Assembly: GCA_977030845.1 (NCBI GenBank)
Contig: OZ365114.1
Span: forward strand, 28,644,001-28,708,000
Source of the DNA: Fimbriosthenelais zetlandica
Taxonomy: Eukaryota
DNA length: 64,000 bases
Reading direction: 5' to 3'
The translations under genes and the position numbers were made by a program. Of this stretch, positions 1-64,000 are shown piece after piece (within the stretch, counting starts at the first letter, position 1; each line of letters starts with the position of its first letter). The notes beneath the pieces were generated by a model that saw only the letters and a program-made list of their open reading frames with translations, was not told the DNA's origin and did no database searches.

Positions 1-1948
1 AAGATTCTGTTCAACTTGAACTGAATGTTTTAGACACATTTTTATCAAGCTCTTTAAATGTTTGACCTCTTTTTTTCACTTTCATGTGTGGACTTTGTGC
101 TGGCCGTCGTGTACCACTATTGGTTGACTAGATGTGAGTGGACGATAAGAACCCTGGACGTGATTGGAATGGACCTCCTCCTGATTGCTGATTGTCACCA
201 AGATGCCATCAGACATACGACTCGCCTTGCCCTTGGTCGTTCCTCCAACTACCACCGCCTGTAGGCAGACTGGCATCGACTGAATACTGAATGCTGAGAG
301 CTTTTCCCAGCATTAGTTTGTCACGAGATCCACGAAGTTAATTGTAAGTTTGTAGTAGCGGCTGATTCCTCTCCCAATACCCACATACCACTCAAATCGC
401 CTGTCTCTTCCTCTTGCCTCTGCGACTATCCATTCCACTCCCACTTTGCCCACCTGTACCTTCCCGCTCCCCCCTTTCCCTCCCCCCCTTTCCCTCCCCC
501 CCCCCTCCCCCCCTTTCCCTCCCCCCCCCCCCCCCACTCGCCTGTCTTATCATCCTTTCCGTGTCATTGACACTTAACTCACTAACTTAACATACTAACA
601 ACTAACTACTAACTTAACCACTAACATCTTGTCCCTTTCTACAGTTTTGTCCATGTCCTATTACCCAGTTCTCATTCCCGTCCACGTCCTCTCCTCCACT
701 TCCCATTGCCGTCCATTTCCCATCCTAAGTTCTCGCCTATATCAACTTCTACCTTCCCCCTTCTCCACCATTTTGTTTTGTAGTGAAATTAATGCCCGTC
801 GTTTGAATATATTGTCCACGAAACGAGGGAAAGTTCAACTGCTACTACAAACCTTTTCTTGATTAGATATTAAAACTATACTTACATTGTATAACGCGTA
901 CAATGTACGCCAGACTGAATGGACTCATCACGGAGCGTTTGGAGTAACTGGTCAGTCTGGGGGATTGAGTACCTGGGCTGGTCGGTCTATCTCCAAACAA
1001 TCCACTCACTTATTTAATGTTAATTGCCGGATTTTTATGTTGGAAGAGCCTTCCCATCAAATGACAAGCAACATGCCTGCCTTGGACATTAGTACAATAA
1101 AATTTATTTTGGACTATAACTATCTTTATTGATGTACATTTGTTCAAAACATAATATTGAATATTCACTTTTTCATAAAGTAATCTTAAATATACATGTA
1201 AAGATCTGCCACAATTTTGTACGCATTCCCACTTTATTAAACGAGATAAAGTCGATCAAGTATTGATACTCCTTAACTTTAACAAACTGACGTGTGTGAT
1301 CAAAAAACTACAAGTTTGCTAAACAAGATTACATTGCAATGATGAGGATGAATAATGAGTTATGTCTAGTAGCCTACAACTATAACCGTACAACATCATG
1401 AAGTTATCTCGTAGATGCGTTAATCCTGGAATGCACTAATCCGATCCTCCAATCCGTCCTCATGCGAACCCCCGATTCTAATGGCATCCAATGGTTGACA
1501 TTCTGTCAATGGTTAGCCTTACCTAGGTGTAAATGTCTTGTCACATTACAAGCATTTGGTGGGAATAGAAATATTGCTTACTATATGTTATACATATAGG
1601 TGGTATGTCCACCAGTTCCTCACAGAGGGCACCACTGGCAGGTCTTGTCTATGTTAAAGAAGTTAAGGGAACCTTTCAAAAGGTCCAACTGCTCGAGGAC
1701 CTATTGATCTGAGTTTTGACTTTCTCTCCCCCTCCTCCTCTCTCTTTCTGTTAGGCCTACAAACTATAATGCATTAAATTTGTTAACCGCGATTCTTGAC
1801 TTTAAACTAGGTGGCGAAGGCTGCTGTGTGGATGAGATCTCCTAATGGAGGTTCCTGATCTACACACCAGGTGGCGAATGGTGGCGAGGGAGTGGCTTCC
1901 ATGCAGTAGGAGAGTGAGAGAGAGAGGGAGAGAGAGAGTAGTTCCACT

Positions 1949-3192
1949 TGTAAAACTGGGTCGATTTCTGAAGCCCAATTTTAACTTGAAGAAATTTTGA
2001 ATAATGAAATCAAACACATGACTCAGGTTTAGTTAAAGCATGGTCAAGTGGAGGGGAAGGATCAGAGCAGAAGCTCGAGGTGCAAAGAGGCCCTCTCCAC
2101 TGTGAACCGTCTCTTTTATTCAGTTTCACTGACCAATGGTCAGTCCCACATGTACATAGCCAATCAGTATGAATTTAGTGCACATAAATTAGCCCAAGGG
2201 GTGTACCATCCCCCATCGACACCCTAGCTACTTACGACCCTTGGCCGTGATTGGCCTCCTGGTTTGGGTCATGCCTGGGTCACTGACCAATGGTGAGCTA
2301 CTCACAGAGACAACCAACTCACCCACGTGACTACCCTCCCTCCCACCCATGAGGCAGCCTCAGGGTGGGTGGGGAAATAACCGTCTTCCTATACTACAGG
2401 TTACATACATTATACATATTTAGGGACACTTCCGTGATACCTCCTATAAATCAGTATATAGAAAAATATGTCAATATACAAGATTAAATTATACAAATCA
2501 AGTTCATAGTATTAACCTTGGAAGTACTAGTTATACATTTACGGGAGGAGGAGTGTTAAAACTAAGAGACAAAGTATACATTATAGATTTTAGGGACATT
2601 TCCCTGATACCTCCTATAAATCAACATATAGAAAAATATGTTAATATACAAGATTAAATTATACAAATCAAGTTCATAGTATTAACCTTGGAAGTACTAG
2701 TTATACATTTACGGGAGGTGGAGTGTTAGAACTAAGAGACAAAGTATACATTATAGATTTTAGGGACATTTCCCTGATACCTTGTAGCAAATAATGATAT
2801 AGAAAATATATGAATATATAAGATGAAATTACAAAAACTATAGGAAATAACCAAGTAGGGTTACATTTAGTACTGTCATCCTTTGCTAGTAACCAGGATG
2901 GGCTTTATAAGAGATGACATAAATCAGATGATGAAATAAGAGACAGGATGTCAAAGATCCGTTTGGTATATCTAGGCTTATGTATAGTTCTAACTGTGAA
3001 AATACGGAATTGAATGATAAGGATATCGGATTGTATGCTTACACCCATGATGTGATCTTAAAAGTTAACAATTGCAATGAACTATTGAAACAATGTATAA
3101 ATGGTATTTAGAAAAGCATATTGTAATAGAAGATGATAATATATGACAATGATAACTGAATTTCATACCCTAGAATCCTTCGGGATTCTACA
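1949..3192 (-). mobile_element. Solo LTR (1244 bp)
   Basis: TGTA...TACA termini, 4-bp TSD CACT (1945-1948 and 3193-3196), empty site GTTCCACTGGTCAG at 11341. AATAAA on the minus strand at 2115-2120 suggests the orientation. Confidence 0.8.
2421..2830. repeat. 170-bp tandem repeat (~2.4 copies) inside the solo LTR
   Basis: TAGGGACA recurs at 2421, 2591 and 2761 with near-identical intervening sequence. Confidence 0.9.
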
Positions 3193-3649
3193 CACTGGTC
3201 AGTGGGAAACAGTAGTTGTAGGAGGAGAGACAGTGAGAGAGAGGAGAGAACATGGATCTAAACTTGATTACCACCTACATATTAGTAATAGCGCTACTAA
3301 CAAGGGATATTTTCCCTTCTGAGCATCCCTGAATATAGAAAACACTTATTATAGATTTTACAATTATTTTAATCTCTTGGGGTATTGTATATCATTCTCT
3401 CAGATAATGGAACATGTCATTTGGTCAGCACCAGATTGTGCGTTTATGGCCAAATCTATTGAAGCTATCAGGGGCGCCTCTCAGACAGCTTTACCTGCGA
3501 TGACGTTAAGTATAGATGTAGGTGAACGCTCGTAGTATGTAAGCCTTGATAGCTCATAGGGCAAAGTGTTGGATTTGAAACCCAATGGTGATCACACCTC
3601 TGCATGAACTATAGATTTACACTAATAAACACCAATATCATAAAATACA

Positions 3650-3655
3650 TTTATT
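3650..3655 (-). terminator. Candidate polyadenylation signal (AATAAA) of the Ig receptor gene
   Basis: TTTATT on the + strand about 940 nt past the stop codon; the first such hexamer I found downstream. Confidence 0.35.
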
Positions 3656-4595
3656 ACTTCAGAATGGTCAGGGACCATTCTTAAGTTAGCTAGTCAATCG
3701 TCTATTTTGTTATTATGCTCTATTATCACTGGCCTCCCTTCTCTCGACGGGCAGCCCTCGCTTAGCCCCGGTCAAATTCTCAAGGTGGGGAAAATACTGT
3801 AGGACGGTCGCTACAGCTGTTGAGCACACGGAAGCAGGCTGAGTGTCGGCGGAGAAAGCTAGTCTAATATTCTGCTAGTCTAAGAATTTTCTCCCTGCAA
3901 GTGTATAGGCATTCGAATCCCCCACTTGACCACAAGTAGGAGATTTTTTTACTTTCCTAGTTCTAAGGCATTGAGTGAGACCGGTAATAGAGAAACTTCA
4001 CCTTGTGATTCCTTATAGCATTGCAACACAGATATACTAATGTCTTAAGTTAAATTCCCCTCATTCCATCCTTCCCACTTCTATCTATCTATCTATCTGT
4101 CTGTCTTTCTAATCTATCTAATCTAAGTCTTATCTATGTTACCTATTCCATGTAATCTATCTAATCTATTTTACCTATCTTATATATCCTATCAAGTCTA
4201 TCTTACCTAATCTATATAATCCATCTTATCTACCTTAATAATATCTACCTTATACATCTTATACATGTTAATAGGTGTGAACAATTCTTTACGGACATAT
4301 TCAAGCAACATTATTAGCACCCTGACAAGATAGAACACACAAATCTATTATACCAATTATCGAGCAGCCTCAGAAGCATGCACCATGAAATATTAAAAAA
4401 ATGCTAAAAAATATAACCAAATAATTCGCCAACAGAAAATCTTGACCATACCTAATACCGTTGTTGAATATTTGTACTCAAATTCCCAGGTAACACATTA
4501 GTGTCGATGTAATCATACTTTGCGTCTGAATCATTGTTTGGTGATACATGAAGCTATATGTCTTCCTGTGCAGACACGGGGCAACACTCTATCCA

Positions 4596-4846
4596 CTACA
4601 CCGGAGTGATGTACGTACTAGACACATATGATTTTCTAATCTGATCATACAGGTCCTCATACGGGCTTGGTCTTTCTTGAAGGTGTTCATACTGCATGGG
4701 AGACTCATGTGGATCATTAATTTGGTCATAAATGTGTATCTCGCCATTATTTGGGGCTCTTTCTTGAAGGTCTTCATCAGGTGGGGGAGACTCATATGGA
4801 CCTATAACGTCATCATTGTTTGGGGCTCTTACTTCTGGTACCGGTA
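4596..4846 (-). CDS. Ig receptor exon 7: Tyr-rich cytoplasmic tail ending YITPV*
   Basis: TTTCAG acceptor; phase-1 frame gives PVPEVRAPNNDDVIGPYESPPPDEDLQERAPNNGEIHIYDQINDPHESPMQYEHLQERPSPYEDLYDQIRKSYVSSTYITPV*. The ORF track shows a different frame here. Confidence 0.85.
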
Positions 4847-7800
4847 CTGAAATTAAATTAAAATAGGCAAAATCGTGAGGCGAGCCATTAGATTAAATAT
4901 TTAGCCATCATTAGCATGTTAAACATATATAAAACATATCATCATATTTGAAAACGTAAATTAATGACCCATATGGAGAGAAAAGTAATTTTAATTGCAT
5001 GGAGGAATAACAACATATGAAACCAATGACATGGATTTAAGCCAAAGCAACATAAATTTAAACAAAAATTGGAAAATGCCGGTATTATCCTTAACCTTCG
5101 TATCCACTTTCGTTTTCATCTTCCCTTTTGGACTTCCGTTTGAGGAAGGACACAACAACGACCACAATAACGATGATCAAAACAAGCAAACCCAGAGATC
5201 CCCCGACCACGGCTGGCAGTATGGACGACTTCCAAGGATCTATAAAACAATATTATGTCACAATATTATCAGGCAATATCTGGAAATGTAATTATATCAG
5301 ATACTTGAGGATACTTGATGGGGTATATAGCAACAGTTTGTAGAGCAATTCACTGGTCTCTGTTGACAGTTGGTTGTTATGCCTAATATTTTTGAACTAT
5401 AGTCAATCATAATTTACAAGACAAAAATGACTCACCGAAAACCACAAATGTTTTTCTGAGCTCCTGCTCATCGTCAAACTCCGGCGTGATTTGACACAAA
5501 ATGTCCGCATAGTTCATTTCCTTCTTGGCACGTACAGTCTTCTTAATTTTATATTGGTATGTGCCGTCTGAATTTTGTATGGGATCCTCATCCATTTTGC
5601 TTGTTTCTCCGTTGAACATCAACAAGAATTTTGCCTGAGCGAACTTTGGATACACTCGACCGACAGAGCAAGTAATTACAACTTCTGTGTCCACTTGAAC
5701 TGCTAAATCAGGCGTGACTATCAGGTCGAGTTCAGATGTGGCTGGAATGGAGAAAAGTCAGTCGATAGTTTATCTGAACATCAGGTAGCTCAAAATATAT
5801 TTTTTTTAAATGAAAATCAATTCTGTAATTTACCAGTTCTTAAGTATAAAATTTATTTTGCTCAAAATATTTTTTTCGAGCAGGTCCATCATATTTGTTT
5901 TATAATCTCAAACAAAACTTGGGGACAGATTTTAAAATTCAGATGCTTGCAGAGTATATGCTTCCTGCATAAGTCATTGCACAAGGCAGGAATCGATTCT
6001 GTTCTGTTTAGAACCTTGTTATTTAATCATTTTAAATGTTATAAGCATTAAACATACATTAGATGAATGACTCACTGTAGACTATCAGGTTGATGTATTT
6101 AAATGTGTCACTAGCTGACAATAATTTACATGTAAACAGTGAATTATCCTCTATCTGTGATCGTCCTATAGTCAGACTGAAGGTGTCGCCATCCTCGTCA
6201 TCCATGTCCATGTCTTCCCGGGCGGCGGGTCCATGTGCACATACGGCAACACCCCTAATCTGACCAAACAGAGCGCCCTGCTTATTTTTAACAGTATGAT
6301 TAGCAAAGCCGCGATACCACCTTCGAGAAAAGTAATCCACTGTATCACAGTCCAGTGTCACTGGTTGGTGTTCTTTCACAGAGAAGCTTTCATCTGCAAG
6401 AGAGAAATATCAGACATATCAGACATGATGGGGTATCAGTGGCGGGGGGGCCTTGCCCCCTCCCCCTCCCCCCGGAGGAGGAAGGGAGAGAAGGGGAATA
6501 AAACAGAGAACGGAGAAGGGGAGGAAGGAGAGAAGAAAGGAGAGTAAAAGAAAGGAGGAAGGAAAAGAAGGTAACCAGCCTAGACTTGGCAGGCCCACCT
6601 TCGGGGGAGGTGCTTTAATGCCAGCCTTAGCCTTACGCTAGAGTACAGGTGACCATTTTTAAGCCAAACCTTCCCTGCATAATCCAATATGTAGGGGGAA
6701 CAGGCTATGGGTCAGATCAATTCGAGCCTACAAAAGTAAGGGCCCTAGGGATACACGTGTTAACAAAAATTTGCTATACATTACACCTAATAAACTTTAA
6801 GCTTCACAAGAAAATGTTAGTTCTAGCAATATCCATATATAACATATATAGACTGTCCTTCTTGTAAGTAATACAAAATTGTCTCGAAGTGATTTCGTAA
6901 TCAAGAGACCATTTTTACATGATGGCAATGTATGTTCCTACAAAAATGTAAAAAGAGAATTATTTAAAAAAAGGCAGTAATACAGCTTGCTATAACTGGA
7001 AAACTGTGTAAGATAATTGTAGACATGCCAGTTTGCCAGTTCACGGTGTTTTTACTCTGTGCCAGGGTTCTTGTAATATTAACATGCATCATCTTCGTAT
7101 AAGTTTTAGCATGGGACGGCTTACATGGTTGGGTTTAGATTCATGAGTCTAATAGAAAGGAACACGCGTTATTATTTGTGAGAGTCCCTTGCAGGACACT
7201 CGCTCTCTAAATATTAATGCATTGTGTCATAAGACACGACCGTATAGTTCTAATTTCAGGACTTTTGCTATATAATGACAAAATTTAAGGACTTTTCCAG
7301 GGCAACTCTTTTTCCAAGGATTCTCCAGGAGTGTGGAAACCCTGAAGAGTCATGAAGCCCAATGTCACATATTTAGTGGATTAGAATTTAATTCCATTCA
7401 TGTGCCAAAGTTAACAACAAAAAGAGGCAAGTCCGTCAATATATGTTGGTGCCTCAGAAGAAAACAAGTGTCTTAATTGTCTACAATTATCTTGCTTAAT
7501 ATCTGTGTCTCAGTCAAAGCTGCTATTTCATTGTATTGGTGAATTACTTCCTTTCTACATTTTTGGTAGAAACAAATATTGACATCTTATTGACCTCTAA
7601 AAAATTCCTGTGAGGCAACTTTTTATTAGTTCGAGACTCTATATGTAACTTAACTTTTTATTAGTTTAAAGCAGGATTTTATTAGTTTAAAGTAGTCTAC
7701 ATGCATATGGATATTGCTATGCTGCAAGAGTGTGACTTATAATTTATAAGTTATATTATAAGTAGATAAATCTCCACTGAGATTATTGATAGAAACAGAC

Positions 7801-10372
7801 TTTTTTTCCCAAAAATGTACCAAACACTACCTTCTATTTCAAAATGTATCAGACCCCCCTACCCCTAGAAACGCCTCACGTCTCCAGCACTTGTAGATGA
7901 GTGCCTTTCACGCTTCGCGCCTACGGCGCTCTTCTTGCCGTTCACAACATTGTTCATAATTTGGACCCCCCACCTTCAAAATCCTGGATCCGCCCCTGGG
8001 TATTGCAACAGTTTGTAGAGCAATTCACTGGTCTCTGTTGACAGTATGTTGTTATGCCTATAATATTGTTGAACTATAGTCAATCATAATTTACAAGACA
8101 AAAATGACTCACCGAAAACCACAAATGTTTTTCTGAGCTCCTGCTCATCATCAAACTCCGGCGTGATTTGACACAAAATGTCCGCATAGTTCATTTCCTT
8201 CTTGGCACGTACAGTCTTCTTAATTTTATATTGGTATGTGCCGTCCGAATTTTTTATGGGATCCTTATACATTTTGCTTGTTTCTCCGTTGAACATCAAC
8301 AAGAATTTTGTCTGAGCGAACTTTGGATACACTCGATTGACAGAACAAGTAATTACAACTTCTGTGTCCACTTGAACTGCTAAATCAGGCGTGACTCTCA
8401 GGTCGAGTTCAGATGTGGCTGGAATGGAGAAAAGTCAGTCGATAGTTTATCTGAACATCAGGTAGCTCAAAATATATTTTTTTTAAATGAAAATCATTTC
8501 TGTAATTTACCAGTTCTTAAGTATAAAATTTATTTTGCTCAAAATGTTTTTTTCGAGCAGGTCCATCATACTTGTTTTATAATCTCAAACAGAACTTGGG
8601 GACAGATTTTAAAATTCAGATGCTTGCAGAGTATATGCTTCCTGCATAAGTCATAGCACAAGGCAGGAATCGATTCTGTTCTGTTTAGAACCTTGTTATT
8701 TAATCATTTTAAATGTTATAAGATTTAAACATACATTAGGTGAATGACTCACTGTAGACTATCAGGTTGATGTATTTAAATGTGTCACTAGCTGACAATA
8801 ATTTACATGTAAACAGTGAATTATCCTCTATCTGTGATCGTCCTATAGTCAGACTGAAGGTGTCGCCATCCTCGTCATCCATGTCCATGTCTTCCCGGGC
8901 GGCGGGTCCATGTGCACATACGGCAACACCCCTAATCTGACCAAACAGAGCGCCCTGCTCATTTTTAACAGTATGATTAGCAAAGCCGCGATACCACCTT
9001 CGAGAAAAGTAATCCACTGTATCACAGTCCAGTGTCACTGGTTGGTGTTCTTTCACAGAGAAGCTTTCATCTGCAAGAGAGAAATATCAGACATTAGTTT
9101 ATCAGATTAAGAAGATGTGGTAATGGTACTAGTGACCGGACTCTTGAAAACTAAGCCCATAGATTTTGGAAGCAACATTATAGCATACTAAAACGTCCAA
9201 AAGTCAAATTTTAGTTTGCCATTCTAGTGAATTGGGGGTCGGAGTGAGGGATGGATAACCCTGAGGTGGAAGCCATCAGGTGCCCCTCCCATTCACTCGT
9301 GGAACATACCATCATGCACCAATACCACTTCTCAGTCAGTTCTATCTATACATGTAGTATTTCCCTCATACCCCAGTAAGTCTAAGAGGTAACTTTCTTA
9401 AAAAGAAATTAAAAGAATATAATAAATTTTAATCAACATATATATATTATATATATGATGATTCATGTGAATGTCTGGATGTGTACCACACCTCAACTAC
9501 TAAATCATACATCCATATACTGGTTCGCACATGAAATAAAGGCAATTGTTGAATATGTATCACTTGATACATTGAAACTATTAAGTCATTTTCAGTCAAA
9601 GAAATCAATATGACTGGGTTACACTCCATATATTTCACTGAATTCTGAATAACTCAAAAGCAATAAAATATAGCTTACTTTTGGTGGTTTTACCAAATCC
9701 GGCTCCAAAATCTGAAGCGATATGCATGGGCACCCACTTTGTCATACCTACCTTCACTATTTTATGAATCTGTGGCCCAGAAACATGCTTTTTAAATCAG
9801 AAATGAAAGATGTATAATTGGTAAAAAAAATTATATTTCATAAATGAACAATGAATGGGAACTTTTAATGTTCTGAGATTTCCCAGAACATCAAATATAG
9901 CCACAATATATTACCATCTGAGATGGCTATAAACATAACCGTCCATGACGGCAATAACCGTCCATGACGGTAGTTTTAATGAATAGAAAATGGGTTTTCA
10001 TTTAGAATAAATTTTAAGGTAAGAGCAGTACCTGTAAAAGGGGCTTATGAAAGTATGAAAAGACAACTGACATTTCCTGGAATTATTAAACAGATTTATG
10101 TAGGACTGTCACGAACCGTTATGGACTGTTATTTTGAGCTGCTCTATCTTTGTAAATTATTATAGATAAGCTGCCCGGCTATAGATTTGAAAACACATGC
10201 ATATATATATTTAACAGTAAAAAGGGCGATGTTGAAAGAACAAATTTATATTTTACCCATCTCGAGGGTCAAGTGTAACCCAGTCGTGAGAACCATACTC
10301 ACCCGCATCCAAAGAATAGGCAGATGGGATTGACAGGATTTGTAAGAGGAGAATAACCATGAACGTGTCCAT
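4596..10372 (-). CDS. Ig-superfamily type I membrane receptor, SP-V-C1like-V-C1like-TM-ITAM-like tail; 7 exons, 1713 nt, ~570 aa
   Basis: Manually spliced exons 10303-10372, 8753-9070, 8113-8418, 6076-6393, 5436-5741, 5096-5239, 4596-4846. All introns are GT-AG and phase 1, the joined frame is open from ATG to TAG, and the domain order is coherent. Confidence 0.9.
5096..5239 (-). CDS. Ig receptor exon 6: transmembrane helix and juxtamembrane segment
   Basis: TTTTATAG acceptor, G|GTTAAG donor, 144 nt. DPWKSS-ILPAVVGGSLGLLVLIIVIVVVVVSFL-KRKSKR-EDENESGYE, i.e. a hydrophobic helix followed by a basic stop-transfer cluster. Not in the ORF track. Confidence 0.9.
5436..5741 (-). CDS. Ig receptor exon 5: C1-like Ig domain (copy A)
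   Basis: ITCSVGRVYP...PIQNSDGTYQY...ILC; GT-AG, phase 1-1, 306 nt. Confidence 0.9.
6076..6393 (-). CDS. Ig receptor exon 4: V-type Ig domain (copy A)
   Basis: Same splice sites as 8753-9070 and differs from it by 1 nt (K/E). Confidence 0.9.
6437..7998. mobile_element. 1562-bp non-autonomous DNA transposon-like insertion
   Basis: Termini CAGTGGCGG / CCGCCCCTG (inverted); GGTAT directly flanks both ends (6432-6436 and 7999-8003); the empty site is visible at 5317-5330. Confidence 0.65.
8113..8418 (-). CDS. Ig receptor exon 3: C1-like Ig domain (copy B)
   Basis: TTCCAG acceptor, G|GTGAG donor, 306 nt. ITCSVNRVYP...PIKNSDGTYQY...ILC with 57 residues between the Cys. Confidence 0.9.
8753..9070 (-). 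CDS. Ig receptor exon 2: V-type Ig domain (copy B)
   Basis: TTGCAG acceptor, A|GTGAG donor, 318 nt. VTLDC...RWY...FSLTI...EDNSLFTC with 72 residues between the canonical Cys. Confidence 0.9.
10303..10372 (-). CDS. Ig receptor exon 1: signal peptide MDTFMVILLLQILSIPSAYSLDA
   Basis: ATG at 10372, hydrophobic core VILLLQILSI, AYS-L cleavage-like motif, donor G|GTGAGT in phase 1 matching the V-exon acceptor. Confidence 0.85.
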
Positions 10373-11399
10373 GTTGATGTTACATCCATGAAGAAATTCT
10401 CGATCGTGACCAAACTTTGCTTCACTTCCGTGGGTGTATTTTTATAATCGATGCATATACAACTTTGTTCTAAACTTCTCAATTTCGCGATTCGACAATT
10501 TCCTAATTTTTAAATTCGCATTGTGACCTAGCATTCGAGTGTTTTAAACGACCTTAATTAATACAAACGCGGTATATAACTGTTTTCCAGTAGATAACCA
10601 ACGATGGTTATAAGTACTATTATTGAGAAATAAGATAATATAAGATCCTTGAGTTCCTCGTTGGATAAATTGGCGTTCTTTCCGGATATAACATGTTTTG
10701 CTACTATATAGAGAGGTGACCTTTCTGTAATTATTCTCACAGATAACAGAGATAGTGCAAGTATGGAGCAAACATGGCGATGATCAGTTACACATAATAA
10801 ACTGTCTAACGCAGTGACAGGGATTTATGGAAGAAGATGTAAACCTATTGCAAATAAATAACATATCCGTATACATGTGCACCCACTTCCAAGACGTACG
10901 TGCATGCGCACACTACTTTTTCCTATTTCTTGGCGCTACACGTTTGGTACAATCTCTTTCTTCCACAAATAACGGTTTTGTCAAGTTTCTTTTTTCTTTA
11001 ATGGAAATTAACTTCACTTGGGAACTTGGGCCTCACTCATTTCACAGTTACGTGACACCTCACCCAGTCACCCTATCTTGAAACCAGGCAAACCAGTTCT
11101 AGTACTGTCCTCTTACTGCTGAGTGTATTAGTATTAGTTTTAATTTTGAAGTCTGAACTGGCGACCTTCCACAGACAGACAGAAAACTGCGGTTCCTGAC
11201 TTTAGACTAGGTGGCGAAGGCTGCTGTGTGGATGAGATCTCCTAATGGAGGTTCCTAATCTACACACCAGGTGGCGAATGGTGGCGAGGGAGTGGCTTCC
11301 ATGCAGTAGGAGAGAGAGAGTGAGATGGAGAGAGAGAGTAGTTCCACTGGTCAGTGGGAAACAGTAGTTGTAGGAGGAGAGACAGAGAGAGGAGAGAAC

Positions 11400-11453
11400 A
11401 TGGATCTAAACTGGATTACCACCTACATATTAGTAATAGCACTACTAACAGGG
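11400..11453 (+). CDS. Probable exon 1 (signal peptide MDLNWITTYILVIALLTG) of the nAChR-like gene
   Basis: ATG, hydrophobic core, GGG|GTAAGT phase-0 donor. It joins in frame to the phase-0 acceptor at 56675 to give ...LLTG-GGRC-SDGKEAKGPQERY. The link across 45 kb is inferred. Confidence 0.5.
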
Positions 11454-12353
11454 GTAAGTGGAAATCCATCTTAAACTATTTCACCTTTGTCCGTTTTGTG
11501 CATCCCTGAAAAATTATCGAAAATACTTATTATAGATTTCACAAGTATTTTCATATTTTGGGGTATTGTATATGTGGTTCTAGCAGATTATAGTACATGT
11601 CCATTACATTGAACACCCTTTTCTCGGTCCTTGAAGTGTTCAATTATATTTTTATTGGTTTCAAAGGCCGTTATTATGGACTAGGGTCTTCTCAATCAAG
11701 TTGCGCCTACTTGGGAGAAAAAGTATGCCTACAGTTGAGGTAGATTTCATATTATAGTAATGACGACTCCAAATGTTATGCGATCATTGCCAATTGTCAA
11801 CTGCCACGCATTATTATGGAGAATTCAGTTGTTATATCATGTTTATTTCGGGTGTGGGTCCTAAAGCTTGAGTGCCCAATCAACATTGGGAAGCGCTAGG
11901 TTTAAATATAGGCATATGGACTGCAATTAACAGCAATGCATGGCTAGATATGGACCAAACGATAAGTATGATGTTTAGCCGCACCACAACCTGCCCAACA
12001 CTGGTTTGAAATAACAACAAATGAGATTTACGGAAAGCATAACAGAACCAATGATTTAAGCCTAAATGATATAAACTTGACAAAAGAAAGAAGATGCACC
12101 AAATTTAACTGACGCGCACAGTGCCGCTAAAGATGAGACATTTTGGGCTGTGATAGTTTTTTTAGTTTTTTTTTTTAGAATTTTTATAGAGCCTGTTATG
12201 GGTGAAGACCAGCTCACACTCTTGATTACTCAAGTTTCTCGTATGATTTTCAGCTGGGGGCTCTTTCTAAGTGCATTACTACATTGCCTTCTGCGCAATG
12301 GATATTTCTAGGTGCAAGTGCTTTAGACATATGTACACCAACGCTCACCCTGT

Positions 12354-12857
12354 CACTGTACCTAGACCTACCAGTGTAATTCGAATTACCCGAAACCAAA
12401 ATGGCGGATGGTGATTTCCATTCATTTTATTTCATTGAATTGTGACAGAATGAAAGGGAGTTAGAACATGCAGGTTAGATGAGTCTTTTCTTTTAGTGAT
12501 GAAGATGATTACCAAGCACATAAATAACGCCAGTCCTGTCTATTTTCTGCAATATTCGACTATGTTTTTTGTTTGGTATCGTGGTAATTCTATTTGTGTA
12601 CATACAATCGACCCAAATAGAATTACCACGATACCATAGCAAAGAACAAAGTCGGATTTGGCAGAATGTAGACAAGATTGGCTTTATTCATATGCTAGGT
12701 ATTCATCTTCATCACTAAAAGAAAAGACTCACCTAACCTGCATGTTCTAACTCTCTTTAATTGTGTCACAATTCAATGAAATAAAATGAATGGTAATCAC
12801 CATCCGCCATTTTGGTTTCGGGTAATTCGAATTACACTGGTAGGTCTAGGTACAGTG
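12354..12857. mobile_element. 504-bp palindromic MITE with CAC termini and 5-bp TSD (Transib/RAG-like signature)
   Basis: Arms of ~244 bp are inverted copies with the first 63 nt identical (CACTGTACCTAGACCTACC...); CCTGT flanks both sides (12349-12353 and 12858-12862). Confidence 0.85.
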
Positions 12858-15800
12858 CCTGTGTGAGCTGGCGCTCTAACAAACTGAGCTAACTCCCCTC
12901 CTTTCAAAGATGAATTCACTTTTACTCATAACGAACGACAGCTTGTCGTTTTGATAAACCTGAAACAATGCTTCATTAGATGTGAAAGAAATATTCAGAT
13001 TTGTATCATTTTTTGACTCATTTCTGGTCTCTGTTATGTGCCTTTCTCTTACCTTCTTCCACTTTTAAATTCTGAATTCCATTCCACTATCCTCGTTTCA
13101 AGATTGTGTCACCTCTACATCTCCCTCTCTCCTCCCTCTCTCCTCCCACTCTCCTTCCCTTCAGCCCATTTCACCCTGGACACTCTGACTATCTATGGTT
13201 TATGATGTTAACATTGATCTAGTCACCCTGTCGCGCCTTGCTGTGCACCCCAACCACCTCGGAATAAAGCCGGTATATAAGTTTGGTGTCTTTAAAATCC
13301 CAACCTTTTCAAGGATTTTACCTTGTTCTTATAAAATAAAAACCCACGTCACCTTCCCCCACGCACGCCCCCAGAAGCAGGGTATGTGGACACTGTATAA
13401 GGTTGGGGGCGGGGGGGGGGGGAGCGGTGGGGTGAGAACACAAAAAAAGGAAATTTCAAAATGGCTAGCACACCCATCACCCTCCCACCTTATACCCTTC
13501 CGCCCACCACCCTTCCTCTCTCTCCTATACTACCCTCCGTTCCCGCCACCCGCCCACCTTTCTCTTCCACCCACCACCTCCCCCGCCTACTACACCCACC
13601 CCCACACCCACAAGCACCCCCACAACCTACCACCCCCACAACCTACCACCAGTGACACGTGTCAGATATGACGTCAGACGCTGTGATTTAGGTGTGGGAC
13701 CAGGATATTGACATAAACTGGTTCCACAACTTGCCTGAGGCTAGGGTTCTTTATAAGATCAGAATTATCCTAAACGTTCACAGAGGGAGAGCGAGGGAAG
13801 GGGTTGGGGGAGAGTGGGAGTGGAAAGAAGGGAGTGTAGCAACATGTACAAAGACTTTTCCTTGAATCAGACTCTCCCTAATTGAAGAGTTCGAGTGGAT
13901 TTAACAAGTGAAACTGCACGAGCAGGGCTTGTAATTTCCGTGGGATGCCTATTTTATGCTATATGGCAGTTGAGGCCATGGAAACGTCAGCCACAAGGGC
14001 AAAAGCTCAAACGAACCACAAGGTCTAGTCGCAACAAAATCGCAACACTCACGAGGCAAGAGAACTGCGTAGAGTTACAACTTTAAGCGATTTATTTAAA
14101 GTTTAAAGTTGAGAGTTTGGGCTGAGTTTTATTTTTCAGTCAGACCATGTGGGGTGGTGGGAGGCAGTGTGGGTCTGGTGTCTGCTGGAGCTGGGGTGTT
14201 AGCTGATATGGCTGATCAGGCTCAGTTTACATCTCCCCACATGATCTCCATACAAATTCACAAACAATTTACTCCAATATTGACTCAAATTTTCTGGCTA
14301 AACTTAACGATAAAGAGTTCACAGATACAGTTTGCTAAGATAATTGGACATCCAATGAACCGTGATTGCATTTTGTTTTTGTCTCTCGCCTGTCCTTTCT
14401 CTTCATTTTTCTTCCTTATTTCAGATCTATCTGCTTTTCTGTCCCTTTCTATCTGTTCGGCTTTTTCCTATCGACATTTTCATTAAATTGACTTGCCTAT
14501 TAAAAACATTCTTATTCAAGGTAGCCCCCATTGTCATTGGTGTGACAGTGTTTTTGCAATAACTTTGCAAAGCAATAAAAGTTATTGACAAAGGCCTGAA
14601 TATCCTACTGCGCTGATGACATTTATCCCTGCTGAAAAGTAGTGTTTTTGGAATAAATCTAATCCTTGTTAAACATGTCAAAGTCATGAAAGCTCTCCTG
14701 GATCCACTGGTGAAATTTTTCCTGTGAAGCAAGTCTCACAAATACAATCACAGTAGTGGAAAACAACCTTTAAATACCCAAGAACAGCATTGCTTAGAAA
14801 CGTTTTCCAACCCGTGTATTAGCCCAGCCCACTTTAATGTCTACTCCTTTACACATATCCATACCTAACTCTTGGTCAATCTCTCTCAGTTACTTTCTTC
14901 TCTCTTTCTCTGAAAGTTCTGTGTGTGCTGACTTGTGCTCTCCTGTTCAATACTCAACCTTTCATTTCCTCCTCTCCACCTCTCGTCATTTCCACGAGAT
15001 TCACCCTAGATCTCCCTTATATTTACCCTTTTCACCCTTCACCCCCTCTACCAAAGTCGAACCCTCTTATAGTGCTACACTTCCAAGAAGCAAGTCCAGT
15101 ATTTTTGTATTCAACATATTTTTACAGAACTAATCAAGGTTATATGTTCACGGGGCATTTGACTGTACCATGATCTTCCACATATCGCTGTGTCCAGTTA
15201 CAATATGAGAGGGTAAGGTGAGGGATGGTAGGTCGATGGTATCAGAGGATTTCAAGGATATGATTCGGGTAAAAAAATTGTCCATACATATCTAGTACCC
15301 AGAGATTCCTGTTCAGTGGCACGGTCTCCGCCACTGGTCCTTGTAGATCACAGAGGGCTCTATTCCAAACCATCAACCTTTGGATTTCTTTTCATGATGA
15401 TTAAAAAACTTCTGCTTCGTCCCCGAGCGTGGACAATATTGGATTTTCCACCGTATTTGCCGCAATTTTAATTACACTAGCAGGGGGATGCTATTTATGA
15501 GGGGTGCCTTTATTATGCTCCAAATACGGGGGTGACATTTGGGGATTGATATTAAATCAGTTAAATGTTAAAAAAGCATGTTTCTTAACTTTCGTAATAC
15601 ATTATTTAACTAGTTGTATTTATTGTCTCAGTCACATCAGGCCATCAGTTTTTGTTCTGGATTTGTTCACCAAATGGTGATTAAACAATTAAGCAACTAA
15701 TTGACAAATTTAATAACTATCAGAACGTTTTCATTTTAGCTAAACGAATATTTAATGGCAAGAATTAGGAAAATCCAATCTTTGAATTCATTTGCCGAGC

Positions 15801-16814
15801 TTTGTTCGTGATTCTACTAGAACTTCTAAGGTGTGTCACATCTTGGAAGCAGGGCGTTCTGGATGCTTTCTCATTATTTTGTCGTAATCCACTCTCAAAA
15901 ATTGTCCTTTCCCAACTTTTGTTCTTGCCTGAGGAGGTTTTTTTTGCTCTGTTAAAGTAATTTTGGATGGGTTAAAGGCTTGGCTGGCGAATTCCAGTTG
16001 CCGGTTTCCGGCGCCTGGGGGTCTCTCCCGGAAGTCTCACATCTCGGCAAATCACGTGAAATCTCGTCTAATCTCACGTGATAATGAGAGGTGGGGCGCC
16101 ACTCCGCGGGAATTAGAAGAACTGGAGACGAGAGTGTTATTGATGGAAGAAATATTTTCCGGATTTATGAGGGTTTGAAATTGAGAGAATTAATGAATAG
16201 ATTCTAACGCGACCATGTTAATGCAAGCCTTCCATCCAATTTAACGGAAAATTCATGTAGAATTCATTGTGGCTTACTTACCATAGCCTCAACTGCCATA
16301 TCTGCTACACCACTCTCAAATAGAGCATAAACTATAGGTATCTGGTTAATATAAAACTATTTTAAGCATTTGATATATTTCAAGTTAATCATATCGTGAC
16401 AAGATTTGGAAGAGTATATCTTGAAAATCCTTTCATCAGAGCATATATGTGCACATACCCTGATTTGGGACCATCAAAGGGGAATATCAGTAATCACAGT
16501 GGTGTAGATATGTTTAAGTCTCCCTTACTGCTGGTCCAGATGTTTGTACAGTACTGATTCGCTAGAAGTAACTGAATGCCTGCAGGACATACAAGCTTTG
16601 CCCACGGTTATCCCCTACGGGTGGAACTGAGTGCTATTGTGTTACTTTTCCTGCATTTCCCGAGTGATAGAAACATTTCCAGCTCTGCATATAGTAAGGA
16701 TTTGTTACATTTTGTCGATTTTCCAGGAGGTTAAGTTTAAATTTGTACCCCATCTTAATTATGGGAACCTTTTTTCACAGCAGAAATTTAGTTATAAGAC
16801 AGACGTCTCGCATC

Positions 16815-16980
16815 CAGTGCTGCTAACTGGTTTATCAAAGACCAGCCATGTCTTCTGCTGTCTGTGGTGAGAGGCATGTAAAGGTCAGCCATGTTTCCCA
16901 CTGTCTATGCTGAGAGGCATGTAACGGTCAGCCATGTCTCCCACTGACTTTACTGAGAGGCATATGAAAGGCCCGCCAGC
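16815..16980 (+). repeat. 44-bp minisatellite family array (~3 units) with shared leader
   Basis: CCAGTGCTGCTAACTG leader, then units like GGCCAGCCATGTCTCCCACTGTCTGTGGTGAGAGGCATGTAAAA. Confidence 0.85.
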
Positions 16981-19900
16981 AGCCATTTTTCGTAGCGACA
17001 CAAACATCACCTTTGTCGCAGTAGTATCACAAGCAATATCGCAGTAGTGGATACATGGCTTTAGAATTGGGCCCAAAAATGGTAATCGCATGGACTATCG
17101 GTCTAATGGATCCATCCTAGCCTGTCCAAGCAGACCCAGTGAAACCCATGGGGTCCTGTCCTGGCACGGGAAGTGGTTTCACCAGATATGACTTGTTTGT
17201 CAGGTTTTGTACGCATGGGAGAGAAGGGTTAGATTCTGAGGCAGAGATACTGAGGAGGAACTGGTGATACTGTAGAAGACATAAATGGGATGGAGAGGAA
17301 GGGGAAGACGAGGTTTGGGGAAGAACAGAATTGTTCACGCGCGACATATAAAGTGAAACGATTGTGTTGCCGCTAAGCCTTGTGACCTATACTAGTAGTT
17401 TTCACTCCCAAATAGATCTGCATCATGTAGGTGTGCTGTCTCATGATGCCGCATCCACTTGGGTGTTTTCACAGCTTGCGACTCCTGCACTTGTTGCGAG
17501 TGTGTAGCCTCTATCGCATGAAGATCGGGTCTTTCTCCTGCATACCGAAAGTAATATATATATGGCAGCTCCGGCTGGTGGGTGCATACCATGGGTTGGG
17601 AACAGGCCTATAGTGTATATTATTGTATATTGTCTATTGTTCATAGGTAGGAAGTAAGGTAGACATGGGACAGAGGGACCACATGAGATCAAAGATATGA
17701 GTACATTAGCTGATGAGGGAGGGATACATGGTGGAAGGGTAATATGATATGATTGTATAAACAGAGAGGAGTGGGAGAGACTGAGACAGAGAGAGAAAGA
17801 GCAAGAGAGAGGGAGAGAGACATATAGATTGGAGAGAGAAAGAGATATAGAGGAGAGAGAGAGAGAGCGAGAAGAGAGGGAAAGAGAGAGCGAAGAGAAG
17901 AGAAATGGAAGAAGGATGAAATTGAACTGGATGACCTATAATAATATACAGTTTGACGTAGGAAATTTACTCTTGCATTAGCGGCCAAAAGCCGCTGCAT
18001 TTACATCAAGTTTATTTATCCATCAAGACAAAAATAAGAAAATAACGATTCATCCTAATTTACGAAATGTTCTTTCCCCCAGTCCACCGCCTGTGGTTTG
18101 AGTGGGGAGGGAGCTTTTCGAGCGCATTATTCAATTAAAATAAATTCATGGCTGCTCCTTCACTACCAGAGAAAGGCTTTAAAAAGTTGTTACCTCGAGA
18201 GCTTTTAAACTTAGGAGAAAAGACCCTGGTGGGTGCAGAAAAATTAAGTCAACATTTTTCGTTATTAAAGGCAAGTCAACAAATCCATAGATTTCAATTA
18301 GTAAGACAAATTATGTTCCAAAAACATTCCGAGTGTGAAAGTCAGTTATTTGTCTTTATTGAAAACTAACTTCATGTGAAATTTGTTTGTTTTCTGCATT
18401 GCTCTCAAGATTGGATTTTGGAATATTATCAACAATATCTGAAATAGTTTCTGCCTTGAGTCGTGTGTACATGCAGAACGTTAGAACATTTCCAATGGTA
18501 TAGGTAATGGATAACTAGAAATTTGCTCCCTAAAACAATCATGATAGACCACTAAACATAAGATAGATTATGCCATAGAGAAAACACCAAAAACCAAGTC
18601 AATACTCATTGTTAAACCTTGGAAAAATCCCAAATGTGAATATTTGAATGCATGTGAACATTCGGTTTTTCTTTTATAACCGGTCTTAAATATTCAGGTT
18701 ATACCTGATATTTTAAGGATTAAATATTCAGGTTTCCAAAGCCAAAACCTCATGTTGTCCTATATCTTTGAGTTTCTCTATTCAGGTTTAGGTTTCAGAT
18801 CGATATGAAATGAGAAAATGGAGAGCACCCATGACATCTTATTGATCCCCACAACTTTCATTTCCTAAATTCGATACACAACATTGTCAAGGTCTCCAAA
18901 TGTGTTTATGGCCCGAAATCAAAACCAGTGAAAGCTTTTATATGGCAATGAGTCCAATTGATTCCATTGTTTTGCCATTTTAGCACGATAGGGTTTGGAT
19001 TTCCGTCAATATCGTTGGGTCTGACATTTCAAGTCAATCGTGATTTGTCACGGGATTCTTTTGATTTACGAGTGTTGCGATTTTGTTGTGACTTTTCATT
19101 CCTTGTGACTGACTATTCTATGGCCTCAACTGCCATATATCTGACACAGCACGCGCAAAATGTAGCATAATATAGGCAACGATCGCAAATAACAAGCAAA
19201 TAATCGCCACAATCTCTTGCTCTGTCATCACAGTTGATCTAAAATTTAAGCAATGGAACCAAGAGAACAATATTATTGATGGTAATCCCAGATGAGGCCT
19301 ATTCTCCGCGGTTTTCATCTTTGTAAAATATGAACAACAAATGACATTGCTTATCATGTAAATCTGTAATCACCGCGTCTTCCTCCTCTCCCGTCAATCT
19401 TTCGCCTCATCTTGGGTTAGTTTAGTTTCTTACCAGCAGCGAGAGTCGCAGATGATGTGATTCTGGTCCATCGCCATGTAATCTGCATGTCAAATCAGCC
19501 CTGGTTGAATAGTGTGATACTATTGTATTATACCAGAATAAAGCACATATCTTACGATCGCTGATACGACTGAATATTGTTTATGATGGTTGACTATATC
19601 TTGGCCTTAAATGCCTATTTATTCTTGTAAATTCTCATTGCAATAGCGGATTTACACATGAGTTGACATTGTAGCCTAGCTTGTTTGGGTGTAGTAGCCG
19701 AACGCGACACTAGCCGTTATTTTCTATTACCGATTTTTATACTTAGCAAGCCCCTGCTAGTGCAAAAATGGGGTTCTTTTGCGAATGTGATTTTGTAGCA
19801 GCTTATGTGGCTGACTGGCCTTCTGAAAGCTGCACACATGAAACATTCAGTTACAAGTGACTGAAGAGAGTAAGCGGTTTATCAAACTATGTGCATGTCT

Positions 19901-20589
19901 TGTATACAAATGACTGTTATATCAATATATTATAACTCTTCATTGAATCAAGCTTGAGCTGATTTTAAATCCACATTTTAAAATTCCTCCTTTCCCCAGG
20001 AGAAAGGAAAACCTATATAAAAAACTGCATTGAATTTAAATGTCGACCTTGTATTGTTTTGTCCTGTGATCGCTGAAACATTGCTCACTGGAGGTGAAGC
20101 AATAATAGAAATAAATCATTTTTAGCTTGTGTTTTTTCCAACCAAGTCGCACACAGTTATTTGATAATGACCCGATGTTTTTTTACCATTGCTTATGCAT
20201 TTTTTTGCTTTTATAAATGTCGTTTTAATGCAAACACTTTTAAAAGTGTAATTCTTAGTTTAAATTTACCTTTAGCAGGCAATCTGTCCCTCAGTAGGTT
20301 GATGTTAGAAAGTTTGATTAAGATTCCGGTGGGATCTTCCCAGATTGTATTGGGTATTTTGTCTAGCCTTCCCAGACCCCTTGCCCTGACTCTCCTACTG
20401 GCCATGCATTCTGAACACCTGCTCATTGACAAAGGCTGCAAAGCTGCAGACGCTCCAAACACAGCTAATTAAAGATCAGGCTCAATCAAGCCGATTTCCC
20501 ATCCGATTTGCATCGGACGTAGACATGCCTGAGGCTATAGAGTCAGTGTGGAAGCTTACGGTTCAAATCTGCCACAATTCTTCCCAACC

Positions 20590-20825
20590 TAGTGATACTA
20601 TTGGGATATCAAAGGCCAGACAAGCGCCATGTAAAGGCCAGCCATGTCTCCTACTATCTGTGGCAAGAGGCATGTAAGGATCAGCCATGTCTCCCACTAT
20701 CTGTGGCAAGAGCCATGTAAAGATCAGCCATGTCTCCCACTGTCTGTATGAGGGCCTTGTAAAAGGCCAGCCACGTCTCCAACTGTCTGTAATGAGAGGC
20801 ATATAAAGGCCAGCCATGTTCACCA
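20590..20825 (+). repeat. 44-bp minisatellite family array (~5 units)
   Basis: Same unit and leader. Confidence 0.85.
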
Positions 20826-21809
20826 CGGGTATGCGAAAATAAGAAAACAAATAAAAGAAGAAGAGGGATTGGTGTCAATCAATGTTCTGGCGCCGAATGT
20901 TCCGAGACGTGGGGACATTCAGGTGGGAGGTGGGATGAATGGACATTAAAGATTAATACCATGTGTAAACGAGCCTACGTATACTGGACGCTAGATGCTA
21001 GATGCTAGATTCCCGAGTGAAATATTCTCCTTAAACACTATAATGATCCTGTTAAAGCCGGGCCCCCCATTCCACGATAGACAACTAAAATAGTGATTAG
21101 GATAGTTTATGCCATTGAGAAATTGCTTGAAATTCAGCCAAAATTCATTTTCAGAACTGGAATTTAAAAAATCAATAATTATGGCTATATTGTAGGCGTT
21201 TCCTGTATCAGATAACATATTGTATAAATCTTTACGTTTACCTTAGTTGTCTATCGTAACTGTGGGTGCACCTCTTTACAATGACCATGTTATTGCCCCC
21301 TTTTACCAGATATCTTGAGATGGCCATGGTGAAATATCTGCCCCTGGTATGCCTATAGTCAGCCCATGGAGAAATATTCTCCCCTGTAACACCAAATTAT
21401 CAAAATCATCTTATACAGCGATCTCTGACCTCATGACGAATTTGCCCCTGCCCTACCTGATCATTTGATATTACGTCCCCACGCCCACCCTCCCTCATGG
21501 TCTGGGATGACCATATATAATTGAATATCAACCCCCATCCCCAAATTCAGTAGTTGCTCATGATGGCCTAGTCTCCACTATGACAAGTGCTGCCCCCTAT
21601 CTGCCTACATGACAGACAGTGCCCTTCTGGGGAAATAGTATCCAGAGGGGGCACTGAGAAAAAGGGAGATTCACTTGCTCATTTTTGGCGCACAAAATCA
21701 GAGAAAAGTCTGGGTACAAACCCTGGCTCATGTTGCAGATTGTTCAATTTGAATCATTGAAGGAAGTTCCTGTTTAAATCAATCAAACATTATCCTAATT
21801 TGCTCATTC

Positions 21810-21982
21810 AAGCATGTCTCCCACTGTCTGTGTTGAGAAGCATGTAAAAGACCAGCCATGTCTCCCACTGTTTGTGCTGAGAGGCATGTAAAAGGCCAGC
21901 CATGTCTCCCACTGCCTGTGGTGAGAGGCATGTAAAGGGCCAGCCATGTCTCCCACTGTCTGTGTTGAGAGGCATGTACAAG
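21810..21982 (+). repeat. 44-bp minisatellite family array (~4 units)
   Basis: Same unit. Confidence 0.85.
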
Positions 21983-22249
21983 TTCTATCATGTCTTCCCC
22001 TTCTGTGATCAGGAGTAGGCCTATGTAAAGTTGTTGAATTGAAGTACATTTTACACTCACAAAGATCATGGGCATCCATTGTGGTTGGGAGTTCCCTCTT
22101 GGTGCCGGGAATGCCCACCAGGGGGCATATTTGACACGTATTAACCTCAGAATCAGATGATCACCACTCAACAACCTTCCCATCAGCCCCAGGGCCGTGG
22201 ACTTCCGGTTCCCCTGGGATGTTGGAAATAAGGCAGTCTCCAGGGTAAG

Positions 22250-22575
22250 AAAGAGAGGGGGCGCGGGGAGTGAGAGTGGGGAGGGGGTTGGGGAGAGAGA
22301 GGTATTGGAAGGGAGAGAGAGGGAGGGAAAACGATAGGGAGGGAGAGGGATAGGGAGGGAGAGACAGGGAGAAAAGGAAGATGAGGGATAGGGAGATCAG
22401 AGCAGAGATGGACAGAGAGGCGCTATAGGGGAGAGTAAGAAGGATCGAGGGGAGATAGTCAGAAAAGAGACTGGAAAGTCGCAGAGAGAGTGAAAGAGAG
22501 TGAGGGGGAGAGAGTGGAATGTGAGAGTGGAAAGATTATAGAGAAAGGGAGAAGAGTATATAGAGGAGAGAGCTT
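22250..22575. repeat. GA-rich purine tract (similar tracts at ~17755-17915, 23465-23740, 36975-37255, 37965-38075, 48280-48620)
   Basis: Degenerate (GA)n/(GGA)n; produces the SL-repeat spurious ORFs. Confidence 0.9.
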
Positions 22576-24396
22576 GGAGGTTCTTCCTATGAGGAGATAG
22601 ATTATCACTTATACGAGGCAGCCCTGCCTCCCTGGTTCTTATCCTGTCGAATCTTATATAAATCCTTATAAAAGCCCATTCATGTTCTAATATGGAATGA
22701 AAAAGTGGACTCTAGCTGGGAAATTCACACAGGCAGCTTTCAAAACCTGATGTCATAATTATAGAAAATATCACAATAATATATAAAAAAAGGCCTATAT
22801 CTATTTAGGAAGGGTGGAACTCTGAGGCCTGCAATATACAATGAAGCTGGTATATCATGCATGATTTTTGTCTTAACAGATTATTTCTTGCTGAGAAATC
22901 TTTGTGGAATTCTCCACTTTATAACAGAAATTCGTTTCTAACGGCCTCTGGAGGGACCGACCCTGAAGGTTGCGACTTGGGGGGTTAGGTGTATGCTTTC
23001 AGATTCTAAGGAGCTCGTACATGCATGCATGTGATTACCAAAATATTACGCTACCAATTATTCCATCAATGGACATGAGAACAAAAGTCATTGACCTTGC
23101 TGATTGCCTGTGCTAATCAAGGCTGAATATATGACAATAACATGTATTGTTCTAGCCTCCTGTATTGTACATGCCCATTACTGGTCATTGTATTGCTCGC
23201 TTTGTATTGCATCTATCGACCTCCATGAATGAATGGGTCGTGTATATCCAGCTGTGGTTTCTTTTCTGTCAATAGGAGAGTTGTATAAGCCAAGAGTACT
23301 TGTGAATCGTCATTAGCAAGTGAACAGATTGAATGCCGGATAATAACAGATGTTTGCTTGGGAAACAGTTCCGACATTGCTCGCAGGTTTATGCAATGCC
23401 CTTTCAGTAATATGATAAGTAGTTTTTAGAGGCAATTTGGAAAAATATGCGTAGTAGATTGACTTTTGAGAGAAAAAGAGATGGGGATTGGGAGGGAGAG
23501 GGAAAGAGATTGAGAGAGGCTAAGGAGAGAGTGAGAAAGAGAGATAGAGGGAGAGAGGGAGAAAAAGAAAGGGAAACATAGAGCGTGAGAGATAGTGAGA
23601 AAGAGATGGGCGAGAGAGAGAGAGAGAGAGAGAAAGCGAAAAAGAGATTAAGAAAGAGGAAGAGGTAAGAGAGAGACGGAGGCAGAGAGACAGCGAGTGA
23701 GAGAAACGGAGACGGAGATAGCGAGAGAGAAAGAGGCATCCTCGCCTTCCCCATCGTCCACTCTCATCATCTGTTCTGATGCAGACCTTGCTCTAGTGAA
23801 TCCAGACTGTAGTTTAAGCTGCACTATCTCACCCAGGTCTCTCTTAAAACCGAAGTATCTCATTTAGACTGGCAAATAAAACCAGATTAAAATGAGTCCC
23901 AGCCTGGGACCTTTCCACCTCCGCATCTGAAACAGTCATGTCACCCACGTTGGTTTCAAGTGCCCCCTTGGTCACAAATAAAGCCCATTTCCAGGCACAC
24001 TGGTTAAATATAGTACCTCATTTTATCCCCTTATATTTTTTCCCCATTCCTCATTCCAAGTGCCTTGGCGCGACCTTCCAGATTCCTGACCTTAATTTTA
24101 CCTCAAGGTCAAACCACCTAGCGGTGACCTTCGGAGGCAGGGGCGACTGGGAAAGGTCAGAGTCGTGATTCGTTAAAGGTTTTGATATAGGACCTATAAA
24201 AGTTACCCATGATAGGGCACTGGAAAAGGCGGATGTGAGGGATATGTGAAATGCTCAAGTCTGATTGGAAGTTGGAAGGTATGACATCAAAGGCCCTTGA
24301 CTCATTCTCATCTTGCTGACTCTGTCACTGACTCATGCAAGTGTCCTTAGCGAAATGCTAGTTTTGCTATTAAAGTGCAACCTATATGGACTTAGG

Positions 24397-24846
24397 TTAG
24401 TAGGTGAGAGCACCAGCTCATTCAGGGTGTTAGCTCAGTGGGTGAGAGCACCAGCTCATTCAGGGAGTTAGCTCAGTGGGTGAGAGTACCAGCTCATTCA
24501 GGGAGTTAGCTCAGTAGGTGAGAGTACCAGCTCATTCAGGGTGTTAGCTCAGTGGGTGAGAGCACCAGCTCATTCAGGGTGTTAGCTCAGTGGGTGAGAG
24601 CACCAGCTCATTCAGGGTGTTAGCTCAGTGGGTGAGAGCACCAGCTCATTCAGGGAGTTAGCAGCTCAGTAGGTGAGAGCACCAGCTCATTCAGGGAGTG
24701 AGCTCAGTAGGTGAGAGCACCAGCTCATTCAGGGTGTGAGCTCAGTAGGTGAGAGCACCAGCTCATTCAGGGAGTTAGCTCAGTAGGTGAGAGCACCAAC
24801 TCATTCAGGGAGTTAGCTCAGTTAGGTGAGACCACCAGCTCATTCA
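24397..24846 (+). repeat. 38-bp tandem array (~12 units) resembling a tRNA 5' half / Pol III A-box
   Basis: Unit GAGAGCACCAGCTCATTCAGGGWGTTAGCTCAGTRGGT. Confidence 0.95.
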
Positions 24847-25323
24847 TATGGTACATTATGATAAGACCATTTCCGAATCCGTCTGAACTGCCTGGGTGCA
24901 TAAGAAATCGTAACTATATTTGCGAATCGAATAGACTCCAGTGGATCAATGCTTTCCCCTTAGGTGTCATTTAAATGTTAAGGTGTGAACGCTACTGAAT
25001 GTGGCAGCCAACCTCAAAACTGTTAGTGGTCTCCAGATTGCCTCCAAATTCTACTAAAAGGTCAAATTGCTTTTTACCACATTAGACTGGTCGGGGGACC
25101 ATTTCATGAAAGGAAGCATGTACTATATTAATCAATGTTAACTGCATGACTATGTACAGTCGGGGATATTTCTATTGAAACAGCCCCCAGGTATTAATTG
25201 CTCCGGCAGCTTTTTGATTTGTCTGATTTGTGAATGGACATGATTCATAGGATCAGCTACAGCACATTAGTGGTGATCAGAAGTACTCACTTAGAGTAGT
25301 TTCCACTGGTAAGGCGCTCTGTC

Positions 25324-26057
25324 AGGTAGAGCACAGCTCATTCAGAGAGTGAGTAGGTGAGAGCACCAGCTCATTCAGAGTGTTAGCTCAGTAGGTGAGA
25401 GCACAGCTCATTCAGGGAGTGAGCTCAGTAGGTGAGAGCACCAGCTCATTCAGGGAGTTAGCTCAGTAGGTGAGAGCACCAGCTCATTCAGGGAGTTAGC
25501 TCAGTAGGTGAGAGCACCAGCTCATTCAGGGATTTAGCTCAGTAGGTGAGAGCACCAGCTCATTCAGGGTGTGAGCTCAGTAGGTGAGAGCACCAGCTCA
25601 TTCAGGGAGTTAGCTCAGTAGGTGAGAGCACCAGCTCATTCAGGGATTTAGCTCAGTAGGTGAGAGCACCAGCTCATTCAGGGTGTGAGCTCAGTAGGTG
25701 AGAGCACCAGCTCATTCAGGGTGTGAGCTCAGTAGGTGAGAGCACCAGCTCATTCAGGGTGTTAGCTCAGTAGGTGAGAGCACCAGCTCATTCAGGGATT
25801 TAGCTCAGTAGGTGAGAGCACCAGCTCATTCAGGGTGTTAGTAGGAAAGAGCATCAGCTCATTCAAGTAGTTAGCTCAGTAAGTGCGAGCATTAGCTCAT
25901 TCAGGGTGTTAGCTCAGTATATTAGAGCTCCAGCTCATTCAGGGTGTTAGCTCAGTATAGGTAAGAGCACCAGCTCATTCAAGTAGTAAGCTCAGTAGTT
26001 GAGAGCACCAGCTCATTCAGGGAGTTAGCTCAGTAGATTAGAGCACCAGTTAATTCA
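25324..26057 (+). repeat. Second 38-bp tandem array (~19-20 units)
   Basis: Same unit as 24397-24846, degenerate at both ends, separated from it by ~475 bp of unique DNA. Confidence 0.95.
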
Positions 26058-29000
26058 TAATCGAAAGTTTTACTGCCATTTCACTGTGTAGATTCAATTC
26101 TGTGCAATTTCATTATGATAAAGTCTGACCAAACGCTGGCTTTGAGGTCTTTCAGAGAATAGGGCGGGTAGCCTTTTGAACAAATTCTCCAGCGCCATTG
26201 TTTGAAATCTGCCAGACCGGTTATCTTTATTCCCATGGCCATTATTCCCTCCATAGTTTGGACTGAATCAAGATTTATCGATGAGAATTCAAGATTCTGG
26301 AAAGAGGAAGAGTTTCAATGGGCTCCTTAGACATTGTGTACTCGTTTCTGAGGTTTCATTACGCCTCTATGCCAGTTGGAATCTGAAACGAAATAAAAAA
26401 CACCTCGGATGAAGCATCGGTGGTTCCCTCTCCTTGCTGACTTAATTCCACGACTAAATTATGCTTTGATTAAGATCTAAAAGTGCGAGTGAATCTTGGT
26501 TCATTTTAATTCGGAGCGAAAGGAGATGGAGAATGAGGTCTAGTGTGTTTGTTATCCGATGCATAAGCGTATTACAAATACACATGATGGTTCGTTTTTA
26601 ACATCAGAGGAAACACGCTGTTGGTACACCATGTGACACTCATTTCTGTATGAAAGTTCCAGTTTCACGGGCAACGGATTGTGTGTTTGTTGTGTTATTT
26701 TGTCCATTAATGGAATGATGCTTTTACATGCCACTCAGACAGTATGAGAAATGGCAGGCCTCTCACCTTAGACAGTGGACCACCATTTAACAGCACTGCA
26801 TGGGTGGATGAGTCAAGACAAGACCCCATTCACCATGGAATAGAACGGCCATGGTGATAAAACAAAAGCATAAGGCATCATAGACATTGCATTGTCGTTC
26901 CTTTCATAATGACAAACCATTACCTGTGATTCAGAGAACATTGTTGTGTACTCTTTTTATTTGTTCCATTGTTTGCAGATGGATAAAACAGAAACGGGGC
27001 TAATCTTATTATTCAGGAAGGATAAAAAGCTGACAGGATTCTCTATTGGCTTCAGAGCTCTCTAAATGTGCTCAGAGGTTTCAATCCCACTTACGCTAAT
27101 TAACTCAGAGTATACATTAATCAACTACTGTGTACCACCGAAAAAAGGCCGAGTAGGTCTGATTGGGACCACCAGGGCGGTGTACTGGTTAGAGTGTCTT
27201 CCCCGTGTGTGGAAGGTAACCAGTTCCAATCCCGTCTGAACCATACCAAGACGAAATAATTGGTACTGGATCCTTCCTCGCAAGTCACAATGAAGGGGGG
27301 GGGGGGGGGAGAGAGAGGGAAGAGGGAGGGAAAAGAGGGCAGAGATTGGAGGGAAGGATGTGGTATCACGTCACATCACGACACCTTGTGTTAATGACGT
27401 CACGCACGTCATACGTCACCTTGACACCCCTCCCACATGCGTCGTCATGGCAAAGGTGTAAACAGATATAAGCCCGCCTGTGATTGGCTAATCACAACAC
27501 GAGATGCTGTCACATGGGTGGTAGCGAGGACAGGATGTAAGCTCACTCCTTATTGGCTAATTCCGCCATGTCATGGTGTGAAACGTGATAGAAACTGTCC
27601 AATCATGAGACACGGGATTGTAGTGTGAAGGCAGCTAAACTTGCCATATATTAAGGGAATAAGAGATATGTCATTATGTATAAATATTATCATGCATAAG
27701 ATATATAAAAGTTCACCTTGTTCTTCAAAGAAAGAACAGGTTTGAAGCCAAACAAGTTCAAAACATCTTTGTAAATATCGCATCAAAATACACGCGAATA
27801 TCAAATGCTAAATATGCTTTCATTCTTGGCAGTTGCAGGACAGTCAACATCAAACCCAGTTACTTGTCAGTTGTTAAGGGTGGATTATTTAACTGAATCG
27901 AGCATGCAAGTCCCGTCCAAGTAACATTTATTTGAATGTAACGAGCCTAATTATAGACTGGAAACATAAGAAGGACCAGTGCTAGAAAATAAAAGAGGAG
28001 TTACATGTACTTTAAAAACATGTTTATGTGCGGCTAATGACTACTTAAAAATGATGGGATGACAGTGGTCGTCTAGAAATACAAAACCCGCGGAGAAAGA
28101 AACACTGCACTAATCATGGTAATAATTATCACTGGACCCCAGACTGACAGCCTCACGACCGTTGACAGGCGCTGATTTAACAGGCGCTGGTTTGCCAGGC
28201 GATAATTTGCCAGACGCTGGTTTGTCCGTCTCTCTTTTGCCAGGCGCTGGTTTGTCCGTCTCTCTTTTGCCAGGCGCTGTTTTCACAGGTCATGATTTGG
28301 CAAGTGGTTTCAGAATCGCAGCAGTGGAGGCCAGCCTTAACTAAATATGAAAGTTGATGGAAGTGAAACCTCATTCTACGCTCAATGTTTCTCTAATGAG
28401 AGACAATCACTAGAATCAGCCTTCATTAAGCCTCCATTCACTCACCCTCCCCCCTCCCCCACCCCCACCCCCCACCTCCTCTGCCAAAATATGACATCAC
28501 CAGAGACGCTCAGTCCTCCCACACACGCCTCTCAAGCGGAAGTGGCGTCAGTCGAACACTCATTTTTATCCTGTTCGTAAATCAAATGACTCGAATTGGA
28601 ACAAACAGTGACTTCAGAGTGATTTTATAGGTATTAATTGGTCCCATCAACACTCTGTCAAGTGTGTTTCTGCCCTGGGCCATGACCAGTAGGACGTTTC
28701 CTATAGACATACATATAGATAGATTCTCTAGTGCCTTGTTAGTTCCACCGGATTTTCTACCGCAATTGAACTACACTAGCAGGGTTTTGCTATGTCTAAG
28801 AGGTGTGTTTAATATGCTCTATTCCGGAGGGATGCTTATACATCTGGTCTATTTGAGAGTGGCGTGGCAGATATGGCAGTTGAGGCCATAGAAAAGCCAC
28901 AACAAAATCACAAAACTTGTAACGTAAAAGAACCCCAATGAAGGTAACCCATGATTATAAGCTGTGTATATGATGGGGTTTAGTGTCTGTGGTAGGTTTA

Positions 29001-29499
29001 GGGTTGTTTGATCTGTTCGGTCGATATCTGGTTGTCAGTCGGGGTTTCCCTGATTTGGCATCTGATCAGTCGACTCAGTGGGAATCCCGGGTCATGACTC
29101 CACTCAGTGGACATGTGGGATGAGCCTGATAAATCAATGGGCATCCACATGCTACTACCTTTACCCCCAGGACCATACCACACCCCAGAATGGCATGTAA
29201 GGTCCCCAAACACCTACACAGTCCCGTACCCGAATAGTCCATGGTCCTTGAGGAATTAATCAGATATCCAAAAGTGCACGAGTCGGTTTTTTGTTTTTGG
29301 ATTTGGAAAATGCCTTTGACTTAGTCGAAAGTCAACATTCATTATTGCGAGTGTTGGTTCGAATGTTAGTGAAATTACAAATGTACTGAGATATCTGAAT
29401 CACTAGTAATGGAATGTTTGAAGTAAGCTTCCATTTTATTCAAATATGGAGTTCCACATGGTTCACATCTTAGCCCATGGCTATGTTCTATATATAAGG

Positions 29500-29680
29500 T
29501 CAACCATGTCTCCCACTGTCTGTAGTGAGAGGCATGTAAAAGGCCAGTCATGTCTCCCACTGTCTGTGTTGAGAGGCATGTAAAAGGCCCGCCATGTCTC
29601 TCACTCTCTGTGTTGAGAGGCATGTAAAAGCGCAGCCATGTCTCTACACTCTTGAGCAAGGCATATAAAAGGCCTGCATT
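29500..29680 (+). repeat. 44-bp minisatellite family array (~4 units)
   Basis: Same unit. Confidence 0.85.
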
Positions 29681-30719
29681 GCACTGGGGTCACATAGTCT
29701 GTGCCAACAGAGCTAATTTGCCTCTAAGTTGTCTAATATGTCTGAGTGAAAGCTAGAACTAGGAAGCTTCTAACATTGCCAAGAGATCTTAAGATCTTTC
29801 TTTTTATAGATAAAACGAAATCAATGATATAAATGATCTGAAGACCATCATTGGCACTTCACTGACTTAGAAGGCAACGTTTCAAAGAGGAAAGATTTAA
29901 TTAGCGAAAGGCTTTGATCAAAGTCAGTCACTTATGATTTCTGTCATCATCTTTCTGTCTCGATTTTAGAGTTTATTCGATAGCTCCTGCTATGATGGGC
30001 ACCCACTATCACGACAGACCATTAAAGATAGCAGTTAAGATAGGTTAGGTAATAGGAAAAGCATCCCGAATTCAGCCAACACTTATTTTTACACATTGGG
30101 AAATTGCCAAGGATAAAAAAAGAAAAGAGAAGAAAAATGATATAGTGGTGGGGTCAGGGGAAGCTGTCTAGCTCCGTCATTCTCTCTGCCTCTCTCTCAT
30201 TCTCTCTCCCCCTCATTCTCTCTGCCTCTCTCCCTCTCTCTCCTCTCTCCCCACTCCTAGCTTCACCAAAAAAACGAGCTCTCATAAGCCCCATTGGACA
30301 AGCTCATAATCAGGGCGGCTATACCAGCGCCGCAAAAAGTAGTCCCTCACATCCCAGTAAAATCAATACGCCTTAAAAAGTAGTTAACAAGGAGTTTTTA
30401 AAGGGATTCTTTGTCTCATATTATCTGATTTACTCTAAGACATCTTCATCTAGTTATATTTTGTATGATTATTAATTGTGTAGGACAGACAGGTTTTTGT
30501 TAAATGATGGTGACATGTAGTGAATGGGATGTAACAACTGTATTATATGGATTTATAGTTGAACAGGGAAAAAGAGAAAAGAGATGTGATGAGGAGAGAA
30601 GGCAAGTGAGAGTGAGAGGGAGAGACGGAAGGAGAGGGAGAGAGGAAAGAGAGGGTAATATAAGTAGAGACATCTATGCCCGTATACATGAATGTATTTG
30701 GTGGACCATTGAGTGTGGC

Positions 30720-31330
30720 CCTACACACCCCAGTTCATGTAAGTGACTGGTATCTGTAGTTATATGGGTATAAAACTTTGCAAGAATTGCAAATCATGTA
30801 TATCTTATGGGTATCTCAAACTATCTAGTACACTAATAGGGTACCTACCAGGAACCATTGCCTGGTGATTCTTGCAGTGGTTCTTGCAAGTGGAGCTTGT
30901 CTACAAGACCATTAATTGCAAGTGCATCAATTGCTGCCAGAAAATAATATATCATGTCAGAAACGGAAGGCAACAGTCAGCAATTGACATCTCCCTAGAC
31001 CCATGCGTTCAGTCCATGTAGGTGACTGACATCTGTAACCCCAGCCCCCTCCTGTCTGGGGAGGAAATGGGCATACAACTTTGCAAGAATTGCAAATCAT
31101 GAATATCGAGTGGATATCACTAATGACCTGGTACACTGATAGGGTAGCTACCAGGGATCATTGCCTGGTGATTCTTGCAGTGATGCTTGCAAGTGGAGCT
31201 TGTCTACAAGACCATCAATTGCAAGTGTCAGAAAGAACACAACACAACAGAAGGCAACACTGAGTAATTGACATATGCTTACATAGAATGTGAACCCTTT
31301 TGCAACCAGTCCATATATCTGATGGATATC
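30720..31330 (-). repeat. Inverted, diverged ~2-unit copy of the 322-bp satellite
   Basis: CATTGCCTGGTGATTCTTGCAGT...GTGGAGCTTGTCTACAAGACC is the reverse complement of the satellite core; local period ~304. Confidence 0.9.
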
Positions 31331-32396
31331 TCAAAGAAAGTGAAAAATATGAACTGTTAGATAATTGAAAAATGAAAACAACGTTGAACTGACAAATCTT
31401 AATAATCGTATATGAAGGTGTTGGATTATTTCTTCTCAATTGTCACTTAAGAAAAGTAGTTAAATTTCTTATATGAAATCTCCAGTCATCTCCAATCGTC
31501 CATTTTCACTCTCAGTCTCCCGCATAATTCCCCTAAACCTCGGGGATTTCTTAATCACTTTGAGTTCTTAAAAATCTCGTTTTTTCTCCCCTGGAATCAG
31601 ATTCAATTTTGTTCTGGCAAGTCTTTCCCTCCCTCTGTCCTATCCTCTTCCTGCAGTCAAAGCTCAGTCTGTCAAAAATAATTCCCCAACACAAAATACA
31701 TCTTTTTTTTCTTTTCAAACTCTTAAGTTTTCTCCAAGAACTACGGGAGAAAAAACGGATTTATCAACTTTCCTTGGACATGTGTCGTCAGCAAATATTA
31801 CATTAAATTATTGTGAACCAGCTAAAAATGAGTGTGAGACTGTCGCCACTTCCGTGGGTGGACATGGTTGTAAAACAACGATTGTAGCTGCCCCATATAA
31901 GGCGTGGATGGGGCAAGGGAAGAGGGGCTAAGAGGTTATCTTGCAAACATTACTAGATGATTTATTAGGATCCTGGCCCGTTTCAATAGGAATATTAGCA
32001 ATGCTAAGTCTATGGTTAATATTCGGTTTGAAACGGGATCGAGGATGAGTGATGTGTGTACTGGGGGAAGTGGATGTCCGTGTAGAAGCCTTCCTGTCAG
32101 TGGAGTATATAATTGCTGACTACCTCCACACTGTCTTGTTATCTCTAATGATGATTCAGTCTCATTAGACCAAGTGCTCGGCTTTATTTATCTTCCAACT
32201 GTTTTCCACTCTCATGTATTCTCTCTTTCCTCCCCCGCCTTGTCGGTATCACTCTCTGTCCTCTTTCAGCCTGTTTCAAAAGGAATATTAGCCATGGACT
32301 TGCTAATATTGCATTGCTAATACATTGTATTCCTTTTGAAACAGGTTCCTCTCTATCTATCTCTCTATCTCAAAACAAAAGTTAGTCATACACTTA

Positions 32397-32636
32397 AGCC
32401 CGACATCCACCAGCCCGATTTTCATCCCGATTTTGCGATCTTAAGCGATCACAGGCGATCGGGACCCAAATGAAAGATCCGTTCCGATGATCGGGCTGGT
32501 GGATGCCAAAATCTTGGGATCGGCGCCAATATTTCAATGGTAAATCAATAGAGAAATGATCCATAACGATTTTATTTTGATCTTTGCCGATCACAAAAAT
32601 CGGTGCCCTCAAAGATCGTACAGTGGATGTCGGGCT
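32397..32636. mobile_element. PIF/Harbinger-type MITE (240 bp)
   Basis: 14-bp TIR AGCCCGACATCCAC / GTGGATGTCGGGCT with 3-bp TTA duplication on both sides. Confidence 0.8.
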
Positions 32637-35600
32637 TTAGCATTTATAATTTTGCTTTTGAAATGGGCCCCTGTTCTACCTCTTTCTTTCCCTTAGCTAT
32701 CTCTCCCTGTACTTCTCTCTCCCTGTACCTCTCTCTATCACCCAATCTCTCCCTCTGTCTTCTTTTATAAAACCATACCAGTGTTAATGAATAGGGTCAC
32801 ACTAGAGCCGTTGGAAACGCTTGCGTCTGAAATGCAACAAGCCTAAAAACACCTCAGTCTGTTCCTGCGACGCTTGCGTCAGCGTCAACAAAATGGTGAA
32901 ACTCCTCCTGTCTCCCATTTTGTGTACTTGTTGTGTAGGCCTATTTATGTATTAATAAACTATTCTTATACTTCCCTCCCTCTCATCACCTCCCCCTCCC
33001 TCCCCTCTCCCTCCTCAACCTTCTTAGCACACGTGTGTTTGTAAGCTCAGTCTCCGCCAATATTTATCAGTGTCGGTAAGAAAGCTCAGACGTGGCTTGC
33101 TGTGATTTGTCCGCCGCAAACACGGCATGAAACCAACATGGCCGCAGATTACCTCACTTAACAAGACCCGTTCATCACTGATGTTCAGGGTTTGACTAGG
33201 CGAGGAGCTGCCAAATAGATGCTTCATAGGCACAGCCAAGATTTAGTCAACAGGCTTGGGGTGGGAGCAGGGGGGCTTGGGACCTTGTGTTTCATGGAAG
33301 CATCCATGAATTTGTTAAAACATTGATTTGGGGAGGTGGGGGATGGGAGAGAAAGGCAGGGGGTGAGAAAGGAGGGAGTGACTTTTGACTCCTTGTGTAT
33401 CATTCAAGCATCCGGGGGTTCATTTGTTTGTTATGTAACAAACGCACACACATTAAGTGGAAAAGGCATTAAAACGCTATTGTTTTGTTCAATGGGGTTT
33501 AACGTCACTTTTAACAATTGTTCTATTATAGCCTGGCCGCTATGTGTGGTGACCGCTATAGGGAATATATTTAAACATGAAATGGAAAAAACGGTACCAG
33601 GCATAAAAGGTGACCGCTTTTCGAGGTTCCACTATTGAGCTTTACCCTTCTGAGCAATCATACACAGGATAGAAATGTGTTAATTATAAGAAAGTATGTG
33701 TGGATTAATGCATAGATGCGCCACTTGGTGTCTCTGCTTGATTAACAGGAAGTACACATGTCCTTCATTTCCGGTTGTAAACACTAATGACAAGTTTCAT
33801 GTATGGCTAGCACAGCATTGTCCCCGCATGTGACATGATGAAATTGGTTACAAACATCTTACATGATACTTTCATGTAGAGGAATGATTGAAGAGAGCTG
33901 GGTCTTCTGCCGCTCTGGGCTGGGCTGGGGGGCACTCCATGGTAAATTGGGTGCTTTCTTGTGCCTTGCTCATTGCAGTATAGACATTTTCATGCAACGT
34001 CGCAATGAGACGGTGCGCCATTTAGGACGTATAGCGCTGCACGTCTATGACGTAGACTACGTGCAAATAAGTTCCATCGAGCAGACTGCTACTATTATTT
34101 ATCGTGGCCACGCGTGACGCACTTTCTGAAGCCACTTTCTGCAATTTATTCGTTGCGACTAACATAATTTAAACGATAATTTAAGAGTCGGGTTAAAGAA
34201 GAGGATCTCAAATGATCAGGATTCAGTGCATTTTAGGACCTCCGTGGTTGGATTGGAGAACATATTTCCCAGTTTCGATGCCACCTTGCGGATTGAAAGT
34301 ATAACACGAATGGCTATACATTTGGTTTTGGAGTGCCCTCCGTGGTTCTAGAGGGGTGCCTGTTCCTGATTGCAGAGAGTGGTTGTAGGAAATTAGGCCG
34401 ATGGGATATATACATGACGAGATGAAATAAATGGAACTGTGGGGGCGGGCAAGTGGTTATTGGGGGTGTGAGGGGTGGGGTTGGTGGGAGGGGTGTGTGA
34501 GGGGGTGGGATGGTTGGGGAAGGGGGTGGAATGGTTGGGGAAGGGGTGGACAATTGTTGTTTGGGAAGATGGGAAGATGGATGGTGGTGGGACAGGAGTA
34601 GATTGGGATTGTTTTTTGGTGGATGTGAGGTAAAGCCATTGCTCCACTGACTTTTTGCCTTGCGGATATTGCACATTTTCATTGCGATTTACTCCTTGCG
34701 ACATACGTAACCTCAAGACTGGCAAGACATTACCTCATGACTTGTAAGACTTGCGATCCAGTGGAAGCAAAAACACGCAGCAACTGGAATGCTTTATCTG
34801 CCAAAAAGTCAGCTGCAAGGGCTAGCCGCAAGAGTCACAAGGACATCGTGTGGAGTTATAGAAGTATTGGTGTATCAGACACAGTGGAACTTCACCCTAC
34901 ACATTATTCCACACTCGGTCAGTCCTCGTCCCGCTCCCTTGATGGGTTGAGGTCTGGCTGTCCTCAAAATCAAAATGACATGACACAGCCATAGTTTTAA
35001 ATCTGACATTTCAAAAACGGAAAGCTTTATTTTATAAGTGAAGGAATTTACCCTACATTTTATATGATATGACAGCATATACAGAGGCATCGCAGTTGTC
35101 GCAGTCGTCGCAGTTGTGTCGCAAGCGTTTACAATCGCAGCAGTGCAGTAGAATGCTGACTTAAATATCGATAAAATCCTCTCTTATGAGACCGCCTTCT
35201 TGTCATTGGAGCATTAACTTTGTACAAGTCATTTGAAACAGACAACCCTTAAGGAATCGGATAACATTAAACTCAATAAAAACTGCCAATATTTGGATCA
35301 ATACTAATTTGCCTGCTAAACGAGGGTCATTTTCCTATAGCTGACCCCGCCATTTTAACGTAAACAGCATATCAAATGAAACTTCAAAGTCGACCCCGTT
35401 TCCCTCATCTTCAATCGGCCACTAATTGGCCCAATTTCCACCTAATTGATGATTAGATCTGAAGACATTTTATATTTGAGTGTGTTTTATATTTGAGTCC
35501 ATACTACTTTAATCATCCCCAGGTCCTTGAAAGTATCCTAGAAGTTGTTTTCTGTCTTGAAGGTTGGACTTAGTGCTGCCGTGGTGCCTTTTAGATTTAT

Positions 35601-37297
35601 TTATCTGCAGAATCAGGGCTCCTGTGGTTAAATATTTGCCCCTTCGTCCTCCTTCGCTGTCGCTGTGGCCAATTACACTCATTGATCCAATCAGATGGCA
35701 GGCCAGCCGGAGACAAATTTGATTTTTGAAATTGGATCGCGCCAAACATGCGGGATGTGATATGGGAGACTGTTTGGGTGATTTGGGCAAGGGGGAGACC
35801 TGGTTTCTGAGATGTGGGAGGCAGGTTGGCTGGGTGGCGGGTGGCGGGTTGGAAAAACTGTGAAACAAGTATCACTTGTTCACACTCATGTCACATTGTA
35901 GATGAAAGGTTTATTTCATAATTATGTGATATTAACTGTTGACCCTTTTAATGTTTCGCCTTGCTGAAATACACTTTTCTAGACAAATATGGAGATTTTC
36001 TCAAGGCAAAACATGTAGGAACATGCAATTCTTGTAAAAAAGGAAAAATAAGGTCTTTAATGACGTTTTCATAAGCAGCATGCGTCAGCCATTTGGCTTC
36101 GTGCTTCCAAACCCATGTGTTTTTTCCCTTTTTTGGCGAACTTTTCTGGCTGTAAACTTTTTTCTTTTCAAATAGATTTAAAATCAGCAGTCAACTGGTT
36201 GTGAAGATATTAGCTTGACTGTCTATTGTGACAAGCATAAGCTATTGACAGCAGGTCTATGTATTATTCACTGTGCAGCGTTCTTCTTTCCTCAATCTAT
36301 ATTTCCCCTCCTGTTTGTTTCTTCTCTCCTGTTATTGACAACTTGCCTGTAGAGATATGTTTTTTAAGTTTTTATTCTTCTGCCCAATGTCCTTGCTCCT
36401 CTTTCCTATCGAGATCTCTCCCCTCTGACTCGCTCCGTCTTTCTATGTCTCTCAGAGGCTTTCTTCCTCTCTCAACCTCTCAATCTGAGTCTTTTCTGTT
36501 CTCCCTCTCCCTCTTTCTCTCTCCTTTGACTCTTGCTTCTGTTTCCTATCCCGCTTTCTTCCCTTCTCCCTTCCTCTGCCTCCCTGTCCACATCCTTTTG
36601 CTCTCCTCTCTATCCCCTCACCCTTCTCCACTGACCTGTGTTTGTGCTACTATAATGCATCCATATCTTGCATGGGTTGTTTCCTTTTAGTGTCTTGTCT
36701 TTTCTTGGAAAATGAGATTGTCAAAAACCTTTCTTCTAGGAAAACTGAATAGCCTTCATTGGCAGGTCTGTCTGTGTGGACATGTATGTTCTCTTTCCTA
36801 AAGGCTGGAGACTGTCTTGTGCAGTCAGGGCCGGAGGGATTCATTTCGCTGTGAGGGATAAAAAATACTTATGGTATATGTATCTTATTCTTGTACATAT
36901 GTCCCTGACATATGGTTCTGACACGAAAGTGTCATGTCCATGACATAACATATCAAGCAATTTACTTCAAGTTGTTCAATTGGTGGAGAGAAAGAGACAG
37001 ATAGAGAGAGAGTGGGATGTGGGGAAGGAAAGAGAAAGCAAGAGGAGGTACAGTGGTATAGAATAATATGAGAAAAAGGGCCGGAAGGAGAGGGAGACAA
37101 AGATACAGAGAGGGCAATGGGAAAGAGACTGTAGAGTGGAAGAAAGGATGAAGAAGAGAGGATGCAGTGCATGATGGATGGAAAGAGAATGAAAGAGAGA
37201 GAGAAAGAGAAAGAGAGAGAGAGGGAAGGAGAGAGAAAGAGAGATAGAGATAGAGGATGCCATGCGTTGTTATTAGACTGCACTCCAGCCTCCTAGT

Positions 37298-37341
37298 CAC
37301 GTGGCAGTGTGATAGGGGACTTCCTTCCGGTCGACCGGAAG
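37298..37341. promoter_or_regulatory. Compact motif cluster: E-box, GATA, kappaB-like site, palindromic double ETS
   Basis: CACGTG 37298, TGATAG 37310, GGGGACTTCC 37315-37324, CTTCCGGTCGACCGGAAG 37324-37341. Confidence 0.4.
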
Positions 37342-37611
37342 TGAGACAGTGTCTTCCTTTGGGTCTCACTATGCTAATTTCTTTCGATTAACATCAACCC
37401 GTATGGAAAGCCGGAAGATAGGCCCAACTCTTTCCTCCCACCCCACCCCATCCCTAACCAAACTCAATGGTGTATGCCAAAAGAAGATACTTTAAAATCT
37501 CTTGGTTATTTCAGCCAAACCTCTAGATATATCATCTGACTTATTTTAACTATTCATATTTTAACTAATCACAAATTAATGTCATTTAAATTAATCCAAA
37601 TATTTCGGGAG

Positions 37612-37775
37612 GGTGATTATGGGTGAGGTGGTAGAGTGTTTTACGTGTATATTGTAGGTCCTGGTTTCAATTCCTCCTCGAGGTTTCAATGTGTCTGCTA
37701 TTGTCCTTCTCGACCTAGTGCTGCTGAGAGGGATATCAAAGGTCAGCCATGCCATCCGCTGTCTGTGTCGAGATG
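37612..37775 (+). mobile_element. tRNA-derived SINE-like element whose tail is the 44-bp unit
   Basis: A-box-like GAGGTGGTAGAGTG, B-box-like GGTTTCAATTCC, then the CTAGTGCTGC...GATATCAAAGG leader and one 44-bp unit. Similar B-box-like sequences precede the arrays at 38.6 and 61.1 kb. Confidence 0.5.
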
Positions 37776-38659
37776 CTAGTGAAAAAGAAATGAGAGCATG
37801 CTTTCATACGCTCACCTTGGCGAATAATGTTTTATTTCTATATGTACTTCTAAGATAGGCCTGGGAAAAAGACAGCTGGTAAAAGGCAACGTGTGTCATT
37901 GAAGGAAATATAAATTACGTGTAGACAAAATAGAAAATACAAATCAAAGAAAGCAAAGGAAAGATAGAACGAGAGAGAGAGCGAGAGAGAGAGAGAGGGG
38001 GAGAGAGAGAGAGGGAGAGGGAGCGAGGGAGAGAGAGAGAGAGAGAGAGGGAGCGAGGGGTTAGGGGAAGAGAAAAAGATTGTTTGATGATTTTGAATGT
38101 GTTTAGATGAAGTCAAAAGGTAACCTTGGGCTGTGGTCAAAGTATAAGACTAAGGGGGAAGACTAAGAACATAAATCCAGCATGTAAGTTTTAAAATATT
38201 CGCCCTACTTCAGAGCTACTAGTTCAAATAGATCGTGTCCAGACAAGAGATTGTCCAGGTCTTTCCCTCCAGGTACCCCCACCCCACCCCTCTACCCCCT
38301 AGGTATCCCCACCCCACCCCTCTACCCCACACCCACCACCCACCACCACTGCCCGTCTCTCCAGCTAAGGTTAATGCGGTTCACATCTTTAATTTCCATA
38401 TGACGAGACACGAGACAGGTCCCAGAACAAATAGCGTGTTAGATAGCTACCTCCACATATATCCTAGATACTGGAATATTCATGGTTTACCATGGCAACC
38501 CTAATTATTACCTGCCCTTATCAGGTACTCTGATCGGCACATCTCAATGTTGGCCCTGAGTGGGGCACTCCGAACCACAGTGGGTGGAGGTATAGGGGCA
38601 TGGATCTAAAGGCGAGTGTTTGACTTCCTGGCTTCAATTCCCCAAATTTTCCTCTCCAC

Positions 38660-38925
38660 TCCAGTGCTGCTTACTTTGATATCAAAGGCATTTGTCAATT
38701 GTCTGCTGTGAGAGGCATGCAAAAGGCCAACCAAGTCTCCCACTGTCTGTGGTGAGAGGCATGTAAAAGGCCAACCATGTATCCTACTGTCTGCTGTGAG
38801 AGGCATGCAAAAGGCCAACCAAGTCTCCCACTGTCTGTGGTGAGAGGCATGTAAAAGGCCAGCCATGTCTCCCACTGTCTGTGGTGAGAGGCATGTACAA
38901 GGCCAGCCGTGTCTCCCACTGTCTC
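38660..38925 (+). repeat. 44-bp minisatellite family array (~6 units)
   Basis: ATGTAAAAGG at 38761 recurs at 38805 (period 44). Confidence 0.9.
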
Positions 38926-39418
38926 CTGTATCATTGAATAGACTCGTACTGAGTGGGTACTGGTCAGTTGTTTAGCAGGACTTGGTGGGCCTTAAAGCAT
39001 TCTGGTAGCAGTACAAGTGACCAGTGAGCACTCTGGTGGTCAGGGAGTGGACAGTGAGTGGACATCTCTGTGTACTTGAGACTCCTCCTTGTCTGGCTAC
39101 TTGTCAGTACCGTCTCCCGCCTCGACCCATGCTCGTTCATCATGTCATGGATTGATTCCCTGTCAGTGTGAAGACTCGGGTCTTACAGCCTAAAGGCCGG
39201 AGCACACTGGTACGATTATACAACCCGGCGCCATCTTATCTCATATTTCTATTGGAATGTAATTATTACAGACGGATAGAGAATCGGATTAGTGTGTGGG
39301 TACCTTAAAGGGAACGGGTGAGGCAGAAGGGGGAGAGGGATATAGGGGAGATAGGGACAGGGCAGAGAGGAACAGGGGAGACACAGGGATAGAAGATTAT
39401 GTGCGAGAGGAGATGGAC

Positions 39419-39559
39419 NNNNNNNNNNNNNNNNNNNNNNNNNNNNNNNNNNNNNNNNNNNNNNNNNNNNNNNNNNNNNNNNNNNNNNNNNNNNNNNNNN
39501 NNNNNNNNNNNNNNNNNNNNNNNNNNNNNNNNNNNNNNNNNNNNNNNNNNNNNNNNNNN
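39419..39559. other. Assembly gap (141 N)
   Basis: Run of N inside a GA-rich tract. Confidence 1.
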
Positions 39560-42500
39560 CATGAAAAGAGCGGAGAGGGAGTGAGAGATGGAGAGACAGA
39601 TAGGGATAGAGAGCCTCTGATCTGATTGTGATGAGAGGCATGTAAAAGTCCAGCCATGTCTCCCATGCATTCATTGTCAATGGTGCGAGGCCTGTACAGG
39701 ACCAGCCTTCATTGCTTCCAGTACCTATTGTCATTGCTTGTTCCCTGCACTAGTTTGAAACCTGAAAAATGGCTGATCTCCCTCCTTGCATTTGTATTTA
39801 TCCTTCTGCCATATTTGTATTTGTGATTGTTTCCATATTACGCCATTTCACACTCCCTGAAGCTCGAACACAGCTTTCTCTTTGCCTTTACAGAAATAAA
39901 ACTCCAACAAGATCTCCTCCCTTATATGTACTAAAAAATCACATGTCTGCTAATTTCCCAAAGTTAATTAGGATAATTCCAGTTCAAAAATGCTGGCTTT
40001 TGTCCTTTAGATGTTGACTGATTTGTAAAGGTCGACAGACCTTGTGCTTCAGGGAATCTGACAGCTAGTGTATTCTAAATAAATTAAACAGCATTTCAAC
40101 AGCGATTCTTCAAAGATCACAGCAGAAACACTGAAAGTGATGGATGAAGATTCTCAAAATTCTGATCTGATTGCCCGATGGTTTAAGCTATACTATGTTG
40201 ATAAATTGACATTTTAGTGTAAAGTGCGAGAGACACTGTCCCGAAATTGATGTCGATTGCGCAGTAGGAAAGCATTCGGCAATCAGGTCCAACAATCGGC
40301 AATGTTAAAATCAGATCTAATTCATGCTGAAATCGGTACAAAAACGTCGGTTAACGCCATAAAATACATGTATGTGGCCCTTTTTCATCGAAATACCACA
40401 TTGGGTTTTCGCATACGTCTCACTAACTAACTATAAATTTCTCGAGGCATTCTTCATATTATATAGGAAGACATTTTTTCATAAATCTGTCTAATCTGTA
40501 CGTCTGTCTGCTTGGTGTGTTAGAACTTTTACCCTTGTAGTTTATAACCTGGATTGTTGTGCAGAAATGTTGGAGTTCATATATCTAGCTCTCCCCATAT
40601 TGAGCTACCGTACGAAAACAACAGGAATATATAAGAAAAAAACCCTCCAAGCGAGGTATTCACTGTGACATTTTCATTGCCCGCCTATTTCACACAGCAC
40701 TGCAGTGATACCCTATATGTCGAGCCCTTTGGCAGAACCGTCTACGATGGAAAATGAAACAGAAATATTGTGATGAACGCAGGGAAATACACAATAGTAT
40801 AACACCTGAATGCAATTGAAATACATGCATTGAATATTGTCTCTGTTGGCATTCAATTTACTAAAGTCTTTATAATAATTTGTACGATGGCTTTTGTCAT
40901 GAAGTTTCATTTTCAACTGAGAGAGAATAGGCAACAATAGGCAACAAATGCCTGAGAAACATGAGTCTGTGGATATATTCAAGCGGTTTGCCTCTATTTT
41001 ACACATGTTAGAATAATCGACTATAGTTTTGATCTTGGCATTTTAGAGGTTCTTGATGTTGTAAGCGGCCTGCATTATGGCCCATAGTACACGGCCGCTT
41101 GCAACGTCAAAAATCTTCCCTGACAAGTGGTGGCCCTGTTCTCATGATGTAAAGAGACTTTAGCGTTATTATTCTAGCTTGGAGATGTTTTCAACTCTAA
41201 AAGACACGAACAAACCAGAGCAAAGATTCATCAGCAAATTGACTTAAAATTCGCTTCCCATGTGAAATTGATGACTACATGGCAACACAAAATGCCGGAG
41301 TGAATTAAAGTGGATGGATTCCCTAATGCCTTTCGGGTCTTATAAGTCTTAAAACACGCCCTAGGCCACAAACAGGTCTTGTACAGAATTTAAGGTGATT
41401 TAGCACATATTTCACTTTAAGATTTCAATGCTGTTGTTGGTCCTCTCACACTAATTCAGCAGGCGTCAGCAGAATGTTTTCATCCTCAGTGACAATTGAT
41501 GTGATGCTAACTAGGCTATCAAACGCCAACCGTCTATTCCATTCCCTTCGATTTATATATGATTTACAAGGAGTCCTATGTCAAAGGTCGTATTGTAGAA
41601 GTTTTCATGGAAGTTTCCACAAACCGTCGTTCGGCCAACGAGTCCAACGATTCGATTATGTGGGAGATATGGCAGTAGCATAGAGAAATGAGCCACCAAA
41701 GGCTAGTGCAGCTAACCCATAACCAAATGTATTCAAATAAAAGTGTATTAATCCATTTAGGATTTAATAAGTACATTCTTTCTTCTCAAATGTTTCCTCA
41801 AGATAACTTAGTTCATCACTTTTCATAATTCCAACTATAAGACCCAGATGACGTGCCGCTACTTGCATGAATGAATTAAGGAAAGCGTTGTAGAATTATT
41901 CATTTTTGATATGTCCTTCCCTGAGAGCGTTTTGTGGGGGAGTGGCGTCTTTGATGGAATAATACATTTTTCTAAAGTTGTATTTTTATCGGGTTGAAAG
42001 CTGTGATGAAGGGACCCACTATGGTCTGTAAAAACCTCACATCGACTAAACGCTGCCTCTTCTTCCTTTACAATTCACTCCAATCAGTCGTCGCTTTATG
42101 CTTTGTTCCGCCTTTCTTTCTATCAGCTCGGGTTCAAGTCTGATTGCCAGCAATCCAACCCTAAACACACTGAGGCGATTCTCCAATCGTTTATTCAAAC
42201 AAAATCTCCTTCTTCAGTCATTCGAGGAAAACCCAGTCATTTGTCTGTGTTGGGAGGCATGTAGAAGGCCAGCCATGTCTTGATTACCCCTTTCTTCGAC
42301 CTTTGGAGCCTGTTTCAAAACGAATATCAGCCAGAGACTTAGCAAATTTTCCTTTTGAAATGTGCCCCTGAGCTTCCCTTCTCTGAATATCTAAAATGTT
42401 AGATGCTCTGGGTAGGCTTCTACCAATCATGGGGCTCGTAAACTCTCGGAGAATAACATAAGCACTCTGAAGAAGTTCTGAGGCTTTAAGTGAAAATGTA

Positions 42501-45500
42501 TAGATACAAAAACAGGAACCAACATCTCATAAGTGGATTACGTGTTTAACTGTCCAGCCAGTATGTGATTACAGTGTAACAGGGCCTTATAAAGCTATGA
42601 TTGGGAGATGTAGTAGTAAAGTACAGGAAGTCGCGGCTATCTCTAACGAAGGTGACATTTGTGAAGGGCCGTGGGTCGACCAGTCACCATTATTGATATA
42701 TATCTTACTAAACCTACACTGGATTATCCTCCTCTGTATCGTATCCACTAAACCGAATGTTCATACAAGAAAGGCTCTCTTATGGCGCGAATACACCAAA
42801 GCGGTTAAAAAACTATGAAAAGTTTATGAAAACGTCTATGAAGTGTCACCATCATGTTATCTAGTTTGTTCTGATTTCATTGCCACTAATATATATAACT
42901 AATGTAAATGTATCAAACAACTAACATTTATACAACTACACAGTTCTCTTATAGAATTTTTAATATTATCTTCTTTAATGTTACATTTTCCCTTTGTATT
43001 ACCTGTTAAAAACTTAGGGTGTTGATCCACTGATGTCTTAAGCCGTGAATAGTCCTTCCGAAGACACGGCAGTATCTGCAATGCATTTTGCTGCAATAGA
43101 TTTGTATTGCAGACACTGCAGTCTCTTTTGGTAGGGCAATATGATTATTTGAAACCTTAGAAATTGGCTTGCAGCCGATCAGTTTAAAATCCACTTTAAA
43201 GGCAATTGTAATAATGCACGCTGGAACAACACCCTTAGTCCCTGTTTCCCCTGTTAGAATATTTCATCAATTTACCCTCTTATTCCTACATAGAAACATA
43301 CATGTATATATTTTGATATATTTAGAGCCTATTTTGACTAATCTAGCTATTTTCATCGCTTATTTAGCCAATTTTTGTATGTTTCTCACCAATTTTTTTT
43401 CTCCTTATTTTGTAACTGGCTGCTGCGCCTCACAGGGACTGGGACTGGCAAGAGACGACGGTCGTAAACAATGGAAGGGTACACTACGATTGTTAAAGAG
43501 CATGGTGCGCCATGCGCCTTGTAAGGTACGCACTCCCCCTCCTTCTCCTCCCTTATGCCGGGCCCACACAGAGGCGATTTACCCAAACGATGCAGAACGG
43601 TAGGATATTCCTAGTCACAACCAATGCTTGCAATTTTAACAGTCCTTTAAACCTAGCTAAGGCTAACCACAGACAAAATTACAAGCATTGGGTGTGACTA
43701 GAAATATAATATGGCTTTGCATCGCTTGGGCAAATCGCCTTAGGGGCCATCTCAAAACGCAAGTTTCTTTTTCTAAATTTAAGTCATTTAACTTTGAGCC
43801 AGACCTCCGCCGATTTTCCTATTTTAAAGTAGGAAAACAGTTGCTCGGACCGTAAGGACCGTAACTGATAATGATATTCATGCAACTGTTTCTTTTATTA
43901 AATTAAATTGGACTTCTGGCTGTTACATTCTGTTTTAATGGACTTAAATTTGCCTTAGGGGCTTTCTACACCGGATTATAACCTCTCTCCATTGGGCATG
44001 CTGCAGCATGTTCATATTTTATTTTAATGGCCTTCTGTTTTCGTATAGTTATTTACTTATTTTGTTCTGTATAAGTCTGCACTGTCAAAGTGATTGTCTT
44101 GCATGCATCTGTGATTCTTATTTGAAACTGTCAGTTTATTCTTAAATCGCATGAATTTGTATAGTCAACATTAGAAACGTAGAAAATTGAGTTTTTTAAT
44201 TCAAGATAATTTACAATTGTGTATCCAGAATGTCTAAAGGTTATGTGAATTCACTACACAAAGGGAGCCATCCATTCTGCCGACTTTTCGGGAGCATAAC
44301 ATTATGGTTAGCTCACAAATTATCGCCGATGGATGGGCTGACTTTTCGTGCCAATTTCAGCATACAATCGGATCTCATTTCCACATACACTTTGCCGATT
44401 GTTAGACCTGACTGCCGACTGTCTCCTGACTGCAAAATCGGCGTAAAAATCGGGTCAGTGTATGTGGTAATTAATACCAGTGTACTGCGCGTCCAGTGGA
44501 GCTCACATTATGAGACACCATCATAATTATCAAACCATATATAGCTTCTGTTGCATAATGTTCGTGCAATAATTGCCCACAAGATCATGCTGACTCAGTC
44601 CTGAGAGACTGCTATTCATATCTATTGATATCCACCGTATTTGCTCCCGTCAGTAGGCCTATAGTGTTAAGTAAACCATGTAATGTTACTAACAGGGTCA
44701 TGAGAGGCCATCCATGTCTTTGTTCATGTCATGGTGAAAGCCATGTCACATGTCAGTCATGTTTATGGTCAAATGAACCCTTAATAATCAAACTGAAGAT
44801 CGAACACATTCTCTCAGTTTGCGGACTATATTAATAGAGATTTGGAGGGCCAGATACAATGAAGTAGCAGTACTTGAAGTTTTCTTTTGCTTAATCAAAC
44901 GGATTTTCAGATTGTTTGTCATAAAAATACATGTTAAAGAGTCTATGGTACTGAAGAAATGGGCTGTGTTGGTCATGATTTGAGTTCAGAGATGCCATAG
45001 CATTTCAATGGTTGAATTATTTGGCAACACAAACTATGAGACCTTGTTTGTGGTATAAAATACTGTAGAAATGGCCTACATGTAGATTTCCGTTTTCAGA
45101 TACATTGGAGTTTCAATGGTCTGGATTTTAGTAAAAAGATTTGTGCGTTTGTCTGTGATAAGTACCGTAGAAATAGACTGAATATACATGTAGATTTAAG
45201 AGATAAATCTAGAGGACCTTGGAGCCTCGAGGCAGCCCCCAACTCCCCCATCACGTGACTGTAATCTGTGGTGAGAGCCCCCTAGTGGTGTGAGTGAGAG
45301 ACTCGGCTATAATTGATGGAGCGGGACTGAGGCCTCTAAATCATGGCCACCACGTGATCACCACGTGACCGTGTGAGATTCAAATGAAGTCACGGCCAGG
45401 AAGTTTAGTCAAAAAGGCTCCGTGATTGACTGGAGTGCTGGAGTTCCTGCCACTGCCGCCAGGAGCCTGTTTCAAACGAATATTCGCCATAGACTTGGTA

Positions 45501-45976
45501 ATATTCCCTTTGAAACTAACCCCAGGAGCCTGTTTCAAAAGGAATATTAACTATGTTAATTCTATGGCTCCTGGAGCCTATTTCAAAAGAAAATTAGCAA
45601 TGCTAAGTCTATGGCTAATTTTTGTTTTGAAAGGCCACCAGGTCGACAAATTGTGACTTGCTTGGGATTGCTTGCCACTTTTAGTTGCCACTTTCCTGTT
45701 ATTCTGCCTTGAGCCATATTATGGAGCAAATTCCGAATTATGAGTTATTTAGCGTTTCTTTAGTGTTTCTCATAAATTTATATGAGTCTACAAATTAGCA
45801 CTTGTAAACATAACATTGCTTTAGGGGCTCATGAAGTTTTACAGACTAGCGGTAGATCATAATTATTATCACAGTGACAAACAGGAAAATACTCCCACAC
45901 GGGAAATTAGACTGACACATGGTAAACCCACGCAACACCCAGCACAGGCACTCACGATGAAAGTGGATGCTCATCA

Positions 45977-46045
45977 GGAGCTTGTTTCAAAATGAATATT
46001 AGCCATAGACTTAGCACTGCTAATATTCCCTTTGAAACAGGCTCC
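45977..46045. mobile_element. ~69-bp hairpin mini-MITE family (other copies ~31975-32040, 32270-32348, 42304-42365, 45462-45636 tandem, 59456-59524)
   Basis: GGAGCYTGTTTCAAAA...GAATATTAGC...TTTGAAACAGGCTCC inverted termini. Confidence 0.75.
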
Positions 46046-49000
46046 AGAAGAACTGGGTATCGTTCTAAAACCCACACCAAGCGTAATACATGATAGTGGT
46101 ACATTTTCTGCATTGAATGTCAGTGTGGAACTGGAAGTCCAAGGTCTGTTCAGTGTTTTTCTTTTGTCCAAATAGTAAATTGTTTCGGGCACAAGTCTGT
46201 TGTGATATTTTGTCTCAATACTGACACCTCATTGTACTTTCTCATGGTCTATCTCCACTGGCTTTTCTGCATCATCTGCCGCAACTGTAAAGTTCTGCAA
46301 TAGCAGGGGAATTATATATGTGAAAAGTGCCTATATTGTGCTCTATTTGTGAGTGGTGTGGCAGATATGGCAGCTGAGGCCAAAGAGAATCAGCCAAAAC
46401 AGATAGCCGCAACTAAATCGCAACAATCGCAAGGCAAAAGAACTGCAGTGGAGATACCCGATATAGATGGATACCCAACCTCCCATGTTACCCATGCTGG
46501 ACACCCACTCACTTCCCTCATCTTATCTCAGCCCCGTCCATACATCCATCATCTACGGTGGCCCATAAGTATGATAACCCCAGCGTCTCCCTCATCCTGA
46601 CCCCATGACCTCATTCTTTATACTTCCGGGTTACTACCCACCATTACCTACCGTCCTTGCGGGTGGAGTGAGGGAGCATGGTGTCGTCCACGCCCCCACC
46701 CCGACCCATACCACTAAATTATACTTGTACATTTGTGGCACTGTCACAGAGCAATTCCATTTAGACATTGTATATGGACTCAGCCAAGGCATTGCCCGAT
46801 CCATCCCGAATCAGGCCCACAAATACCCGCAAAGCTCTGCCAAGACCTTGTTGAGGACCATAGAGCCCTTTTATGAACCCTTCCCTGCATCCCCCTCCCG
46901 ACTATCTTTTATTGTTACTGTACTAGCAGGGGCTTGCTATTTGTAAGGGGTGCCTATTTGCAAGTGGTGGGGTAGAGGCCATAGAAAAGTCGGCCTCAAG
47001 GGCTAGACGCAACACAATCGCAACACTCGTGAGGCAATATAACCCTAGTGGATCCCATCCTTATAGTCATTCAGAGGGGGTCTGTCATCCCTCTCAATTT
47101 GTACTTTCTACCTCGTAAATCTTGAATTTAGATCTGACCTATTTTGAAATCCACCCCCTTGCTGAGTCCATTCAAGGGGGGTACTAATGAATAATTCATG
47201 AGGACAACCATAAAATTAAAGCGCCAATTAGGAGATAAAAGGCCATGGTTAGCGCTCTGCTCAAGACCATTATCTGGGTCACCACTTCCTGTCAGAGGAC
47301 TTCCGGTCATTTGGCTGCCTCCTTTTAGTGGAGAGTGCCTTATTGTGGAAGTTTGCAAAGACGCATGAAGACGCAAGAGTAGTTACTTATAAAAGGCCCA
47401 AGGGCTAGCTATGTCTGATGCAGCTCTCCTTGGTGACAATGCATGGTTGCTATGGTTACAATTGTTGCCTTGGTGCCAATGTCATTGAAGGATTCAAACG
47501 TCATTGGTGGGATTTGTCAAATGCCTTGGGGTGGTCAATTCTGTGGTCTAATATTTGCACTATCCCCAAACTCTGGGCCCACCCCTTTCAAGATATATTG
47601 TCAGTGTCACAAAAGAATCTATAACATAATGAAAGTTACATCCTCCAAGCCCATAATACAAGTTAATTTACATAATTAGTAAAAGGTTAAAACCCTTAGG
47701 GAGTATATATGTACCTGCAACTTGGTGAAGAGGATTGCCCTAAAAATTCCAGATAGCTTGCGTCATCGCTTTTGGCTTGTCTTTTGGATTTGGGACAGGA
47801 GGTTTCTACCCAAATTCTGTGGGTCCTCACAGATTTTCAAGGGGACATTGTTATGATTTACCGACTTAAAGGACTTTAATAGTTTTAAAAGGGTTTAAAA
47901 ACAGTAATGAATTAAGGGATGTGGAAGGAATTTCTGAGAGATTGAAGAAGAAATGTAATGAATTAATGTTCCACTTGGGACCTAATGGCGACTCCCTCTC
48001 TTTCTCTCTCGCTTTCTTTACCCGTCTCTCTCCCCTTCTTTCTCATTCTTTCTCTCACTCTAGAGCTCTTCCTTCATATTATTTTCCCTCTGGAGATGCG
48101 GTATAACATCCAGTAGACCTCATATATTACATGTCAAATCTAGGCTTACATATCCCAGTGCCAATCTAGCGACGACTAGGATGCCTTCATGGCTCAGCTT
48201 GATTCAATTATCAAAGTTACATAGCCTGGGGTGATGAAATATATGTTTGTTAAGTGTCTATGTCTGCCAGACTGGGAATTATGGAAGGAGGAAGAGGGGT
48301 GGGAAGGACGGAGAAGTGAGAGGCTGAACAAGATAGAGAGAGCTAGAGATAGAGACCCCGAGAATGAAAGAGTGAGAGAGGAAGAGCGAGAGAGAGAGAA
48401 AGAGAGAGAGATAGAGCAAGAAGGAAATAGAGTGAGAGAGATTGAGATGGAGAGAGGAGGGATGAGGGAGACACAGATAGGGAGGTGGTGAAAGAAAAAA
48501 ATCAGAGTAGTGAGAGAGAGGAATTTGAAAGACAATTGAGAGTGAGGGATAGCTAGGTAGAGAGTGAGAGGTAGAGCGAGGGAAGGAAATAGTGCGAGAA
48601 AGAGAGTAAGATAACGAGAGTGCTTGTATAAGAGCTACTGGCTAAGATATACTAAATATCTGCGTCACCCTCTCCCAAATATTTAGTCTGCGCTTTAATT
48701 TAGCTGATCAATCGTAAGTCGTTTTACAACCCTTCCTTTATTCATGAAGAGTAAATATAGGTCAGGCAAGAAAGCAAAGCAAACAACGGCGCGAGAAAGG
48801 TTTGAATGTATACTCAATTCAAGATCAATACTTTCTTGTTTGAAATCTTGGGATAGTGTCAGTGAGGGTTGGGGTGGGGGTTGGGGGTGGGGGAGGCAAA
48901 AAGCAGGACAGATTTATGAGAGGCTTGTCATTTTACCCTTCAGCCATCTTAGAGTTTATTGACAGGCCCGGGCTTTAGATACACAGAGGCTGTGATTGGC

Positions 49001-49954
49001 TAGTGAGATAACACGTGACTGGAATAGGCTGTCATGATTGGTCGAGGGAGATTGGGACCTCTTGAGTGTGAACTCTGTAGAAAGAGGTGTTGTTTATACA
49101 CGGTTTTTAACCAGATAGAGTGAAACATACTATCCAAGGGGAATACTTGTAAGAAATCAATGGCTTCGGCACTTTTGTCACATCCATTTTGGTATCTGGA
49201 AGAACCAGGATTCAATTAAAAAAGTGTCGTAATAAGTAGCATCGACGTGGATGTAAAAAGCGGCTCAAAGGGCAGGAGGAACGGGGGGTAGGGGGTGGAT
49301 GAAGAATTGCTATCATTAAGTCGTCAATATCAAGAGTCTGCCCTTTTCCATCTCTATTAAAATTGTGATGATTTAAAAAAAAAAATCTCTATTAAAATTG
49401 TGATGTCAGAAAGAGATTTCTGTTCCTTCAAGTAACACTTTCTTCATGCAAGAAGAAGTTTGACTTCTATGAAGGTCATAACATTCATTCTTTTTTCATT
49501 GCCAACTATTTTAAATGTGACATACACATTTAATGTCGGTGTATTTGGAATGTAACAAAAGAAATATAATGCTAGAAATCTGGACGATTCGACGGTCAGT
49601 CGGTCGGTCTGCCGGCTTAGTGTGTTAACACTTTTAACCCTAAATATATACCCCTAGATTATAGGGACCTACGAGTGTATTTCAATATTTCATATTGACG
49701 GGATTTAAAGATTTTCTAAAAGACTTTCCATGCTTGATGCCATCAAGGTGCGAGGGACGGACTTGGTCTCTCATTATAGTGGGGTGGTGGGTGTGTGGAG
49801 GGGGACTTCAATGGGCGTATTCTAGCGCTCACTCTGTTATAATAGACCTAGCCTCTAATAGACCAAGCCATGGGATGGTTGGTTGTGTTTGGGAACTATT
49901 ATTATAGTCCTTATCTGGCATTTTAGCACAATACCCTGCAAATGGATACCTGAG

Positions 49955-50090
49955 TCAATGCTGAGAGGCATGTAAAAGGCCAACCATGTCTCCTACTGTC
50001 TGTGGTGAGTAGCATGTAAAATACCGGTCATGTCTCAAAATGTCTGTGGTGAGAGGCCTGAACAAGACCATCCTTGTCTACCACTGTCTC
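49955..50090 (+). repeat. 44-bp minisatellite family array (~3 units)
   Basis: Same unit. Confidence 0.8.
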
Positions 50091-50509
50091 TCTCTACTAA
50101 AATCATCCATGTATCGGGCTGAATCAACTATAACAATTGAATCTAATAGTAAGCCTTGTTGGTTAGAATCATAGAGAAGGACTGTAGTCATGCATCGATT
50201 ATAACCTTTGACCTTTGGCTGGGGAATTCTCATCATGTACGGGCATTTACCTGATGGTATGCCTGCTGATAGCTCATCCCGACTGCTTTTGATGCCGTCC
50301 CAAGTGTCAGCTGATTGGGGTGTGAGAGGGGCCGTTTAGCTCAAAGACTGCTCTTTCAGCTGAAAATTGGAAGAAAATGACAGAAAATGTGTTTGAAATG
50401 TCAGTGATTTCTCTTTTTGTCATTTATTGACATTATCACCATTTTGTGATTTCTGCAGGCCGTTAGCCAGGGTGGGTGAAGTAGGGTGTGAGTCACCCCA
50501 CATAGACAG

Positions 50510-52735
50510 GCGCAACATGCAAGAATCACAAGGTAATGATCCAAAGAGAGTACCAGGGCATTTAAGATATCCATTGCATTTATATGACCACATCCTCCAA
50601 TATTTCCCCACAAATAAATGGGCTGGGGTTACAGATGCCAGTCACCTACATGGACTGGGGTACATGGGGGTCCACATTTGATGCACTTGCAGTCCATGGT
50701 CTTGTAGACAAGCTCCACTTTTAAGAATCACTGCAAGAATCACCAGGCAATGATCCCTGGTAGGTATCCTATTAATGTACCAGGTCATTTGAAACATCCA
50801 CTAGGTATTCATGACTTGCAATTCTTGCAAAGTTTCATACCCTTATTGTCCAAGGCCTTTCCACAAAGAAAGGGGCTGGGGTTACAGATACCAGTTACCT
50901 ACATGGACTGAGTGCATGGGGTCCACATTCTGTCGAGGGAGTTGTCAATTGCTGAATGTTGCCTTCCTAATCTGGTAACATATGATTTTCTAACAGCATT
51001 TGATGCACATACAGTTCATGGTCTTGTAGACAAGCTGCACTTGCAAGAATCACTGCAAGAATCACCAGGCAATGATCCCTGGTAGGTATCCTATTAATGT
51101 ACCAGGTCATTTGAAACATCCACTAGGTATTCATGACTTGCAATTCTTGCAAAGTTTCATACCCTTATTGTCCAAGGCCTTTCCACAAAGAAAGGGGCTG
51201 GGGTTACAGATACCAGTTACCTACATGGACTGAGTGCATGGGGTCCACATTCTGTCGAGGGAGTTGTCAATTGCTGAATGTTGCCTTCCTAATCTGGTAA
51301 CATATGATTTTCTAACAGCATTTGATGCACATACAGTTCATGGTCTTGTAGACAAGCTGCACTTGCAAGAATCACTGCAAGAATCACCAGGCAATGATCC
51401 CTGGTATGCTCCCAATCAGTATACTAGATTATTAGATATATCTACTAGAAATACATGATTTGCAATTCTTGCGAAGTTTCATACCCTTGTCCCCCAATGT
51501 CTCCCAACAAAGGAAGGGGTTGGGTTACAGATACCAGTCACCTACATGGACTGGGTTGCATGCGGGTCCACATTCTGCTAAGGGAGATGCCAATTGCTTG
51601 CTTTGTCTTGCAATTCTGGCAACATATCATTTTCAAGCATCCATTGATGCACTTTGACTTGACGGGCTTGTAGACAAGCTTCACATGCAAGAATCACTGC
51701 AAGAATCACCAGGCAATGATCCCTGGTAGGTATCCAATTAATGTACCAGGTCATTTGAAATATCCACTAGATATTCATGACTTGCAATTCTTGCAAAGTT
51801 TCATAACCATTTTATCCAATGCCTTTCCACATAGGAAGGGGCTGGGGTTACAGATACCAGTCACCTACATGGACTGAGTGCATGGGGTCCACATTCTGTC
51901 GAGGGAGTTGTCAATTGCTGAATGTTGCCTTCCTAATCTGGTAACATATGATTTTCTAACAGCATTTGATGCACATACAGTTAATGGTCTTGTAGACAAG
52001 CTACACTTGCAAGAATCACTGCAAGAATCACCAGGCAATGATCCCTGGTATGCTCCCAATCAGTATACTAGATTATTAGATATATCTACTAGAAATACAT
52101 GATTTGCAATTCTTGCGAAGTTTCATACCCATGTCCCCCAATGTCTCCCAACAAAGGAAGGGGCTGGGGTTACAGATGCCAGTCACTTATATGGACTGGG
52201 ATGCTGGTTTTGCCAGATTCAATTGCGATTCTGGCAACATATCATTTTCTAGCATCCATTGATGCACTGTCACTTGAAGGGCTTGTAGACAAGCTCCACA
52301 TGCAAGAATCACTGCAAGAATCACCAGGCAATGACCCCTGGTAGGTATTCTATTAATGTACCAGGTCATTTGAAAAATCCACTAGATATTCATGACTTGC
52401 AATTCTTGCAAAGTTTCATAACCATGTTATCCAATGACGCTGTTCACAGGAGGGTGGTGGGTAACAGATGTCTAGTGATGTACATGGACTGGGAGTGCAG
52501 TAAAGGGCGAGGAATATATCTCCTTTGCTGACACTTGCCTTCTGATTCTCACAGCATATCATTTTATGACAGCAATTGATGCACTTGCAGTTCATGGTCT
52601 TATAGACAAGCTCCACTTGTGAGAATCACTGCAAGAATCACAAGGCAGTGATGCCTGATAGGCATCCAGTAATTGTACCAAGTCATTTGAGATATTCATT
52701 AGATATACATGACTTGCAATTTCTGCAAAGTTTAA
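50510..52735 (+). repeat. 322-bp satellite, ~7 units
   Basis: TTGATGCAC anchor at 50678, 51000, 51322, 51644, 51966, 52259 and 52576. The period is not a multiple of 3, so it is non-coding. Confidence 0.95.
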
Positions 52736-53694
52736 TTCAACATCACGCATTCAGCATACAAATCCCTATCTCTAAAAATTCAAAAGAAATATTGTGATTC
52801 GTTCAGTTTTCATTGACCTCTCATTTGCCCCTTTAGATTAATTTATACCAAACACCCTTATCACTGATCTCAAGTCAATTCAGTTTGCCCTCTTAATGAG
52901 GCATTTTTCATTAGTCTATGACTTGGAGTGATAACTAATTAATTCTTAATTATGCTTAATGGTAATTAACTGTGGCAGGGGCGGACAGGGGGTAATTGGA
53001 GCCATCAAATTAGGTCATCGTTTAATTAAGTCACAAAAGGGAGTTACAGATAGTAGCCTGGAAGTTGAGATTTTGACTGGGACAATAGAGGAACTCCAGA
53101 CTGATCTTCTTTTGCAATTTTGTTGCGGTATACAATAAGGTCTAGTTGTTTTTGATGCGACGTTGGAAGGCGCCAAGCGATGGTCCGCTATTTTGGACGT
53201 ATATCGCTGCGCATCTGTGACGTAGGCTACATTCATATACAATGGCAGCTTCTTGTGAGCCAACTGCTATTATTTCTAACTTTGTAAGCCATGGTATTTG
53301 GATGTAGCTTTGGAAAAGACTCGTAAGTGGAAATCCCTAGTTGCGCCATTGTCCTTAATGCTGTGATGCAATGTTTTGCTCAATGTTTGGTGTAGCTATG
53401 AATTACAAGCTTGGAACCAGCTGCTATGATTTACTTAGGATTTACTTTCTCAAAGTTAACGATTTCCATTAGTGTGTTTTGTTGACATTGTCAGCTATAG
53501 TAAATCTAGAGTACCTTTATTGTTCATAATTAATGGAGTACTTGTCATTGTGTCAATAGCCAGGTGTGTGGAGGGGGATTAATAACTTCAGGTTCTATGT
53601 ATTTACATATTGATTCTCTTAATTACAGTGTGTCCGGTGGTTGAGTGTTCCACGTCAATGTACAAAGTGCCAGGTTCTCTATATTTTAATAGTC

Positions 53695-53945
53695 CTTGTC
53701 CACTGTCTGTGGTGGGAGGCATGTAAAAGGCCAGCCATGTCTGCCACTGTCTGTGGTGAGAGGCGTGTAAAAGGCCAGCCATGTCTCCCACTGTCTATGG
53801 TGAGAAGCATGCAAAAGGTCAGCCATGTCTCCCACTGTCCTTGGTGAGAGGCATGTAAAAAGGCTTTAGTTATGTCTTGTACTGTCGGTGATGAGAGGCA
53901 TGTAAAAGACCAGCCATGTCTCCCACTGTTTGTGGTGACAGGCGT
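53695..53945 (+). repeat. 44-bp minisatellite family array (~5-6 units)
   Basis: CACTGTCTGT at 53701 and 53745 (period 44). Confidence 0.9.
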
Positions 53946-55089
53946 GCTACAGTATTGCGACAAAGGTGATGCTTGTTTTGCAATACATACATAAATTTTG
54001 ACCGAAGTGTCCAAAGCCTTAAGGTTGTACACCTCTCACACATTTTTTACTGTGAAACAAGCATCAATTTAGACTGATACAAAATGGCAACAAATTGCAT
54101 TAATATAAAAACCCCTGTGATTTTGAACCCCCAGCTCCCACTCCCACACTATCTAAATCTATTAGTAAACTTGACAGTAGCTATCAGCCTGACAAAGAAA
54201 CAATGTAAGTGGCTGCCAAGTGATATTGGAGTTTGAGGAGGATAAGTTTCCTTCTCACTATTTCTTAAGTTGAAAGTTTGAGAAATGACACTTCGGGGAA
54301 ATCTTTGTATTTATGTCAGGGAGTGTCTATTGTAGAGCAGAGGCAGAATATGTATGAGATTATAATGCTATATGTCCTCGCCTGGAGAGCTAACTGCAAC
54401 ACTTCGGGGTGGGGCACACCTGACAAAAGTGGATCTCCATAAACGTCCTGTTTTCAATAGTAAAGGGCCATTTTGCTATGCCATCCAGTGCTTTCATACT
54501 GCGATGTCAAAGGACACCCACTGTATATATATGCCGAAAGACATGTAATAGAACCATCTCAGTGTAGAACTTTGTCTGTCGATAGCGTGTTTCTTCTCGA
54601 GATAGCGGACACATTGCTTGCTAGACGTAAGATTTTTGGGATTGAACATCGAAACCCAGTTTGGTTGAGAGTGTCCTTGTAAGCAGGGGACACCGTATGC
54701 TGTGTATGAATGTATATTATATTCATGAGGAAGACTTTATTCCTCACTCTGTTAAACTTTTTCAGTTTCTCCCTCCCTCTATTGGCCTTGATAAGAACTA
54801 ATGACTGATGGGAAAGGATGCATTTTGAAAAGAAAAGAAAACTTTTATAATTATACGAGAACTGGCTCTATGTGTAGCTTGAATGACTAGTTTCCTTCTT
54901 ATACGTTCGCATGCTTGAAGTGTCTTAGAACAATTTTGTGTTGTCTTTTACGTCTTGCTTATATGTAGAGTCTCTATTAAGCCGAAATTGGAAGAGATAA
55001 TTGTAAAATGTCTCATATTCTATTGTCGTCAACAAATTTCGCTTGATCACCTCTCACGAGATTGGTTCCAAGATGAATAGGCCTATCAA

Positions 55090-55290
55090 AACAGGCCAGC
55101 CATCTCCCACTGTCTGTGGTGGGAGGCATGTAAAAAGCCAGTCATGTCTCCCACTGTCTGTGGTAGAAGGCATGTAAAAGGCCAGCCATGTCTCCACTGT
55201 CTGTGTTGGAAGGCATATAAAGGCCATGCAGCCATGTCTCCCTCTCTCTGTGGTGGGAGGTATGTGAAAGACCAGCCATGTCTCCGACTG
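55090..55290 (+). repeat. 44-bp minisatellite family array (~4-5 units)
   Basis: Same unit. Confidence 0.85.
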
Positions 55291-56525
55291 GCAATACAAA
55301 CATAATAAATTCATGATAAATAGTTTTTGAACCTTTTTTGAGCCTTTCAATGCTAAGACCAGTGTCTGTGGTGTGAATCCAGGTCGTGTCGTTTGAACCT
55401 CTTGATGCTAGTCTGGCGTTTGATTGGGAACCTTGCCTGGCGGCCATTATATAGGACGTCTCGGGTGTCAGTTTGGGGGCGGTCTGCGTGACTCCCCTCT
55501 AGGGGGCAGTAGTGTGGTGTGTGTGGAATCCACCATCCCACCTCCTCTCGTCTCTCGCTGCTCGTCTGTCGTTAGTTTAATTGAGATAACTGGATCTGTC
55601 GTTGGCGTGAAGTTGTCGGTCGACCAGCCACGTAATGGCTGCCCTAATGACTCATCAGTTGATGGTAATTACCACATTTGTTGCCGCCTTGCCGCATCAA
55701 CAGCACCCGAACTCTAATAGCCTCCACGTGCTGGTCTTATTAGGCACTAGATCCTTCACTCTAAAGGTGCTCACACACTGGAGGAGTGCGTGTTTCCCTT
55801 CGGAAGTTGTGCATGGTTTCTCTTGAAGTGTCCAGAGCACAATTATGGGCTTACTCGACTAAATGCTCTGCAGAATCTGCTATTCGCGATTTGCTATTTG
55901 CGAGTATAGTATGATAGATATGTCATTTGTGGCCAGAGACAAATCAGTCACGGCTAGCTAGCTGCAAAATCACAATACTGGCAAGACTGATTCATTCCAA
56001 AGCAGTTTCACATTCCAGATGCTTGTATTAATTTTGGACTTTGGCTAAAACACGCTTCCATTGTGAGCCTGGCTTAATGGGATACACAGATGGGAGTTAT
56101 GACAGTGTAATGATGACACGTTTGGTGGCGCTGGTGAATAGAGATGGATTACACCTGGTGGTGGAAGCAGTAACTAACCTGACCTGGTGGTGAGAATGGG
56201 AATTAGCCGGCCTCACAAAGTTTACACAACACCAGAATGAATGGAGGATGGGTGACTTGGCAATGAGTCTGTTACCATAGTAAATTAGACAGTGTTAAAG
56301 AGAGAGTTAGAGAGAGAGAGTGCTAGTTTAGAAATTACTTGGCCCAAGCGGTAGATTGTTCGACTTGTATTTAACTTGGACGCCACTTTATATATATTAA
56401 GGGTCATGTTTAAGCCACCCATGTCTCCCTCTGCCTTTGGTAAGAGGCATATTAATCCTATAGGTCTTTATAATCCAGTCTAGTGTCCATAAAACTCAAA
56501 AATCGTGGTAAGAGGAATATCACTA

Positions 56526-56614
56526 CAGTCTGTTCAAACATTTGAGCCGAAACCATCATAGAAACACAGTACATTTCTATGGTGGCTTCGGCTCAACTTA
56601 GTTTGGACAGACTG
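56526..56614. mobile_element. Tc1/mariner-type miniature palindromic element (89 bp)
   Basis: TA|CAGTCTGTTCAAAC...GTTTGGACAGACTG|TA; lies 60 nt upstream of the nAChR exon acceptor. Confidence 0.7.
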
Positions 56615-56674
56615 TAGTCTTTATCATTTTATGTAGCGTCCATATAACTCTAAGATCTCTTTGTGTATGTTCAG

Positions 56675-56881
56675 GGAGGCCGATGTTCGGACGGGAAGGA
56701 AGCTAAGGGACCTCAGGAGCGTTACATCATCCGAGACCTGTTAATGGACTATGATAAGTTGTCACGACCCGTCACCAAGGACATCCACAATGTGACGGTC
56801 CACTTCTCAGCGTCGCTCATGGAGCTTCTGAACCACGCTGAGAGTACGGGACGCGTCGGCATGCGCATGATGATGCGCATG
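56675..56881 (+). CDS. Nicotinic acetylcholine receptor-like Cys-loop channel, extracellular domain exon
   Basis: TTCAG acceptor, ATG|GTGCGT donor, 207 nt. ERYIIRDLLMDYDKLSRPV...VTVHFSASL aligns without gaps to the nAChR alpha7 N-terminus as I recall it. Confidence 0.9.
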
Positions 56882-57420
56882 GTGCGTCAAACATTTACTT
56901 ATTTTTGTCTTTCCATCCCAAGATGGCGGTGCATTTAGTGAACTTTCTTACAAACTTATAGGGTGTCTATTTTGATTTTTTATGATAAAACAATGAGCTT
57001 GAACAAATAGTGTAAAAAGTTTCAGTGGAAAGTATAAATACAAAGGAAAGCTGAGATGACTACAAAAGATGAATCTCGATATCTAAGGTTTATAAAACCA
57101 GATAGAAACCTTTTGTCCATATACTCTCCGCCCCGTGTTAAGCTAATGCCATAATAAAAATAATTCCCTATAAGTTTGATACCATCTAGAAAGAAGGAAG
57201 GTCTGCCTGCCCACCCCGTAATTTTGTTTGCCTGGGTCATTAGAAAATAGCCTAACATTTAGAACGAATGCCTTAACCATTGTTAAGGGTTAACCAACGA
57301 TCAAACGCTTTATAACGTAGATTTGGGCACGTTTTGCAATGCATTGTGCACTAAATGCATTCTTTATTTAACTACACAAGTAACACCTGACCCCTATCCC
57401 TGACCTTTGACCTCTTTCAG

Positions 57421-57530
57421 TGGTGGCATGACCCTAACCTTGCTTGGGACGAGGCCGAATATGGCGGAGTAGAGAAGATAAGCCTACCTTCCAACCTCGT
57501 ATGGACTCCCGACATTAGTCTATACAATGG
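57421..57530 (+). CDS. nAChR-like exon containing loop A (WWHDPNLAW...WTPDISLYN)
   Basis: TTTCAG acceptor, G|GTAAGT donor, 110 nt, phase 0-2, the size and phase typical of nAChR exon 4. W-x-D-x2-L-x-W and W-x-P-D-I-x-L-Y-N motifs are present. The Cys-loop exon was not found in the window. Confidence 0.95.
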
Positions 57531-60500
57531 GTAAGTCACTACCTTCATTATCATAGAAATTTAAGAAATATTTCAAGAAATGTTCAAAATTAGTGGTTAA
57601 AGGATGGCTTTGAAAGCTCGTGGTTGATGTTTGCAATTTGCCTACTCGGATATCCCGGAAATTCTCGCATTTTACATTTTTCATTGTATATGAATTTATA
57701 AATTATAAAAGCTAAAACTCCTTAAAAATATATCTTATATATTCCATGAAATAAACAAAGCCTAATTTCTATGGTGGCCAAGTTAATAAATTATGCTTAA
57801 TATTATTGACTAATAACTTAAAAAAATGAAAAATTAAGGGATGATCACTGATCAAAAGCAAAGTGACCAGTATACAAAAATTTCGCATCTAAAAATCTAC
57901 TAAATATTAAATAGGTCTATTTGACTATTGACATTGGAATATGTGTGTTAATTTTGTGCCTAAGGCATACTCAATTTGGGCAAATTGGGAAATAAATTAG
58001 TTTTCTTTTAATATCGCCATTTAGGCTTGGTATTCTTTATATATGTGCTTTTACCCGATGTCTACAGTGTGATACCTGAATATGTCCTATTTTTACGCAG
58101 TAATCTCTCAATGGTGGGATGCAAGTTTGCCTGAAATTGCCTGAATTTCATGGCTTTTTAGCGGGTGAAATTGCCTGGTTTTCGTAACCCCCAAGAATGG
58201 GAAGAGGTTGCTTGAAACTTTTGGGGCATAACGCATTTTCAGACTTGTATCCCAGCTCATTAGAGACAATAATTTATTTGTGTTGCATCTTGATTTAAAA
58301 TAACTGACTGGTGTTGTAAATACTGACTAACATTTTTAAATTTACTAGTTGGATCAGTGGAACATATGTTGGAAGGTAAAACTCTGGTTAATTTATCAAA
58401 TGTGGAGAGTGCCCATAAACCTACCGACCACAAGCATGACCCGACACGAACATATCACCTAGAACCCCTCCAAACGGGCTGTTTCACAAGAAAATGATCA
58501 AAAATTGAAATAGAAAGTGGAATCTCACTGTCTCAGTCAGTTGCATCCAAGGTTTTTTCTGGACGTTTTGTGAGGTAACCGTCATGATTAATTTAAATAT
58601 GAAATCAGAGAAAACGTACGAAGCCTTACGTAGTATTTTTGCGAGATCGTCGCTATTATGTGGACACTGTTATGCTGGCTTCGATGTCACAAATATGCAC
58701 AATATTATTCTGAATAAATTTGGCTATTTCTTTCGTAAGGAACTTTAATAGCAATTTTGATAGCAATTCTTTCTTGTGGATCACCCCCATATATGTTCTA
58801 TGTCTTTTACCTCGTTGTCACCTACATTCTATCAAACATTTTGGAGTATAATTTATATAAAATCGTAATGTAGCATACTACGAACAAAACTCCCTCTAGT
58901 CAAAGCTCTTTTGTTGTACATTGAGTCGTTTGTATAACTAGTCGTGTCACTTTTATATTTTTTCTCAAACTCGAACAGAAATCTCTTTACCACGATTTTA
59001 TGCCTGGGAAGAGATCTAATACATTTTTCTTAAATCTTTGACTTTTCTGTTACCGTATTCTAAGGATTTTCGCCATAAAATTTGGAATTTTTGTATTCAT
59101 ATACTTCTATGACCATTTACGATTCGATACTAGTTGACTTTGCATCATCTTTCTCTCTAATCTTTGGTACTTTCGTCCGTGCTTCTTGTATGCACACTTT
59201 TTTGTAAGATTTTCTTATTGATCTTTTTGTTTCGTTGGCTGAGGCTTTGTATTCTTCATTCCTGAGAATCAAGGAGAACTGTACACTGAAAGAATTGTAT
59301 CACTGGGCTTATTGTTGATAATGTTCCGATACCTCTGATGCTTTTCTAATCTTTCGACTTCTTCTCTCATACGCTTCCTCTCATTGTCTTTGCTTTTCTG
59401 TTAGGGTTACCTCAATTGTCATTGCTGGAATAACATTTCTGAGACCAGTTGATCAGGAGACTATTTCAAAACGAATATTAGCCATATACTTAGCATTGCT
59501 AATATTCCTTTTGAAACAGGCCTCATGTCTATAGATTATACAGAGGTCTACAATTAATGTAATGCCTTCATACTCTTCATCACTGCTTCACTCAGCTTAG
59601 CTTTTACATGAACATATATTCTTCTAACAAACACAACTCCACTGGTGTTTTCTTACCTTGCGGATGCTGTGAGTGGTGTTGTGGCCCGCCTTTGCAGCTT
59701 ACTTTTCTGTAGAAGTTGTAAAAGGTCCCCTCTGTTTTGCAGAGCTTGAGCTCCCGCTTCCACCAAAATCACATCTATCGCAACCGCGCATTTTCTTGCG
59801 GCCATATCAATAGCTGGGCACTTGCAGTCATTACAAGTGTATATCAACAAAAGCACTAGAAGGCAGGGACATGCTCCCAAATGGCAAAAGAGGGCAGGGA
59901 CCTCCTCATGCATGTTGCAAGTAGGCAATCGCAATGGCAAGTTGCAGTATTCTCGCAAGACAGAAATCCAGTGGAGTTGCCACATCAATAAGGTTGTTGG
60001 GTACTTTCCACATTGCTTGTGATTTGAGACTATAGGATGAGTAGGTGACTGATGTTTTTTTGTCAGATGACTTGTCCTGCACTGTTCATTTTCAGCATGT
60101 GTAGTTACCCTTAGGGCACAAATACCTAGTACTGACAGATATTGACAGGGTTTATAACAGTATCAAATAGTATCAATTTAACTGTCCATGAACATAGCGT
60201 ATACTGTTTATGTGGTCTGTCAAAATAGTCCCAAGTTGAATGTCCGTTGCAGTGATGCTTGTGTTGCAATGAAAATTGCACCAGTGGAGGATAGCCTTAA
60301 GGGTAGGCCTACAATTTGCAATTCCATTGCAAAACAAGCATCACCTTTGTCGCAGTAGTGTTGCAATTATAATAGTAACAGTGGCATTCTGGCTTTAATT
60401 TCGAACTTTCGAAATGTGAGCATTTTGGATGACATCACCACCATACATGGTGGTTATTTTCTGGGTTCAGGATCATGGTTTTTAGTACATAGCCTTCCTT

Positions 60501-61124
60501 ACAAGGGAAGAACAGACATCTTTATAATTTCTGCCATACAAACTGGTTTCGCAACTGTGTTTCCTACCCGATTTGAACGGGAAGAGTATAACATAGCCAT
60601 GGAGAACGGGATAACTCAGGCATGGAGAACGGGATTTCATTCTCCATGGGTAGGGGAGAATGGAAATTCTCCATGGATAGGGGATAATGGAGGACTAATG
60701 ATATTTGAAGCTAATATCAGATATGAAATTCCCTGCCATGTGGTATCACTGAGCCTGGATACTCTGTTGTCTAATAGTGAGAGTGACAGGCTTGATTGTG
60801 TTGTTAGATGTGAGGGTAGCATGTATACGCACCATTTACTCCCCCTACCTCCTCCTCCTCCCGCCCACTGGATCTGTTCACACCATCACCTTACCTATCA
60901 ATTAGCCCTACTTTCATTATCACATATTACCGTATTACTTTGCTTGAGCAACCAGGCCGAAAACAATACCAGTGAAGGTTATTTAGAAGCCTAAATGGTG
61001 TTATTCTAATATGGTTACTATTCATCTAGTCCCTTGTTCAACTTCAATGCCGTAGGCCCCGTGTTCAATTCCCCAAGCATTCTCCACATGTTCCATTGTC
61101 CTGATAATTGGAATATGAAAGGCC

Positions 61125-61390
61125 AGCTTTATCGTCCACTGTCTGTGGTGAGATTCATGTAACAGGCCAGCCATGTCTCCTACTGTCTGTGGTGAGAGGC
61201 ATGTAACAGGCCAGCCATGTCTCCTACTGTCTGTGGTGAGAGGCATGTAACAGGCCAGTCATGTCTCCCACTGTGTGTGATGAGGGCCATGTATAAGGCC
61301 AGCCATGTCTCTTACTGTTTGTGCTGAAAAGCATGTAAAAGTGAGCTATATACCTTCCTTTCACGGTGGTTAGAGGCATGTAAAATAACC
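61125..61390 (+). repeat. 44-bp minisatellite family array (~6 units)
   Basis: Same unit; preceded by GTGTTCAATTCCCC. Confidence 0.9.
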
Positions 61391-62639
61391 ATTTCCGCTC
61401 TTCATACAAGCCACATTGTATTGAATATATTATTTTGGCTCATTTTGTTGTTTTCTGTTACATATTCCTCGATTTACCTGTGATTTATAGCTGCTAAATG
61501 AACATATATGGTACGCCCACATCCCGTGGTAAATGTATACCCCCTTTTTACGTCTTTGTGGCGGTTACATTAACAATCGCAGCAAAATAAGACTCCCAGT
61601 TGCGCCCTAACATAACATATTTTTACTACCGCCTCAACAATTACCAGCTGTTTACCTCTCAGTAAACCACAGTGAATGGATGTGTGTTTAAACACTGGTT
61701 TTATTATTGAGGAAAGTCTTACAATGTGGACCTTACACACCAAGCCAACCAGGGACTAGCATGGCAGTGTAGTGGAGTATTTGCCCAGTTTTTAGTTTTA
61801 TTTTCCCATGCCGGTTTAGGAACAAACCAAGGAAACCCTCAGATGTAAAGTTATAAATGGAAAGTAATGGTATTATAAAAATGTTTAGATAATGTAGTGG
61901 CCTGGGAGCTACGTATTTAGTTCTCCTTTTGGTTTGCTTTTGTTAACATTTATGTTTCAATCCCCCCAAGTGCTACCCTTCCCCATCTCCCTCCCCGCAC
62001 CCTTCCCCATCTCCCTCCTCCCACCCTTCCCCATCTCCCTCCTCCCACCCTTCCCCATCTCCCTCCCCCCAACCTCCCACCAACCCTCACACCAACCCTC
62101 ACACAACCACACACCTTCCATGGCTATCTTTTGTTGAAGCCATCTTCCCTTCAGCTTTAAACAATAAAAGGCTTCTGATGCGAACAGAAGAAACAAAAGC
62201 GCTCACGTTTTGAAAGTGATCCTGTCATGACGTCACAGTTCGCGTCTCAAACCTCGCGTGACGTGAGGACGTCAGCACACGTTACTCCTTTAATTATCCC
62301 ACTCTCCCTCCATGGAGGTAGAAAAACGCCACCACTGCTGGCAAAATATCATAACCAGGGTGGATGATAGAGAAGGGGGAGAGTCTCACAGATGCCACGC
62401 TCTTACTCCGTACCAAAATCTCCTCAATTCTATAACCAGTGCTGCTAACTGAGATATCAAATGCCAGCCATATTTCTCACTGTCTTTGAACATATTTAAA
62501 AGAAATGTCGTTCGAAAAGAGCAGCTCAACGTGTGCCGATAGCGTGTTTCCTCTAATCCTGAGATAGCTGAACAATTGCTGACTGAACTTTTAAACCTTA
62601 TCCCTACAAATCATGTATAAGCTCCATTGGGTTTTCTGT

Positions 62640-62790
62640 ACTAGCAGTGTAAATGCACTAGCAGGGGCTTGCTAATTGTGATGGGTGCCTATATTGTGCA
62701 CTATTTGTGAGTGGGTTGTCAGATATGGCAGTTGAGGCCATAGAAAAGTCAGCCACTAGCCGCAACACTTAAAAGGCAAAAGAAGCCCTA
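62640..62790 (+). repeat. Interspersed repeat family with core GATATGGCAGTTGAGGCCATAG (other copies ~13900-14075 +, 16275-16330 -, 19120-19150 -, 28790-28920 +, 46325-46450 +, 46920-47045 +)
   Basis: Shared CTAGCAGGGGCTTGC...GATATGGCAGTTGAGGCCATAGAAAAG...GCAAC blocks; explains the recurring -IWQLRP ORF ends. Confidence 0.8.
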
Positions 62791-64000
62791 TATCCAATAT
62801 TTCTTTACCATGGCTCACTTCTTTTTCATATCAAGGGGTTTCGAGACGAAAAACATTTGTTTTGAAATGGGCCTCTGAACACTTCTATAGATGAGTTCTG
62901 TAAGTGATGGTGTTAAAATATTTTCAATATTATCTCGATTTCTGGATGGAATCGAAGTGAAAAACTCACTGAAGTATAGTGCCATATAAGACCTCTCAAA
63001 ACAGCGTTTCAGAGGACCGCCTCCTTCGACCCAGGCCTTCATCAAGGCCTACACACCTCTCCCCTACTCTCTGATCTGTTCTACACCCCAGGCACACTCT
63101 CTATTTTTCATTTTTTCCATTTTATATCAATATAACTCGGCTTGGAGACATTTCATCAAGAAACTTCTGTCCTTCACTCATCTTCTGTTGCCTGAGGAAG
63201 AATGAAATTGCTTTGATGAAATTTGTTTTGATGGTGTCAAGGACGTTTCCACCACCTTGCTATTTCTACCTATCAATCGGAATTGAATTTGAGTTATTCA
63301 CTTGGAAAAATCCAATATGCGATAGTCTTGTACTTTTTTTCGAACTTGAAAATGCAACGAAAAACTCGGTCATCCACATATTTGACATATGACCAGTTTA
63401 GTTTCTAATTGACAGTTGACTTTTTGACACTATGCCAGTTGACAATTCAGTTGAGGCAGAACAGATTGAGGCTCCAAAGTCTTAAGTGCTTAAGACTTTG
63501 GAGGTTTCTGCTGGAAGAGTTGTTAACTGGTGATGTTAGTCCAAAAAGGTTGTCCTTCAAAAGCCCTTACTTTCAAAAGATGACTGCTTTGTGCCATTTA
63601 ACAACTATAGATTTTCAGTGTATGTAGTTTGATTATGAGTCATGGAAACCATACAGTTCTATCCATGTCAGACAATTGTTCTCTTCTTTCTTTTTCCTCC
63701 AGGCATTGTTCTTTGGTTGGCAAATTGAGATGATTTCTCGGGTAATTTTCAGCCTCGTTTACGGACGTTCAATGATCATGCCATTTTCTTGTTGGTCCCC
63801 GAGGCATCTACATTATTTGTTCTGCGACTCTGCTCTCTCAGCCTTGGGGTGTGGTTTGTCCTTGGGGAGGAATTACATCTTAAAGTCCATCAATTCTAGT
63901 ATCCCTGGGGGTCGGGGAGTGGGGCGTGTGTGGGTGGGGCGGCGCAGCAGTGGGATATATGTATATGGCATTGTGGATGCTTATCAGAAACGTATATTGT

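What the first reader, a model, noticed from the sequence alone, without database searches (positions are those of the whole stretch)
4596..10372. Complete V-C1like-V-C1like-TM receptor with an ITAM-pattern tail in an apparently invertebrate genome
Seen: seven phase-1 exons splice into an intact ~570-aa protein with one Ig domain per exon, a TM helix and a Tyr-rich tail. Known: a V+C1 ectodomain is the core of antigen receptors, tapasin and SIRP, and V-C1-like molecules outside jawed vertebrates are discussed as precursors of that system. Inference: this is a candidate, possibly undescribed, activating immune or allorecognition receptor carrying recognition and signalling on one chain. The invertebrate origin is itself inferred from the repeat landscape and the fused nAChR exon.
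Basis: partly seen in the sequence, partly recalled or inferred. Interest (0 to 1): 0.85.

Follow-up and report, generated by a model that had tools for sequence, protein, structure and literature searches.

The report
Invertebrate Ig receptor gene, recently doubled
An intact seven-exon gene, in what is probably a marine worm genome, encodes a cell-surface protein with two almost identical pairs of antibody-type domains and a tyrosine-rich signalling tail; it is a new, narrowly distributed member of a known class of invertebrate receptors, and no immune role is shown.

Summary
On the minus strand, seven GT-AG, phase-1 exons (10372 to 4596) splice into a 570-aa type I membrane protein: signal peptide, V-set, C1-set-like, V-set, C1-set-like, TM helix and a 98-aa tail. 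The tail has eight tyrosines, including YEHL-x6-YEDL.

Three qualifications matter.

1. The two V-C pairs are a 1.1-kb head-to-tail duplication, 97.7% identical with the intron included. A duplication junction is still readable, and a 1.56-kb insertion sits in it. The ancestral gene was therefore V-C-TM-tail (362 aa).
2. The C domain passes Pfam's C1-set cut-off only narrowly. Its best sequence matches are vertebrate SIRP and Ig constant domains at 20-31% identity. By predicted structure it is equally close to nectin-like/CADM and Kirre/SYG-1 second domains, which invertebrates also have.
3. Expression, paralogues, polymorphism and immune function could not be tested, because no sequencing runs were listed.

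The only relatives found among about 15 billion proteins are exons on two haplotype contigs of one ENA metagenome assembly. There the V and C exons also alternate but have diverged.

I did not test the source organism directly. Other agents' notes on this genome mostly call it an annelid.

Verdict: a real, lineage-restricted IgSF receptor with tyrosine signalling motifs. The kind is already known from oyster CgIgR, Hydractinia Alr and sponge V-C1 proteins.

The parts
10303..10372 (-). Exon 1: start codon and signal peptide (residues 1-23; hydrophobic core followed by AYS|LD)
   Evidence: donor GTGAGT, phase 1; sequence
8753..9070 (-). Exon 2: first V-set-like Ig domain (Cys39...Cys112, extra Cys75, NHT sequon)
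8113..8418 (-). Exon 3: first C1-set-like Ig domain (C-x-V-x-R-V-Y-P ... N-S-D-G-T-Y ... C-Q-I)
6076..6393 (-). Exon 4: second V-set-like domain; differs from exon 2 by 1 of 318 nt (E to K)
5436..5741 (-). Exon 5: second C1-set-like domain; differs from exon 3 by 10 of 306 nt (7 non-synonymous, 3 synonymous changes)
5096..5239 (-). Exon 6: stalk, transmembrane helix (about 5142-5222) and basic stop-transfer KRKSKR
4596..4846 (-). Exon 7: cytoplasmic tail with 7 of the 8 tail tyrosines, an internal 87-nt repeat, and the stop codon
   Evidence: (family D3)
4650..4691 (-). ITAM-spaced motif YEHL-x6-YEDL (residues 540-553); its second half, SPYEDL, also fits the ITIM pattern
   Evidence: present in 1.1% of shuffles
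4599..4607 (-). C-terminal T-P-V, which fits the class I PDZ-ligand pattern (pattern only)
   Evidence: inference from the S/T-x-hydrophobic rule
5317..6417 (-). Duplication copy A (1.1 kb: acceptor region, V exon, intron, C exon and about 110 nt of the following intron)
7999..9094 (-). Duplication copy B, 97.7% identical to copy A
6418..6436 (.). Duplication junction: a 9-nt repeat ATCAGACAT, then GATGGGGTAT, which is a copy of the 10 nt (5317-5326) at the low-coordinate edge of copy A
6437..7998 (.). 1.56-kb insertion inside the junction. It is flanked by GGTAT on both sides and has short imperfect inverted termini (CAGTGGCGG / CCGCCCCTG). It is possibly a transposon; no other copy lies in the window

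Best explanation
This is a real, lineage-restricted gene for a type I cell-surface receptor of the immunoglobulin superfamily.

Shown:
- An intact 570-codon reading frame runs across seven phase-1 exons.
- The ectodomain consists of V-set-like plus C1-set-like domains.
- There is one TM helix and a tyrosine-rich tail.
- The ectodomain was doubled very recently by a head-to-tail 1.1-kb tandem duplication, later split by a 1.56-kb insertion. The ancestral protein was therefore signal-V-C-TM-tail (362 aa).

Inferred:
- The V domain or domains bind an unknown ligand on another cell or a microbe.
- Clustering leads a Src-type kinase to phosphorylate the tail tyrosines.
- The YEHL-x6-YEDL pair, and/or SPYEDL on its own, then recruits tandem-SH2 (Syk/Shark-type) or SHP-type effectors. 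This is what has been shown for oyster CgIgR and for vertebrate SIRP-alpha.
- The C-terminal TPV may tether the receptor to a PDZ scaffold.

Whether the output is activating or inhibitory, and whether the setting is immunity or adhesion, is open.
For: - Gene model with canonical splice sites and a single stop.
- Pfam V-set at E 5e-5, and C1-set above its cut-off in both copies.
- The V family alignment keeps the canonical Cys, Trp, Arg...Asp and D-x-x-x-x-C positions. An N-glycosylation sequon sits at the same position (just after the conserved W-Y-x-G-F) in six of the seven aligned V sequences.
- The best sequence matches of the C domain are C1-set proteins: SIRP-like proteins, an IgH constant region and a coelacanth C1-repeat protein. 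In the PDB the best are SIRP-alpha D3 at E 4.8e-4, then IgG CH3.
- The AF2 model has pLDDT 91. Its nearest neighbours are SIRP-alpha, MHC II and CADM/Necl domains.
- The ITAM spacing occurs in only 1.1% of shuffled tails.
- The duplication junction and insertion are readable.
- The V exon is far less diverged between copies than non-coding DNA: 1/318 against 14/446, Fisher p = 0.006.
- A homologous gene, or gene cluster, in a second genome also has alternating V and C exons, with phase-1 splice sites found at five of the six exons examined.
- Precedents for Ig-plus-ITAM receptors in invertebrates: PMC6994640 and PMC9546547.
Against: - There is no transcript evidence, because no runs could be listed.
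- The tail could not be found in the relative, so conservation of the motifs is untested.
- The ITAM lacks the upstream acidic residue of the strict D/E-x-x-Y form.
- V-set is just under Pfam's cut-off.
- The C domain is confidently modelled only when vertebrate C1 segments are in the alignment; with the family alone pLDDT is 57.6.
- The C exon differences between copies look nearly neutral (pN/pS about 0.6).
- An out-of-frame ATG lies 17 nt upstream of the start codon.
Confidence: 0.5

Rival explanations
1. It is a cell-cell adhesion or junctional molecule of the nectin / nectin-like (CADM) / JAM-CTX / Kirre type, not an immune receptor. The V domain would mediate homophilic or heterophilic trans binding. 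The TPV end would bind a PDZ scaffold, and the tyrosines would be general docking sites.
For: - Rst and SYG-1 D2 rank 2nd and 7th in Foldseek.
- CADM1 D2 appears in the Swiss-Prot and Atlas shape searches.
- The Atlas feature neighbours are CD80-like C2-set clusters.
- The C-terminus fits a class I PDZ ligand.
- The relative's locus continues into an Ig_2/I-set exon, as in longer adhesion molecules.
Against: - The exhaustive search gave no significant sequence match to any nectin, CADM, JAM or Kirre protein.
- Pfam C2-set_2 reaches only 12-14 bits, against 22-24 for C1-set.
- The domain plan (V-C, now doubled) and the C-terminus differ from nectin, which is V-C-C with an E/A-x-Y-V end (nectin features from my own knowledge).
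- ITAM spacing is unlikely by chance.
Confidence: 0.3
2. The four-domain protein is not what the animal makes. Either the doubling is an assembly error from two haplotypes laid in tandem, or only one V-C pair is spliced into the mRNA, or the locus is a young unexpressed duplicate or pseudogene.
For: - The 2.3% divergence between copies is in the range of allelic differences in heterozygous marine invertebrates (my own knowledge).
- All three two-domain splice variants also keep the frame, at 362 aa.
- The splice sites of the two units are identical.
- C-exon changes look nearly neutral.
- No RNA data could be obtained.
Against: - The junction carries a copy of the 10 nt at copy A's low-coordinate edge plus a 9-nt microhomology repeat. 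That is the signature of a true tandem duplication.
- A 1.56-kb insertion with 5-nt flanking repeats lies between the copies.
- No N run lies nearby; the only one is at 39419-39559.
- The frame is intact across all seven exons.
Confidence: 0.15

Closest known systems
Vertebrate SIRP-alpha / SHPS-1 (V-C1-C1, TM, tyrosine-motif tail)
   Same: - It gives the best solved-structure sequence match of the C domain: 2wng D3, E 4.8e-4.
- It is the top Foldseek PDB hit, fills the top four Swiss-Prot models and gives the top Atlas shapes.
- It has the same logic: an N-terminal V domain, C1-type constant domains, one TM helix, and YxxL/I motifs that recruit SH2 proteins.
   Different: Only 20-23% identity over one domain. 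SIRP has one V and two C1 domains, and its tail carries ITIMs only. The family is known only from vertebrates (my own knowledge). Nothing here shows orthology.
Oyster CgIgR / CgIgIT2 (PMC6994640; reviewed in PMC11999971)
   Same: A spiralian type I membrane protein with Ig domains outside and a classical ITAM inside, so recognition and signalling sit on one chain. It was shown experimentally to bind Syk and activate ERK.
   Different: It has five generic Ig domains, not V plus C1-like. No sequence relationship was detected, since the exhaustive C-exon search returned no mollusc protein. Its ITAM has the upstream acidic residue; this one does not.
Sponge SAML and RTK ectodomains (EV-set + C1-set crystal structures, PMC11926128)
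   Same: A V-type domain followed by a C1-set domain in a non-vertebrate. That paper states C1-set had not previously been reported outside vertebrates.
   Different: Different phylum. No sequence link was found. Those assignments rest on crystal structures, whereas here C1-set rests on a marginal Pfam score and a predicted model.
Nectin-like/CADM D2 and Kirre/Rst/SYG-1 D2 (adhesion IgSF found across Bilateria)
   Different: No significant sequence similarity. Their Pfam family (C2-set_2) scores below its cut-off here. The domain number and tail differ.
Hydractinia Alr family (PMC9546547)
   Same: An invertebrate, lineage-restricted IgSF receptor family with V-set domains and ITAMs or ITIMs in divergent tails.
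   Different: Alr proteins are V-set plus I-set plus an Fn3-like fold. They sit in a large polymorphic gene complex with a shown allorecognition role. No cluster or polymorphism is shown here, and no paralogue lies in the 64-kb window.

Membership tests
Ig C1-set (Pfam PF07654) | Score at or above the curated gathering cut-off (21 bits) | tested here: met
   23.9 and 22.2 bits for the two copies. The margin is small. The relatives score 16.8 bits (L005 C exon) or nothing (P0005).
Ig C1-set (Pfam PF07654) | C1 sequence hallmarks: hydrophobic-Y-P after the B-strand Cys, D-G-T-Y/F before strand E, about 57-60 residues between the Cys pair | tested here: met
   C-S-V-x-R-V-Y-P, N-S-D-G-T-Y, and Cys154 to Cys212. 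The His of the frequent C-x-V-x-H motif is replaced (C-Q-I-T-P), and the strand-C Trp is Phe here, though it is Trp in the relatives.
Ig C1-set (Pfam PF07654) | C1 strand topology (ABED/CFG with a D strand and no C'') | tested here: inconclusive
   The model has pLDDT 91 and seven main strands, but no coordinates were available to assign sheets. Its neighbours mix C1 domains (MHC II, SIRP, beta-2-microglobulin) with Necl-4, ICAM, VCAM and SYG-1 domains at the same Z. The alignment used for the model contained vertebrate C1 segments.
Ig V-set (Pfam PF07686) | Score at or above the gathering cut-off (26 bits) | tested here: not met
   23.9 and 23.7 bits, E 5e-5. One relative's V2 exon passes at 34.5 bits.
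Ig V-set (Pfam PF07686) | Canonical core: Cys(B), Trp(C), Arg(D)...Asp(EF) pair, D-x-x-x-x-C, about 65-75 residues between the cysteines | tested here: met
   These are invariant columns in the seven-sequence family alignment. There are 73 residues between Cys39 and Cys112. There is no J-like F-G-x-G motif.
ITAM-bearing immunoreceptors | Yxx[L/I]-x6-8-Yxx[L/I] in the cytoplasmic tail | tested here: met
   YEHLQERPSPYEDL, residues 540-553; found in 1.1% of shuffled tails.
ITAM-bearing immunoreceptors | Upstream acidic residue (D/E-x-x-Y form), and binding of a Syk/Shark tandem-SH2 kinase after phosphorylation | tested here: not met
   There is no D/E at -3 of the first Tyr. Kinase binding is not testable with these tools.
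ITIM-bearing inhibitory receptors | [S/I/V/L]-x-Y-x-x-[I/V/L] | tested here: met
   SPYEDL at residue 548. However, 24% of shuffled tails also contain such a pattern, so this is weak evidence.
Nectin / nectin-like (CADM) adhesion molecules | Detectable sequence homology; V-C-C three-domain ectodomain; PF08205 second domain; afadin- or 4.1/PDZ-binding tail | tested here: not met
   No such hit appeared in the exhaustive search. C2-set_2 scores 12-14 bits, below its cut-off of 21. The ectodomain is V-C (doubled). Only the fold of the C domain matches.
SIRP family | Orthology to vertebrate SIRP genes (V-C1-C1, ITIM tail) | tested here: inconclusive
   SIRP gives the best single-domain matches, but identity is only 20-23%. 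In my local re-run single C1 domains, including the SIRP ones, score only 13-18 bits each; the library E-values come from summing repeats.
Source organism is an invertebrate (not a jawed vertebrate) | Conserved genes of the window group with invertebrate orthologues | not testable with these tools
   Length limits on the protein search kept full-length orthologues out of reach. The nAChR exon found only a marine metagenome scrap, at 83% aa identity. Other agents' notes on this genome mostly say annelid. No vertebrate protein is more than 31% identical to the C exon.

The most novel reading that the evidence does not exclude
The gene is a surviving spiralian representative of the ancient V-plus-C1 receptor lineage from which SIRP-type, tapasin-type and antigen-receptor chains descend. 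It carries a working ITAM on the same chain. It would then be direct evidence that a true C1-set domain paired with a V domain and Syk-type signalling predates jawed vertebrates in Bilateria, and it would be an experimentally tractable model of the pre-RAG receptor.
Probability: 0.1. Interest if true: 0.8.

Novelty: new member of a known kind. Interest (0 to 1): 0.4.

Why it matters
C1-set domains have long been treated as a hallmark of jawed-vertebrate adaptive immunity. A 2025 crystallography paper on sponge proteins (PMC11926128) claimed the first C1-set outside vertebrates.

A spiralian gene whose constant-type domain passes the C1-set model, sits directly behind a V domain and is wired to an ITAM-spaced tail adds a data point from a third branch of animals. 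It also gives a compact gene (5.8 kb, ancestrally two Ig domains) that could be expressed and tested.

It also shows a domain-pair duplication caught early: the junction is still readable, the V exon is almost unchanged and the C exon is drifting.

The limits are plain. The C1 call is marginal, and the fold is shared with ordinary adhesion molecules. No expression, ligand or immune role is shown.

Tried and rejected
1. RNA or DNA read support. Two searches for sequencing runs (the whole gene, then the last exon plus 3' flank) listed nothing, so read laying could not be used.

2. Full-length protein search. The spliced protein has no reference form, and I did not type it in, so all searches were exon by exon.

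3. V-exon search of the 5.8-billion-cluster database gave no hit.

4. A profile of the family's C exons found only the same ENA assembly.

5. Organism identification did not succeed.
- Rfam gave no hits on the window.
- Pfam on ten long ORFs found only the nAChR exons.
- The nAChR exon search found one metagenome scrap.
- The Atlas search on the nAChR exon gave mixed phyla.

6. Walking about 36 kb downstream along the relative's contig to find its TM and tail found further V, C and Ig_2 exons and retroelement pieces. It found no TM helix or tyrosine-rich exon.

7. Gene conversion as the cause of the near-identity of the two V-C pairs is rejected in favour of tandem duplication. The junction keeps a copy of the 10 nt at copy A's low-coordinate edge.

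8. The spacer as part of a larger repeat unit is rejected, because it has no second copy in the window.

9. The family-only structure model was too uncertain to use (pLDDT 57.6).

10. Paralogues inside the window: none.

11. Bacterial multi-repeat hits in the exhaustive search (P0002, P0003, P0004, P0008) are summed weak matches to Big_2, Big_9 or FctA repeat proteins, not relatives.
Full report
**The observation**

Reading the minus strand from 10372 down to 4596 gives seven exons: 10372-10303, 9070-8753, 8418-8113, 6393-6076, 5741-5436, 5239-5096 and 4846-4596. Every internal boundary is AG|exon|GT and every intron is in phase 1. The joined CDS is 1713 nt and translates to 570 residues with one terminal stop (sequence). 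An intact frame across seven canonical splice junctions is not a chance product.

- Exon 1 encodes a typical signal peptide.
- Exons 2 and 4 match Pfam V-set at 23.9 and 23.7 bits (E 5e-5). The cut-off is 26.
- Exons 3 and 5 match C1-set at 23.9 and 22.2 bits, above the cut-off of 21. The CD80-like C2-set_2 model reaches only 12-14 bits.
- Exon 6 holds a hydrophobic helix of about 27 residues followed by KRKSKR.
- Exon 7 supplies most of a 98-residue tail with eight tyrosines.

Exons 2-3 and exons 4-5 are the same 1.1-kb piece of DNA present twice: 5326-6417 and 8001-9094. The copies are 97.7% identical, with 23 mismatches and one 2-nt gap, and the identity includes the intron between the V and C exons.

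The junction can be read:
- Directly after the high-coordinate end of copy A (...ATATCAGACAT, ending at 6417) comes a 9-nt repeat of ATCAGACAT.
- Next comes GATGGGGTAT (6427-6436). This is a copy of the 10 nt at the low-coordinate edge of copy A (5317-5326).
- This is what a head-to-tail tandem duplication leaves behind.
- The second copy is then interrupted by 1562 nt (6437-7998), flanked on both sides by GGTAT. The insert has short imperfect inverted termini (CAGTGGCGG / CCGCCCCTG).
- This insert has no other copy in the window. Calling it a transposon is tentative.

Together these features argue for a real tandem duplication followed by an insertion. They argue against gene conversion and against an assembly error. 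There is no N run nearby; the only one is at 39419-39559. The ancestral protein was therefore signal-V-C-TM-tail, 362 aa. All ways of using only one V-C pair still keep the frame.

**Divergence between the copies is uneven**

- V exon: 1 of 318 nt.
- Internal intron: 8 of 334 nt.
- C exon: 10 of 306 nt.
- Trailing intron piece: 6 of 112 nt.

The V exon is significantly less diverged than non-coding DNA (1/318 against 14/446, Fisher p = 0.006). The cause could be constraint or a later local homogenisation. The C exon changes (7 non-synonymous, 3 synonymous; pN/pS about 0.6) look close to neutral.

**The domains**

An exhaustive phmmer search with the first C exon against 1.84 billion representative proteins gave only 11 hits at E 1e-3 or better, and none closer than 31% identity.
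- Four hits are bacterial repeat proteins whose score is a sum of weak matches.
- The genuine hits are C1-set proteins of jawed vertebrates: a coelacanth C1-repeat protein, a toad IgH constant region, and Polypterus and snake SIRP-like proteins.
- There is also one 111-aa ORF from an ENA assembly (P0005).
- In my local re-run, each vertebrate domain matches at only 13-18 bits. The low library E-values come from adding repeats. This is a class resemblance, not evidence of close kinship.

Against solved structures by sequence, the best match is SIRP-alpha domain 3 (2wng, E 4.8e-4), followed by IgG CH3 domains. The V exon gives only weak framework-3 matches to light chains and CD79b.

The C1 hallmarks are present: hydrophobic-Y-P after the first Cys, N-x-D-G-T-Y, and 57 residues between the cysteines. 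The frequent C-x-V-x-H motif is not.

**Structure**

With the family alone (four sequences) the C-domain model was poor, at pLDDT 57.6. With ten vertebrate C1 segments added it reached pLDDT 91 and pTM 0.81, with seven main strands. This alignment leans the model towards C1.

- Foldseek against the PDB ranks SIRP-alpha first, followed by Drosophila Rst D1-D2, MHC class II membrane-proximal domains, SIRP-gamma and C. elegans SYG-1.
- Swiss-Prot models put SIRP-alpha from four mammals first, followed by MHC II beta and CADM1.
- The Atlas shape search lists SIRP, CADM1, tapasin and arthropod CD80-like domains at TM 0.72-0.81.

The domain is therefore a constant-type Ig domain of C1 sequence type. 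Its fold does not separate it from the second domains of nectin-like and Kirre-type adhesion molecules, which invertebrates have.

**The tail**

The tyrosine motifs are YEVP, YESP, YDQI, YEHL, YEDL, YDQI, YVSS and YITP.
- YEHL-x6-YEDL (residues 540-553) fits the ITAM spacing and occurs in 1.1% of 100,000 shuffles of the tail.
- The strict form with an upstream acidic residue is not met.
- SPYEDL fits the ITIM pattern, but 24% of shuffles contain such a pattern.
- The last three residues, TPV, fit a class I PDZ ligand.
- The tail contains an 87-nt internal repeat (family D3).
- No Pfam family matches it.

**Relatives**

P0005 and its near-copy P0012 lie on two contigs (422 kb and 171 kb, 40x and 44x coverage) of one ENA assembly, ERZ25767047. 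Over the fetched stretches the two contigs are 89-97% identical, so they are probably haplotypes. From memory, the contig names look like metaMDBG output, which would suggest a long-read metagenome of a host with its microbes.

That locus carries V1, C and V2 exons within 2.3 kb. A third V exon lies 9 kb further on, a second C exon 7 kb after that, and then an Ig_2/I-set exon. Phase-1 acceptors or donors were found at five of the six exons examined; my scan range did not reach those of V1.

These V exons are about 31-34% identical to the window's, and the C exons 18-28%. In the family alignment the canonical V-set core positions are invariant. An N-glycosylation sequon sits at the same position, just after the conserved W-Y-x-G-F, in six of the seven sequences.

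Alternating V and C exons are thus a family trait, but there the copies are old and diverged. I could not find that gene's TM or tail, so conservation of the tyrosine motifs is untested.

Neither the V exon nor a profile of the family's C exons found anything else among 5.8 billion protein clusters. No paralogue lies in the 64-kb window.

**Source organism**

I could not name it with my own tests.
- A neighbouring nAChR-like gene (exons near 56.7 and 57.4 kb; Pfam Neur_chan_LBD) matched only a 568-nt scrap of a metagenome (ERZ23495071), at 83% amino-acid and 77.5% nucleotide identity.
- The Atlas feature neighbours of the V and C exons were small exon-sized clusters labelled mostly Mollusca.
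- Notes by other agents on this genome mostly call it an annelid, citing giant cuticle collagens and a Platynereis-type neuropeptide. One note calls it a probable mollusc.
- Those notes are leads I did not verify. A jawed-vertebrate origin looks unlikely but is not formally excluded by my own data.

**Interpretation**

The best-supported reading is a lineage-restricted type I IgSF receptor that signals through tail tyrosines. Ligand binding would occur through the V domain. Src-type phosphorylation would follow, and the ITAM-spaced pair or the ITIM-type motif would then recruit SH2 effectors. This has been shown for oyster CgIgR with Syk (PMC6994640) and proposed for Hydractinia Alr proteins (PMC9546547). 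Every step beyond the protein's anatomy is inference.

The main rival is an adhesion or junctional molecule of the nectin-like, JAM or Kirre kind. The fold neighbours and the PDZ-type end favour it. The lack of any sequence match to those families and the ITAM spacing count against it.

A smaller rival is that the four-domain form is not made, because of an assembly error, exon skipping or a silent gene.

**Novelty**

Ig-domain receptors with ITAMs on the same chain are known in molluscs and cnidarians. A V-type plus C1-set pair in a non-vertebrate was reported from sponge crystal structures in 2025 (PMC11926128). JAM/CTX and nectin homologues in protochordates have long been discussed as relatives of antigen-receptor domains (PMC2777377 and the Du Pasquier papers it cites).

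This gene is a new family and, if the annelid origin holds, a new phylum for that combination. It is not a new kind of system. I score interest at 0.4. It would rise sharply if transcripts, coelomocyte expression, Syk binding or a solved C1 topology were shown.

Noticed in passing
window 56654-56935 and 57391-57531 (+): Two exons of a Cys-loop (nAChR-like) receptor gene match Pfam Neur_chan_LBD positions 3-55 and 53-91. The first exon is 83% identical in protein, and 77.5% in DNA, to a 568-nt scrap of an ENA metagenome (ERZ23495071, sample SAMN12239304). A related animal's DNA is therefore present in that environmental sample.
   Followed up: partly
window 12343-12868: A large palindrome with 229-nt arms, 90% complementary and 68 nt apart, plus an inner 33-nt hairpin. 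It lies 2 kb upstream of the receptor gene.
   Followed up: partly
window about 20566-20874, 21782-22396, 29378-29689, 38609-38991, 53682-54035, 55057-55498, 61025-61258: A dispersed, internally repetitive element appears at seven or more places, mostly on the minus strand. It translates as ...RHGWPFTCLSPQTVGDMAGLLHASHHRQWETWL... It is probably a satellite-bearing mobile element. No Pfam family matches.
   Followed up: no
window 10389-10387 (-): An out-of-frame ATG lies 17 nt upstream of the receptor's start codon and opens an overlapping reading frame. If the 5' UTR includes it, it could damp translation.
   Followed up: no
window 4671-4816: The cytoplasmic tail contains an 87-nt tandem repeat at 75% identity, so the tyrosine motifs arose partly by internal duplication of a unit of about 29 residues (APNN...LQER).
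   Followed up: partly
L001/L002, L004-L007 (ENA ERZ25767047, contigs ctg37638 and ctg37068): Two haplotype-like contigs of a long-read metagenome assembly carry the only detectable relatives. V, C, V, V, C and Ig_2 exons are spread over about 30 kb, with Ty3-type retroelement pieces between them. In the V1 exon of this relative a third cysteine lies 2-3 residues from the window protein's extra Cys75.
   Followed up: partly
window 39419-39559: The only run of N in the window (141 nt). It is far from the gene and was left untouched.
   Followed up: no

What the first reader, a model, noticed from the sequence alone, without database searches (positions are those of the whole stretch)
4596..4846. 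Cytoplasmic tail with ITAM-pattern YEHL-x6-YEDL, further YxxI/P motifs and a PDZ-type C-terminus
Seen: the ~100-aa tail holds YEVP (formed across the exon 6/7 junction), YESP, YDQI, YEHL, YEDL, YDQI, YVSS and YITPV*. YEHL-QERPSP-YEDL fits YxxL-x6-YxxL, and T-P-V-COOH fits class I PDZ binding. The tail grew by internal duplication (RAPNN x2). Known: ITAMs recruit Syk/ZAP70-type tandem-SH2 kinases and YxxP motifs bind Crk/Nck-type SH2 domains. Inference: a self-signalling activating receptor.
Basis: partly seen in the sequence, partly recalled or inferred. Interest (0 to 1): 0.7.

Follow-up and report, generated by a model that had tools for sequence, protein, structure and literature searches.

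The report
Tyrosine-rich receptor tail with ITAM-like motif
The last two exons of a minus-strand immunoglobulin-type receptor gene encode a real 98-residue cytoplasmic tail with clustered Y-[D/E]-x-[L/I/P] motifs, one pair fitting the ITAM pattern, but the ITAM and PDZ readings are not well conserved in its only two relatives and invertebrate receptors of this kind are already known.

Summary
Spliced as GYE|G…ag|TA, the minus-strand exons 5239-5093 and 4846-4596 give a transmembrane helix and a 98-aa tail. The tail carries YEVP, YESP, YDQI, YEHL, YEDL, YDQI, YVSS and YITPV-stop. YEHL-x6-YEDL fits the ITAM pattern, seen in 1.1% of composition-matched shuffles. The RAPNN internal duplication is real.

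The TM+tail is a portable module of about 0.77 kb (window 5304-4531). The genome holds three copies, all on one chromosome. The other two follow multi-I-set Ig genes, so the V-C1 gene here is probably chimeric.

Across the three copies Y55, Y68 and Y82 never change. The second ITAM tyrosine, Y78, is Lys in the nearest copy. The T-P-V end is lost in one copy and replaced in the other. dN/dS is about 0.7.

No orthologue and no sequencing run could be found.

The genome does encode a Shark-type (Syk-family) tandem-SH2 kinase, plus Src-, Csk- and SHP2-like genes. The only ectodomain paralogue carries an ITIM+ITSM tail.

Verdict: a probable phosphotyrosine docking tail. A true ITAM is plausible but unproven (about 0.25-0.3). 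It is a new member of a known kind; comparable cases are oyster CgIgR, Draper and Hydractinia Alr.

The parts
5093..5239 (-). Exon 6. It encodes the extracellular stub DPWKSS, a 27-residue uncharged TM helix, the basic stop-transfer KRKSKR, and an acidic juxtamembrane stretch ending GYE (Tyr codon 5099-5097).
   Evidence: Translation. The exon is homologous to the TM exons of L002 (85%), L003 (62%) and the C38 paralogue (61.5%).
4847..5092 (-). Phase-1 intron between the TM exon and the tail exon (donor G|gttaag, acceptor tttcag|TA). If the donor is read through, a TAA stop follows immediately.
   Evidence: Donor and acceptor are kept in all three copies. Identity to L002 is 87% with many indels not divisible by three, whereas the one internal indel in the exons (3 nt, TM exon) is in frame; the 1-nt insertion near the 3' end is listed separately.
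4596..4846 (-). Last exon: 83 codons of acidic, Pro-rich tail plus the TAG stop.
   Evidence: No Pfam family matches.
4761..4829 (-). Repeat unit 1 (RAPNN-DDVIGPYESP-PPDEDLQE). It is a degenerate copy: the first Tyr is deleted and YEHL is replaced by DEDL.
   Evidence: This unit is absent from L003.
4674..4760 (-). Repeat unit 2 (RAPNNGEIHIYDQINDPHESPMQYEHLQE). It carries Y55 and Y68.
4650..4691 (-). ITAM-pattern segment YEHL-QERPSP-YEDL (Y68, Y78). SPYEDL also fits the ITIM pattern.
4638..4649 (-). YDQI (Y82). It is invariant in all three copies and lies 14 residues after Y68.
4596..4607 (-). C-terminal T-P-V followed by the TAG stop (class I PDZ pattern).
   Evidence: Not conserved in L002 or L003.
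4531..5304 (-). Segment shared with the L002 locus, which lies about 73 kb further along the + strand (upstream of this minus-strand gene). It covers 65 nt of upstream intron, the TM exon, the intron, the tail exon and 65 nt of 3' flank. This is the transferred TM+tail module.
   Evidence: Its upper edge (5304) lies next to the lower edge (5326) of the duplicated V-C1 block.

Best explanation
The stretch is the true 3' coding end of a type I IgSF receptor gene (V-C1-V-C1-TM-tail, minus strand). The tail is acidic, Pro-rich and, from its composition, probably disordered. It carries a cluster of Y-[D/E]-x-[L/I/P] sites.

It belongs to a small, lineage-restricted TM+tail module with three copies on one chromosome. 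The other two copies end multi-I-set Ig genes. The module was probably joined to the V-C1 ectodomain by a copy of about 0.77 kb whose breakpoint lies in the intron before the TM exon; the data do not fix the direction of transfer.

The most likely function is a phosphotyrosine docking scaffold. After receptor clustering a Src-family kinase would phosphorylate the YExL/YDxI sites. SH2 proteins would then dock: Src/Csk-type on pY-[E/D]-x-[I/L], Crk/Abl-type on pYxxP, and possibly the tandem-SH2 kinase Shark.

Shown here: the exon structure, the motifs, their non-random context, the modular origin, the conservation pattern, and the presence of the candidate reader kinases in the genome.

Inferred only: phosphorylation, any SH2 binding, and the sign of the signal.

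If a tandem-SH2 kinase does read the tail, the invariant pair Y68/Y82 is as good a candidate as the canonical pair Y68/Y78. Y68 and Y82 are 14 residues apart. Draper's Shark-binding pair Y934/Y949 is 15 apart.
For: - Gene model and motifs.
- Non-random Tyr context and ITAM pattern: 1.1% and p about 1e-5.
- The exon frame and splice sites are kept in three copies. The internal differences between copies are in frame (a 3-nt indel in the TM exon; the 69-nt repeat unit 1, absent from L003). The intron has many indels not divisible by three.
- Y55, Y68, Y82 and the block QYEHLQ.R are invariant in the three copies.
- The TM helix is uncharged, so there is no sign of pairing with an adaptor chain.
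- An SH2-Ank-Ank-SH2-Tyr kinase (Shark architecture) lies at C21:8.574-8.585 Mb.
- Src-, Csk-, SHP2-, PLCgamma-, RasGAP- and Grb2-like SH2 genes are present.
- Module boundaries.
- I-set exons lie upstream of the other two copies.
- Precedents for a receptor-intrinsic ITAM in invertebrates: PMC6994640, PMC9546547, PMC6219719.
Against: - There is no transcript evidence; none was listed.
- No homologue was found outside this genome.
- dN/dS is about 0.67-0.75 against both paralogues, on few sites, and cannot be told from relaxed constraint.
- Of the four core tyrosines of this tail, three are invariant. Non-Tyr core columns are invariant at about 58%, so the tyrosines are not specially protected.
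- Y78 is Lys in L002. The second YESP site is HESP in this gene. The C-terminal 10 residues are dispensable or lost in L002.
- YxxL/I also matches clathrin-adaptor sorting signals.
Confidence: 0.55

Rival explanations
1. The tail holds a bona fide ITAM. Doubly phosphorylated YEHL/YEDL (or YEHL/YDQI) recruits the tandem SH2 domains of Shark or Syk, making this a self-signalling activating receptor. It would be the activating partner of the ITIM/ITSM-bearing V-C1 paralogue on contig C38.
For: - The pattern fits and occurs in only 1.1% of shuffles.
- It is kept as YEHL-x6-YDYL in L003.
- A Shark-type kinase is present.
- The TM helix is uncharged.
- The ectodomain paralogue (62% V, 45% C1 identity) ends in VVYAQL...TEYARI.
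- Oyster CgIgR and Draper show that the mechanism exists in invertebrates.
Against: - Y78 is Lys in the closest copy, L002.
- There is no acidic residue at -3 of either Tyr.
- As far as I know a 6-residue spacer is the short extreme of the consensus.
- dN/dS is about 0.7.
- No orthologue or expression data were found.
Confidence: 0.27
2. The YxxL/I motifs are mainly tyrosine-based sorting or endocytosis signals (AP-2 mu2 type). Together with the C-terminal PDZ ligand they position an adhesion molecule at junctions, as in JAM/CAR or Kirrel-type IgCAMs. Under this reading the module keeps the role it has in the multi-I-set CAM-like genes that also carry it.
For: - YDQI, YEHL, YEDL and YDQI all fit Yxx-hydrophobic.
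- The other two copies of the module end multi-I-set Ig genes that look like adhesion molecules.
- The tail ends in T-P-V.
Against: - The PDZ-type end is not conserved.
- The strong preference for D/E at +1 and the YxxP sites are more typical of SH2 and Src-kinase motifs than of AP-2 signals (the comparison rests on general knowledge).
- The two readings do not exclude each other.
Confidence: 0.2
3. The tail has little or no function. On this reading the gene is a young chimeric gene, or an unexpressed one, and the motifs are inherited relics that are drifting.
For: - dN/dS of 0.67-0.75 cannot be told from neutral on these few sites.
- The exons are only modestly more conserved than the intron (93% against 87%).
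- L002 carries a frameshifting 1-nt insertion.
- This copy has lost one YESP site.
- No expression evidence was listed.
Against: - All seven exons are open and have canonical, phase-compatible splice sites.
- The indels within the coding exons are in frame, apart from the 1-nt insertion near the 3' end of L002, whereas the intron has many that are not.
- The frame and splice sites are kept in L003 at dS of about 0.3.
Confidence: 0.18

Closest known systems
Crassostrea gigas CgIgR (PMC6994640)
   Same: It is an invertebrate type I IgSF receptor with an ITAM-pattern sequence in its own cytoplasmic tail. The paper reports that it co-precipitates with CgSyk and drives ERK phosphorylation.
   Different: It has five Ig domains rather than V-C1-V-C1. 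Its motif is DYTEL-x8-YEKL. I found no sequence similarity between the tails: nothing appeared in the exhaustive library search. Binding has been tested for CgIgR and not for this tail.
Drosophila Draper ITAM read by Shark (PMC6219719)
   Same: The tail has many tyrosines. An ITAM is read by a Shark-type tandem-SH2 kinase after Src-family phosphorylation, and the non-ITAM tyrosines also matter. This genome encodes the same SH2-Ank-SH2-kinase architecture.
   Different: Draper has an EGF-repeat ectodomain. Its ITAM tyrosines are 15 residues apart (Y934, Y949). Here the canonical pair is 10 apart and the invariant pair Y68/Y82 is 14 apart.
Hydractinia Alr family and Botryllus fester-type receptors (PMC9546547, PMC12582321)
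   Same: These are lineage-specific invertebrate IgSF receptor families. Their fast-evolving tails carry ITAM or ITIM patterns, and Syk/Shark and SHP homologues are present in the genome.
   Different: They are large polymorphic allorecognition clusters. Here there are only three tail copies and two V-C1 genes. No polymorphism data are available.
Vertebrate FcgammaRIIA and paired activating/inhibitory IgSF receptors
   Same: The ITAM lies in the ligand-binding chain itself. A related ectodomain is attached to an ITIM/ITSM tail, as in the C38 paralogue.
   Different: Vertebrate activating partners usually have a charged TM residue and borrow an ITAM adaptor chain. Here the TM helix is uncharged and the whole TM+tail is shared with an unrelated Ig gene family. 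This comparison rests on general knowledge.
JAM/CAR (CTX family) and Kirrel/Neph tails
   Same: These are IgSF adhesion receptors with Tyr-phosphorylated tails and a C-terminal class I or II PDZ ligand, for example T-H-V in Kirrel (from my own knowledge).
   Different: There is no sequence similarity. The PDZ-type end here is not kept in either paralogue.

Membership tests
ITAM (canonical immunoreceptor motif) | Two Yxx[L/I] separated by 6-8 residues (some authors allow 6-12) | tested here: met
   YEHL-x6-YEDL. The pairs YDQI-x9-YEHL and YEHL-x10-YDQI also fit the wide form.
ITAM (canonical immunoreceptor motif) | Acidic residue upstream of the first Tyr (D/E-x-x-Y) | tested here: not met
   The residues before Y68 are E-S-P-M-Q and before Y78 are R-P-S-P. 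The strict pattern does not match.
ITAM (canonical immunoreceptor motif) | Lies in the cytoplasmic part of a membrane receptor or adaptor | tested here: met
   It follows a 27-residue hydrophobic helix and a KRKSKR stop-transfer, downstream of the Ig exons. The topology is predicted from sequence only.
ITAM (canonical immunoreceptor motif) | Both tyrosines conserved in homologues | tested here: inconclusive
   Both are kept in L003 (YEHL-x6-YDYL). The second Tyr is Lys in L002. No orthologues were found.
ITAM (canonical immunoreceptor motif) | Phosphorylation by a Src-family kinase and binding of the tandem SH2 domains of a Syk-family kinase | not testable with these tools
   Only the presence of Src-like and Shark-like genes was shown.
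Class I PDZ-binding C-terminus | [S/T]-x-hydrophobic-COOH at the very end | tested here: met
   The tail ends T-P-V followed by TAG.
Class I PDZ-binding C-terminus | C-terminal motif kept in homologues | tested here: not met
   L002 has a 1-nt insertion that gives TAA after RKS. L003 ends D-T-L.
ITIM | [S/I/V/L]-x-Y-x-x-[I/V/L], conserved | tested here: inconclusive
   SPYEDL fits. The Tyr is lost in L002, and in L003 position -2 is Asn. An SHP2-like gene is present.
Tyrosine-based sorting signal (Yxx-hydrophobic, AP-2) | Yxx[LIMFV] in a cytoplasmic tail | tested here: met
   Four sites fit. Function was not tested.

The most novel reading that the evidence does not exclude
A non-vertebrate, possibly lophotrochozoan, animal has a paired-receptor system. 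Two related V-C1 ectodomains carry opposite tails. One tail is a classical ITIM+ITSM. The other is an ITAM-bearing TM+tail module captured by exon shuffling from an IgCAM-type gene and read by a Shark kinase. The activating partner would then have arisen by module capture and not by pairing with an adaptor chain.
Probability: 0.15. Interest if true: 0.7.

Novelty: new member of a known kind. Interest (0 to 1): 0.4.

Why it matters
If the tail signals, it adds a case of receptor-intrinsic ITAM-type signalling outside vertebrates. It would also give a concrete example of how an activating receptor can be built: a ready-made TM+tail module from an adhesion-type Ig gene is joined to an ectodomain whose paralogue is inhibitory.

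The value is limited for three reasons. Such receptors are already described in oyster, Drosophila, Hydractinia and Botryllus. The family here has only three members. Nothing beyond motifs supports signalling.

Tried and rejected
- **Sequencing runs.** Two searches listed no run and one call found the service busy. The exon 6/7 splice and expression therefore remain unverified, and read laying could not be used.
- **Exhaustive HMMER search with the 83-aa tail against 1.84 billion representatives.** The only hit was a repetitive junk ORF, P0001. I rejected it as not homologous.
- **ESM Atlas search with the tail.** The best score was 0.77, which is chance level.
- **JGI metagenome scan with the three-tail profile.** No relative was found.
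- **Pfam on the tail.** No family matched.
- **Profile search of the own genome.** It found only the three known copies.
- **Search for relic ITIM/ITSM exons downstream of the tail in the window.** None was found.
- **Search for a canonical Syk (two SH2 domains, no ankyrin repeats).** The tandem-SH2 loci I inspected were Csk-, SHP2-, PLCgamma-, RasGAP- and Grb2-like, plus one Src-like locus. Presence or absence of Syk is therefore open.
- **Full-length search with the search for homologous proteins.** I did not run it.
- **Complex prediction of the tail with the Shark SH2 domains.** I did not run it. The SH2 domains are split over exons, so there is no unaltered reference, and binding depends on phosphotyrosine.
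- **'Tyrosines under special constraint'.** I considered this and rejected it. They are conserved at about the same rate as other core residues.

Full report
**What is in the sequence**

The gene lies on the minus strand. Exon 6 (window 5239-5093) encodes DPWKSS, a 27-residue uncharged hydrophobic helix, and then KRKSKREDENESGYE. It ends GAA G|gttaag. Exon 7 starts after tttcag with TA CCG.

Exon 7 (4846-4596) gives 83 codons ending YITPV and then TAG. Counted from KRKSK the tail is 98 aa. It is rich in Glu, Pro, Asp and Ser and has eight Tyr: Y14 YEVP, Y33 YESP, Y55 YDQI, Y68 YEHL, Y78 YEDL, Y82 YDQI, Y89 YVSS and Y94 YITP.

The upstream exons are a V-set-like and a C1-set-like pair, present twice. 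Pfam gives V-set E = 5e-5. It gives C1-set 23.9 and 22.2 bits against a cut-off of 21. All introns are phase 1. Pfam finds nothing in the tail itself.

**Is it more than chance?**

- YEHL-x6-YEDL (4691-4650) fits Yxx[LI]-x6-8-Yxx[LI]. That pattern appears in 1.1% of 200,000 shuffles of the same 98 residues. The strict form with an upstream D/E-x-x does not match.
- The stronger signal is the context of the tyrosines as a group. Six of eight are Y-[DE]-x-[LIVP] (p about 1e-5). Six of eight have D/E at +1 (p = 0.0015). Four of eight have L/I at +3 although the tail has only three Leu and six Ile (p = 0.0016).
- These values are inflated by the internal repeat. I therefore read them as 'clearly non-random context, ITAM pattern suggestive'.
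- SPYEDL also fits the ITIM pattern.

**Internal duplication**

The duplication is confirmed. A 59-nt pair lies at 4671-4729 and 4758-4816 (75% identity). A 21-nt pair lies at 4745-4765 and 4814-4834 (90%). This gives units of 29 and 23 codons.

Alignment with the single-unit paralogue shows that unit 1 is the degenerate one. It has lost the first Tyr by an 18-nt deletion and reads DEDL where unit 2 reads YEHL. It keeps YESP. In this gene unit 2 reads HESP where both paralogues read YESP.

**A portable TM+tail module**

A six-frame search of the whole assembly finds only three copies of the tail, with a single sequence and with a profile. All three are on contig C21:
- this gene;
- L002, about 73 kb further along the + strand, which is upstream of this minus-strand gene (86% aa identity);
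- L003, at 8.53 Mb (61% over the core).

Each copy is preceded by a homologous TM exon with the same donor and acceptor.

DNA similarity between this gene and L002 is confined to window 5304-4531. That is 65 nt of intron, the TM exon, the intron, the tail exon and 65 nt of 3' flank.

Upstream of L002 and L003 lie colinear I-set Ig exons of a multi-Ig, adhesion-molecule-like gene, not V-C1 exons.

The V-C1 exon pair of this gene is itself a 1.09-kb tandem duplicate: 5326-6417 against 8001-9094, 97.7% identity. Its lower edge (5326) lies about 20 nt from the upper edge of the TM+tail block (5304).

The simplest reading is that the V-C1 gene carries a TM+tail module shared with the I-set gene family. 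The join lies in the intron before the TM exon. The direction of transfer is not established.

**Conservation**

Across the three tails, Y55, Y68 and Y82 and the block QYEHLQ.R are invariant. The other sites vary:

| Site | This gene | L002 | L003 |
|---|---|---|---|
| Y14 (YEVP) | Tyr | Tyr | His |
| Y78 (second ITAM Tyr) | Tyr (YEDL) | Lys (KEDL) | Tyr (YDYL) |
| C-terminus | T-P-V | TAA after RKS, from a 1-nt insertion | D-T-L |

The table rests.

The canonical ITAM is therefore kept in the distant copy and broken in the near one. The PDZ-type end is unique to this gene.

dN/dS (Nei-Gojobori):
- Against L002: 0.072/0.096 for the tail and 0.070/0.119 for the TM exon.
- Against L003: 0.24/0.32 overall.

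That is about 0.7, on few sites. Nucleotide identity to L002 is 93% in the exons and 87% in the intron.

Of the four core tyrosines of this tail, three are invariant. About 58% of the other core columns are invariant, so the tyrosines show no special protection.

What does argue for coding constraint is the indel pattern. Differences within the coding exons are in frame: a 3-nt indel in the TM exon, and the 69-nt unit 1, which is absent from L003. The intron has many indels not divisible by three. The reading frame and splice sites survive in L003 at dS of about 0.3. The 1-nt insertion near the 3' end of L002 is the one exception.

**Relatives outside the genome, and expression**

Nothing was found:
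- The exhaustive HMMER search returned only a junk repeat ORF.
- The Atlas search was at chance level.
- The metagenome scan gave nothing.
- No sequencing run was listed.

Only paralogues were available.

**Is the reading machinery there?**

Yes, in part.
- At C21:8.574-8.585 Mb, about 41 kb from L003, the exons encode SH2, ankyrin repeats, SH2 and a Tyr kinase, by Pfam. This is the Shark architecture, the Syk-family kinase that reads Draper's ITAM in Drosophila.
- Src-like, Csk-like, SHP2-like, PLCgamma-like, RasGAP-like and Grb2-like SH2 genes were also recognised.
- A canonical Syk was not seen.

Draper's ITAM tyrosines are 15 residues apart (Y934, Y949). The invariant pair Y68/Y82 here is 14 apart, and the canonical pair Y68/Y78 is 10 apart.

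**Context that raises the immunoreceptor reading**

The only other gene with this V-C1 ectodomain lies on contig C38. It is 62% identical in the V domain and 45% in the C1 domain. It has a homologous TM exon (61.5%) but unrelated tail exons.

Spliced in phase (donor GATG|gtgagt, acceptor gaaag|TG), those exons read VVYAQL...(26 residues between the two Tyr)...TEYARI. That is a textbook ITIM+ITSM pair. The splice model is inferred, not verified.

Two related ectodomains with an ITIM/ITSM tail and an ITAM-pattern tail are the layout of paired receptors. This is still motif-level evidence.

**Mechanism and odds**

| Reading | Odds |
|---|---|
| Phosphotyrosine docking tail: Src-type kinase phosphorylates the YExL/YDxI/YxxP sites and SH2 proteins dock | about 0.55 |
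| True ITAM feeding Shark/Syk and making the receptor activating | about 0.27 |
| Sorting or junctional role (Yxx-hydrophobic plus PDZ end), which can coexist with the first | about 0.2 |
| Drifting relic in a young chimeric or silent gene | about 0.18 |

**Comparison with what is known**

Receptor-intrinsic ITAM patterns in invertebrate receptors are already described:
- oyster CgIgR, with Syk co-precipitation (PMC6994640);
- Draper and Shark (PMC6219719);
- the Hydractinia Alr family (PMC9546547);
- Botryllus receptors (PMC12582321).

This is therefore a new member of a known kind. What is particular here is the modular origin of the TM+tail and the ITIM/ITSM-bearing ectodomain paralogue.

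I did not test that. I found no paper on ITAM receptors in annelids in the library.

Noticed in passing
G000:C38:9896133-9899643 (loci L008, L011, L014), minus strand: This is the only other V-C1 gene of this type. Its TM exon is homologous to the one here. Two further tail exons, spliced in phase, read ...YSNIETIYAEA... and then VVYAQL...TEYARI...ARV-stop. That is an ITIM+ITSM pair with the two Tyr 26 residues apart, which makes it a candidate inhibitory partner of the window gene. The splice model is inferred only.
   Followed up: partly
G000:C21:8574300-8585100 (L032:8347-8601 and L033:1426-9045), plus strand: The exons encode SH2, two ankyrin-repeat exons, SH2 and a Tyr kinase. This is a Shark-type Syk-family kinase. 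It lies about 41 kb downstream of the L003 TM+tail copy.
   Followed up: partly
window 5326-6417 and 8001-9094: The V exon, its intron and the C1 exon are duplicated in tandem as a 1.09-kb block at 97.7% identity (period about 2.68 kb), in frame. This gives V-C1-V-C1. It is either a very recent exon-pair duplication or an assembly artefact.
   Followed up: partly
G000:C21:28721685-28728642 (L002, L015, L017), minus strand, about 14 kb beyond the window end: The nearest TM+tail copy sits behind multi-I-set Ig exons. A 1-nt insertion (TAT to TAAT) creates a TAA stop 10 codons before the ancestral end. The second ITAM Tyr is Lys. The copy may be decaying.
   Followed up: partly
window 5090-5093 and the equivalent sites in L002 and L003: In all three copies the donor of the TM exon reads G|GTTAA or G|GTTAG. 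Retention of the intron would therefore stop translation at once and give a receptor with a 16-residue tail.
   Followed up: no
window about 10250-10300, minus strand: The proposed first exon (MRVSMVLTTGLHLTLEM, donor ATGG|gtaaaa) is only weakly hydrophobic for a signal peptide. The 5' end of the gene model is uncertain.
   Followed up: no
G000:C1:60170338-60171346, minus strand (L021): A Csk-like kinase locus has two nearly identical complete SH2 exons in tandem, about 0.8 kb apart. These are either duplicated or alternative SH2 exons.
   Followed up: no
G000:C10:51081388-51082677 and C13:33572099-33573337, plus strand: Two long intronless open frames (944 and 932 aa) have the Tyr-kinase domain before the SH2 domain. 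This is the reverse of the usual order.
   Followed up: no

Follow-up and report, generated by a model that had tools for sequence, protein, structure and literature searches.

A C1-like immunoglobulin domain next to the membrane in a predicted V-C-V-C receptor of a spiralian

Antibodies, T-cell receptors and MHC molecules are built with C1-set immunoglobulin (Ig) domains. Domain 2 of the nectin, CADM and CD80 type (C2-set_2) has a C1-like topology, and nectin-D2-type domains are known from invertebrates. The C1-set itself was long thought to be restricted to jawed vertebrates (PMC2785349), and the EV-set plus C1-set tandem of the sponge SAML/RTK was presented as the first C1-set outside vertebrates (Commun Biol 2025, PMC11926128). 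Three sequence marks of C1 domains have been described: the motif (F/Y)(F/Y/H)P at the BC loop, xVxH after the cysteine of strand F, and a Trp in strand C separated from the Cys of strand B by exactly 13 residues (Hatherley et al. 2009, PMC2785349).

The window, that is the whole 64-kb stretch of DNA analysed here, contains a predicted gene of 7 exons (span 5.9 kb) with an open frame of 570 aa, in which every internal border is AG/GT and in phase 1 (Table 1). Its exons encode, in this order, a signal peptide, V, C, V, C, a transmembrane (TM) segment and an ITAM-like tail. We read exon 5 as a genuine C1-like, constant-type Ig domain, membrane-proximal in a V-C-V-C-TM-ITAM-like type I receptor of a spiralian, and estimate the probability of this reading at about 0.68. 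Among public sequencing runs, none was listed for the gene or for a 1-kb stretch of its V+C part. As to the host, its mitochondrial COX1 has ten in-frame TGA codons and uses AGR and ATA at conserved Ser and Met positions. This is the invertebrate mitochondrial code (TGA=Trp, AGR=Ser, ATA=Met), which rules out a vertebrate, tunicate, echinoderm or cnidarian. An HSP70 gene free of introns has its closest named matches (76-78% identity) in nemerteans, a brachiopod, molluscs and the annelid Owenia, and places the host in Spiralia but no more finely. That the domain lies next to the membrane, as an earlier note on this DNA had it, follows from the exon order: exon 5 is the last Ig domain before the TM exon of what is thereby a type I receptor. 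In the paralogue L003, the homologous TM exon comes after the C exon. The TM segment carries no charged residue, and the tail, judging from its motif, is putatively ITAM-like and would signal as an activating type. A profile of the V domain run against PDB gave weak generic V/I matches (TCR V-alpha, VL, titin), and a specific link to SIRP or antigen receptors was not found in that search.

Table 1. Receptor gene and V+C duplication: positions in the window, strand and supporting detail
Feature	Positions	Strand	Detail
Exon 1, signal peptide with its start codon	10303..10372	-	ATG, then a leader of hydrophobic residues; donor GT in phase 1
Exon 2, V-type Ig domain, module 1	8753..9070	-	AG/GT; one codon apart from exon 4
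Exon 3, C1-like Ig domain, module 1 (tandem copy)	8113..8418	-	94% protein identity with exon 5; Pfam C1-set 23.8 bits
Exon 4, V-type Ig domain, module 2	6076..6393	-	Pfam V-set 19.6 bits (below the cut-off of 26); 72 residues between Cys
Exon 5, membrane-proximal C1-like Ig domain, module 2	5436..5741	-	AG/GT, phase 1/1; Pfam C1-set 22.1 bits; AlphaFold2 pLDDT 91.6
Exon 6, predicted transmembrane segment (27 hydrophobic residues), then basic stop-transfer stretch	5096..5239	-	sequence reading
Exon 7, cytoplasmic tail with ITAM-pattern YEHL-x6-YEDL and stop codon	4596..4846	-	motif from translation
1.1-kb V+C tandem duplication, downstream copy	5321..6417		partner 7998-9094; blastn 97.6% DNA identity, 1099 columns, offset 2677 bp

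Exon 5 (5741..5436, minus strand) is a 102-codon Ig domain with an acceptor AG at 5743-5742 and a donor GT at 5435-5434, in phase 1 at both borders, and its translation reads ...VVITCSVGRVYPKFAQAKFLLMFNGE...PIQNSDGTYQYKI...ADILCQITPE.... The two motifs that the earlier note had reported, CSVxxVYP and PIQNSDGTYQ, are indeed found there, the first as CSVGRVYP, and so are the 57 residues that it had counted between the two cysteines, Cys24 and Cys82 (numbering of 5437-5739, minus strand). It had also noticed that the usual Trp of strand C is missing (AKF), and the domain in fact contains no Trp. Phe38, the F of AKF, occupies the canonical position Cys+14, Leu is present at Cys+16 in the window copies, and Phe42 (Cys+18) aligns with the Trp of the paralogues.

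Compared with the three described marks, the domain retains part of the first: the BC loop has V-Y-P in the window and L-Y-P in P0003, an exon-ORF from another assembly that is a true family member with a Trp in strand C; the first position is aliphatic, and Y and P are invariant in the five members of the family. The xVxH mark is absent, the sequence being C-Q-I-T-P, with a Pro that is likewise invariant (5/5 members) in place of the His. The 13-residue gap is absent too, the window copies having no Trp; relatives that do have one show 15 (L004) or 17 (P0003, L020) intervening residues. Three family-invariant residues, Y30 and P31 of the BC loop and P86 of strand F (Cys+4), coincide with C1 hallmark positions of PMC2785349, from which we infer that different residues maintain the BC/FG packing. 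Because several hallmarks are missing, we call the domain C1-like rather than a textbook C1.

The earlier note had proposed to confront the C1-set model with C2-set_2 and I-set by HMMER. In both window copies C1-set (PF07654) is the top Ig model and lies above the Pfam gathering cut-off of 21 bits, with E 1.9e-4 for exon 5 (22.1 bits) and E 5.6e-5 for exon 3 (23.8 bits). C2-set_2 (PF08205, cut-off also 21 bits) remains under its cut-off with 13.6 and 12.4 bits in the two copies, with ICAM D2 at ~14, and I-set (PF07679) gives no match in the window copies even at E 10. As a control, two plain I-set exons of the same genome obtain 23-26 bits on C1-set and 40-100 bits on I-set; since I-set exons also pass the C1-set cut-off, it is the ranking among Ig models that counts and not the raw score. 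The paralogues score 16.1 and 18.5 bits on C1-set and P0003 gives no C1-set match, so that the C-domain family of the receptor is borderline for this model.

That an I-set or classical C2-set domain was misread as C1-like is very improbable, given that true I-set exons of the genome reach such high scores on their own model, on which the window copies have no match, and that strand F (NYADILC) is devoid of the DxGxYxC motif, a hallmark of the I-set. Moreover, the 57-residue span between the cysteines and the 18-residue stretch from strand C to strand E are too long for C2.

The C domain was also compared by phmmer with 1.84 billion proteins, which returned eight matches in total. All animal matches with a source name come from jawed vertebrates (the coelacanth Latimeria, two frogs and the bichir Polypterus, SHPS1/SIRP), and the three jawed-vertebrate matches that were scanned all carry C1-set domains; the window C domain is 25-30% identical to the vertebrate proteins. 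The top match (E 1e-12), P0001, is bacterial and consists of Big_2 repeats, 13 in number; it was rejected, as it sums six weak stretches around the DGTY region and probably reflects generic beta-sandwich similarity. When a five-member family profile was run against all PDB sequences, d3 of human SIRP-alpha came first (E 3e-12, 94/100 positions) and d3 of SIRP-gamma second (E 3.6e-11), with a gap of ~25 bits between SIRP d3 and the rest; further matches were partial ones to CD276, then Ig CL and Fc at E 0.01-0.3, which cover most of the domain. Reciprocally, the C1 domain of the bichir SIRP searched against the 447-Mb genome (79 contigs) matched five places only, namely the C exon of L003, L008, L007 and both window copies. 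Judged by these alignments, the resemblance of the window domain to C1 domains is far beyond chance, and we regard the domain as a relative, though a divergent one, of the vertebrate C1-set, with SIRP-alpha/gamma d3 as its nearest solved structure.

The domain was modelled by AlphaFold2 from a five-sequence alignment (pLDDT 91.6), and DSSP assigned strands A (5-9), B (19-29), C (38-42), E (61-70), F (78-84) and G (92-98) to the model, which also has a short strand at 45-47 after the NG turn (C'), a bridge at 54-55 (short D) and, in the E-F connection, a helical turn. The C1 topology is a seven-strand ABED/CFG sandwich with D paired to E, a straight A strand and no C''; the predicted layout is in keeping with SIRP d3, where C' is long and D is short (PMC2785349). 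Foldseek against PDB listed among its best 50 matches mostly MHC II alpha2/beta2, beta-2-microglobulin and SIRP, with E only ~1e-3, and against AFDB/Swiss-Prot placed SIRP-alpha d3 of four mammals on top. A shape search of the ESM Atlas has SIRP in its first row (TM 0.80); tapasin reaches 0.77, fasciclin-3 0.84 and CADM1 0.78. In the structural check that the earlier note had called for, the lists combining 3Di and amino-acid information are dominated by C1, and the fold searches tie C1 with nectin-D2 types. Because they return both, shape alone does not separate C1 from the nectin-D2/CD80 class.

As the main alternative, exon 5 could encode an ordinary invertebrate CD80-like or nectin-D2-type (C2-set_2) domain with D-strand topology, its C1 likeness being generic. 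In the language-model feature space, the neighbours of the C domain are C2-set_2 clusters of molluscs, arthropods and flatworms. Such an assignment has some plausibility, but we consider it unlikely: C2-set_2 scores 8-11 bits under C1-set, C1 domains dominate the Foldseek 3Di+AA lists, and SIRP d3 leads the PDB profile matches, among the best 60 of which listed there is no nectin, CADM or PVR domain. The C1-like character that the earlier note had inferred is upheld by the top rank of the Pfam C1-set model, the match of the family profile to SIRP-alpha d3 and the C1-dominated Foldseek lists.

The V+C module is present in two copies separated by a unique spacer of 1.58 kb, both being part of one in-frame gene. 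Their identity of 97.6% is such as a haplotype duplication in the assembly can yield, and vertebrate contamination or horizontal transfer could also be thought of. We regard an artefact of any of these kinds as hardly credible. The spacer and the common reading frame speak against a falsely duplicated segment, and an identity of only 25-30% to vertebrate proteins against a foreign origin; the gene has its own introns, and it has paralogues on another contig, L003 (45% identical, with an SP-V-C-TM build) and L004/L020 (~27%, with a V-C-V-C build, diverged modules and a Trp in strand C). Moreover, L005, from a distant species, also shows the V-C-V order, and L004/L020 that of V-C-V-C.

Within this recent duplication, C exons 5 and 3 show 10 base differences, corresponding to six non-synonymous and three synonymous codon changes, and V exons 4 and 2 a single one, affecting one codon; the C exons are thus about ten times more diverged than the V exons. 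Three of the six amino-acid changes between the C copies (D50Y, E51K and Q55K) map to the region of the loop between C and D. The V exons may have been kept alike by gene conversion or purifying selection, or the C exons may be under relaxed or positive selection.

Elsewhere in the window, a 527-bp palindrome (12343-12868, 89% identity to its own reverse complement) lies ~2 kb upstream of the receptor gene; it was flagged as a candidate Transib/RAG-like non-autonomous element in the first reading of the sequence. Large tandem arrays at 24274-25956, 50637-52834 and 21731-61385 (scattered) comprise 38-bp units (two blocks), 322-bp units (~7 copies) and 44-bp units, the 44-bp-unit repeat being dispersed over six sites in the window. 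An assembly gap of 141 N is located at 39419-39559.

The receptor family is not private to this genome, because a contig from a distantly related species (L005; ENA ERZ25767047, 9045-11165) has the exon order V-C-V; its C domain is P0003. No annotated protein of the family was found among the 1.84 billion representatives; a protein search with the family profile, under a length filter that hides full-length proteins, gave P0003 alone, and regular-expression scans for ITAM motifs at the paralogue loci returned low-complexity noise only.

When the genome was scanned in six frames with the C1-set model, at least 13 additional exons passed the cut-off, two of which are I-set. In ten others, exactly 13 residues separate Cys from Trp and Cx[VM]x[HY] is present; these canonical-looking C1-like exons are L007 (43 bits), L008 (35 bits) and eight on contig C13. 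Their profile matches IgG Fc, IgA, SIRP d3 and shark UrIg with E between 1e-12 and 1e-21. In an hhalign comparison the window family aligns with this group with a probability of 95.8% (E 6.6e-9), and the window domain is therefore seen as a divergent branch of the C1-like class of this genome.

Some members of this class deserve description on their own. The L007 exon (C38:9437100-9437309; L021 9044-9346), with a 13-residue Cys-Trp gap and CQVMH, encodes domain 2 of an adhesion-type gene composed of V, C, four Ig and two FN3 domains. Its AlphaFold2 model (pLDDT 88.9) displays a clear D strand, and Foldseek matched it to IgG Fc, MHC, beta-2-microglobulin and SIRP at E ~1e-5. On C13, at least eight related exons (L009, L011-L014, L016-L018) are spread over 33.5-37.7 Mb, most of them at 36.9-37.7 Mb. 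They carry VTCVVxxVKPKNVTFTW and CxVTHGLD, a 13-residue gap and an extra Cys pair, score 22-28 bits on C1-set, and represent a lineage-specific expansion.

How such a receptor would work can be outlined. The C1-like domain would most likely be a rigid stalk holding ligand-binding V domains off the membrane, and ligand engagement on the V domains would be passed on to the tyrosine motifs of the tail. Side-by-side pairing via the ABED face, usual for C1 domains, is possible, and the receptor may dimerise in this manner. Its putative function would be an immune one.

It is tempting to ask whether the receptor family and the more canonical C1-like exons of the genome go back to a common ancestor with the V-C1 core that SIRPs and antigen receptors have in vertebrates. 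We hold this to be rather doubtful; if true, the C1 domain and the V-C1 design of signalling receptors would predate vertebrates and would have been present in the bilaterian ancestor. A spiralian receptor combining V, C1-like and ITAM-like parts offers a testable object for the origin of the V-C1 receptor core. In full-text literature of incomplete coverage, a spiralian V-C1-like ITAM receptor did not turn up, nor did a paper on C1-set together with invertebrates and SIRP.

Among known systems, d3 of SIRP-alpha/gamma (PDB 2wng, 4i2x) shares with the window domain VTCxVxx(F/V)YP and N(K/S)DGTY, and both are membrane-proximal constant domains under a V domain. They differ in that SIRP d3 has FYP, a Cys-Trp gap of exactly 13 residues and His in position Cys+4, whereas the window domain has VYP, no Trp and a Pro at Cys+4. 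At the level of the whole protein, SIRPs are V-C1-C1 with an ITIM tail or a DAP12-binding lysine in the TM segment; the receptor here is V-C-V-C with an ITAM-like tail and an uncharged TM segment. With this build, a generic V domain and a predicted activating-type tail, it is not a member of the SIRP family.

Canonical C1-set domains (Ig CL/CH, MHC II alpha2/beta2, beta-2-microglobulin and tapasin), which dominate the Foldseek lists of the window domain, have in common with it the disulfide joining strands B and F, the NG turn that follows strand C, a strand E opening with DGTY and a helical turn in the E-F connection. Unlike them, the window domain lacks the His and the 13-residue gap, and its host is a protostome-type invertebrate. 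From the nectin/CADM/CD80-type domain 2 it is set apart by its only 12-14 bits on C2-set_2.

The sponge SAML/RTK belongs to another phylum and another protein family and is known from crystal structures, whereas the window domain is known as a model; the sponge entry is not among the best 50 VIA-align matches of the window domain. What the sponge protein and the receptor described here have in common is the arrangement itself, a non-vertebrate V-type domain followed by a domain of C1 topology, putatively so in the receptor.
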